Positions 1 through 64,000 of a DNA stretch of 64,000 nt are shown here, piece after piece. The DNA lies in the NCBI GenBank assembly GCA_016748015.1, contig JAAOMT010000135.1:867085-931084 (forward strand), given 5' to 3'. Source of the DNA: Geosiphon pyriformis uo1 (Eukaryota; Fungi; Glomeromycota). The position numbers and the translations under genes were made by a program. The notes below the pieces were generated by a model. It was given only the letters and a program-made list of their open reading frames with translations. It did no database searches and was not told the DNA's origin. Numbering within the stretch: position 1 is the first letter of the stretch; each line of letters starts with the position of its first letter.

Positions 1-2496
1 TGATTAATTGACTCACTAAATTGTTTTAATTTGGAATCCAATTCAGATGATCCATTCATTACTAGGTTTATTGCTTGGATGTGGTTGGCTTCTAACTCAG
101 CTGCTTCAAAATCTCTGGCATGTGTAACTGCAGTAGGGAGGTCAACTGGATGTATTGGGCGTACTCGCTGGAGGAGGTTACTGCACAAACCTCTAATAAA
201 TTAGTTCAAAATCTGTGGTGCTGTAAAATAGTCAGCTTGAATTGCTTGAATCTGGCGCAGGTTTCTATGGAAGCATCCCAAGTAAGTGGTAACTGCTTCA
301 GTATCTCCTTGTTTGATGGTGGTAAAGAGGTTGGCTAATTTGTTGATGCTATTATTGTTGCTAAAATATCTTACAAATTCCGTCTTGAAGTTGTTGAAGG
401 TTTGGGGTTTGACAGCTAGACTTTGATACCATGTATCCATGGTGTCCCTTAGAAAGTATGAGATGGCTTAAAGTGCTCAGGCATTATTCCATCTATTCAC
501 AGTGATGGTTTTCTTTATGTCATTCAGCCATACTTGCACGTTGTCTTCTTTGCTGGTAAAGTTGTCAAGTTTTGCAATTGGTGTGTAGGCCATTGGATCT
601 AAGTTGGATTGTTGTGGTGGCTGTTGAAGTGGTTGTTGTTGTACTGGTTGTTGGGGTGGTAGTTGAAATGGCTGTTGTATGGGTTTGACTACTGGATTAA
701 TTGGCAGTTGATCAATGACAATTACTAGAAGTAAGTTTTGCTGATTAATTAATTTGGGGTTTGGATTGTTCTGCTTTTGATGATTTGAAGTTTCAATTTC
801 CAAATTTTCTAGATTTAGATTTTGCTGAGCTTGAAAATTTGGGGTTTCAACTTCCGGGTTTTCAGTGATCGGGTTTTGGTAAGTAAATTCTTGATCTTCT
901 GATTTTTTTTCTGATTCTTCTTTCTCTTTTTCTTCATGGGATAGTGGTTCCAAAGTCCGGTTGAGGCAGCAGTAATCAAATTCCTGATGGGGTTGGTGAT
1001 TGCAATTTAAATCCTTCAAAATATTTGTCATATGATCCTAATAGATCTGTTTTTCTTTGTTTACTTTGGAATGGGAATTGTCCGAATGTTGATATTGCGT
1101 TTGATGTGGATGTGCTTGCTGATATTATATTAATGGCACTTCTCAGTGTGTAGTGATAGAATAGGGCAGTTGGTAATTCAACTTTTGTTTTCTTCCAAGT
1201 GAGTGGTTGTATTTTTTTGGGTATTACTGCTGGTGTTTGTAGTTTTCTTTTGCCTTTACTGGCATAAGTAATTGGATATCTTTGTTAAGTGTGATATTCA
1301 ATTTCTTTGTTGATCTTAGTAATGATGGAAGCAAAATTGTGATTTGTTGGCAGGTTGGTATTTTGAATTAATTCTCTATAGAAAGTTTCCCTGGCTGATT
1401 CAGTATTCACTGGTGTTCTTAACAAAGAGGAAATCTTTTCATTAACGTAGAAATTAAAGGCTGATTTGGTGGATATATGATTGTGGTTTAATCCCAAGTG
1501 TTAACAATAGTGTTGAAATAGGGATTTCGTGAATCCTAAATGGTTTGCTCTTATGTTTTCTGATTCTGCCACTTTTGGTTTGGTGTTGTTGGTGCTGGTT
1601 CTCTGTAGGATTATATCTCACAGGGAGCACCAAATGTTACAAGTGATTCTTTGAGGTCTTGAATCAAATAACAAACCTGTAACTTAGTACTCAAAAGCTA
1701 TTTCCGTTGATGATGTTCTAAAAGTATTGTATCTGAAGGTTTTGATGGAGTCTTTTGAATAATAGACAGAAATTCAATAGTTGTTTTATCTATAGCTTCC
1801 CAGATTCGCAAGTCTGTCAATTTTTTTCTCAGCTTGGTGGCCGGCAATCCTCTAGTAAGTAATTCATATCTTCTGTACGTATTTTACCCTCTCGCAGGGG
1901 TCTTTTACCAGGCAATCTTTGATGTCAATAATCAGCACTTTCAATCAATTGGTTAGTGCACAATAACAAAATCACAGAAAATAAAGAAAATAAAGAAATC
2001 TAAAGAAATAAGCCAAAGTGAGTTTTAGATTAGTATCCCATCAATAGCTGTAATCAAGAGCTATTGTTCCAGTGTAGTTAAGTATCAATTACTATCAACA
2101 TGAAGTGTTAATAGTGAAAAGTAGATTGAGATATGAAATAATTATTTATTTGATGATTGTGTTTCTAGGCTAAAGATTCTGTGGTATCGATTCTGTGGTA
2201 TTGATTCTGTCTTTTCTGTTTCTAATACTACTGCTATATATACATATTTAAGATTCCTCAATTCCTTAATTTCTTGTGACAGGAATTTTGGAATTCCTGG
2301 AATCCTGCGATTCCTAATGAGAAGAATCCTGGAATTCTGGAATCCTGTGATTCCTTATCAGGGAATTCTAAAATTTCTGGAATCCTGCAATTCCTTTGAG
2401 AGGAATTCTAGAATTCCACATTTACTATGTCTACTTCTGATTGACTAATATCTACTGACTAATAATACTATATTTTCCTATATTCTATAAGTAACA
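1..2496 (-). mobile_element. Ty3/Gypsy LTR retrotransposon G0 (5' LTR, PBS, decayed gag; continues off the left edge)
   Basis: LTR 1635-2496 with TGTTAC/GTAACA termini. PBS TGGTGCTCCCTGTGAG on minus at 1617-1632. gag fragments (MAYTPIAKLDNF, WYQSLAVKPQTFN..FVRYFSNNNSIN) match G2 and G3. Inserted into pogo copy P3 at 2496/2497. Confidence 0.9.
1635..2496 (-). repeat. 5' LTR of G0 (862 bp)
   Basis: Terminal TGTTAC..GTAACA; GGAATTCC/GGAATCC repeat array at 2280-2420 next to a TATA-like motif; homologous to the LTR at 25485-26150. Confidence 0.88.
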
Positions 2497-2792
2497 GTGG
2501 TGGTGGCTTATAAAGAAGAAAAGTAATTGAATGTTGTAATATTTCAGAAATTTTGTTTAGTGTTCTATAATTGTTTTCAGAAACTTCTCTAATTTTTTTT
2601 ACTACCATAAAAAGAATGATTTCCATTAACAAATCAGGAAATCTCCCTGACTGTACATGTCTGATTAAATATAAGATGACATCTAATGTTTATATCTAAT
2701 ATTATATGATTATAATGTGACTATAGAAAATGGAAATTATTTATATTCTGCTATCATATTTGTGGGGATAAGGACTATAAAGAGATATATAT

Positions 2793-3528
2793 TGTTACAG
2801 TTAAAACCTATACTTCTTATTAATTATCACATATATTAGCCACTAATGTTATATGATTAGCCACACTATTTTTAGAAAGTAATCATTAACCTGATCAATA
2901 ACCTGACCATTGACCTGATCATTGACCTAATCATTGACTTGATTATTAACCTAATTACTGACCTGATCATTAACCTAGTCATTAACTTGATTATTGACCA
3001 CTTTTGACAGCTATATAAGCAATGAATCTCTTAACTGTAGAAAAGCATGTAATAACAAGCATCTGAATAATTAAGAATAAATAAAATAATAACTTTCATT
3101 TCAATCCTTCTCTTATTACTAATTTTCCTTTCCCTATCTTCAAGTATCTGAACATCTTAAAAATAAAAGATTACTTGTTGGCCTTTTCCTGACATATATA
3201 ATTGTAGCATTTGAAGATTATTTGAATAAACGTGACTGAAAAGCACAAGTTGATACCTGATATTGAATTCTAAGAGTGCTGACGTGAGGCATAGAATTAT
3301 ACTAGTGGTGATCAATTGTTGACAGTATGGACTATCTCTCTACCTTTAGATTCCCCAATTACTTTGAAAAGTATAGCAACTGAAATATTTTATGAGACTG
3401 ATCTCACACATTGAATCTATACTCATTCAATTTACTCTTTAAAGTTGAATTCCTCTTTGATTATTTCCATCACCCTACAATCCTGTTTTCTCTTGCTATC
3501 CATTAGCTTGTTACTCCAACTCGTAACA
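2793..3528 (+). repeat. 5' LTR of G1 (736 bp)
   Basis: TGTTAC..GTAACA; direct repeat of 9859-10534; 12-bp TGACCTGATCAT array upstream of CTATATAAG. Confidence 0.95.
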
Positions 3529-3534
3529 TAAAAG

Positions 3535-3551
3535 TGGTGCTCCCTGTGAGG
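3535..3551 (+). promoter_or_regulatory. Primer-binding site of G1
   Basis: TGGTGCTCCCTGTGAGG just after the LTR; complementary to a tRNA 3' end (..CCUCACAGGGAGCACCA). Confidence 0.9.
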
Positions 3552-3580
3552 TTGTCAAAATCCATTTTGTTTTCTATTGT

Positions 3581-5134
3581 ATGGGTGATTATTCATATCT
3601 GCCACAACAATTAGAAGAATACTTTAAAGCACATAACAAAAACAATCTAGACTTTATTGAACTCAATTTTTTGCCCTTCTGCTTGATTTGTTTCTTCATT
3701 GAAGAACAATCTAGCAGACAATTCCAAGACTTTTGGAACTGGTTCTTAAATGAGCATTCAGCTGAAACCTATACAGCCTATACAATCTATTACTTTGACC
3801 AAGCTTATTTTGAAGATGACTTTGAAGGAAGAAACAACAGTATCAATCAGCTTTTATATTTTGCAACCTTTGAACAACAGCCCCCTGATTTTGAATATCT
3901 AAATCATCAAATCCACATTTGGATTGCTGCTCATCAATCAACAAAAACTTCTCTTGAAACAGAAGAAGAAAGCTATCAAACCACTCCTGTTTTTGATCTC
4001 TTTTCAAGTGAATCAGAACACTCCACACAAACAGTTACACCTGAACCAATGGCTCAAGACCCTCTGCAACAAAACATTCTGATTGCCTTCCAAGATATAC
4101 AGACTGCTTTAGGGCAAAGAAACAACACCCCATTATCATTATTCAGAGGTGATGCCCAAGATCCAATTGAATGGTTGGATGATTTTGAAAGATCTGCCAC
4201 AGCAAACCAATATGATAATGAATACAAGTTCCAAATTGTTGGTGGCTACCTCCAAGGCTCTTCTGCTACTTGGTTTTCCCAAGAAACCAATATCAATGCC
4301 CAGCAAAGAATTATTAGATGGACACCGGCAAATGGTGGAGAAAATAACACCTCTTTTACTACCCAGTTTGAAATGAAATTTAAAACTCCCATCTTAATCT
4401 CTAAATGGCATATGGAATTAAAAAGAAGAACCCAAAGTCCTGGTGAAGTTGTGACTGAATATGCTAAAGCAATCAGAAAACTAATCAAATGTGTAGACTT
4501 TGATAGAAATTGGATAAAAGAACAAAAAATTCATTCTTTTACAAAAGAATTGAGAACTGATCTCTCATATGCTCTTTGGCCCCTTTTGGCCCTGAAAAAT
4601 AATCACACAATGGATATGGCCATTGAACTTGCTCAGCAAATAGAAGACAATCAAAGAATGCATCTTGAATTTACACTTCCAGTTTTTGCTCCTGTTCCTA
4701 TTATGGCTCCTGCTCCCCAAATGGCTGCTACTTCTTTTGCTGCCCAAACTCAAGACCCAAATAAACAGTTGATAGATAAACTTACAGCAAATTTTGCTCA
4801 GCTATTAGAACCATTAGCCCAAGCAGTCAGAGATAATCAGCAATCCCAAAGATTCAGATTTGAACCACGCTTCAATCAACCTCAACAACCATCTTATCAA
4901 AGACAACAAAATTATGGTCCACCTGTGTGTTATCACTGTGGATTAACCAGATATTTCTCAAGAAATTGCAATAACCCTCTCTTACCTCCTCCAGCTTCCA
5001 GAAACAATGATAATTAAAACAACAGATTCATTAACAACAATGCCCCCAATCAAAGACCTAATCATGCCAACATCAATTTCTTTGGAGAGGATCCCCTAGT
5101 TAAAGTCATTGTTTATTAGCTTTTAAACTGGTAG
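3581..5134 (+). pseudogene. gag: gag of G1 (retrotransposon capsid plus degenerate CCHC knuckle)
   Basis: FRGDAQDPIEWLDDFE capsid motif, QSPGEVVTEYA, and CYHCGLTRYFSRNC knuckle. Stops at 5015 and 5117 look like C>T products; the likely native stop is TAG 5132-5134. Confidence 0.9.
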
Positions 5135-5184
5135 GTGCATCTCCAAAGGGTGAGAGTGCAAGCCAACCAGAAGAAAATCCCTTT
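5122..5184 (+). promoter_or_regulatory. Putative -1 ribosomal frameshift signal (U_UUA_AAC plus H-type pseudoknot)
   Basis: Heptamer 5122-5128 is in gag phase and pol is in the -1 frame. 7-nt spacer; stem 5136-5143/5152-5160; loop AAAGGG pairs with CCCTTT 5179-5184. Confidence 0.8.
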
Positions 5185-8100
5185 TATGCTTTCAATCTAA
5201 CTGATGATGACCATGACATAGATGAACTAGCAATCAACACCTCAGAAACAACAAGAAAGAAGAAGAAAGCCAAAGTTGATTTCGTTCTAGATCCAAACAA
5301 AGCATCCACATCAACTGCTAATAACAATAAACCACTAAAGGCTAAAGTTTTCAGAAATCCTCCAAAGTTGGAACCCCCAGAAATTGTACAAAAATCTGGT
5401 ACCTATTCAGTTGTCAAAGATCTCATGGAGACTCCAGCACACATAATTTTTGGCCAGTTAATGACCCATTCACAGTTCAGAAAAGATCTTCGCAAATCCC
5501 TAATCCTAAAGAAAAAAACACCAAAAATTAACAAATGCTCTCACCAAGCCAAACTCATTGACAATAGTAATGTCACCCCTCTAATCTGTAAAGCCCAAGT
5601 GGCTGGTTACTTCATTGACCTAATTTTAGACAGTAGATTATCTGTAAGTGTTATTGCCAAACACTTTTTAGAAGCAATTGGCAGAAAGATTGATGAACCT
5701 TTTACTCGACCAATAACCAATGTACATGGTGATAAGAAAAAAGATCTGGGCATAGCCAAAGCCATTCCTGTTCGCATCAATGGTATCAGTATTAAAACTG
5801 ATATGGAAGTTTCTGAAGCCAAGAAATACACCATTATAGTTGACAATGAATGGCTTAAGAAAGCCAAAGCTCTACTTGATTATGAACTGTGTAAATTAAC
5901 CATCAGATATGGTGAAAAGCTTATTGTGGTTAAATGCTGCCATTGGACAACCCCTTCAGTAACCAAGCAAAACCAAGAAAAACAATCAGATAAATCAGAT
6001 GATGATGAGAGTGATGAAGAAGAAGATCAAGAAGAACAAGAAGAAACTGCTGAACTTGTCTATACCATTTTCACCAGCAATAGCAAACCACTAGATAATA
6101 TTAAAGCAGATAAAAAAAGAATCAATGTTAATGACAAGATGATTTGTTGGCCTTACTATGATATATTCAGAAGAACTTTTGATAGAAAGCCTGGTAAGAA
6201 AGCAAAATATAGTTATTGGTGGTATGGCCCTTGTGCCCGGTGCTAATGCAATAAACCCTTGTATTCTCCAAGTGATGAATGCAAATCATGCCTGATCTAT
6301 TACAAAGATTGGGAACCAATCAGCTTGATACCTAGAGAAGAATTAAAAGAAATCCAAAAGTTTTTTGAAAATAAACCACCTAAGACCCAATTACTAGTGA
6401 TAGAACAAAGAAAACTCTCACCAGAAGAAAAAAAAGTTGACATTGAAAATCTGTTGGCTAGAAATAGCCCAGTTATCTCAAAAGAAGGTAATACTCCCAG
6501 AAGAATTCATGTGATACAACACACTATCACCACCAAAGAAACTTGACTCATATACTTGAAGCCTTATCAATCCAATCACTGCAATGATGAGTTCATCAAG
6601 AAAGAAATAAAACAAATGAAAGATCTTAGATTCATACAAGAAACCAAGAGTGAATGGGCTTTTCCAGTTGTAGTGACATCTAAGAAAAATAGAACCCTAT
6701 GCTTTTGTGTTGACTACCACCAATTAAATGTCATTACTGTAAGAGATATGTACCCACTTCTCAAAATTGATGCAATGTTAGATTAATTCAATGGTGCTGC
6801 TTTCTTTTCAACCATTGACTTAACTGCTGGATTCTGGCAAGTAAAGATGGATCCAGAAAGCAGAAAAAAAACTGCTTTCATTACCAAATATGGCACCTAT
6901 GAATTCACAGTCATGTCTTTTGGTCTCACAAACACTCCTTTCACCTTTCAATGCCTAATAGACAAAGTGTTTGAATCAGTAAAAGAAAACTTTGTTCTAA
7001 TTTATTTGGATGATATAATGATATACTCAAAAATCTGGAATGAACACCTTGAACATTTGCAAAAGGTTTTTGATCTGCTCAGAAATGCTGGCCTCAAGAT
7101 AAACCCAATCAAATTTTTCTTTGGATGCCAATCCACCCAGTTTCTTGGTCATCTTGTTACAAAAGATGGAATTTTTTTTGATTCAGCTAAAGTTGAAAAA
7201 GTCCAGAACATTAGACAACCAATGAATGTTTCTGAACTACGCTCTTTCCTTGGTTTGGCCTCCTATTATTGCAAATTTGTCAAAAATTTCTCTAAAATTA
7301 CCACTCTTCTTAATCAGCTACTCAGAAAAAATGTCAATTATTACTGGGGCATTTATCAACAAAAAGCTTTTGAAATTCTAAAGGAAAAACTTGTTACTGA
7401 ACCAATTCTCAAACAACCTGACTTGGATCAATCTTTTATTCTGCACACTAATGCATCTGGCTATGGACTTGGTGCTGTTTTCTCTCAAAAAGATAAAGAT
7501 AACAGAGAACATGCTATAGCATATGCAAGTAGAACTCTCACACCAGCAGAAAAGAACTATACAGTTACTGAACAAAAATGTTTAACAGTAGTTTGGGCTA
7601 CTAATTACTGGGATCAATATCTTCTTGGTGCTAAATTCCTGGTAGTAACAGATCATCAAGCCTTGGTTTGACTGCACAACAAAAGAAAGCTGGAACATAA
7701 ACGAATAACTTACTGAATATTCCACTTGGACGAATTTGACTATAATATTTAACACCACAAAGGAGCTAATTATCAAAATGCTGATGCTCTCTCCAAACTT
7801 ACCATCTAATAATAATTACAACCTCTCAAACCAAACCAACTTAATTATTAGTAACTTCCCTTTTGACAAACACAATAATGGACTTGAACAACTATTCTGC
7901 CTTAATAGAATTTTTGGGTAAAGGACAATACCCACTGGAATACACTCAACAACAAAGAGAACACTTGTGCAAACAATCAAATTTCTATTTGATTTGCCAG
8001 TACCAACTATATAAAAGAAACAAAAAAGATCCTGACTGTCTCCAAAGAGTCATAAGATTTGAAGAAAGAGAAATTGTAATCTATAACATGTACACTGATC

Positions 8101-9170
8101 CATTAGCTGGATATTTTGGAAAGACTAAAACAATTCAGAAAATCTTAGCTCGCTATTATTGGCCTACTTTAGGAAAAGACATTGCTGAATACATTAAAAT
8201 CTGTGACACCTGCCAAAAGAGAGGAAAACCCAATCGTAAAGAAGACATCCATTCAATCTTTGTTGGCCAACCATTTGACAAAATTGGTATAGATGTTGTT
8301 GGACCTTTAACAATAACTCCTGATGACAACAGATACATTATCACAGCTACTGACTATCTTACAAAGTGGGTAGAAGCAAGAGCCACCCTAGATCAAATAG
8401 CAGTCTCAATAATCAATTTCATTTATAAAGATATCATTTGTTACCATGGCTGCCTCAAAAAACTATTATCTAATAGAGGAAGAGCTTTTTTTAGTACACT
8501 GGTTGAAGAACTTTGTAGAAAAATGGGAATATGTTACAAACTTTCCTCCCCTTATCACCTCCAAACAAATGGCCTAGTGGAACATTTCAATAGAACACTA
8601 TGTGAAATCTTAGCCAAAACAAGTGAAGAAACAAACTTATGGAACAAAGTACTGCCTTCAGCTTTGTTTGCTTATAAAACTGTGAATCATAACATAACAA
8701 GTTATGAATTCTTTTATCTGCTCTATGGACAAATGGCAACACTACCAATAGAAACTAACATTGAGACAATACCCTTTGAAAAAATCACAATAGAGAATTA
8801 CAAAAACATTTTGCAAAGAAGACTTGGTACCATTCTTGACTCATTGGTAGAAACATGAATAGTTGCTTTTGAAAAGATAAAACAGTTTCAAGAAAAGTTT
8901 AAAAAGAAGAAAACCTATAAAACCCTTTCTTTAAGTGTTGGTAACTTGGTATTAAAATACCATTCAGACAGAGACAATGTCTATGGTGATAAATTTTCTA
9001 GCCAGTGGAAAGAATCCTTTATAGTCAACAAAGTTTTGAACAATGGTTCTTATATTTTTTAAGATCAATCTGGAACAATCCTCAATGATCGTCCTGTTTA
9101 TGGCACACAACTCAAGAAATATTACAAACAATCTGATTGGTTGCTTGTTGTGGTAATACTGACTCAAATG
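5122..9170 (+). pseudogene. pol: pol of G1: aspartic protease, RT, RNase H, integrase (stops and frameshifts)
   Basis: LILDSRLS (protease); FCVDYHQLN, KTAFIT..FGLTN and YLDDI (RT); LHTNASGYGLGAV..IAYASR..TDHQAL (RNase H); CDTCQK, IGIDVVGPL, YHLQTNGLVEHFN (integrase). Confidence 0.95.
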
Positions 9171-9232
9171 ATCAACAAAAATCAAGTATAAATAAATACA
9201 CCATTCTCAAAACAGAGGTATCTTCAATCAAT

Positions 9233-9889
9233 ATGAACAATTATTTTTTGGATCAAAACATTCAAAACACTTTCTATACTCTCTATGAGTATTGGATCAA
9301 AAACTATTCAAATGCTACTCTGACTATTGGAAAACAAACCACCATAATTGACAACAATAGAACACATACTGTTATCAGACCAAAGAAAACTACTACCAAA
9401 AAAGAAAGAATTAGTAGCAAAATGGATAAGTATCTGTTAGAAAGTATAACAGCAGCAATACTTTCACCTTCCAGCACAATTGGAAAAACAATTCAAAAAA
9501 TCTTACCCATAGACAAAAACTTGTCATATGGAAGACAATTAGAACTCTATGGTCATCTTAGTGAAATCATAGAGGATATGAAACTCATGAAAAAAACAAC
9601 TTCAGAGATACAGGCAGAAATTTTGGGCATTATACGGTTAGATGTCTTAAGAGTTTTAACTATTGCTAAAAGAACCAAAACTCTAATACAAAGATTTGGT
9701 TTCTTAGATACAAAACTCATTTTGTTTCAAGTGTTATATATCTTATTGACAAAAAATTTCAACAAACTAGTTAGCTTTGAGTTAGATAATATTCTTCCAA
9801 TAGATTACACCATAAATAGCTTAATTTTGCTGGAGCTCAATCTCTTTGGAGAAGATAATGTTATGGTTGAAACCTATACTTCTTATTAA
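9233..9889 (+). CDS. Extra ORF3 of G1 between integrase and the 3' LTR, function unknown
   Basis: About 218 open codons from ATG 9233 in an otherwise decayed element; no recognisable domain, signal peptide or clear TM helix; runs through the PPT. Confidence 0.55.
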   Translation: MNNYFLDQNIQNTFYTLYEYWIKNYSNATLTIGKQTTIIDNNRTHTVIRPKKTTTKKERISSKMDKYLLESITAAILSPSSTIGKTIQKILPIDKNLSYGRQLELYGHLSEIIEDMKLMKKTTSEIQAEILGIIRLDVLRVLTIAKRTKTLIQRFGFLDTKLILFQVLYILLTKNFNKLVSFELDNILPIDYTINSLILLELNLFGEDNVMVETYTSY

Positions 9890-10534
9890 TTATTACATGT
9901 ATTAGCCACTGATGTTATATAATTAGCCACGCTATTTTTAGAAAGTGATCATTAACCTGATTACTGACCTGATCATTAACCTAGTCATTGACCTGATTAT
10001 TGACCACTTTTGACAGCTATATAAGCAATAAATCTCTTAGCTGTAAAAAAGCATGTAATAACAAGCATTTGAATAATTAAGAATAAATAAAATAACAACT
10101 TTTATCTCAATCCTTTTCTTATTGCTAATTTTCCTTTCCTTACTTTTAAGTATTTGAACATTTTAAAGATAAAAGATTACTTGTTGGCCTTTTCCTGACA
10201 TATATAATTGTAGCATTTAAAGATTATTTAAATAAATATGACTGAAAAGCACAAGTTGATACCTGATATTGAATTCTAAGAACACCAATGTGAGGCATAT
10301 AATTATACTAGTGATGATCAATTGTTGATAGTATGGACTATCCCTCTACCTTCAGATTCCCCAATTACTTTGAAAAGTATAGTGATTGAGATATTTTATG
10401 AGACTGATTTTGCACATTGAATCCATATTTATTTAATTCACTCTTTAAAGTTGAATTCCCCTTTGATTATTTTCATCATCCTACAATCCTGTTCTCTTTT
10501 GCTATCTGTTAGCTTATTACTTTAACCTATAACA
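9859..10534 (+). repeat. 3' LTR of G1 (676 bp)
   Basis: Copy of the 5' LTR, 60 bp shorter, consistent with five fewer 12-bp units; differences are mostly C>T/G>A. Confidence 0.95.
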
Positions 10535-12759
10535 ATATAGTAAAAGTGACTATAAGGAGATAATATTATATATAAATGGTTTTGGTTTTTAAAAAAATGT
10601 AATTATAAGAAGATAATGACTATAATCAGAAGGACTATAGAGAGAATTTACTGTATATGCTAATTTCTAAAAATATTTGTCAGTTTTTGTTGTTGTATAA
10701 TAATATATAATAATAGAAATATAAATAAGGAAAAAATTTGTTTATTTTGAGTTTTTAATATATCATCAATTGGTTTTTAATTAAGAATATACTGCATAAA
10801 AAAAACCAAAACAAATTCTGCCAAAAAACTTTCTATAATTCATGATATTAAATAGTATATTATATATATTAATATAACTTCAAGTATGGAAAAGAGTGTT
10901 TTTTTAATTATTAATAATAATAAAAAATTTTAATACTACTATATATAAAAATTTACATACATAGATATTATTGTTATCAAATCTTTTAGAATATCTTATA
11001 AATAAATTTTATGAAATTAAACTTATAGTAATTATATAATAATTTTAAAACTAATATTATATCTCAACATAATCTCTATGTACATAATATAACATTTTTC
11101 TATAATATCTTATAATATATGTTCTTTAATAACCAATGTTTTGAATACTTTTTTTTCATAAAATTTTAGAAATAGATTGTGTTTTATTTAATAAGAAAAA
11201 TGATTAAAAGCTTAAAAATTTAAAGCATAAAAATAATATTTATGATTAAAAATTAACTTGATTAGATCTAAAAAAAAAGAACTTACAAATTATTTTTGTA
11301 ATCTATAAGAGATAAAAAACAGTAAGCAACTTTGAAAATTTTAAGCAATATTATTTTTATTATAATGTGAATACTTACTTTAAATTTATAAATAACTTTT
11401 TAATAACTATAATACTATATTTTAAAGAATTGCTTGAATTTAAAAAATATATAAAATTTTTTATAATAAAGATTTTTAGTTAAATTTAATATTTGAATAA
11501 TAAATTATATTAAAAAAAAATATAACAACTAAAATACCTATTGTATATTTAACTGAATTATAATCTAATTTTAGAATTAGTTTCTTAAACTGTAAAAAAA
11601 ATTTTGATTGTTGAATATTTTAACAACTTATTAGAATATAATATATAATAGCTTATTACAATAATCAAAACTTATATCAGTTAATGTTAATTTAAGAAAA
11701 TCAGATTAGAATTGAAAGATTTTTGGCTTTACTTTGATTAAGAAAACTGAAGTTGTCTTAAAACCAATAATCTTAAATAGTTTTTTTTTGTTAGTATTAT
11801 ACATTTTCTAATGAGTTTGTTTTGATGCAAAAATGTATAAAATATATTAATTTAAGTAGATAAAACCCAGATTTTTTTGTAAAAACCTAATAAACTTTTT
11901 ACTTATAAGAATTTGACATCTTTAAAAATACATAAATTATTATTAAAATATATAGCATTTTCGAAATTAATTGTAAGTTCTAATTAAATTCATAAATGAA
12001 TAATATTTTTTTCAAATTTTCTACTGATAAGATGTAAAAAACATATGTTAAGTGTTAAGTAACTAATAAGAAAAAAGTACATAATACTAATCTTAATTAT
12101 GGTTAAGAATTTTGGCTTTTTAATTATATTATAATATTCTGGATATTCTTCTTTAAACAGTAAATTCATAAATAATTCAGCATATTGTTGATTATTAAAT
12201 ATAAAAATAAAAGATTATAACTAGGCTGTAATACTAAAATTGAAATATATTTCAAATATTCTTACCTACTATCTTTTTGATTAACAATTATTTGCAATAA
12301 ATCTTTTATCAGCTTTGAAAAATTAGCTTTAATTTAAAAATTAGGTTTTTTTGAATTGGTTGTTTAATTGTTAATATTAAATTTTTTGCCCAAATTCTTT
12401 GTTATAAGTTGAAGAAATTTTTGTGATAACTATTTTTATTGATATTACTTGAATTTTTGGCTCAAATAATTTTCTCAATTCCAATAAAAAATTTTTTTTA
12501 ATAAATACTAAAAGAGCTTTTTTTGATTGTTTTTTATCCAAAACTATAAAACAGAAATTAAAGCTTAAATTAAAACCAAAGAAATTTAAAGAATAGATAT
12601 ATATCTGAATTAAAAATGCCATTTTTATTGTAATACAATTTTGTTGTATAATATTACATAGTTTAAATCTTTTAATTCTGTCCAAGCATCAATTATATAC
12701 TAGATTAACATTGCATTACATAAAAAAATATCACTTTTTTCTAAAGAAAAAAAAAGCTA

Positions 12760-14810
12760 AGATCAAGTTAAAAATGCAAAAGAATTATATAAAAAAACAT
12801 ATTATACCACTTCAATAAATAATTATAATATTAAAGTAAATGAATTTAATAAATTAGATATTAATAATAAAAAGTAAAACAATAATGATAACAGTAAATA
12901 GAATAATACAGAAGATATAAAAGCTGTAATTAAAATAAATACAAAATTAAAAAAACTTAGTTTAGTATAAAAAACAACAATTATTTAGAAAAAAAGAAGC
13001 AAGGCCCTTATATGACAAAAAAAATACCAAAGTTAATCTATTATAATAAATATGAACCAAATAATTTATTCACCAAAGCAACAGTTAGAATTAAAAAAAT
13101 TACCACTTTTTTTAATTTTAATGATACTCAAACTACAGATTGACAATGATCCAAATCTAATAAATCTTAAAGCAATTTAGAAAGTAAGATTAATCTATAT
13201 GCTAATTAAATAAAAAAAGAGCAAAAGTTAAAAGAACATTTAGAAAAACAACATACTTAATTAACTGTTTTTAAATATAATTAAAAAAGAGCTATTTTTA
13301 AATATCTTACCTTGTTAAATAATAATAATGGACATAAAAAAATTAATGCCAGTTTGAAAATTGTCCAGAAAGTTTTTATTAATAATAGTATATAGAAAGC
13401 ACAAAAAATTCAATATCTTGCAAAGTATTGATTGCTTAATAATAAGTTTTTTATATTAAAATATAAAAAACACCAAAAAATAATTAGAATAATTGATAAT
13501 GAAAACATTATAAAAAGATGTTATATTTGAATTAGAAACCAAACTTCAATGCTACTTTAATTACATTTAAAAAATTCATTGAACATAAATTGTTTTTTAA
13601 TATTGAAATAATAAAAGAAAAAACTATTAGTCTTATAACTGTAGTAAGATGACTTAAAATTTTTGGTTATTTATTCTAATAATATTATCAAAACTTATAT
13701 TATAATAGATATAAAAAAAATAACATTTTGTAATTTTGAAAAAAATTTTTAAAAAAAATATATGAACATAAAAAGTATATGTCAAAGTATAAAGATAAAT
13801 TTATGAATTAAATATGTTTTAACTTACTTAATAAAAAGAAAAAAAGAGTTCTTGTAATTCATAATAAATGTATTTTTTATTTAAAAAATACCAAGTATAA
13901 TATATGAACTGAATATAAAAATTTACTACTAAGAAAAAAAAAATAAAAGATCAATTATAATCAATAAATTTCTAATTGAAATTAATAAATGTTTATATTT
14001 ACAACAAAATAATATAAAAAACTATTTTAATACATCAGAAAAAACATAATGTTATTTGCAATTTGGTATAAATTAAGATAGTTATTGAATAATAAACTAT
14101 CTTCTTAAACAAATTAAATATAAAGCAATTCCAATTTTTAAGAAATTATATCCAAATTGTATAATTGTATTTGTTTTCAATAATAGCTTTAATCATACAG
14201 TATTTAGTAAAAATGCTTTAATTGTAAGCAGAATGAATTTAAGTTCAGATAAAAAGCAATTATTAATGTAAGATACTTTTTTTGGATTAAATAATCAATT
14301 ACAATTAATAATTTTCCTGAAAACATATTTAGATGAAAACTTTAAGAATTGCCTAAAGGAATTAAACAAGTATTAATAGAATAAGAAAAATAATCATCAA
14401 AAAAATTAGTATTAAAATGCAAAAAATGCAAAAAAAAATCAAAGATTCTTCAAGAGTTTTTTATTGTGTATGTTAAATAATATTTTTAAAATCTGATTTT
14501 TTTACTCAAAAAAATACAATTAAAAAATTAATTGAAAGATATTGGAAAGCTGCTAAAAGATATATATATATAAAATATGATTATTCATAAAAAGAATTAC
14601 AAAGAACAGTGTCTGAAAGTCTTGAATTAATATCTTTAATAACTATTAAACAATTTTCAAAAAAATGTTGGTGTTATATAAATTTTTATAGAAAAGATTT
14701 TAATAGAAAATTAGTAAAATATGCTATAAAAAAGTATAAATTTTATAGAAAAATTCCAAATAATATTTTTAAAGAATTAAACAAATTAAATAATATTCAA
14801 ACTTTATAAT
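12760..14810 (+). pseudogene. Heavily eroded DDE transposase relic (IS630/Tc1-related, Sola1-like)
   Basis: Eroded motifs VLVIHNKCIFY (HDE), KAIPIFKKLYP..VFVFNNSFNH (FDNSSNH), NALIVSRMN, PKGIKQVL, WKAAKRY, and the C-terminal TIKQFSKKCWCY..KKYKFYRKIP. Confidence 0.7.
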
Positions 14811-15918
14811 ACTGTATTTGGTTTTATATTATATAAAATTTAATAAAATTTTATTTTTTATTATAAATAATATATTAAAAACACATATATATTAACCAAT
14901 AAAATTTAATTATATAAATAAAAATACATAAAGATTATTATTTAAAATTTCAGACTAATTTATATTTTTGATAATTATAAATAGTTTGCACTATACAAAT
15001 AAAAAGCAATAGCTTTTACATAAAAAATTGTATTAATAATACAAAATTTAAAAATTTAATTATTAATAACAAACTTAAATAAAATTTTGAAAAAAAAATA
15101 AAAAATTTTTTTTTTTATAAATAAAACTTAAATACTACTTAAAATTATATATTAAATTAAATACAAATTACATATTTTTTATTTGATTAATTAAGACAAT
15201 ATTAAATTTATAAAAATTAATACAAATTATTTTAAAAAAAACTTAACAAAATTAATATAAATTACAAATTATATTATTTATTTTAATATTATTAAGTATT
15301 TTTATTATTTTATTAAAAAACAAAAACAAAAACAAAAATTTTCTAATAAAAAAAATTACAGATTTATTATATAAAACCAAATTATTTTTTTTATAATTAT
15401 TATTACTTATAAAATAAGACAAAAAAAAACAATAAATAAAAAAAAACAGACCTCTTAGTTTGAACTTCCCTTCCTATCTATTCACTAAGCACTTCAAGGA
15501 TAGTTTATATCTACTAAAGTGAAATCATCAAAATATTAATAAAATACTTATCTATATCCAATTTATGTTGTCATTATTTGATTAAAAAATATTTATTAAA
15601 CTCCAACTATCAACACTTTATATTGATAGTTGCCAATACTTAATTACACTGGAACAATAGCTCTTGATCATAACTATTAATAGAATACTAACTTTATTGT
15701 CTTGGCTTATATTTTATTTCTTTGATTTTTTTTTGTATTTTATTTTTTTGTTGTTTACTAATTGATTAAAGATTAAGTGCTAAGTTATTAACATTAAAAA
15801 TAGCCTGGTAAAAGACCCAGAAATAAAGATAAGAAACTTGGAAATTAAAGATAACTTACCAAAAGGACATAACTATCAAAATAAACTAGCCACCATGCTA
15901 AAAAAAAAAATTTGACAG

Positions 15919-16784
15919 TGTTACAGTTTAAGAATTTAGCAAAAAGAATCATAAAAATAATACAAACTATTCAATCATAATATAGCACAGTAATAATCTT
16001 AGAAAGGTAATGATTAACATAGTAGCAAACACCATCTCGCGATAGTGGCAAGCACCAGTTCACAATAGCAGCCAACACCAACTAGTGATAGCAGCAAGCA
16101 CCAGGTTGAAATATCAAAAAGAAAGTATTTTCTTGTAGAACTACAAACATGTATATATACAGTAGTTTTAATATTGGGAAAGAATCAATCAAGTAATAAA
16201 AATCATAACTTATCAAGCAATAGATCCAATTTTATCCAACAAACTCCACTTTAAATCATATTTTCAAATTAAATATCCCAAGAAACCTTTAAAATCAAAA
16301 AGAAATGAAAAAGAATATTTAAAACTGAACTATCACAACCCAAAGTATTAAGAAACTTACTTGTATTATTTATTGAATGAAACTATCATTCATCAACTGA
16401 ATCCCTTGGAAGAATAATCCTTGATCAAGATTATTCACGTTGTTACTAATTGATAAAAGCTTTATTGTGAGAATTAGAAAAGCGCTAAAGACCATTAACA
16501 TTCTGTGTTTCTAGATTAGAGAAACACATCAGGCAATTGCAAGAATAGCCTCAGAGAAGACCCCAGATAGTGGGTAGATTTCAGTTCAGCCTCTGAGAAG
16601 GAGTACATAAACACACACAACAATCAAGAATTAAAGAATAACTTACATCGCAACAGTAAAAAGAAAGCCTTCAGTGTAACAGTGACATTATCACACAAAT
16701 AGAATTGAGAAACTCACGAAAGACTGATTGCAATTAAAGCGAGATATCAGCAATTAAATATAACAAGAAAACCATCCCGTAACA
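15919..16784 (+). repeat. Solo LTR (separate family, 866 bp) inside the G2 5' LTR
   Basis: TGTTAC..GTAACA with TSD ACAG on both sides; removing it restores AATTTGACAGAATTG, as in the G0 LTR. Confidence 0.88.
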
Positions 16785-19700
16785 ACAGAATTGTAATTTC
16801 AGAAGGCTACTAATAAAACAATCTTTGAATCTCTGTCTATTATACAAAAAACTTCAACCCAAAACTTTTAGATCATGAAAACCTTTAGATATTACCAACA
16901 TAATTCAACTATTAAATACCAAATTATGAATTTGTTATTTAATTTAAGACCCCAAATAATCACCTATAATATTTGGTGCTTTCTATGAAGTATAATTTTA
17001 CAGAGAACCAGCACCAACAACAACCATCTCAAAAGTGACAGAATCAGAAAAAATAAGGACAAACCATTTAGGATTTGCCAAATTTTTATTTTAGCATTAT
17101 TGTCAACACTTAAGATTAACCAACAATTACCTATTAGCAAAATCCACCTTTAATTTCTACATCAATAAAAAAATTTCATATTTGCTAGGACTATCAGTAG
17201 AAACTGACTCAGCAAAAGAAAATTTTTACAACAAACTAATTTAAAACACCAGCCTACTAGCAAATCATAATTTCACAGCAATTCTTACCAAAATCAATAA
17301 AGAAATTAAACATTACACTTAACAAAAATATCTTATTACTTATACAACCAAAGATAAAAAAAAACTACAAATATCAGCAATAACACCCCAGAAAATACAA
17401 CCACCTACTTAAAAGAAAACAAGAGTCAAATCACCAACCCATCTATCATATCACTATACATCTGGAAGCACCATCAACATTTTATCAGTAGGCACATTCA
17501 CATCAAATGTGAAAACACCATTGGCACAAATACTATTCCAAAGTAAATAATCAAAAGCCAACTTATTAAGAACTTATAGTGAATATTTTGAAGGATTTAA
17601 ATCATGATTACTAATGTTATCAAAATTTTAATCACTACTACCTCAACCAGATTTCGCAATCATGAGTTTTTGAGAAGTGACAAAATCAGAAAAAAAAAAT
17701 GAGGATTAGGAATTTAATTATTAAAATCTGATTCCAAAAAACCTGGAAATTAAAACTCTGAATATTTAAACTCAGCAAATTCAGAATAATTAAAACTCCA
17801 ATTTCATTAATCAGCAGAACTTACCTCCAGTAATAGTAAACAATCAACCACCTATTGAATTGATTGCTAAACTACTACAACAGCCAATACTATCTTAGCA
17901 TCAACAGCAACAACCACTTTAACAGCAGCCCCAACAACAATCATTAATTGCACCAATGGCATATACACCAATTGCTAAGTTAGAAAAATTCACTGGTGAG
18001 AAAAATAACATTCAAGTTTGGCTTAATAACATAGCCAAAGTAATAACTGCCAACAACTGGAATGACATCAGAGCAATACAAGCTATCTTGTACTTCCTAT
18101 AAAACACTACTAATTTCTGATACCAAAATTTTATAAACAAACTGCAAAATTTCAATGCATTTAAAGTTGCATTTTTGTGATATTTTAGCAATCATAATAG
18201 TATTAATCACTTAGCAACTAATTTTACTACTATTAAACAGAGAGATATTGAGACTATTATCATTTACTTAGGATGTTTCCACAGAAATCTGTGTCAAATT
18301 CAAGTCATTAATACAGACTACTTTATTATACTCCAGATTTTGAATTAGTTCATTTGTGGGCTATGCAACAACTTATTACAATGCATATGTTCACTATGCT
18401 CAGCTATACTTTAGGATGCTGTTAACCATGCCAGAGATTTAAAATCAGCTGAATTAGAAGCCAATTATGCCCAAGCTATAAACTTAGTAATAAATAGACC
18501 ATCTAAATTGAACTCTAAGCTAAAACAATTCAGTGAGTTAATTAATCAAAAAATTGAGAGATACTTAGCTAACAGCAATCATGCAATTTATCAACTATCA
18601 CAACATTGTAATAGTTAGAAACACTCAGATTAAACTTGAAATTTGTTGTATTCATTACCAATTTACAATCAACAGTGGCAAATGGAAATACATAGTTGCC
18701 ACTATTGTGGTAAACAAAGCCACTTACAAATTGACTGTCATATATGCTTAAATAACCAACAATCAGGAAATCAATATTAAAACCCCAATTACCAGTTTTA
18801 AATTCTGAACCAGTATCTGAATCAAGATCATTATCCACCTCATTATACACAAATGATATAGCAGTCAACTTATTAACTTCCAATTTATTAAACTCCAGCC
18901 TCAGTTATTTATTAACCACAGCCACAAATAATATATCAACTTCAACAAATCCAAACTCCACCACAAATTCAAACTCAGATGTTACCCAGAATCAAAGGCC
19001 AAGAACCATCCAACAAAACTAAAAATCAGCAATAGTTGTGTATTAACTGATTTCCAGTTCTTTCAATCACACATCAGAATTATAGTTATGAAATTTGGGA
19101 ACTAAATATGTTCAAAACACGAATTCTCAGAACTACTTAAGTCTTCTGGTTACCCTAGAAGATGCCCAAAACAAAAACTCAGAGCACAACTAACAACAAC
19201 TACTTAAAAATATTCTATTAGCAACTGTCACTGAAGACAAATTTCTTGTAGTAATTTTTCTCTTCAAAATAGAAGAATTAACTATCACACCATTATTCAG
19301 TGAAGTCATTCTGAATACAAAGCTTATCATAGTAATATATACAGATACCAAAGTTGATGGCCACTATATCAAACTAATTCTTGATAGTGGTTTAGCAGAC
19401 AGCATTATCACATAATAACTCATGAACTAATTAGGTCATCAAGTTAATTGTACTACCAGTGTCTGAATTATTACTGCTGATAAAGCCACAAAAACTCCTA
19501 TTGGTAAAATAGATGACTTTTCTTTTGAAGTCAATAACTTTATTATACTCATTAAAGTTCTTGTAATAGAAGCCACTCAGTACCAAGCTCTTATTAGTAA
19601 TGACTGGTTGTTCAAAACCAATACAATACTAGATTAAAACATTCAGAAATTACAACTGAGCCAGAATGGCCAGCATATCTGAGTACTAGTTACTTGTGGT

Positions 19701-20999
19701 TATTTCAGGACAACTGCCAACCAATAACCATTAATAGAGTTAAAAAAAAAGAAAAAAAACCTATCTTGGAAGCATTCCAAGTCTCATGGGCCAAAGAAAA
19801 CCACAACAAGTTACCACTAATTTTAACTTGGAAGGAAAAAAAAAAAAAAGGAAAGAGAAGAAAAATCCACACCAGCCACTATCTCTACTTATTCACTACA
19901 CACTACTATTTAGCAAACAAATTATTGTTGATCCAAGCTAATATACAGTGAACTCTTTCTATAGTCTCTCTGGTTATAGTCACTATTTTCTTATAATCAC
20001 ATTTTTTTAAAAACCAAAATCATTTATATATAATATTATCTCTTTATAGTCACTTTTACTATATATATCTTCTTATAATCCCTATCCCCACAAATATAAT
20101 AGCAGAATATAAATAATTTCCACTCTTTATAGTCACACTATAATTATATAATATTAGATATGAACATCAGATGTTATCTTATATTTAATTAGACATATAC
20201 AGTTAGGGAGATTTCTTAATTTGTTAATGGAAATTATTCTTTTTATGGTAGTAAAAAAAATTAGAGAAGTTTCTGGAAATGATTGTAGAACACTAAACAA
20301 AATTTCTGAAATATTACAATATTCAATTACTCTTCTTCTTTATAAGCCACTACTGCTATCAGAAGACAATGACAGAACTATTATATCTGGCTTGTTGTTT
20401 GCGGGTATTATAAGAGTTTTAATAATAGTTAACATATGGTACAATACTGCTGCTCTTGGTGCTTTGGAGATTGGTGGTGTTTCAAAGACTGGTAGTGCTT
20501 TGGAGGCTGTTGCTATAAGTATTAATGAAGTTACTCTGAATCAAACTTTGGCTAATGAGATTACTTTTTTCCATATTGGGAGAAGGAATTAACAGACCTA
20601 CAAGCAAGAATAATGGCCCAATGGGATTCTCTGAGAACAAGTTTGTTAATGGGACATTGCTCAAGCAAATCAACTGGGAATAGAATTCAAATTTACCTTT
20701 CCTTAGGAAAAGAAATGTGACTAGTAATAAAACTCAGAGCATGAAGATTCTGATATATACCCAATAAATACATTTTCACACCAACTTTGGCATCTGCAAT
20801 TAAAAAAAATTTCATACTAGCAATTATATTCATTATTTGATCAATATTTAGTATTAGCAAGCAAAAGTTTAACTGATAGTTTTAAAGATGTATTAAAAAT
20901 CAACTTTTTTGGGGCAAATAAATCTGTGTTGAATGCTTTTCATAATCCAAACATAATCACACAGAATGAAGATTCAGACCTAGACTCAACATATTATGT

Positions 21000-22200
21000 T
21001 TTAAAAATGCCAATTATAAATAATAATGCACCCAACCCAAGGTAAACAAAACTGTACACAATATAATATATTTTTAACTTCTTGAAGAATATTTATTAGG
21101 CTGTCACACAATTAACTTGATAAGTTTTGAAAACATGATCACTTAAAAGAGGTATTAGAGAGTTAATAATAGGTAATAGTTGTGATTTTATTAACAGATT
21201 TATATTTTTTGATGATCTGCTTCTTTACTTGTTACTGGAATTGGTTTTCAAGTACCTAACAATGTTTTTTTAATTTGCCTTGCTTTAAGAAAGTCTATTC
21301 TTTTTATCCATGCAATTTCACTGAATTTTTTCATTTTTTTGCTTAATATCTATTTATGGCCAATATCACGAAAAACATGATTAAAAATATTTGAATTTAC
21401 AAACTGTGTTTTTTTTATCTGAACTCAAAATTGATTTGATTTAGCAATAAAGCTAGGACATGTATGAGACCTGTATATTTTACTTTTAGAATATCTGATA
21501 ACATTAAAAAAGTTAGTATGCAATCTCTCAAATTTGATACAGTTATGTGCTGCAATTTTCTAATGCCATTGTGAAGGTGTAGAAGGAATCAACAATTTGA
21601 GTGTTTTGTTAATTTTTTCAAGTATTGCATCATGGCCTTGATATTGATTTAAAAGTTTAGATTGAGAAATTACAATTTTTTCTTGAATCAGCTTGCAAAC
21701 TTCAGGCTTCAATTGTAGTTATTGTTTTTTATCAGCAATTTTAATTAATTGGTAAATAGGATGGTGCTGAGCAGACCAAATTGGTGCAAACATTTGTCTA
21801 GCCACAAGTTTTAATAAAGACCTATTGAAACAAACTTCAGTGCGAAAGTTAATAATTGCTTGTAAATAAAAAAAAACTTGTTTATACTTTAACCTGAACA
21901 TGGGATCTGTTTCATTTTAGACCCATTCTAAGTAACCTTCAACAGATAAATTTTCCTTAGAAACAACATATAGCCACATTAATTTGGAAGCCATTGCATG
22001 TCTATATATATTATATATTGAATCCCATGACTTATGATGATCAGGACATTTTTTAAAAAACTGCAGTTGACTTTCACTCTAATATCCCTAACATTGTGCA
22101 AAGTATTTTATATTGATATTCCAATTGATATTGGTGTTGCTGTGTTTGGAGAGCTTGACAACATAACATTGTGCTATCTTCTACATAATTATACAAGTAT
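21000..22200 (-). pseudogene. Captured C-terminal fragment of an unrelated (Academ/DUF6589-like) transposase in the pogo left arm
   Basis: Read together with copy P2 (40480-41560, +): INWNIDIKYFAQ..KKCPDHHKSWDSI..YLQAIINFR..FAPIWSAxxHPIYQ..QGHDAILEEINKTLK. Family call is from remembered motifs; boundaries approximate. Confidence 0.55.
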
Positions 22201-22510
22201 GTAGAGGATCAAATTGACAGCCTTCATTATTGATCATCAGTTGGGAGTAAGAGGCAAAAAGTATTGCAGATACATTATTGAAATTAAATTTCTTTTTACC
22301 AAGAATCTGTTATTTGCACTTAGAATCCTACAGTTGGATTAAAACTTTTATTTTTATAATTTGGCCACTTTTTATAATCTGAGGCATCTCATATAACATA
22401 AAATACCTCACATGTCCAATTAGATATAAGGCAAAATGACATTTGAGACATAACAGATACATTAATGCGTTATAAAAGCAAAATGCAATAAAAAGTGTGT
22501 TCTTATTAAC

Positions 22511-24070
22511 ATGCCAAAAAACACAAACCAAAAACAAGCAGCAATCTCCTTGAAGACTAAAAAGGCTCTCTGTCAATACAAACTAGAGCATCCTAACTAT
22601 TTAGCAAATAGACTTATCAAAATATTTAATCTAAAGGTTGACCATTCTACTGTAACAAAGATACTTGCAAAATCAGACCGATGGATTGAAAAAAATGTAT
22701 TTGACAACTCTGGTCAATTGACAAAGGACAAGAAAGAGATGTTTCTGAGGATAAATAATGCACTGGGAGAATAGATGCTTGGAGCACTAGCTATCAACTG
22801 CATTCTTACTGGAAAATTTTTACAAATGAAAGCCCTCAAGTTTGCTGAAAAGTTTCTGGAAGAAAATAACTTTAAAGCATCAGATGGTTGGTTAGAAAAG
22901 TTCAAGAAACATCATAATTTGCACCACATTAAGATACATGATAAAGCAAACAGTGCCCCCTTGGAAATTTTACCAAAGGAATGAGAAAAACTGTGTGAGA
23001 TTATTAGCAAATATAATCTAAATGATGTTTACAATGTCAATAAGACAGCATTATTTTTTAGAATGCCACCAAATACAACTTTGGCAACAAAATCTATCTC
23101 TGACACCAAGCATAATAAGAGTTGAATTACCATATTTCTTGCTTGTAATGCAATAGACAGCATCAAGTTGCAGCCTTTAATTATCGGCAAAACCGCAAAG
23201 TCATGATGTTTTCACAATATTAATATGAATGTACTTTCAATCACTTATTGTTACAATACAAAAGCATGAATGCAAACCAATATTTTTAGTGAATGGCTTA
23301 ATTTATTAAATGAAGAAATGCATTACAAGAAAAAAAAGATTTTGTTATTGCTTAATAATGTTGGTTCCCATGGTAGAGAACCTTCCGTATTATTTAATAT
23401 TATGATTAGATACCTACCATCCAATACAACATCCCATTTGCAACCATTAGATACAAAAATTATTGCATTCTTTAAGACACAATACTGAAAGTTGTTTCTT
23501 TTTCATCTTATTAATCAGTATAATGACATGATTTCAATATCAACAGTAACATTAAAGGATATAGTTGACTTTCTAATTAATGCGTGGTCAGCAGTAATAA
23601 CAACTACAATCCAAAACTGTTGGTGTCATATGGGAATTCTGAATAATAGTCAAATGCCAGCTCATCCATTAGATATTGAACAAGAACTCCTATAAGAAGT
23701 ACAAGTTCTTATTGAACACATTAATATTGACAAGCTATTGGTAATAGACTTCATTAATATTAACAAGTTTGAACCATTATTCACTTATGCCTCAGAAGAT
23801 AAAATTGTGGATCTTATTAACAACAAATATAGTAGAAATTCTAATGCAAATAAAGATTTAGAAAGTGAAAATGAAGATGAACTTTTGCTTTTGCTATCTA
23901 CACATCAAGATAAAATTGCACTTGAAGATACATTGCACTATTGTAAAGAGCAATATAGTGAAAAAGTTGATTCAGACTTTTTTAAAACTTTGAGAACATT
24001 AATTTGTAATACTGTTCTCAAAGTTCAAGAAGAGAAAAAACAGTTGCAAATAGATAGTTTTTTTAAATAA
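22511..24070 (+). pseudogene. pogo/Tigger (CENP-B-like) transposase of P1
   Basis: N-terminal HTH, FKASDGWLEKFKKHH (CENP-B HTH), VYNVNKTALFF (DET), LLLLNN..SH, LPSNTTSHLQPLD, AW..TIQNCW; several stops. Confidence 0.95.
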
Positions 24071-25059
24071 AATATATATAATTAGTTATTATATTATGTA
24101 TGTGATATATAGATCATGTGATAAGATATTAATCTTTTTTTATAGTCCCATCTCTCTATAATTAGCACAAATGTGCTGACCAAAAGGTGTGATTATAAAG
24201 AGAGTTCATTGTACATCAATTATGACAAAAAATTGTTCATAATAAGTGCATGCTGTGGTAACAATAAAAAATGGCCAACTGCAACAAAGTTCTATTGCTG
24301 TTCATGCATCTTTAAACACTTTGGATGGCCAAAAAAACAAAAAAAATGGGACAACAAAACATGTCTTGCTTGTGAAAAAACTTTTTTAGATAAAGGAATA
24401 TGGAATAACATTTCTGGTTATGAGAAAACATGCAACAAATTGTGTTAATACATAATTCTAATCAGTAATTGGGTAAGAAAAAAAACATTCATAGATATTG
24501 TATAGAAAAAAGCTATAAAATATCTAAATGGTTGTCCACACAACAATAATAAAATATGGAGAATGGCTTTCACAAAAATCAAAGGCACATCATCAGAAGA
24601 AATAAGGATAATAAAAAACAACCCACCAGAACCCATAGAACTTGACTGAATCCCAAATCTAGATATTATCCTAGATTTTATGAACCCAAAACAATTTCAC
24701 AAACACTACCAAGAATTAGTCCTAACCAAAGAAGAACAAGAACAATAGTTAAAATAGTTAAACACTAAACTGTGTCAACATTGTCTAATTTCCAGTGACT
24801 TTGAGTATTGTAATGAGTGTGATCTCATTTACAATTCATTATTATGCATGATTTACATGATTCCAGAAGAAGAAAAACCAATTAGCAGCTGTGCATCAGA
24901 ATTGAAATCAACATTCAATCCTAATTTAAACTCTGATGATGATGACAATAACAATAGTTTAGACTCTATTCAAATTGGCAATAAAAACAATAACAATTTA
25001 GACTCTAATTCAAACTTAAAACAATATATTGTACTTTCTGACCTCTTCAAAAAGCAAGA

Positions 25060-25484
25060 ACTTAAATAGTTCAACAATAACAATGAAGATATTATATCAG
25101 AATGTGTACATGATACTAATACAGAGTTTGATCTAAGATACTCAGAAAAAAAAGCCATTAAATTAGAATCACATTCACACATATACATTGATCTAAAAGT
25201 TGTAATAGAAATCCCAGCAACAACAATAGTTCAATTAGTATCTAGGAGTAGTTTAGTGAAAAAAGGAATCAATATAAGAGAAAAATTATTTAATGCAGAA
25301 TATGTAAGAAATATTATTGTAATGCTACAAAACAACTCAGAAAAGATATATACAATAGAGTCTAATAAAAAAATAGCACAAACAATATTCTTGTCTTTGA
25401 TTAAAATAGCTCAATTAGTGTCAGTGGAAAAAAAAAAAAAATTAGGAATAACAGCAAGAGGAATACAGAGATTTAGATCCACAA
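25060..25484 (+). pseudogene. dUTPase domain of G2
   Basis: TEFDLRY (motif I), SRSSL (II), NAEYVRNI (III), KIAQTIF (IV), RGIQRFRS (V). Confidence 0.88.
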
Positions 25485-26150
25485 TGTTATTTATAGAATA
25501 TAGGAAGTATATTAGCATATAAATTAGCCAATCAGAAGTAGTCATAGTAAATATAAAATTCCAGGATTCTTCTTAGAGAAATTGCAAAATTTCAGAAATT
25601 TCAGAATTCTTATACAAGAAATTGCAAAATTCCAGAATTTCAAGATTCCTTTCAAAGAAATTGCAGGATTTCAAAAATTCCATGATTCCTGGTGTGAAAA
25701 ATTAAGAAATTAAGAAATCTCAATTATGTATATATAGCAGTAGTATTAGAAATAGAAAAGACAGACCTCTCAGTATAAATTTGATTTAAGCAATCTTTTC
25801 ATTCACAAATATTAATAAATAACTATTCACTATCTTAAATTTATTCTCTATTATCAACACTTTATGTTAATAGTAACTGTTACTTAACCACACTAGCTTA
25901 TCAGAAGAACATCTTTGCCAGATTACTGGCTACTACACTGAGAAAAAAATTCAATAAAATTGTGATTCTGAAAGGCTACTGAAACACTTTTGAATTTCTG
26001 TCTATTATACAAAGAACTCCAACTCAAACCTTCAGATTTCAAAGATCTTTAGATACAAACAATCTTCAGAAACCAACATTATCTAATCAATTGAGCATCA
26101 AGTTATGGATTTGTTATTTGTTTTGAAATCTCAAATAATCACCTATAATA
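25485..26150 (+). repeat. Isolated LTR of G0 type, without TSD
   Basis: Starts TGTTATTTATAGAATATAGG (matching the G0 LTR start) and ends TCACCTATAATA; flanks ACAA and GTGT do not match. Confidence 0.82.
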
Positions 26151-27317
26151 GTGTTTTTAAAAACAGCTATTTTTTAGTCTTAATATATCTTTTATAAATA
26201 TTAACAAAAATACTAAAGCCAAATATAAAGTTAATTTAGTAAATTTATTGATTTTTTATTACTTAAAATATTTAAATAGACTTTAATTTTAAACTATATA
26301 ATATTAAAATTTTTATATATAATAATATTTAAAATATAATGTTTTTTTAGCCAGTATTAATTATAAAAATTTGGTATTACCAAGTTTAATTTAAATAAAT
26401 AAGCATTAAAAATAATCTAATTATTTAAAATTATTTTAATTATACTAAAAACAAGAATATATTTTAAAATTAAATTAATTATTTATAAATTTAACTAATA
26501 TTAAAAAAACCAGTTTATATATTTTAATATTAATTTTTAAATTTAAATTTGCAAAAAATATAATAATACTATATCTTAATTTCAATGTATTCAAATTTTT
26601 CAAAAAATTATTCATATAAATATTAATAATATTCAAATTTATTTTTAATAAACTTTTATTTATGTTTATAAAACTGCCAAAATTTTAAATACTAAAAAGC
26701 TAAAAATTACTATTTATTATTAAAACTTTTTTATTAAGAGTTTTATATTTTAAGTATGTAAATATTAACTTAAATTACTTAGACATAAAATTTTTAATAA
26801 TAAGTTTTTTTTAATAATAAAAACTTTTTAATTAAAAATTAATCTTTTTTTTTTACTAAATAACTATTTAATAAAAGCAATTTTAAATCTTTTAAGTAAG
26901 CAGAACACTTTAAAAAAACCCAGATTTTTTAATACAATAAATATTAAAGCAATAATAATATAATAAAATACAGTAAACCAATTATTTATAAAAGTAATAT
27001 TACAATTTAAAAAATATTTATTACTTTAACCAAAAATTGTTTACAAACCTAATTTTAATTTAAATAAAATTTTACAAAAAATAATTGAATAATCAACTAA
27101 TAATCTATAAATACAAATATTTATGTTTAAACAATTAATAAAAAACATTATTAATATTTAAAAATCACAAAACTATTTTTTTATTGTATAGTGAACTCTC
27201 TTTATAATTACACCTTTTGGTCAGCATATTTGTGGTAACTATAGAGAGATGGGACTATAAAAAATGATTAATATCTTATCACATGCATAATATAATAACC
27301 AATTATATATATTTTAT

Positions 27318-28874
27318 TTAAAAAAGCTATCTATTTGCAACTGTTTTTTCTCTTCTTGAACTTTGAGAACAGTATTATGAATTAATGTTCTCAAAGTTTT
27401 AAAAAAGTCTGAATCAACTTTTTCACTATACTGCTCTTCATAATAGTGCAATGTATCTTCAAGTGCAATTTTACTTTAATGTGTAGATAGCAAAAGCAAA
27501 GGTTCATCTTCATTTTCACTTTTTAAATCTTTATTTGCATTAGAATTTCCATTATACTTGTTTGTTAATAAGATCCACAATTTTATTTTCTGAGGTATAA
27601 GTGAATAATAGTTCAAACTTGTCAATATTAATGAAGTCTATTGCCAATAGCTTGTTAATATCAATGTGCTTAATAAGAACTTGTATTTCTTGTAGAAGTT
27701 CTTGTTCAATATCTAATAGATGGGCTGGCATTTGACTATTATTTAGAATTCCCATATAATGCCAACAGTTTTGGATTGTAGTTGTTATTATCACTAATCA
27801 TGCATTAATTAGAAAGTCAACTGCATTTTTTAATATTACTGTTGATATTAGAATCTTGTCATCATACTGATTAATAAGATGGAAAAAAAACAACTTTTGG
27901 TATTGTGTCTTAAAGGATGCAATAATTCCTGCATCTAATAGTTGCAAATGAGATGTTGTATTGAATGGTAGGTATCTAATCATAATATTAGATAATATAG
28001 AAGGTTCTCTATCATAGGAACCAGCATTATCAAGCAATAGCAAAATCTTTTTTTTCTTGCAATGGATTTTTTCATTTAATAAATTAAGCCATTCACTAAA
28101 AATATCGGTTTGCATTCATGCTTTTGTATTGTAATAATAAGTGATTGGAAGTGCATTCATATTAATATTGTGAAAACATCGTGGCTTTGCGGCTTTGCTA
28201 ATAATTAAAAACTGCAACTTGATGCTGTCTGTTGCATTACAAGCAAAAAGTATGGTAATTCAACTTTTATCATACTTGGTACCAGAGGTAGATTTTGTTG
28301 CCAAAGTTGTATTTGGTGGCATTCTAAAGAATAATGTTGTCTTATCAGCATTGTAAACATCATTTAGATCATATTCACTGATAATCTTACACAGTTTTTC
28401 TCGTTCCTTTGGTAAAATTTCCAAGAGGACACTGTTTGCTTTACCATGTATCTTAATATAATACAAATTATGATGTTTTTTGAACTTTTCTAACCAACCA
28501 TCTGATGCTTTAAAGTTATTTTTTTCCAGAAACTTTTCAGCAAACTTGAGGGCTTTTGTTTGTAAAATTTTTCTAGTAAGAATGCAGTTGGTAGCTAGTG
28601 CTCCAAGCATCCATTCTTTCAGTATATTATTTATCTTTGAAAATATCTCTTTCTTGTCCTTTGTCAATTGACCAGAGTTGTCAGATACATTTTTTTTAAT
28701 TTATTAGTTTGATTTTGCAAGTATCTTTATTACAGTGGAGCGGTCAACTTTTAGATTAAATATTTTGATAAGTCTATTTGCTAAGTAGTCAGAATGCTCT
28801 AGTTTGTACTGGCAAAGAGTCTTTTTAGTCTCCAAGGAGATTGCTGCTTGCTTTTAGTTTGTGTTTTTTGGTAT
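27318..28874 (-). pseudogene. pogo transposase of P2
   Basis: FKASDGWLEKF, VYNADKT, LLLLDNAGS, NTTSHLQLLDAGII; paralogous to 22511-24070. Confidence 0.94.
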
Positions 28875-29001
28875 GTTAATAAGAACACACTTTTTATTGC
28901 ATTTTGCTTTTATAATGCATTAATGTATCTGTTATGTTTCAAATATCATTTTGCCTTATATCTAATTGGACATGTGAGGTGTTTCATGTCATATAAAGTG
29001 C

Positions 29002-29914
29002 TGTTACAGATGATTATTTAGGGTCTTAAGTCAAATAACAAACCTGTAATCTGGTGCTCAGTTTCTACTCTAATGGATGATAATGGTAATATTGATATGT
29101 TGTTTTTATCTGAAGGTTTTGATTGAGAGTTCTTTGTATAATGGACAGAGATTCAATAATGATATAGTTGGTTGGTGAGTTGTGTTTTCAATTTCTGTCT
29201 TCAGCTTGGTGGCCAGTTTATTCTGGCAGTTGTGCCTTTCTGATAAGCTAGCTGTTAATATATATATAATTTTACCCTTATTTCTGGGTCTTTTACCAAG
29301 CTATTCGTGACGTTAATTACTTAGCACTTTTAATCTCTAATCAGTTAGTATACAACAATAAAATCAAGAAAAAAAAATAAAAAAAAATAAAGAAATGAGC
29401 CAAGGCAATATGCAAGTTAGTATCCATCAATAGCTGTGATCAAAAGCTATTGTTCTAGTGTGATTAAGTATTATTTACTATCAACATAAAGTGTTGATAG
29501 CGAAGAGTGGATTGAAATGGTGAATAATTATTTATTAATATTTGTGAATGGAAAGTTGCTTGGATAAAATTTAAACTGAGAGGTTTCTAATGGAAGAATT
29601 CTGCTTTTTTTACTTCTAACATTATTGCTATATATACATAATTTGATGTTCTATAAGATTGCTCACATTCCTGAGTAATGTATTATGATTTCTTGAGCAA
29701 TGCTCACATTGTTGAACAATGTGCTCTAATTTTCTAATATCACTCCACATTGCTGAGCAATATATCGTGCTTTCTGACATTGTTTTACATTGTTGAGCAA
29801 TGTGTCATAATTTCTGATATTGCTTCACATTGCTGAGCAATGTGTTCATGTGCTAAATACTATTCTCTTATTGGTCTACTATTTTCTATATCTGTTTTCT
29901 TTTTATGAGTAACA
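29002..29914 (-). repeat. 3' LTR of G3
   Basis: Direct repeat of 39325-40237; contains an array of the palindromic CACATTGCTGAGCAATGTG. Confidence 0.95.
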
Positions 29915-29927
29915 TTATCTCCTTTTT

Positions 29928-30563
29928 TTAATATTGAGCTCCATCAAAATCTTCGTTTTGAATTAATTCTAATACTTCTTTTTCAAGTATTGTTTGTTCG
30001 ACTCTGTTTTTTATGTCTTCTACTTGTGTATTGTTCATTCTTCCCCATTGGTTAATGGTTATGGTTTCCATGCCAGAATGTAACAGTATTTCTGAGTAGT
30101 TCCAAAATATGTTGTATAGTTGGTAAATTGTTTTAATATGTAGTATTGAATTTGTTTTCTTTCTGATAAATTTTTTAATTTGTTGTATTATGTCTTGGTT
30201 GAATATTTTTTTGGATTTGTCTATATACAATTCCTAAATATTCAACTTTTACCTTAACTAATAGTAACAGTATGATATTGAAAGTTGCTTTGTCCATTGC
30301 TTCCAATTTTCTTTTGTAAGTTCTTCTGTTGGTGCCATAATAGGTATTTTCCCAAAAGTGTTTTTTACTTTTTCTATTATGTTATCTGACCAGTTTTTAT
30401 CATTTTTTAATGGTCGCTAATATGGTGTATTCTTTGTCTTTCTTTGGATGTTTCAATAGCAAATTATTTGGTTGTTAATAACAATTTCCATGTTTAACTG
30501 TTGTTTACTTAAGGCCTAAAACAATTGTTAAGCTATAGTATAAATATGATTTGGTATTTCCAT
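29928..30563 (-). pseudogene. ORF3 of G3, function unknown
   Basis: MEIPNHIY...NEDFDGAQY*; about 210 codons with several internal stops; same position as the G1 ORF3. Confidence 0.55.
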
Positions 30564-30639
30564 TTTTTTTGGTTGCTTTTGTTGCATGTACTGTGTTTTT
30601 ATATACTCTTTTGGTTGTTCAATTTGATGTGTTTAGTTT

Positions 30640-33600
30640 AATAACTATGATTGGTTCCAGATCTCATGAAATCTTATCTGGTTGAATTAGTATTCTTTGT
30701 ACTCCTAGTTGTGGAATGTTATTGGTAGATGATGATGCTATCTGGTGGTATTGTTTCAGTTAATTACCATATGCTGCTTTGGCTAAGATTTTGTTGTCCC
30801 ATCTTAATTTATAAGCTCCATTTCCAAGAATTTTTTCTATATGAAATGATCCATCCCATTTGGGGTCAAATTTTCCATTCCATTGTTTTTCCTCTTTAGT
30901 ATGATGTAAAAGTACTTTGTCTTCAATCTTGAATTCAACTGGTTTATTTGGTAATTGGTTATTATGTCATTTTTTTTGCTTCTTTTGAGAGTTTTGGATG
31001 TTATTAGCTGCTTTTCATCATCTGCTTTCTAGTGTTTCTATTAAGTCATATGTTCTTTTCAACAATGTTTCTTGGAAATTAGCTTCTGTTATTGGTTTAA
31101 TTGGATATGTGTTGACCTCTATCTTAACTGGTAATGTTGCTGTCCTACCATATACCAATTCAAATAGTATTGCTTGTGTAATATCTTGTCTCATTGTTCG
31201 ATAAGCAAATAATACTAATGGTATAAACAAATCTCATTTGTTTTGGTTTTCTTGACTGATTTTAGTGATTGCTTCACACAATGTTCTATTGAATCTTTCA
31301 ACTAATCTATTGGTTTGTGGATGATATGGTGATAATAATAGTCTTTTTATCCCAAATTTCTGACTTAATTTTGTTAATGTTTTATTCACAAAATGAGTTT
31401 CTTGATCTGATAGTAGTTCTTTTGGACATTTATGTCAACATATCAAATCTTGATGGATGAATTTGGCAACAGATTCTGCATTTGCTCTTTGAATGGCTTT
31501 TGCTTCTGGCCATTTTATAAGATAATTCATAGCTACTGTAATATATCTATTGTCTCTACTGGTAATTGTTAATGGTCCAACTAAGTCAATTCCGATATAG
31601 TCAAATGGTTGTTCCACTTTGATTGGTCTCAATAGTTTACTGGGTTTTGTTCCTCCTCTTCTTTGACAAGCATCACAGTTTTGAACATACTGGATAATGT
31701 CTGGATACATTGATGGCCAATAATATCTTTTTCTGGTTCTTTCTATGGTTGCTTCTTTATGAAAATGTCCTGCTGTTAGATCTGAGTGTATGTTGTTACC
31801 AGTAGAATTTTAGCTATTAATTAGCATGAAATTACCCTTATAATTTCTATAATTCATTAGTATATTAATATCATTTCAAATTATCATTTATTATTTAATC
31901 AATTATCACATATCACGATTCAATTAAAATAATCTAATTAGTATAACAGAAAGTAAGATGATCAAATTACACAATACCCTGAACTTTGTAACATTCAAAA
32001 ATTCGCCGAAATTTACAGAAATTTGCCGAAATTTATAAGAAATTCGCCGAAATTTACAGAAATTCGCCGAAATTATGAATAGTTCACCCAAATTAATCAA
32101 TAGTTCAGCGAAATAACTTGNNNNNNNNNNNNNNNNNNNNATAAACTAGTACTACAACAAGTTGTATAAAAGAAGAGCTTTTCTCTTCTGGAAAATGTAT
32201 CTTACTTTAGATTTATTACTTAGAACCATTTCTACATACACAAAAAGAAATAAATACCAAATAATTTGAAAAACCAAATTCTTTAATTATTGCCCTTGGA
32301 AAATCCCCAAAAACCAACTAACATTTCAAAATTGATTAGCTACCAATTTCAGTAAACTGTTAGTGACTTTAGGCTTGGATAGAAAACGTTTCTCTTGACA
32401 AAATTCTATTTCTTTTACATTTCTTTTATTTTCTTTTATTTTTCTTACTATAATTATTAGGGTAGCCTACAGACAAGATTCCTGTAGAAGAGTTGACTTT
32501 TACAGCAAAGTAACTACACATTTTTAGTAAGCTTACAGACGAGCAATTCCTGGGAAAGAGTTGACATTTACTACAACGTAACTACATAAAGTAACTGGCA
32601 AGGAATTGGCTATTTCACTTATAAGCCCAGCAGTTCAAATTATAGGAGATAATTTGAAGATAAATTCAGTTATTGGAGGTTCAACTACTTCCTGAAAACG
32701 TAAATTCACAGCAAATCAACATTACCAACATTTAAGAAAAGAGACCAAAAACCTCTGGTAACAATGTTAAACAATATTGTTTCTTTTTCTGATTCTGTAA
32801 TTACTCTGGTTGGTTGGTTTGGATTTTTTCTGTCTTTTCAGTAAAGTATATTTTGATGATTGATGAAATATTTTGATTGCTGTTTTATGTTGTTTTGTTC
32901 TTTTTGAGATAATTTCTCCTTGAATGATTAAGTATTTATATAATGCTGAAGTTGTTGGTATTTTTGTGTGTTTATCTTTTGTTATATTTTTTTGGGTTGA
33001 AATGTTTTTAGATTTGTTTCATTTGTGACAATCCATCAGCATTTCTATTGTTTTTTCCCTTTTTATAATGTACTGTATAATTGAATAGTGAAAGTTCTAT
33101 TTTTTATCTGGCATGGTAATCATTTGCAAATTCTTGTTTCTGAATTAAAGTCAATCCTTTGTGATCAGTGTACACTTCAAACTTTTGGCTTAAGTATTCT
33201 TTCTATTTGATGACAGCCCAATAGATAGCTAAGTGTTCTAGTGCTGGAGTTTCATAATTCTTCTCAGCTGGACTTAAACTTCTACTGGTGTAAGCTACTG
33301 GATGCTCTCTTCTATTGGGTTTTTTCTGTGAGAGTACTGCTCCCAATGCTTGGCCTGATACATCAGTGGTAATTATGAATGATTTGCTGTGGTTTGGATA
33401 TATCAATACTGGAGCTTGGATAAGCTTTCTTCTTAATATGTCAAAAGCTTTTTGTTGGATTTCTGTCTATTTGTACTTCACATTCTTTGTTTGGAGTTGG
33501 TGTAATGGTTGAGCTATTTTGGAAAAGTCTTTAATAAAGCAGCAGTAGTATCTGGCAAATTCCAAAAATACTCTTAATTTTGTGAGATTATTTGGTACTG

Positions 33601-34330
33601 GAAAGTTCTTGACAATCTCAATCTTGTCTGGATCTGTTTTGATTTTATCTTTGCTTACCACATGTCCCAAAAACTTGAATTCAGTTTTTCCAAAGAAACA
33701 TTTGGTCACATTTAGCTTTAGTCTGGCTTTTCTTAATCTTTCAAACACTTGTTGGAGATGATGCAAATGATCATCGAATGTTTTTGAGAACACATTGGTA
33801 TCATTCAAGTATACAACTACTGATTTCCATAGTAATCTATTATAGACAATTTCCATGAGCTGTTGGAATGTTGCTGGAACATTCATCAAGCCAAATGGCA
33901 TGACTTCAAACTCAAAATTTCCTTCTCTTGTGGTAAACGCTGTTTTTTTTTTGTCAGCTGGATCCATAGCTACTTGTCAGTAACCATTATCTAAATCCAG
34001 TATTAAGAACCATTTATTTCCTCCAAAAGTGTTGAATAGTTTTTGGATCTTTGGAGTTAGATAGCTATCACTTTTTGTTACTCCATTTAGTTTCCAGTAG
34101 TTTACACAAAAACAGATTTTCCCATTTTTCTTACAGACTAGTACTACTGATGATGACTATAGACTTATTGATAGCTGAATTAGCCTATTGTCAAGCATTC
34201 AGTTAATTTTTTGCTGAATAATCTCATGGCTAGTTAGTGGTACTTTGTATGTTCTTTGTTTAATTGGCATCGTATCTCCAGTTTTGATCTAATGCTGGAT
34301 GATGTTAGTGTGGCCAAATTCATTTTTGCT
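30640..34330 (-). pseudogene. pol: RT, RNase H and integrase of G3
   Basis: KTAFTT..MPFGLMNVPATFQ, VVYLND, TTDVSGQALGAVL..VAYTSR, CDACQR, IGIDLVGPL, FAYRT..FELVYGR; split by the LTR at 31794-32763. Confidence 0.93.
31794..32763 (+). repeat. Young LTR (family E) inserted in the G3 integrase; contains an assembly gap
   Basis: TGTTACCAG..CTGGTAACA, TSD ATGT; CpGs retained (AATTCGCCGA repeats); N run 32121-32140; near-identical to 56207-57293 in reverse. Confidence 0.9.
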
Positions 34331-34844
34331 TGCAAAGATGTCATTAAAATTGTTGAGTAACATCTTTAGTTGTATCTGTTGAAGTGGGTCTAGCTTTTTC
34401 ATGTTTATCTGTTTCAATTGTTCTGGTTGGAGTAGATAATATTTATTTTGTTTGTAGATAGTTTGTGATGTAATGTCTACATATCTACAAAGCTGTGGAA
34501 AATCTGGAATGTGGTTTGGTGGTTGATCCTCAATTTAAGTGGTTAAATATTTGATGATAGTTCCTTTTGGTATTTCGATGACCTTTCTAGTTGTATTATA
34601 AATGGGAATTTTAATGTTTTTGGGGTTTTTGGCTGATATGTAGAGATTAGTAAGTCCAATTTCTTCTGATTCACAAATGGTGGCTTCTGCTTCAAACAAT
34701 TAAGCTTAATTCTTTACTTTCTTTTTTATGGCTAACATATATCAATCATATGGTAGAATAGAAATTGATTGATGGGTTGAGATAATTTCTTTTTTGTTAG
34801 CAATTTTTTCCTCTACTATATTGACTGATATGTCTATTCTATCC

Positions 34845-35270
34845 ATTGATCCAAATCCCTGTATTTCTCTTGCTATCATACCTAATTCTTCTCTTTTTCT
34901 CACTGAAATTAACTAAGCTATTTTCACCAGAGGTAAGAATATTGCTTGTGCTATTTTTTCATTTGGCTCTATAATATAGGTCTTTTCTGAGTCATTTTGT
35001 ATCATGGCAATAATATTCCCTATGTATTCCACATCAATTATTCTTCCTCTGATGTTGATTCCTTTTTTTGCTAAACTACTCCTAAATGCTAATTGAACTA
35101 TGATTGTTGCTAGAATTTCCAAAGCTATTTTGAGATCAATATATGTGCACAAATTTGGTTCCAATTTGATGGCTTCCTTCCCCGGATATCTTAGATCAAA
35201 CTCTGCATTGGTATTATGTGTGTGTTCTGACATGATACTTTTATTATTATCATTATACCATTTGAGTTTC
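34845..35270 (-). pseudogene. dUTPase domain of G3, between protease and RT
   Basis: NAEFDLRY, RSSLAKKG, GRIIDVEYIGNI, EKIAQAIF, REIQGFGS: all five trimeric dUTPase motifs. Confidence 0.92.
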
Positions 35271-36479
35271 TGCTTCTTAGAGAGATCAGGAAGCACAATG
35301 TATATTTTGGGATTTGAATCAGAGTCTGAATCGTTAATATTTTCATTGCCATATTGCATAGAGCTGGAACTGGTGTTTTTATTATCATTGTTGTCGGAGT
35401 TTGAATCAGGATTGAAAACTGATTCTGATTCCAATGTGCAGTCGCTAATTGGTTCTTCTTCTGAGATTGTGTAGATCATGCATGGTGGTGGATTGTAAAT
35501 AAGATCACACTTATTACAATATTGAAAGTCACAGGAAATTAAGCAATGTTGATATAATCAAGTATTCAACTGCTCCAAACACTGCTCTTGTTCTTCTCTG
35601 ATAGGTGCTAGCTCTTGATAATGTTCATAGAATTGTTCTGAATCTAAGAAATTTATGACTGGTTTTGGGTCCCAGTCAAGTTCTATAGATTCAGATAGGT
35701 TATTTTTTATTGTTTTTATTTCTTCTGGAGTCGCTCCTTCAATTTTGGCAAGTATCATTCACCAGATTTTGTTATCATCATGTAGACACCTATTCAGACA
35801 TTTGACAGCTTGTCTCCAGACAGCATCTATGGGTGTTTTTTTTCTCACCCAATTGCTTATAAGAATCATATATTGACATGATTTGTTACATATTTTTTTT
35901 TGCCCAGAAATGTTGTTTTATATTTCTTCATTCAGAAGAGTTTCCTCACAAACCAAGCAGGGTTTGTTATCCCATTTTTCTACTCATTTTGGTCTTTCAA
36001 AGCATTCTATAATACACACATGACAGTAAAATTTGGTCACCATTTGGTATTCTTCATTTTTGCCACAGCATACACCCATTAATGACAATTTTTTGTCACA
36101 ATCAACACACACCAGTTTTGGACAACAATAAGCAGATTGTTGTGGTGTAGTGTAGGAATTATATGTGGTGGTGCTGGTGGATATTGATTTTTCTTTCTTC
36201 TCCTTTCCTTTTTCTTTTGTCTTTTCTTCTCATTCCCAAGCTGGTTTTTCTGAATCATGGTTGGTTTCTTAGTTTTGGTTGGCATTCCAGATAAGTTCTT
36301 CTCTCTGCTTTTCTTTGCTGTTGTCATCTCATGAAGGTATTGGTAGCAGCTCATTGTGTTCTGTGTTGGCTCAGGAAACTTGGTAGGCTTCCTAGGTAGG
36401 TTTCTTCTCTTCTTCCTTGAATTTGATGAGTGGTGTTGTTGAGTTAGTGGTCTTGAAATGACCACACATGGTTGGTACA

Positions 36480-39262
36480 TGTGTGTATCAACCATTTTGG
36501 CTCAGTTAGAGTTCCTGTATTATCCAGTCCAATATGGTGTTGGTTTTAGATAACCAGTTATTTTCTACTAATGCTTGATATTAGGTTGCTTCTATCATCA
36601 AGACTTTGGTGGGAATAATGATGCTATTAACTTCAAAAGAGAAATCATCAATCTCACCAATGAGAGTTTTGGTTGCTCCATTGGTGATTATAATCCTGGT
36701 GCTGGCAGTGTAATCAACTCGGCAACCTAATTGGTCTATGAGTTGTTTTGTAATGATGCTGCCAGTTGATCCACTGTCTAAGATTAGTTTAATGGAGTGG
36801 CCATCAACTTTGGCATTAGTGTACATGACAGTAATAGGTTTTTCTTCTAGAGCGGCTCCACTAAATAACAGCGTGGTTGACAGTTCTTCAAGTTCAAACA
36901 GGAAGATGGCATCCAGTAATTCATTCTTGGTGATGGTAGCTGATGGAATGTTGTTGGTAAGTGTTGGGTATTGGTTGGTTTCCAGGTTATTGGATTGAGC
37001 ATTTTTTAAGGTGACCAGTAGGCTTAAATAGTTCTGGGAATTTGGGTTTTGGGCGTACCTGGTGCCTAAATTCTGTTGTCGAGATCTTACTGGTTGTGTA
37101 AAAGAACTGGAGATTGGTTAGTGGACTACTATCAATAATCTTCAACTTTGTTGGGTCAATCTCAGCCTTTGGGTTTCATTTTGAGATAAGTTCTGTGGTG
37201 GTGTTTGAATTTGTTGGGGCTGATATATTACCTAAGACTGTGGCTGATAAATAGTTTATGGCTGTGGCTGATAAACTGCTGGTGTTGTCAGTTGATAAAT
37301 TGGCATTTGATATACTGGTGGTTAATAAAATGGCTGCTGCGTCATAGATAAGTAATTCTGATAATATGGCTTTGAGTTTGGTGGGTTATTCGAAATTTGA
37401 AACTGGTGATTGGGGTTTTGATATTGATTTCCCAATTGTTGGTTATTTAAGTGATGGCGGCAATCAATTTGTAGGTGTTTTTGTTTACCACAATAGTAGC
37501 AAACACACATTTTCTGTTGCCACTATTGATTGGTCGATGATGATAGACATGACTGATTTTGGAAGCAATTCATGTTTCTGGAATTATTGCGTTATTGTGG
37601 TAATTAATAAATTGCGTGATTGTCAGCTAAGTATTCCTCTAATTTCTGATTGATAAAATCACTAAATTGTTTCAATTTGGAATCCAATTCAGATGATCTA
37701 TTTATTACTAGATTAACAGCTTGGACATGGTTAGTTTCAAGTTCAGTGACTTTAAAATCTTTGGCATTTGTGACAGCTGTTTGCAGATTGATGGAATGCA
37801 TTGGACATACGCATTGCAAGCTGCTACTGTATAATCTGTGAATAAACTGATTTAGGATCTGGGCCACTGTGAAATAATTGGCATTGATGGCTTGGATCTG
37901 GTACAAATTCCTGTAGAAATGTCCTAAGTAAGTAGTGACTGTTTCATTTTCTTCTTGTTTGATGGTAGTGAAGGTGTTTGCTAACCTGTTAATGCTGTTA
38001 TTGTTGCTGAAGTATCTTAAGAACTCTATTTTGAATGCATTGAAATCTTGGGGTTTATTGACCAGGCTTTGGTATCATGAATTGGTGGTATCCTGGAAAA
38101 AATATGGGATGGCTTGCATGGCTCTGGCATCATTCTATCCATTAGCCACTATGGCTTTTTCTATGTCATTAAGCCATACTTGGGTGTTGTTCTCTTTGCC
38201 TGTAAATTTCTCAAGTTTTGCTATTGGAGCATAAGCCATTGGATCTAAGTTTAGTTGGGGTTGTTGTTGTGGTGATTGTAATTGTTGTTGTGGCTGTTGA
38301 AGCAGCTATTGTAGTTGTTAGGACAGTTGGAGTGGCTGTTGTTGCTGTTTATTGATTGGTAGAGCTGGGAGTGGATTGATCACAATTACTAAAGGTAAGT
38401 GTTGTTGATTATTAATGTTGGGGTTTCAATTGTTCTGATCATGCTGCATTTGAAAATTCAGAGTTTCAATTTCCAGATTTCCTAAATTTAGATTTTGCTG
38501 AGTCTGAAAGTTCAGGGTTCTAATGTCTGGGTTTTCTGGAATTGGGTTCTGGTATGTAAATTCTTGATTCTTAAATTCTTTTTTTTCTTCTTCTTTTTGT
38601 TTTCTTTCTGATTCTGTTATTTTTCAGAGACTTGCATTTCCAAAATCTGGTTGAGATAGCAGTAATCAGAATCCTAATAGCATTGGTGATCACAATTTAA
38701 ATCTTTCAAAGTAATCACCATATAGTCCCAATAACTCTGCTTTTTTTTGTTTACTTTGAAATAAAAAGTGTCCAAAGATTGATGTCACGTTTGATGTGAA
38801 TGTGTCTGTTGATGAGATGTTGATGGCACTTTTGGGTGTATAATAGTATGATGGATTGGTGAGTAATTCAACTTGGGTTTTCTTCCAATTGGGTGGTTGT
38901 ATTTGTTTTGGTGTTACTGCTGGGGTTTGCAATCTTTCTTTGCCTTTATCTGTATAGGTAATAGAGAATTATTGTTGTGTATATCTTTCGATAGTTTGAT
39001 TGATTTCCTTAATAATTGGTGCAAAACTGTAGTTTCTTGGTAAGCTGGTATGTTGAAATAATTCTGTATAGAAATTTTCTCTTGTGGATTCAATGTTAAC
39101 TGTTCCTTCTAAGCAGTCTGTGATTTTATTGTTGACATAAAAGTTGAAGGCTGATTCCACTGGGAAATGATTATTGTTCAATCCTAATTGTTGGCTGTAC
39201 TGTTGGAATAAGGATTTGATGAATTCTAAATGGTTTGTTCTTATGATTTCTGATTCTGCCAC
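36480..39262 (-). pseudogene. gag: gag and aspartic protease of G3
   Basis: MAESEIIRTNHL start, capsid region at about 37600-38240, CYYCGKQKHLQIDC knuckle, LILDSGSTGSII protease. Confidence 0.9.
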
Positions 39263-39324
39263 TTTTGGATGATTGTTGATAGTGCTGGTTCTTTGTAGAA
39301 TTATACCTCACAGGGAGCACCAAA

Positions 39325-40237
39325 TATTACAGATGATTATTTGGGGTCTTAAGTCAAATAACAAACCCATAATCTGGTACTCAGTTTCTACTCTGATGGA
39401 TGATAGTGGTAATATTGGTACATTGTCTTTATCTGAAAGTTTTGATTGAGAGTCTTTTGTATAATGGACAGAGATTCAATAATGATGTAGTTGGTTGATA
39501 AGTTGTGTTTCCAATTTCTGTCTTTAGCTTGGTGGCTGGTTTATTTTGACAATCATGCCTTTCTAGTAAGCTAGCTGTTAATATATATATAATTTTACCC
39601 TTATTTTTGGGTTTTTTATCAGGCTATCTATGACATCAATTACTTAGTGCTTTTAATCCCTAATCAGTTAGTATACAATAATAAAATCAAGAAAAGAAAA
39701 TAAAAGAAAATAAAGAAATAAGCCAAGGCAATATACAAGTTAGTATTCATTAATAGCCATGATTAAGAGCTATTGTTTCAGTGTAATTAAGTATTATTTA
39801 CTATTAACATGAAGTGTTGATAGCGAAGAGTAGATTGAAATGGTGAATAATTATTTATTAATATTTGTGAATGGAAAGTTGCTTGAATGAAATCTAAACT
39901 GAGAGATTTCTAATGGAAGAATTCTGTTTTTTCTACTTCTAACATTATTACTATATATACATAATTTAATGTTCTATGAGATCACTCACATTTCCGAGCA
40001 ATGTGCTATGATTTCTTGAGCAATGCTCACATTGCTGAACAATGTGCCCTAATTTTCTAACATTGCTCCACATTGTTGAGCAATGTGCTGTGCTTTCTAA
40101 CATTGCTCCATGTTGCTGAGCAATGTGCTATGATTTCTGATATTGCTCCACATTGCTGAGCAATGTGCTCATGTGCTAAATACTATTCTCTTATTGGTCT
40201 ACTATTTTCTATATCTGTTTTTTTTTTATGAGTAATA
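39325..40237 (-). repeat. 5' LTR of G3
   Basis: Same length as 29002-29914 (913 bp); termini eroded to TATTAC/GTAATA; PBS adjacent. Confidence 0.95.
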
Positions 40238-43200
40238 GTGCCTCAGATTATAAAAAGTGGCCAAATTATAAAAATGAAGGTTTTAATCCAACTATAGGAT
40301 TCTAAATGCAAATAACAGATTCTTGGTAAAAAAAAATCTAATTTCAATAATGCATCTGCGACACTTTTTGCCTCTTACCTCCAACTGATGATTAATAATA
40401 AAGGCTGTCAATTTGATCCTCCACATACTTGCATAATCACATAAAAGATAGCACAATATTATGTTGTCAAGTTTTCTAAACACAGCAATGTCTATATCAA
40501 TTGGAATATTGATATAAAATACTTTGCACAATATTAGGAATATTAGAGTGAAAGTCAACTGCAGTTTTTTAAAAAATGTTCTGATCATCATAAGTCGTGG
40601 AATTCAATATGTAATATATATAGGCATGCAATGGCTTTTAAATTAATGTGGCCATATGTTGTTTCTAAGGAAAATCTATCTGTTGAAGATTACTTAAAAT
40701 GGGCCCAAAATGAAACAGATCTTATGTTTAAGTTAAAGTATGAACAAGTTTTTTTTATTTACAAGCAATTATTAACTTTTGCACTGGAGTTTGTTTCAAT
40801 AGGTCTTTATTAAGACTTGTGGCTAGACAAATGTTTGCACCAATTTGGTCTGCTTAGTGCCATCTTATTTACCAATTAATTGAAATTGCTGATAAAAAAC
40901 AATGACTACAATTGAAGCCTAAAGTTTGCAAGCTGATTCAAAAAAGAATTGTAATTTCTTAATCTAAACTTTCAAATCAACATCAAGACCATAATGCAAT
41001 ACTTGAAGAAATTAACAAAATGCTCAAATTGTTGATTTCTTCTACACCTTCACAATGGCATTGGAAAATTGCAGCACATAACTGTATCAAATTTGAGAGA
41101 TTGTATACTAATCTCTTTAATGTCATCAGATATTCTAAAAGTAAAATATACAGGTCTCATACATGTCCTAGTTTTATTGTTGAATCAAATTGATTTCGAG
41201 TTCAGATAAAAAAGACACAGTTTGTAAATCCAAATGTCTCTAATCGTGTTTTTCATGATATTGGCCATGAATAGATATTAAGTAAAAAAATGAAAAAATT
41301 CAGTAAAATTGCACAGATGAAAATAATAGACTTTTTTAAAACAAAGTGAATTAAGAAAACATTGTTAGGTACTTGGAAACCAATTTCAGTAACAAATGAA
41401 AAAGCAGATCATCAAAAAATATAAATCTGTTAATAAAATCACAACTATTACCTATTATTAACTTTTTAATACCTCTTTTAAGTGATTATGTTTTCAAAGC
41501 TTATCAAGTTAATTGTATGACAGCCTAATAAATATTTTTTAAGAAGTTAGAAATATATTGTATTGTGTACAGTTTTGTTTATCTTGGATTGAGTATATTA
41601 CCATTTATAATTGGCATTTTTAAAACATAATATGTTGAGTCTAGGTCTGAATTTCTATTCTGCATGATTATGTTTGGATTATAAAAAACATTTAACACAG
41701 ATTTATTTGCCCCAAAAAAGTTGATTTTTAATACATCTTTAAAACTATTAGCCAAACTTTTGCTCACTAATACTAAATATTGGTTGAATGATGAATATAA
41801 TTGCTAGTATGGAGCCTTTTTTTAATCACAGATGCCAAAGTTGGTGTAAAAATATATTTATTGGGTATATATTGGAATCTTCATGCTCTGAGTTTTATTA
41901 CTGGTCACATTTCTCTTCTTAAAGAAAGGTAAATTCGAATTCCATTCCCAATTGATTTACTCGAACAATATCCTATTAACAAACTTGTTCCTGGAAGATC
42001 TCATTGGCCCATTATTCTCGTTTGTAGGTTTGTTAATTCTTTTTCTTAATATGGAAAAAAAGTAATCTCATTAGCCAAAGTTTAATTAAGAGTAACTTTA
42101 TTGATACCTGCAGCAATAGCCTCTAAAGCATTACTAGCTTCTAAAACACCACCAGTCTTCAAAGCATCAAGAGCAACAGTATTGTACCATATGTCAACTA
42201 TTATTAAAACTCTCATAATATTCACAAACAATAAGTCAAATATAATAGTTCTGTCATTGTCTTCTGATGGCAGTAGCAGCTTATAAAGAAGAAAAGTAAT
42301 TGAATATTGTAATATTTCAGAAATTTTGTTTAGTGTTCTACAATCATTTCTAGAAACTTCTCTAATTTTTTTTACTACCATAAAAAGAATAATTTCCATT
42401 GACAAATTGGGAAATCTCCCTAACTGTACATGTCTAATTAAATATAAGATAACATCTGATGTTCATATCTAATATCATATGATTATAGTGTGACTATAAA
42501 AAGTAGAAATTATTTATATTCTGCTATCATATTTGTGGAAATAGGGACTATAAGGAGATATATATAATAAAAGTGACTATAAAAAGATAATATTATATAT
42601 AAATGGTTTTGGTTTTTAAAAAAATATGATTATAAGAAGATAATGACTATAATCAGAGGGACTATAGAGAGAGTTCACTGTACTTTAATGATTTATTATA
42701 TAGTAATATAACTTTAATAATTGCTAATTGGCTAAAATCTGATTAATCAGCCTCTAAAAATTAAAGATTAATAATAAAAGTAGTTAATTTTAAACTTTAA
42801 TAACTTTATAAAATATAATATAATTCAAAAAATTAAACTGTAAATATAAAAGAAAAAAACTTAATCTATTATATTTATGATTTAATTTTTTAATATTATT
42901 AAAATTAGAAGATTAAATATAATTTAAAATTATATAAATTGTTTGATAACTATAAATAATTTATATCATAATTGTTTTATAATTGGTTTTATATTGGTTT
43001 TTTTAAAATTTAAATTAGTGTTATTAATTAAATTTATTATTAAATTTATTCATATTTTGGTTTTTTTAGTTATAAAATTAGTTGTTGCTTTTTTTAAAGA
43101 TTAAAATAAAATTTATTTTTAATTATAATTTTTTATTAATAATAATTTCTAATTTTTGTTTTTATATTAGAATTTGGCTCTAATTTTATTAATATAATAT

Positions 43201-43574
43201 TTATAAAATGTTTTTAAGAAAATATTAGAGATTAATATTTTAATAGTTTAAATAATTATTATTTAACTTTAATTATAAAAGTTTTTTAAATATAATAATT
43301 TAAGTTTTAAAAGATTGTTTTAAAATTAATTTAAAATTTTTTATTATTATCTAAATAAAAAACCAATTAATTACAAAAAAATATAATTAATATAATAAAA
43401 AATAATATAATAATACAAATAATATATAATAATTAATAATAATATAAAATAATTAATAATAATAAAAAATAATTAATAATATTATTAAATAATATAAGAT
43501 AGCATAAACTAATATAAAATAATAATTAATAATAATAATAAAATAACATAAAAAATAACAAAAAATATTAAGTT

Positions 43575-45260
43575 TTAAAATTTATTTTATTTTATTAATT
43601 AATAAATAAGACTTAAATACAATTTAATATAATATATTAGATTAAATAATTTTAACTAAATATAAATTATATGTTTTCTATATGTAATTAGTTATTTAAA
43701 TCATTCAAAACAATATTATATTAAATTTATAAAGAAAAATTTATCTTAAAAAATATTTTATTTATAATAGTAATTAAAATACTATTTTTAATAAAACTAC
43801 TTAACTAAATAGTAGTTGTATTTATATTAAATTTAACAAAACTAAATTAATGTTTTCAAAAAATAATTAACTTAATATAAAATTTATTATCAAGTAAATT
43901 AACTTCACATCTTTTTATAAGATTAGTATTAAATTTATATTTAGTTTTAACAAAAACCATATTTACAAAAAGCTAATTTATAGTCTTATCAAAAATAAAT
44001 ATTTTACTTTAAATAATACAAACCAAAATTTTAAGTTTTATATATAAAACAAAAAAAATGTTTAAAAAAATAATAATTAAAATAATTAAGAAGCCAATAA
44101 ACTTTATAATAGACTTAATCAAAACAACCAAACTTAAGATATAAAAATTTAGAAAATTTAATTTAGACTTAATAACAGAATTAACAGCAAAAACAATTAA
44201 AAAAACAGCAAAAAAAAAATCAAAGAAGCAAAAATTATAGTATAAGTTTTATTATTAATAAAAATAACACAAAAAATCTAAAGTTAATAACAAATTTAAG
44301 AAAATAAAACAAATATAATCATTAATTTAAAAAACCATATTATTGATTTCAAAAACAATATAACTAAAAAAAAATTGACTAATTTAGTTTTAAAAGTATT
44401 ATGTAAAATAATAATTTCTTTTTGGTTGAAAAAAAATCCAAATACTGTTTTTTTTTTTATCAATACAAATTAGCAATTAAAAGCAGTAATAACAAAAAAA
44501 AATTCTTAAAATTAACAATAATATATTGTTATAAGTTAATAGATTTTAATTTTACTAAAATAATAACACTAAAAATACCAAAAGTATTTTTAAATTATTA
44601 AAAAATATGTTAACAAAGATATTATAAAATATAATAAAAAAGGAAAAAAAAGCCAAAAGCCATCACAAAAAATTTAATATCTTAAGTATGATTAAAAAAA
44701 AACTATTAATAAAAACTTTAATAACAGCAATTAAAAAAATCTTAAAAACAAAATTTATATAAAACAATTTAATATTGTTTTTTAAAATAAACTTAAATTC
44801 AATAAAGTTAGACAATATATAAAACAAAAAATTAACTAAAACCAATTTAATCTTAAAAATAATATAAGACATCAAAGTAAAAATTACTTATCCAAAAAAT
44901 CTTTAATAATTAAAAATTGTTTTTCAAATATTATTAAAGACAATATTAAAAAACAAAGAAAAAAAAATTAATTTAGTTTCTATTTAATCAGTTTAATTTT
45001 TAAGATCAGATAACTCAATAAGTTGTTTTGCTTTTAGAACTAGTAATAATTTGCTAAAAAAAATCATATTTGCAATATAACTAATAATTAATCTTAATTT
45101 ATTTTAAGAAACATATTATTATTGTTGTTGTTTACATTAAAAAAAGAACTAATTGCTATTAAAAAGATTTTATCCAAGATTTTATCTAAAATTACAAAAA
45201 AATTTAATGTAAAAATATTATTATTTAAATTAAAAATAATATTATTGTTTATTATTAAAA
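43575..45260 (-). mobile_element. Extremely eroded LINE relic
   Basis: 43590-43720 aligns with the LINE 3' UTR and tail at 60550-60680 and 49760-49880; right boundary uncertain. Confidence 0.45.
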
Positions 45261-45760
45261 TTAATAAAACAAAATTAACGAATTAAGTAAATAAATTAAA
45301 ACTACTTTTTTTAAAAAAAATTATTGCTTTTTTATTTCTATTATTTATTTTAAAATTTGCCCATTATATTAATAATCCAAAGTAATTAAAATTGCAGTAT
45401 TCCCAATATAGTTCATTTTTCCACCAAAAGTATTAAAGTAAAAAAAAACATTTTATGATAAGTAACATTTATACAAAGTTTTTTTATTTTCGGTGTGAAA
45501 TGATTTTGGTCTAAGATAAGCTAAAGACCTGCAGCGAAACATCAACATAATACATAACTCGATTTCAAAACAGCAATCATTAAAACTATGAATCATTTGA
45601 TATTATGTGATCAAATGTTCCAAATAATTATAACTATTTAAAAAATGTTTCAAATAAAATAACAACTATAGTAAAACATTATGGTACGCTCCTTCTCAAG
45701 GACCAGCAATCATAATAAAATACTGTGAAGTCAGTTATTTTTCTTTAATCATCATTTAAC

Positions 45761-47142
45761 TCAACGTCTCGTCGGTGGTGGTGGAGTATTAATCTGACCA
45801 GCGTATACCAATAATCCTTTGATTTGTCGGTAGGCAATTTTAACATAGCGTGGAATCCTCGTTTCAGCAGAAGGCGCCAGAAAAACCTGGTCGAGTCGTT
45901 CACTTACATTTTTGAAGGCAAGTTTGGTAAAAGGATTCATGTGGTAACGGAAGCGGAGGAAGAGTAGGTAAAAGAAGAGGGTGATGAGCCTGATCTTCCA
46001 TCTATAGAAAAAGAAGATTATTAGAATAAATGTTGGAAGGAATCAACACTCTTGAAATAATGAGTAAATGCATGGATTTTAATTAAAGGCTCAGGTAAAA
46101 GTGAATATTTTGAAGAAAACTGAATAAGAATCGTCAAAGGTAAAAGGGTTAATTTCTTTAAGCTCATCCGAGAGGGTCCTTGTACATACGTAATTATATA
46201 GGCAACCAATCCAGATGTAATTATAGCTACTTCAGCAAAGCTGACGGATCGCATCGCTCCCTCATAGTTTTTGAGGACCCAATTCTGGAGTCCTTTTGAT
46301 AAATCAACAAATATCTTTGCATTCCCGGAAACTGGTGCATTTGAATTAATAAGTAAAGGTGCAGCCTCGGGTACAAATGTTGGAATGATATTGGAACGAA
46401 AATAAGTAATTAAGTGGAACAATGAAAAAGTAGCGTAAGGTATTGGTGTAACTATACGAGGAGAAAAAGGTGAAACAAAGTTGTCAAACCTCGTTATGAA
46501 AAAAGATAATTTAAATACTGTTCATCCCAGACTTACCTAGGATTGGGGGATTAAACCACCAGCATACCGCTAGCCCAAGGTAAAAGAGATTTTCATCTGT
46601 GTTCAGACGTTGAAAGTATTCTCGATCAAGTTGGGGTATCTAAAGGTATTGAATGAAAATTTGGCAAATTTAATAATTGCTCCAAATAAAATTATTCTAC
46701 TACACTTATCACCTCTATTTTCTCCAAACGATTTGGTTTTAATTTTGACAGTAAATTCTACCACCATTTTGATTCAAAAACCGAAGCCAAAAATCATAAC
46801 TATTTCCCTAACTTACACCATATAATTTATAGACAACAACGCTATAACTCAGCATAGCCCCAGCATAAATAAGGTAATAAAAAAATGTGGCTTTTGGCGA
46901 GAACACGAACGAATATAGGTAATAGAGAAGGGTGGAAATGGTAACGATGAAGTGCCCGATCCACCAAATGAATTGAGTGTGCTGTGTGGTAGTAGATAAG
47001 TAGGAATTAACATAAAGATTTAAAGCTCTCGAGGGAATTCACTGTTCTGAATTAAGTGTTAAATATTTAAACTCTCGCTTTTGCAAACCTTCACAAGGTT
47101 CTTTATGCGGTCCACCAAAGGCTGGCTTGGAGATGGCGGCAT
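45761..47142 (-). CDS. POM33: TMEM33/Pom33/Tts1 (UPF0121) family ER/nuclear-envelope membrane protein, 274 aa, 5 exons
   Basis: Exons 47089-47142, 46817-46981, 46537-46639, 46190-46451 and 45761-46001, all GT-AG and in frame (825 nt). Motifs QFIWWIGH, GAMLSYSVVVYK, DENLFYLGLAVCW, PYATFSLFHLITY, FLRFRY. Confidence 0.92.
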
Positions 47143-48556
47143 TTTGGTGCTGGATTTAATAAATGAGAAAGTAAAAATATGTCGAAGTTATCAAAAGAAC
47201 TAAGAAACTCGACGATGGTGAAAATGAAAGGTGAAACCAAAAATAATTGAAAAGTCAACACCCTGAACTTATAATTATAATTAATGAAGTATTAGATTGT
47301 TTTTCTAGGTCAATGATTGTGTGGGAAAAGCGAAACTTCAACAGATGATAAGATAAATGATGATTTTAAAAACTTCCTTTCTAGCTTTACCAGAAACCAT
47401 ACGTCATTCATCTAAAATTATTCGCTCATTGTTCTACCATGTTCACAAATAAACAAATCTCCTTACATGTTACTTTTTGTGTCACCAAACAAGATTTATA
47501 AGTGAATTAAAGAATACGTATTGATGATACTGACCGTTTTGGCGTTATACGTTAGATTGAAAAAAACTGCAAATGATGATCGATGAAGCAAGCATCATTT
47601 GTAAATGATGACTTCATGATGGGGATCCTGATTACGATGATGCCAAGGTTCTTGGGACAAAAGAAACTGTCAAATTTTTTGATGACGATTTTTTCAATTG
47701 GCCATGCAAGCATCGAAAAACAAACTCCAAGCATGATTACTTTTATGACCAAATGCTATTGAGACTACCATTGTCTTGTAAAATGGAATAGGCTCAGATG
47801 TCATGGCTAGTGTGTATCAAACATGCGACATACTGCCTAGGTAATCAAATAATTTAGAAATTACCTCTTTATTAAAATGACGGTAATTAACATTATGACA
47901 AAATGAGATTGATTGAGATTCCCGAGGTTTCCTAATTACAGGTATTCAGTAAATTCGATTGGTGATTAGGCGTATACTGTGTTATAATTCTATTGCAAGG
48001 TGGTTTATCGCGTACGTCCCCTATGTATCGTTTCTCGGGAGATGTATCAATTATGCACACATGAAAAATGAATAAAAGTCGTGATTTATGATCTTGAGAA
48101 CTGAAAACTTGTGCGGTTCGAAGAAGCTTCATATATCGAACCCCTTTGTGTATGTATAACGATATTACATTTGGTAGTACCTAAAAAAACGATGGTTAAG
48201 CCATTATATTATAAATGAAGTTAAAATTAAATTAAGAGCTTTTTTCTTTCCTCTAAGATTAATCATAGTTTTATTGATTTTGGCGGAGATTTTTCTTTTC
48301 GTATCAGATAGTACAGCCAGATTTAATCAAAATGTGGATAATAGAAGACTTCAAATTCTAGCAATTTACAGATCTGTCAATATAGGAAATTAATATATTA
48401 CAATATTTAATTCAGCACCGTGTACCTCCAAAGAGTCATCCTCTCGGTTGATTGTGAGCCAATAAGTTATACGTCTCATTTTCCGATGAACCCTTTAATC
48501 GCAACATTTAAAACCGGAGATGGTCCCATCATTTTTTCTCACTCATTGTTTTTCTG

Positions 48557-48694
48557 CAGGACATCGGGGTCCCAATAAAATTAATTATCAATTTGATCAT
48601 CGATATCAAGCAAGAACTTAGGAGATGCGGTATGCAATCATCAGGCCGTTCTCACTGTGAATCCGAAGCAGCTACGGCGAACAGCAATGTCCTG
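48557..48694 (-). ncRNA. Candidate structured RNA (possible Fanzor omegaRNA scaffold)
   Basis: Begins about 30 nt after the Fanzor stop. 10-bp closing stem CAGGACAUUG/CGAUGUCCUG and inner GCUGUUC/GAACGGC; the G-U pairs form only on the minus strand. Confidence 0.35.
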
Positions 48695-48726
48695 AATCTT
48701 CATCTTGATCCCTTAACTCCAGATCA

Positions 48727-49185
48727 TCATAATTGTTCATCATTTTTAGAGTTCATGTGAAGGAATAGACAGCGGATGTCATGGGCAGCATTTATGTCCC
48801 GATTCCAGAGGCTCCAAAAGGAAAGAATGTTAAAAAGAAAGTTTAGGAATTTGTGAATTTATGGCAATGAAATTTACCAAACATGTTCTTGCATATTGAG
48901 CGACCAGATTTGTAACGATTTATCGATCCGTTCATCATATGTTGAACACATAATTCTTGTTCGATACTAATCTACAAGTCGACCTCTTTGCCCCAACTTC
49001 TGGTTTAACTCTCGGTACAAGCCCTTGACTGGTCCTTGAAAGCTATTTGAAAGTCTTCCATCTTCATATGTTACTACTGTTCTTGGATTATCAGTGATCC
49101 GCTCATGCATCTTATTATAGCCCCGAGTGCGACTTCCATCGTAGATGGTGCCAGCGGATAGTTCCGTGAAACGCGAGAAACGCAT
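48727..49185 (-). pseudogene. Fanzor (TnpB-like RuvC nuclease) C-terminal fragment with one intron
   Basis: TVVTYEDGRLSNSFQGPVKGLYREL...RLVD*YRTRIMCS (RuvC-II VDEYRTS..CS with GAG>TAG); GT-AG intron 48812-48877; then in-frame LWNRDINAAHDIRCLFLHMN (RuvC-III). RuvC-I absent. Confidence 0.8.
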
Positions 49186-49408
49186 AATCGTAAGCACATA
49201 AGTTATATCTATTGTCTAATATAATTGTAAAAATCAAAATATGTAATATTGATATGATTTTTGGAATTAAGTTAAAGTTTGCTAATTTATAATAATATGC
49301 TATTATGTATTTGTTTGTTAGTAAAAAACAATATTAGAATTTTTTTATTAACTAAAAAAAATTGTTTCATAATATATTTAAGACCAAATCAATTAATTTT
49401 TTTGATTA

Positions 49409-49570
49409 CAGTAGAACTTGTGATAACTAATCTTCTCATAAGTAATAATTTGTAATAACTAATCTTCTCATAAGTAATAATCTGTAATAACTAATAAATT
49501 AACTAATTTTAAAAACAATTAAATAGTAATAACTAATAATTTTTTATTAAATAATAACTAATAATTTTCA
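49409..49570 (+). mobile_element. Orphan terminus of a pogo/Tigger-like element
   Basis: TA-CAGTAGAACT followed by repeated ATAACTAAT/ATAAGTAAT subterminal motifs; partner end not found. Confidence 0.45.
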
Positions 49571-49744
49571 ATAAAATTTCTTATATATATTTAGTATAGA
49601 AAAGTAAAATTTTATATGACTATATTTAAAATTATTTAACAATTTATATAATTTTTAATATAAGAAAAATTTATTAAAAATTATAATTATATTATATATT
49701 TTATACAAAATTTATTATTATTATTTTTTAATTTATTAAAAACA

Positions 49745-52700
49745 TATTTTTATTTTATTTAATAAGTAAGATTTAAATATTATTTAATATAATACATTAA
49801 ATTAAGTAATTTAAACTAAGTGTAAATTATGTATTTATTATACATAATCAGTTATTTAAGTTAATTAGAATAATACTATATTTTTAAATATACAAAAATT
49901 ATATTTTTAATATTTAAAAAAAATAGATATAATTTGCATATATTAAAACTAATTTTAAAAATCTTAACAATCCTAAGCAGTTTGATTATACTATTAAACA
50001 ACACAGATAATAAGCTAGTAACAACCAATAATATAGTTTTATTATGTAAAATTATATTACTTCTCTTTATAAAAGCTTGGTATTTAAAACAAACATATCA
50101 AATATTGCTTTTATAAGTTATATTAAAACTATACATATAATTTATAATCTTATAATTAGTAATTTTAAAATTCTTAAAAACCAAAAAAAACTTATAGAAT
50201 CAATTTTTAAAAACAAATTTTTTACATAAAACAAAATACACAACAATATTAAATAAGTATAAAAAAAGCAATTAGAATATATATAATAAATATTTGTACA
50301 AATTAAATAATATTTTTTAAATAACTACATAAGTATTTAACAGCTTTTTGTGAGTTTTTACATCTATTTTACAAGAAAAAATGTGGTCTAAAAATTCAAT
50401 TTTCTTATAATACAAACATAAAACATTATAATAATATTTGTTATATAAATAATTATAAACAGTTATAAGCAGTTTATAATACAATATCTTTATAAAATAA
50501 AAATGTGTTTCAGCTATAATTTTGTTTATAAATTTAACTACCATATAAAAATTAGAATGCCAAACCAATAATAATTGAACTTAGTTTATATCTTTAAGCA
50601 ATTACTATTAAAAACTTTAATATTAGATTATATTTCTTAATAAACATAATAAATTGTTTAAAAATTTTTACAAACAAACTGTTTTATATTTTCAAAAACT
50701 GTTTTATTACTAGTTTTAATAAACTATTTACACATTTGAACTGAAAATACCACATTTAAAAATAAGACTGTAATAACCAGAACATTAATTTTTTTATTGT
50801 CTAGAATACCAGAATAATTTTTGACTTTATATTAATCAATATTTAAATTTTTATTTTTAATAATATTTACTATATATTGATATTCAATCTAATAATAATT
50901 TTGAAAATCTGGTAAAATTAAAACCAACTTTAAATAACATGTGTTTGAAATTATTTAACTGTCAAAAATTATTTTAACTACATAAAAAAAAACATATTCT
51001 AAAGCCAGCATAATAGTTTGCAGTTTAACTATTGTAAAAAAACTAACTTAAACATTTTGACCTCCAAATTTTGATTTAAATCTTTAAAAAAAACCATAGT
51101 ATTAGCTTATATATTAGCAGTATTTAAATTGTTTAAAAAACCATTAGTAAAAACAAAAAACAGACCATATTAATATTAATTAATTATCTTAAACTAAATC
51201 AAACTTATATAAATTCAAAACATTTAAAGACTAAAAACCAATATTTAAAAACAATTTATTATAGTAAAAAATTAAGTCATTTAAAAACTAAATAGCTAAT
51301 ATAAACTAATCAGAAACAAAGTCTTTAAAATTCAATCTTTTTTAGTATTTAAAAAATTTTCAATCAAAAATACCACTTTTTTTATTATGTAAATGTTCAA
51401 TAAAAACAATATTAACATTAAAATTCTATCTTAAAATTAAAATGTTAAGTATAAAAGACTATCTAATAATAAATTATAATCACAAAAAATATAAATTACA
51501 CCAACTAAAAAATTATTTACTAGAATAATTTTAAAACAAACTGAAAATCACAAAAAGTAAAAAAAACCAGTTTAAAACTTGTAATTTAAAAAACTTATAA
51601 TTAAACAGCTGGCTTAAAAAACTATAAACATTAAAAAAACTTAACACAAAAGCCAATTTGTATTTAGCTTATACTTATTTAAAAGTTTTTAAATTACATA
51701 AAAAAGAATAATAGATTGTATTACTTAAAAAATTCAAAAACAAATCAGCTTTTAACTTTAAGCTTTTATAAATTAAAGTTTTCTACTTAATATATATATT
51801 ATTGAAAACAAAATTAAACTAAATCTTATAACTAATAATAAAGTAAAGTACTATTAAGACCAAATATAAAAACTGCTTATTAGAAATAGTTTTTTTTAAT
51901 ATTTTGCCAATAAAAAAATTTAAGATTTAAATAAGTTTTTATTAAGCTAGATTTTAATAAATTCTTTGTAAATAGAAAAATACTCAAATATTTATAAAAT
52001 TTTTTTTTTTAGCAACTAAAATAGACAAACTACTAATTAACAAAAAAAATTCATAATTTTATAATTAATTAAAATAGCTATTGTCTTATTATTATTAATT
52101 AAAATATTATTAATTCAAAAAAATTTATTTGTAATATTTAAAATATATTGAATTATAACTTAATTATTGTTTACTTAAATTGTATCATTAACAAATATGC
52201 TAACAATAAAAAAAATATTAAATTTATTTGACTTTTTACATATTTTATTTTAACTATAAATTTGAAATCAACTTTATATTTATATATTTTTTTTTGTTTT
52301 TAACTTTATATAAAAAAAATTATAAAAAATATGTTAGAGAAAAAAAAAGAACATTTTACTTTACTTTAATTTATTTGTATATAATAGTTATTTATAAATT
52401 AAAGTCAATTATAATCTGAATAATTTGGTTATTATAAATGCCACCAAAATATTTAACAAATCTTTTACATATTTTAACTCAAATTAAACTGTTTTTTAAG
52501 AGTTTTTAATTTACTAAATTATATCTTTTAAACATATTCTATAAAATTAATTAAAGTTTATAATTCTTTTTAAAAACATTTTTTATTATTAAACCAATTG
52601 TAAAGATTAAAGATTATATAGTTATCTCTTTCAAAACTAAGAAATTGTTTTTATAAAAAACATCAAACTTACTATAAATCAAAAAAATTTTGTCAGATAA

Positions 52701-54050
52701 TATTTTGAAAAATAATTTTTGATTAGTTTTAATTAGAGCAATAAGTTTAATATTAGTCAAAATTTTTTTTTATTTATACAGCTTAAAAATTATTAACACT
52801 CAAACTTTTTTCCAAAATTTAAGAACTAATTTACTCTTTAAACAAATATTAAGAAGATTTAACAACAAGTTTAAAACTAAAAAATCATAATGTTTTTAAA
52901 GTTTATTTGAGATTTTAAACAAACTAATAGCTTTTTTATTTGGCAAATTTATAATAATACTTATTATATTATCAAAATTAATTTTATCTATAACATCAAA
53001 AAAAGTATTGTTAACTATATAAAATAAAAGCAAATATTATTAACATCAAATATTTAGAATAGTTTTCAATACTTTATACTTTTTTATCTATTTTTTTATA
53101 ATAAAATTTATTTTAAACTTAATTTCTTCAAATTTTAGCTCCAAATTTCTACTATTTATTAAATAATTCAAAATTACTTTATAAAAAAAATATTTTAAGA
53201 CACTTTTAATAGTATAATCTTTATTATCTTTAAAAATTTTATTTTTTATTAATAATAGCATAAATTTTTACAACTTTTGTTTATTAGGACTTAATAAATT
53301 TAAGTACATAATATATCTTTTTTATTTTAATTAACTTAAATTTAATAATATTGGCCAAAAAACAAATAACTTTTTAAATAATATCTTATATAAAATTTAA
53401 ATTAGAAAGTTTTTTTAAATATCCAAAATTTTTACCAAACAAAGTAATATTTACCAATATAATATTCTTAAACTAAGTTTATTTGGTCATATTAATCTTC
53501 TTAAAATTGTATTTTTATTAGTTTTTATTAGTTTAATTGCAAAAAATACTTAAATACTTGTTTAAAACACCACTTAAATTAATAAAAACAAAAATAACAT
53601 GATAATTAATATTAAAATTTTCTTATATTTGATATTACCTTGTTAATTATAATATTAGCCAAATTAGATAACATAAAAATATAATTAATTATCTTTTTAA
53701 TTTTCCTAAAGTTTTCTTAAATAAAAATCTTTGCAAATAGATTATTAGTCAAAAAATTGACCAAACCAAAATTCAAACACTTTTTAAAACTAGTATTATA
53801 TTTAATATTATTTTTATTAAAATTATTACTAAGAACAATGAAAATATTTTTATTAAAATTATTACTAAGAACAATGAAAGTATTTTTATTAAAATTATTA
53901 CTAAGAACAATAAAAGTATTTTTATTAAATATATTAACTATAAAAGAGTTAATAACAGATGTTTAATTTAAATGTTTTCTAAAAGATATATTTATATATA
54001 GTTTTAATACTAAAATCAATTGTTTGTTTTTAAACAATAAATAAACCAAT
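49745..54050 (-). mobile_element. Eroded LINE relic
   Basis: 3' UTR match to the other LINE copies at 49760-49880; residual coding-like texture; 36-bp tandem triplication at about 53805-53930; extent approximate. Confidence 0.5.
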
Positions 54051-54765
54051 AAAAGTCTACTAACAATTTTTGTTATTTTTAAAACATATTAAATCAAATA
54101 ATTATTTATAATAATTGTAATATCAATATTTATAAAGCTAATATTTAAATCAGAAATAAAAACTTAATATTCTTAAATTTATTTGTAATTCAAAATTTAA
54201 TACTAAAGTACAACTTTATTTCTGTAACAATTAAAATATTATTTTACAATTTTTTATGTTATTTGATAATATTATTTTGTTTAACAGAAATACTTATTTT
54301 CTTAATATTATATATAACAATTTTTCAAGTAAGATTAATTATTAAAATAATAAAAAAGAAAATACATTTAAAATCAAAGCCAAACTATCAAATTTTGTTA
54401 ACAAATTTATAACCAAACTAAATAAATTATTTAGTTAAGTTTTTAATCTGTCCATATTTAAAAATGTTGAAAAATTTAGCTTTATTGCAATTTTTTATTA
54501 ATAAATATATACAAATTTTTTATTATTATTATATTATTTACTTGATTTTGTGATAAAAAAATAACCAACAATTAATATTCAGAATTAGATTAAAAAACTA
54601 TTAATACAAATATGTTTAATTTCTTAATTAACTTACTAACTTATTTTTTAAAACTAGAAAGATTATATTTAATATTTATAAAATGTATTTTTATTTTACT
54701 TATAATTATTGGAAAAAATTTAACTTTACTTAAAAAACCAAACCAAAAAAAAATCCAGAAACTAC

Positions 54766-57700
54766 TATTATAAGTGTTTTTTCTTTGAGAATTATACTAT
54801 AATTAATTTCTAATATGGTTTTAAGTTAAATAATAATATTAAAAATTATCTAATTGTGATATGTTAATAAGTATATCAGTTTCAATAAAGACTATTCTTG
54901 ATTTATATTAGATTTTTATTTAATATATTATTACTATTTTTCTTATTTAAAGACTTAAAAATTAGTTCAATAAGTTTTTTCTAACTTTTCACAAATATTA
55001 GATAATTTTTTCTGATAAGTACTCTTTTATTTGATTTAATGTATTATGTAATATTTCTGTTAAAATTGCTGTTAATAGCTGTTACTATATTAATTTTCCA
55101 AAAAAAATTTCTGTTATATCTTTATACTTTTGATTGTGTCTTTTTTGAGACTTTTGTAAATATTTTTTTTTTATATTATGTTAATATTAAATATCTGTAT
55201 TTTTTTATTTTTAATAAATTTAAAAAAAATTGAAAAAAATCAGAATTCAACAAAATTAATATTCAAAAATAATTTTGATCAAAGATTATTTTTTTAAAAC
55301 ATAAAAAAATTATTTCAGATTTTTAAGTTATTTATCAATTTTGATTAAAGTATTATTACAAATAAATTTTATGTAATTATATGTAATTGCTATTTTTCTG
55401 ATGTGTTTTTAATTTTGTTAAGCTTAAATTTTATTTATATTTCATTATTATATTAGATATTTTATTGTTTTTTAACAATAAAAAATAGTAATAAAGAGTG
55501 TAATGATTTTTTTTATAGTTTAAATTATAAAAAAAAATTTCCAATTTCATTAATCTTAGTATTAATAAATATTATAATACAAAGATTAGAAAATATGCTT
55601 TCTAACTTTTCTTGAAATTATAATTTAATTTTTTTATCTTTTTTTCTTTTATTTCATTTAATTAATTTTTTATTATTCTGTTTTTTTTAGTTAGAAAGTT
55701 ATTGTATATATATATATTTTAAATTATATATAATTGTATTTACTCTAATTGATTAGTAAATAATTATTAAGTTATTGGGCTTTTTATTTAACTATAAGTG
55801 CTTTTTGGCTTATTTGTTTATAATCATATTAAATTAAGTACATTTGTGCATATTTTGTATACTATTATGTACACATCACATTTTCTAATTTTATTTGTTG
55901 ATTTGTACTATTTATACTATTATTTAATAATTAATTAATATATTATAATATTATTATTTTTGATTTTTGTTAATTTTTATCAAATAATAATATTCTTTTC
56001 TTAAGATTAAGCTCTATTAAAATTGATATGTATTTTTTTAATGTTAATATCTAACATAAAAATCTACATACTTGTTTAGACTATTTGTGTTTATAAGTTT
56101 TGGAATTTGTTATTAATAAGCTTTTTAATTTTATTAAAAATAAGTATGTTATTACCCAAGTAGAAAAACCAATCCAAAAACTATTGAAAAAACATGATTA
56201 AAACGTTGTTACCGGAGGTTTTTGGTCTCTTTTCTTAAATGTTGGTAATGTTGATTTGCTGTGAATTCACGTTTTCAGGAAGTAGTTGAACCTCCAATAA
56301 CTGAATTTATCTTCAAATTATCTCCTATAATTTGAACTGCTGGGCTTATAAGTGGAATGGCCAATTCCTTGCCAGTTACTTTATGTAGTTACGTTGTAGT
56401 AAACGTCAACTCTTTCCCAGGAATTGTTCGTCTAGAAGCTCACTAAAAATGTGTAGTTACTTTGCTGTGAAAGTCAACTTTTTTACAGGAATCTCGTCTG
56501 TAGACTACCCTAATAATTGTAATAAGAAAATAAAAGAAAAATAAAAGAAATGTAAAAGAAATAGAATTTTGTCAAGGGAAACGTTTTCTATACAGGCCTG
56601 GAGTCACTAACAGTTTACTGAAATTGGTAGCTAATCAATTTCGAAATGTTAATTGGGTTTTGGGGATTTTCCAAGTGCAATAATTAAAGAACTTGGTTTT
56701 TCAAATTATTTGATATTTATTTCTTTTTGTGTGTATAGGAATGGTTCTAAGTGATAAATCTAAAGTAAGATATATTTTCCAGAAGAGAAAAGCTCTTCTT
56801 TTATACAACTTGTTGTAGTACTAGTTTATGAACTTGCACTTTTTCTNNNNNNNNNNNNNNNNNNNNAATGGTTCTAAGTGATAAATCTAAAGTAAGATAT
56901 ATTTTCCAGAAGAGAAAAGCTCTTCTTTTATACAACTTGTTGTAGTACTAGTTTATGAACTTGCACTTTTTCTCTTTGCCCAAATTCCGGCAAACTAAAG
57001 ATACATTTTGATGAACTACAAGTTATTTTGCTGAACTATTGATTAATTTGGGTGAACTATTCATAATTTCGGCGAATTTCTGTAAATTTCGGCGAATTTT
57101 TAAATGTTACAAAGTTCAGGGTATTGTGTAATTTGATCTGTTATACTAATTAGATTATTTTAATTGAATCGTGATATGTGATAATTGATTAAATAATAAA
57201 TGATAATTTGAAATGATATTAATATACTAATGAATTATAGGAATTATAAGGGTAATTTCATGCTAATTAATAGCTAAAATTCTACTGGTAACAACGTGAT
57301 AACATAGAAAAAACATGATAACAAAATAATACAGAATAATACATAATAACTCAGAATAATACATAATAACTCAGAATAATATAAAATAATATATAATAAC
57401 ATGAAATAATACAGAATAACTAGCCATAATATAGAATAATTAGTTATAATATAAAAGAATAAAACAATAACAAAAATAGTAAATAATAGCTAGTAATAAT
57501 AAATAATTAAAAACAATCTTTTAAAACTAAAATATATATATAAAAACAAGTAGTTTTAGCAAATAAAAAAAGAAAAACAGAAAATAAAAACTTATTTTTT
57601 TAAAAAAACATATTTTAACTTTAAAATTTTACTAAATTTTTTTTATTTTATTTTTTCTATATTTTTATATTTACAATTAAATAAAAATATTGTTTAATCT

Positions 57701-59361
57701 ACTTGTATATAATTTCAAAATTTGTATTATTAAAATTAAATTAATTATGTTTTTTATTCTTATTACAGGCCAAATGTTTTTAGCATAAATAGCTTTAAAA
57801 CTCTAATAACTTAGACCAATTGCTTTTGATTATAGCAATTGATAATATTAATTTTTTTATTTTATTTTTTTTATTTTATTTTTTTATTTTATTTTATTTT
57901 TTGGTAAAATAGTAATATTAAGAAAATTAACTGTTTGAGAATAAACTTTATAATAGCCTAGTAAAAAAAGAAAGTTTCTTTTAGATTTGAATATTAATTT
58001 TATTTTATTAGCTTATTAAAAGAGCAAAAAAACAATGTCAAATCTTAACAATTATGCTTAACTAACTTAGCTTAAATAAGTTAAAATTAAATCTTAAAGT
58101 AAGTACCAAATATTATAAATGTTTTTTTTTTAGAAATTATACTATGATTAATTTCTAATATGGTTTTAAATCAAATAATAATACTTGAAATTATCTAATT
58201 ATAATATGCAGATAAGTATATTAGTCTTAATAAAGACTATTCTTAATTTATATTGGATTTTTATTTAATAAATTACTATTATTTTTTTTATTTAAAGATC
58301 TAAAAGTTAGCTTAATAAGTTTTTTTTAACTTTTAATAAATATTAAATAATTTTTTTTGGTAAATATTTTTTTATTTAATTTAATATACTGTGTGATATT
58401 TTTATCAAAATTGTTATTAGTAACTACTGCTATGTTAGTTTTTTAAAGTAAATTTTTATTATATTCTTATATTTTTTATTGTGTTTTTCTTTAAAGCTCT
58501 TGCAAATATATTCTTTTTATATTATATTAATATTAAATATCTGTATTTTTTTGTTTATAATAAAGCAGTATTTTATTTCTAATAAATTTAAAAAAGATTG
58601 AAAAAAAACAGAATTTAACAAAATTTGTATTTAAAAATAATTTTAATTAAAGATTATTTTTTTAAGACATGAAAAAACTATTTTGGATTTTTAAGTTAAT
58701 TGTTAATTTGGCCAAGATATTACTATAAATAGATTCTATATAATTATATATAATTGCTATTTTTTTGATGTATTTTTAATTTTGTTAAGCTTAAATCTTG
58801 TCTGTATTTTATTGTTATATTAAGTATTTTATTGTTTTTTAACAATAAAAAATAACAATAAAAAATTTGGTAATCTTTTTTGTAATCTGGATTATAAAGA
58901 AAAAAGATTTCTAATTTTACTAATTTTAATATTAGTAAATATTATAATACAAAGCTTAAAGAGTATGCTTTTTAGTTTTTTTTTAAAATTATAATCCAAT
59001 TTCTTCATCTTTTTTTCTTTTTTTTTATTTAATTAACTTCTTAGTATTCTGTTTTTTTTTAATTAGAAAGCTATTATATATATACATATTTCAAATTATA
59101 TATAATTGTATCTATTTTAATTAATTAATAAGTAATTGTTAAGCTATTAGATCTTCTGTTTAAATATAAGTGTTTCTTAGTTTACTTATTTGTGATTATA
59201 TTAAATTGGATATATTTGTGTATATTTTATATATTATTGTGTACATATTATGTTTTTTAATTTTATTCATTAATTTGTGCTATTTATACTGTTATTTAAT
59301 AATTAGTTAATATATTATAATATTATTATTTTTGATTTTTGTTGATTTTTATCAGATAATA
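54766..59361 (-). mobile_element. Ancient, internally deleted LTR element G4
   Basis: 1.2-kb direct repeats 54766-55989 and 58111-59361 with eroded termini (TATTAT..ATAATA); TSD CTAC/TTAC; PBS remnant AAGTACCAAA at 58101-58110; PPT and GAGCTC-motif remnant at 55990-56022. Confidence 0.75.
56207..57293 (-). repeat. Young LTR (family E), second copy, with assembly gap
   Basis: TGTTACCGG..CTGGTAACA, TSD ACGT; N run 56847-56866 with about 108 bp duplicated on either side. Confidence 0.9.
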
Positions 59362-60539
59362 TTACCTAAAAAAAAATCTATTAATAATAAATATTCAAAA
59401 TTTGTCTTTAAAAACTCTTAAACAAATAACAAAAACAGACTTTTTGGTATAAATATAAGTCAATTTAAACTGGTTAATAATAATAAAAAAAGTCTTTTTC
59501 TTTTTAAACATCAGTTTATTATTAACTAAACTATAGTTAAAAGAAGTATAATTATATTTGTTACAATTTGAACAGATAATCAAAAACAAATGAAACCAAT
59601 AAAGTATAATATTCTTTATAATAAAGATTATAAATATTATTTTAATTAAGCCCTAAATTATAATATACTTAATACAAGTATAATTAACAGAGTTGTAATT
59701 AATCACACTAATTTATTTACCAATTAAATTAATAATATTTTAAATATTATAAGTATTTGTTTTTACAAAAAGTATATAAAATAAAACTTTAAATTTATTT
59801 TTAATATCTTATAATTGTTTATTAATAGTAAGTTTTACTATATAAACTGTATTTTTTTTGATAAAAATAGATTATTTAAAAGCCAAAAAATTAACTTGAT
59901 TTTAATTATTTAATTTTATAATTACTTTTTATCATAGGTTTACTAATTGTATTTTAATTAACTTAATAGTATTTAAATTAATAAACACAGTTTATATAGT
60001 TTCTAAAGATGTTTTACAGAAATTTTCTTAATTATTACTGCTTAATTTATTTGATTATTTATTAAATATTTAAAATTGGTGTTTATTATAATACTTTTTA
60101 TATTTGTTAAATCTGCTATAGTTATTATTGTTTTTTTAAAAATAAAAAATGTCTGAATTATTCTGCTAAATTTTAAGAAGATAAAAATTATGTTAAAACT
60201 ATTTATACCAAAAAAAAATTTTTAATAGTCTTTAATTTCTTTTAAGCTAATTTTTCAAACACAACAAAAAAATTAATATTTAAAAAAAAAATTGCAGATT
60301 TAAATAATTACTAAAAGCTTTAAAAAAAAGAAAAAAAAAGAGATATTTAAAACACTATTTTTATTATTATTGTCAATATTAAAATTAATTTATTCAAAAA
60401 ATTTACTAAATATATACTTTGTAACAGTTTTTTTTGGTCTTTTAGAAATTATATCTATATTTTTATTTTTTTATTTTTTATTACTACTAATTTAAAAACT
60501 GGTTTTTTCTATAAAAAACTTTTTATTTATGTTTATACT

Positions 60540-62440
60540 TTTTTATTTATTTATTTATTTAATAAGTACAATCCAATTACTACCTAATTATATAAAATTA
60601 CACAGGACCTTATATTAAGTGTGGTTTATGTCTTTTCTATATATAACTAGCTATTTAGGCCAATTAAGACAACATTATATACTTAAATTACCAACTACAG
60701 AAAAAGTATGCAAAAAACCAAAATACAAACTGGCCAAACCAGGATACAAACCAAAACAAATGTGAATATCCAATTTGATGTCAAAATTATAGACCACTCC
60801 AAAAGTCCACAAAAAAGCTAAATCAGAAATAACTAAGATCATAGAACTGTCATATGGTAGTAGATTATGTTTTTTATAATACACTCTTAATCTGGCAGTT
60901 AGCAACCAAATGGCAGTTTTATAACTCTTGGCAAAATCACATATCAGACTGACAATCTGCAAACCACTACTGAAATCAGCATCCAATAAACTTGCTATAT
61001 TAGTCAACCATTCTTTTAGCACAAAACTCTTAGCCAATGCCATATACAAACTATTGGAAAATTTTGCCTTATATAAGAATTAAACAGTTGTATTGTTAGT
61101 AGTATAGACATCCAACAATTCAGTTCAAGTGCCAATGGTGTCTAAGATCAAATTTCTCCTGATGTAAACATTATAGATACACAAAAATATATGATTAGAG
61201 TTCTTAATTGAGCCATAATAAATACACAATACACTAGGATAACTTAACTTATACAACCTTTTCTTTTTGGCCATGGGGAAATAATGATGTAAAGTTTTCA
61301 TAAAATAAGATCAAAGTACAGCAAAGGCAGAACTGGTAAAGCCAGAGCAAATTCTACTATTTGGATGCCAAACACTAAAAGTTTGGTACATATTAATTAG
61401 CTTGTACAGATTTACATCCACAGCATTATTTATGTACTTAGACTCCCAACCAATAAAACTGACAGCATCAAAAAAACATCTTGTGAAGTAACAGACATTC
61501 CCAAAGACAGATCTGTCTTTAATAGCAAAAAAATAATGCTATACCCCAACAGACAACATAAAGCCAGGCCTAATGACAACATCAGCAAAAAAATCAGCAT
61601 GTTCATTGTTAACAACTCTAGAATAACTTTTAACTTTGTTTCAAACAACTAAAAAATTTCTAGAAACAATTTTTGATCAAATATATTTTTTTTCAACTTA
61701 ACACTTATTTTAAAAATCAGAACCAACAAGCTTATTTATTGAAGCACACATATCCAATAATATCTAACTATCTAAAAACAGCATTATTGAGCTGGACATA
61801 AGAATACAATTCAAAGCAAGAGTGATAACTTACAGTTCCATAAGTGTTAAAGAGAACAAGTCATACATCCTAACTTCAATATTTAAGTCCACATCCAGAA
61901 AGTAAGCAGCCATACCACCACAAACATCAACAAAATCCAAATTCTTGATTAAACTATCCATGTAAACAATTACAGAACCACTCCCCTTTTCTATAAGGCA
62001 CTTATAAATAAAGCCAAAATTGCATAAAAGACTATTGGAAACAGAATAATAAACCAAAGTATTATCATCAACCAAACTGCCACTTTCAATAAATAAGGCC
62101 AATAAAATAAACCAACCAGAAATAGAATCTTTAGAATCTAATTTTTTCTATTTGCAAAATATGGATTACATAAAACACATATCATAATAGTCCAGAAGTT
62201 GATTTACAAAAACAATGCTATATTTTTTCAAAAAGCACATTATAGCTAAGTAGTAAACCAAATCTAAAATATTAGCAATAGCAATACTATAACCAGTCTA
62301 AAATATATTAAGCATATTATTTACCAAAGACAAACCACATAACACCAGCATATTAGTTACACTAGCTAAAAAACAGTTTGTGGAATTGATCAACAGTATG
62401 ATCAGAAAACTAAGAAGTTGTTAGAACATTTAACTAATAA
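60540..62440 (-). mobile_element. 5'-truncated non-LTR retrotransposon (LINE) with RNase H domain
   Basis: VIVYMDSLIKNL..AAYF..SLTLMEL*VITLAL, an eroded VYTDGS..ELxAI RNase H; C-terminal ORF remnants; (TAAA)n tail at 60541-60560. Confidence 0.78.
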
Positions 62441-63171
62441 CTTGTAAATTTATAGTTCATTTATATTTTTTATATTAATAGTATTATTAATATTTAATTT
62501 AAGTATTTCAACAAATTCAAATATATCTTAAGAAATATTTATGTTAGTTTTAACTACAGATTTTTTTAAAATATCTTTTTGTATTTTTTTCTAACAAATA
62601 AATCTGAAACTACAAATTAGTACCAAATTTTTTTTGGTTTTTTTATATTCAAATTATTATCAGTATTAAAAACTTTGTATTTAAACAGAAAGAGTTTCGA
62701 GATATTTAACTAAATAATAAAAAATAAACAAAGACAAAAAAAACTTCTTTCAAAATTATTGTATTTTTTTAAGAATTTGAGATGTAAAAAAAAAAAAATT
62801 TTTTTAAAAGCATATTATAAAATTATTAAATTTAATAATAAAAAATAAAATAAAAAAATTATTATTAAATTTAATAATATTTAAATATTTTTTTATTATT
62901 ATTTACTTTTTTGTTATTATATTTTTTATTAGTATTTTTTTGGTTTTAATAAATTATTAACAATTAATATTAAAATAAAGCTAAATATATATATAATAAT
63001 ATTTTTATAAATATATATTTTTAAATCAACTATATTTATGTATTTAGAAAAAACATGCATTTAAAAAATAACAATAATAAAATAAATATTGTTGTATAAT
63101 AAATATGAACTATGTATTTTTTACATATAATTAGTCATTAAGCCAAATAAAACAATTTAATACTATATTAT

Positions 63172-63806
63172 CAGTGATGTTCGCTGGGAGTTACTGGAAT
63201 TGGAATGTCACTGGACCCGACTGGATGGAATGGTGTCACAGATCAGCTTCCAGTGGTGAGTTGTCACTGGACCCTTCCAATTAGGATTTTTTATTCACTG
63301 GATGGAAGGTCCAGTGACGTCCAGTGATGTCCAGTGGCTTGGCAAAATTTTTTCTCTATTAAATGTACCCATCGATGAGGTTGCCGATGAGTCTACCGAT
63401 GAACCTACTAACGAACTAAATGAATATAGGATGGATAATGAACAAGACGAATTGCAAGATATCGAACCATCAAGTATAATAACGCCCGATGATTGGGAAA
63501 ATCAATTACGTGACTGGGAACAGATGTTAATAGATGAGGAGATTGCCAGATCAGAAGATGAAAACACCCAGCAATAGATAACAGAGCAAAATGGGAACTG
63601 AGTAGTATATTTGGTTTATTGTTTCAAAAACCAAATTTTATAAATAATAACGATTAGTTTTCACTATTAATGTATACATTTTTATTTACTATGCCTACAT
63701 TTTGATTGGTTAACATTATATTGGTTCCAGTGGAATAATCGTTCCAGTGAGAGTTTCCACTGGAATTACTGGAACTCTGGAAAAATCTGGAATTCTAGAA
63801 GTCCTG
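63172..63806 (+). mobile_element. Short non-autonomous DNA transposon (hAT-like internal deletion derivative)
   Basis: CAG..CTG ends with a weak TIR; many subterminal ACTGG/CCAGT motifs; acidic remnant WENQLRDWEQMLIDEE; TACTATATTAT on both flanks. Confidence 0.65.
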
Positions 63807-64000
63807 TACTATATTATTATTTAGTAAATAATTGAAAATTTAATTAGTTATTATTATACAATTAATATGTACATATATTTATAAAAAACATTTTTAAACT
63901 TCAAATTAAACTATAGCACACATAAAAAAAAAATCCAGATCGTCTTAGCACTGGTAATTATTTAGTTGTTTTGTTGTATTTTTTCCATTCTTTAACGAAC

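Follow-up and report, generated by a model that had tools for sequence, protein, structure and literature searches.

Fanzor1 proteins are transposon-borne, RNA-guided DNA cutters of eukaryotes. Their guide RNA (omegaRNA or fRNA) is encoded at the 3' end, where it overlaps the end of the gene, and their hosts are transposons of several kinds (hAT, Mariner, Helitron and others) with defined ends. Prokaryotic TnpB genes are not known to carry introns. It is already published that fungi contain Fanzors, that these have introns and that their RuvC site is rearranged (PMC10530073). Most TnpBs carry the catalytic Glu at the canonical RuvC-II position and not at the relocated site (PMC10530073); Fanzors have Gly or Pro at the canonical position and use another Glu approximately 45 residues downstream (Jiang et al., PMC10530073).

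We analysed a 64-kb stretch of DNA (the window) from a very AT-rich contig of the Geosiphon genome (128 Mb in 792 contigs). On the minus strand of the window, at 49195-48672, the C-terminal approximately 140 residues of a Fanzor1 protein are preserved, and we are highly confident that the locus is a Fanzor1 pseudogene, truncated at its 5' end and altered by point mutations and frameshifts. It is an ordinary relic of a known family. Like the Fanzor1 proteins SpuFz1 and PpFz1 (8gkh, 9cf0), the subfamily to which it belongs has a DPG-type RuvC-I, no Glu at the canonical RuvC-II position, a Glu in DE[YF]xTS, a zinc ribbon, a WNRD RuvC-III, a eukaryotic host and introns. Unlike these two, the window copy consists of the last approximately 140 residues, broken by stops and frameshifts, and the zinc-ribbon insert of the subfamily is much shorter.

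Extent and composition of the remnant

The original prediction had read a single minus-strand frame from 49197 to 48727, and this frame is present: it runs as ...VVTYEDGRLSNSFQGPVKGLYRELNQKLGQRGRLVD, a stop, YRTRIMCSTYDE...MQEHVW, a stop and ...SLWNRDINAAHDIRCLFLHMNSKNDEQL, closed by a further stop. Along it follow in order VVTYEDG, GPVKGLYREL, LVD, the TAG, YRTRIMCS and the stretch ending in HVW, after which come 66 nt with in-frame stops and then LWNRDINAAHDIRCLFLHMNSKNDEQL with its stop. The coding remnant is longer than stated at both ends, in other frames: upstream it reaches approximately 49195, and downstream it closes with the TAG of 48674-48672, which C709 shares. The parts of the locus are listed below; A2 is a profile of long relatives introduced in the next section, A3 an alignment of the window with the genomic copies C709 and C687 and the metagenomic contig L054, and X1 a public sequencing run.

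49127 to 49195, minus strand: upstream piece AFLAFHGTIRWHHLRWKSH, in a different frame; A2 positions 134-152, collinear with the next piece
48973 to 49140, minus strand: core piece before the stop, ...RTRGYNKMHERITDNPRTVVTYEDGRLSNSFQGPVKGLYREL...RLVD; A2 positions 152-211, E 7.6e-7
48967 to 48969, minus strand: TAG stop at the relocated catalytic Glu codon (family motif VDE[YFH]RTS)
48878 to 48966, minus strand: decayed RuvC-II and zinc-finger stretch, YRTRIMCSTYDE...IWSLNMQEHV; weak collinear A2 match at 214-241, and alignment A3
48812 to 48877, minus strand: spliceosomal intron GT..AG of 66 nt, from the X1 contig; site common to relatives
48733 to 48811, minus strand: exon 2, the RuvC-III motif and the residues following it, LWNRDINAAHDIRCLFLHMNSKNDE; A2 positions 247-271, E 1.3e-6
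48672 to 48739, minus strand: C-terminal tail NNYDDLELRDQDEDSGHCCSP and then TAG, in a shifted frame; the same tail and stop in C709
48615 to 48671, minus strand: non-coding 3' stretch common to the window and C709 (blastn of the window against L049)
48426 to 49255, minus strand: minimum extent of the spliced transcript, with X1 taken as RNA (X1 record 3, 764 nt)
49440 to 50400, no strand assigned: high-copy, CpG-free, AT-rich repeat in the position expected for the remainder of the gene (own-genome DNA search)

The upstream piece is covered by tblastn with the relatives P0002 and P0010 (49195-49127), and in the DNA comparison with C709 a frameshifting deletion of approximately 11 nt near 49125-49135 joins it to the core piece. 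The counterpart of exon 2 in L054 reads TLWNRDVNAARNIRHIFLHMNANNGE. A further frameshift lies near 48735, and the old tail stands beyond it; tail and stop of C709 read NNSDDLEVRDQDEDAVHCPSP and a stop codon, while L054 instead runs on in frame as NNGERLEPFQ. Judging from the sequence, the original stop of the ancestral gene was probably the one at 48674-48672. Homology to C709 extends no further than 48615, a position that may mark the right end of the old element; a single paralogue shares the 3' region. The locus had been described as hidden, yet NCBI nr already lists its first open reading frame of 72 aa (49185-48970) as a predicted protein.

At the other end, the similarity stops at approximately 49195 and the repeat, which is unrelated to the gene and has replaced its 5' part, starts at approximately 49440. 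The missing N-terminal part was sought elsewhere in the 64-kb window with A2 and with full-length relatives and was not found; tblastn of the full-length relatives gave no match in the window beyond the remnant itself. The repeat is CpG-free with 13-15% GC. A first look at the genome yielded 1,738 candidates, and the 40 candidates scored gave 74 matches, the best of them approximately 70-91% identical and starting at query positions of about 223-320. The CpG observed/expected ratio is approximately 1.0 in 48400-49215, and the flanks at 49216-53000 and 43000-45000 hold zero CpG at 11-15% GC. Over the whole window, blocks of 8-18% GC (10000-16000, 26000-27000, 42000-45000, 49216-56000 and 57000-60000), devoid of CpG in those checked, alternate sharply with islands of 30-39% GC and a CpG observed/expected ratio of about 1. 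The AT-rich blocks look like the outcome of extreme C-to-T decay confined to repeats.

A two-step profile chain to Fanzor1

The exons were searched separately, and the locus was read through either by genome search or with X at the stops in the unspliced frame. Taken singly, the three stop-free pieces had no match in Pfam or NCBIfam, even at E 10, pieces 1 and 3 found noise only among PDB sequences, and six-frame scans of the whole genome with PF07282 and the NCBIfam TnpB model NF040570 detected many loci but gave no match at the window locus. A profile (A1) of the 76-aa first window piece aligned with its C709 counterpart retrieved 31 proteins at E<=1e-3 among 1.84 billion representative proteins. 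The best match was the window's own 72-aa open reading frame, followed by short metagenomic gene calls; the closest match outside the Geosiphon genome was P0002 (E 3e-16). PF07282 scored above the Pfam cut-off in six longer matches (P0012, P0016, P0017, P0020, P0024 and P0029). One further A1 match, the 642-aa repeat protein P0003, was put aside as a spurious low-complexity match. The longer relatives comprise 416-785 aa and carry, in this order, VGLDPGR, VA[FY]G.G.FSS.S.GH..P.K.LY, LVDE[YFH]RTS..CS.C, a second Cys pair and WNRD.NAARNIR. The series DPG ... DE[YFH]RTS..CS.C ... WNRD.NAARNI thus occurs in homologues in the order and spacing that had been claimed for it.

Profile A2, built from eight of the long A1-matched proteins, matched Spizellomyces punctatus Fanzor1 (8gkh) with E 6.4e-17 and 65 bits over 271 profile positions from RuvC-I onward, Parasitella parasitica Fanzor1 (PDB 9cf0) with E 1.4e-16 in two stretches (profile 4-142 and 141-279) and Guillardia theta Fanzor1 (GtFz1) with E 2.5e-6 (profile 8-260). 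The Mimivirus TnpB-like protein L79, Cas12f and TnpB matched at the zinc-ribbon end only, at 2e-9 to 1e-3. Fanzor2 or TnpB is not closer than Fanzor1, as L79 scores 40 bits over 59 positions versus the 65 bits over 271 of SpuFz1. With prokaryotic TnpB (IS200/IS605, IS607; ISDra2, 8exa) and Cas12f, the subfamily shares the RuvC-plus-zinc-ribbon C-terminus, and its full-length members match PF07282; the A2 similarity to TnpB and Cas12f is nevertheless weak, extending over approximately 50-60 residues with E 5e-5 to 1e-3.

When A2 was run against all 3,974 stop-free six-frame pieces of the 64-kb window, it matched nothing except the remnant. Two pieces matched strongly, 49215-48970 at E 7.6e-7 (profile 152-211) and 48858-48730 at E 1.3e-6 (profile 247-271), the latter independent of the original query. 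Another two matched weakly and are collinear with both strong ones, namely 49333-49118 (aligned 49183-49127, in another frame) at E 1.6 on profile 134-152 and 48966-48877 at E 4.9 on profile 214-241. The A2 genome search, which read through the locus, gave it 71.9 bits (E 2.6e-18); this alignment spans profile 152-272 and includes one TAG and two TAA.

There is some circularity in the match of the first piece to A2, since that piece had served to find the A2 members; there is none in the match of exon 2, which was absent from the query, or in those of A2 to the PDB structures. Since TnpB models miss the locus and the single pieces match nothing in the PDB, the Fanzor1 assignment is a two-step profile chain: the pieces find PF07282-bearing proteins, and the profile of these matches solved Fanzor1 structures. 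By this route the proposed match to a TnpB/Fanzor profile was obtained, while PF07282 itself misses the pieces.

Loss of the nuclease and persistence of the intron

Judging from the relatives, the ancestor would have been a protein of several hundred residues, with a single RuvC site of three residues (one Asp in VGLDPGR, the relocated Glu in VDE[YF]RTS and a second Asp in WNRDxNAA) and with a four-Cys zinc ribbon between the relocated Glu and the RuvC-III Asp. By analogy with the described systems, it would have cut DNA under the guidance of an RNA from the 3' end of the element. The window copy retains the last approximately 140 residues only.

In the subfamily relatives, the G of VAFGDG occupies the canonical position, and the relocated Glu lies in VDE[YFH]RTS, just before the TS..C start of the zinc finger. 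Consequently, the claim that the catalytic Glu codon is now TAG was right, as the TAG stands at the relocated Glu of VDE[YF]RTS (pattern of PMC10530073). The E of VVTYEDG, on the other hand, is not a residue of the family: the relatives have G there (VAFGDG), and the codon is GGA in C709 and GAA in the window. On this codon comparison, the E of the window YEDG is a secondary GGA-to-GAA change without catalytic meaning. The TAG is common to the window and C687, C709 has CAT in its place, and the X1 contig is identical to the genome across the codon. Relative to its relatives, the window copy has changed Ser to Arg in the TS motif and the second Cys to Tyr in the first half of the zinc finger, and the third and fourth Cys of the zinc ribbon were lost by two 2-nt deletions (alignment A3 with C709, C687 and L054). 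The frameshift suspected at the second CxxC is therefore real, since C709 reads WSLKVCKNICL and L054 ALKVCKKDTCL where the window is 2 nt short at two places. One of the four zinc-ribbon Cys is kept in the ancestral frame; the other three are readable in C709. The RuvC-III Asp of NRD is kept (WNRDINAAHDI). The RuvC-I Asp (xGxDPGxx), present in the relatives as VGLDPGR, is absent from the window; as the window copy is truncated, its absence speaks to the state of the copy and not to its descent. With a stop at the Glu codon, a wrecked zinc ribbon, two more frameshifts and neither RuvC-I nor the N-terminal parts that bind RNA and DNA, the locus does not encode a working nuclease.

The proposed 66-nt GT-AG intron at 48812-48877 begins with GT, ends with AG and holds in-frame stops, and it coincides to the nucleotide with the segment skipped in run X1. 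Over 47000-49300, this run contains a 764-nt contig composed of 48426-48811 and 48878-49255, with no sequence differences and no other letters. The contig joins 48811 directly to 48878, and the ends of the skipped segment are CT..AC on the plus strand, that is GT..AG on the minus strand. X1 is not recorded as an RNA run; we infer that it is one from two GT..AG joints (one per strand), a loose contig end at 47089 and very uneven depth within 2.3 kb, where the three X1 contigs have depths of 310, 16 and 36. With X1 read as RNA, the skipping of 48812-48877 implies that the locus is transcribed and the intron spliced, and the transcript extends through the 3' region.

The intron lies at the same site in outside relatives and in genomic copies, and the gene calls P0002, P0007 and P0010 run into it directly after CL. 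The donor site is the same in all four sequences of A3 (window TTG/GTAAAT, C687 GTAAGT, L054 GTAAGC, C709 GCAAGC). C709 and L054 have CAG as the acceptor; at this place (48816-48814) the window has TGG, followed by an AG 2 nt beyond. From this alignment, the acceptor used today probably lies 2 nt downstream of the ancestral CAG. The remnant would accordingly be transcribed and its conserved intron removed at the AG 2 nt past the old acceptor, the first open frame would yield a 72-aa peptide, and the remaining transcript would behave as a spliced 3' UTR. That the relic is still expressed and spliced, with X1 taken as RNA, is the single mildly unexpected point of the locus. An intron acquired by a Fanzor gene can thus outlast the gene and still be spliced via a shifted acceptor. 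Adding the acceptor shift (2 nt) to the pair of 2-nt deletions gives an in-frame loss of 6 nt, which could hint at selection on the frame after the first damage; as such an in-frame sum has a one-in-three chance, we give it no weight.

Relatives, rival explanations and neighbourhood

Searching the genome with the locus itself, at both the DNA and the protein level, gave two decayed copies, C709:397642-398060 (approximately 70% identical) and C687:129832-130028. These paralogues retain residues that the window copy has lost, among them TS, the second Cys, NAAHNI and an LDPG-like RuvC-I. In C709 the Ser of TS is intact, as is the second Cys of the first pair, C687 keeps WDCEINAAHNIR, and upstream in both stand decayed RuvC-I-like strings (LVGLDSGR in C709, LVLDPE in C687). 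A2 finds about ten genomic loci, one of which, with a weak score, is the best locus of the abundant Fanzor family described below. Every genomic copy of the subfamily is incomplete, a C-terminal or other partial fragment, and stops occur in nearly all of them. C622 (L057) still reads MVDEFR and HWNRDVNATQNI around the same-site intron. Beyond the gene, the flanks of the paralogues share nothing. The search for paralogues recommended earlier thus succeeded in finding relatives with RuvC-I-like strings, but it found no intact full-length copy in the genome. The original prediction had valued the remnant as a good probe for intact paralogues and their host transposon; the approximately ten relatives are all decayed, and as no intact subfamily copy was found, the locus did not lead to a living paralogue or to its carrier transposon.

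The closest outside relative is a nearly complete gene of the same subfamily on an ENA metagenome contig of 51% GC (L054:625-2794). It consists of three collinear open reading frames with a gap at approximately 2126-2182 and the conserved intron at approximately 2599-2662, and it is the best available template for an intact protein with that intron. Useful entry points to a working enzyme of the subfamily are the better-preserved relatives P0012, P0017, P0020 and L054, which come from metagenomes and run assemblies, and not the window copy.

Fanzor relics are common in the Geosiphon genome. A six-frame genome scan with PF07282 yielded 124 matches (69 above the cut-off) at loci that carry the motif VSEAYTSKTCSQCG...DRDVNGARGI and IIIPPFN at the canonical Glu position. 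Examples are the following, with at least 120 others:

C701, 385626 to 386042 (L027): abundant-family locus
C404, 445697 to 446080 (L028): abundant-family locus

Most of these copies contain stops; in a few, the domain lies within an open frame of 170-200 aa. The abundant family resembles the window subfamily in domain order and in the spacing of approximately 33 residues between the relocated Glu and the RuvC-III Asp; it differs in having Pro where the window subfamily has Gly, at the canonical Glu site. The two are distinct subfamilies, of at least 124 loci and about 10, respectively. The idea that the window holds a diverged copy of the abundant family was dropped, as tblastn against 40 abundant loci gave no real similarity. 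A second, small and old Fanzor1 subfamily is thereby documented, about 10 relics beside a family of at least 124 loci.

We regard it as very unlikely that the relic stays transcribed and spliced because its RNA is useful, whether as a trans-acting guide-RNA donor, as a decoy or as a regulatory non-coding transcript by the gene island. A transcript co-opted as a host non-coding RNA, for instance as a 'ghost element' that donates omega/fRNA to other Fanzors, would account for transcription and splicing (with X1 taken as RNA) at a locus that is more strongly conserved with C709 in its 3' part than in the middle, in a genome with many other Fanzor loci. However, most of the conserved 3' stretch is the old coding tail to 48672, with approximately 57 nt of shared non-coding DNA beyond it, and the fold of the 335-nt 3' region is no better than that of shuffled sequences (z = +0.52 sense, +2.10 antisense). 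These observations lend no support to a structured guide RNA at the locus. Moreover, no intact nuclease of the same subfamily was found in the genome, and the pieces are without similarity to the abundant family, so that we judge such a co-option most unlikely. The 72-aa open frame (49185-48970) could in principle be a functional short protein derived from the nuclease, being open, transcribed (with X1 taken as RNA) and a predicted protein in NCBI nr. Against this, it is an internal slice of RuvC without any complete motif, its N-terminal third lies outside the ancestral frame, paralogous copies carry stops in the same stretch and a spliced intron follows approximately 90 nt downstream of its stop. 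A spliced intron that far past a stop usually marks a transcript for decay. We give this short protein an exceedingly small chance.

Descent from something other than Fanzor1, be it Fanzor2, a fragment of a viral or prokaryotic TnpB or a chance likeness of motifs, is suggested by the presence of TnpB, Cas12f and the mimivirus TnpB-like L79 among the PDB matches of A2. Those matches span the zinc-ribbon end of approximately 60 residues at E 2e-9 or worse, whereas the two Fanzor1 structures stand at about 1e-16, and the locus has a spliceosomal intron at a site common to its relatives; chance resemblance is excluded by the four collinear pieces and the E of 2.6e-18. We consider the probability of a non-Fanzor1 origin practically negligible. 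The decayed Fanzor1 gene remains the preferred reading, and its significance lies chiefly in annotation: the predicted 72-aa "protein" represents the first open frame within a dead Fanzor1 gene, and the locus should be annotated as a transcribed pseudogene.

Just downstream of the relic lies a multi-exon host gene on the minus strand (45770-47140), which starts with MPPSPSQPLVDRIKNLVK, encodes hydrophobic, membrane-protein-like segments and has an X1 depth of about 310. Its largest open reading frame (46021-46422) had no match in Pfam, and the loose contig end at 47089 matches sequence approximately 100 nt downstream in the same gene, as a spliced exon would. Between the relic and this gene, a plus-strand transcript contig covers 47529-48103 with a GT..AG joint at 47838/47940 (101 nt skipped), a 1-nt difference at 47559 and no long open reading frame. 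Elsewhere in the window, long plus-strand open reading frames at 3581-9889 encode retroviral protease, reverse transcriptase/RNase H and integrase, the pol of a Gypsy-type LTR retrotransposon, and a second reverse transcriptase fragment on the minus strand (33467-33967) adjoins an open reading frame with a dUTPase domain (34913-35479).
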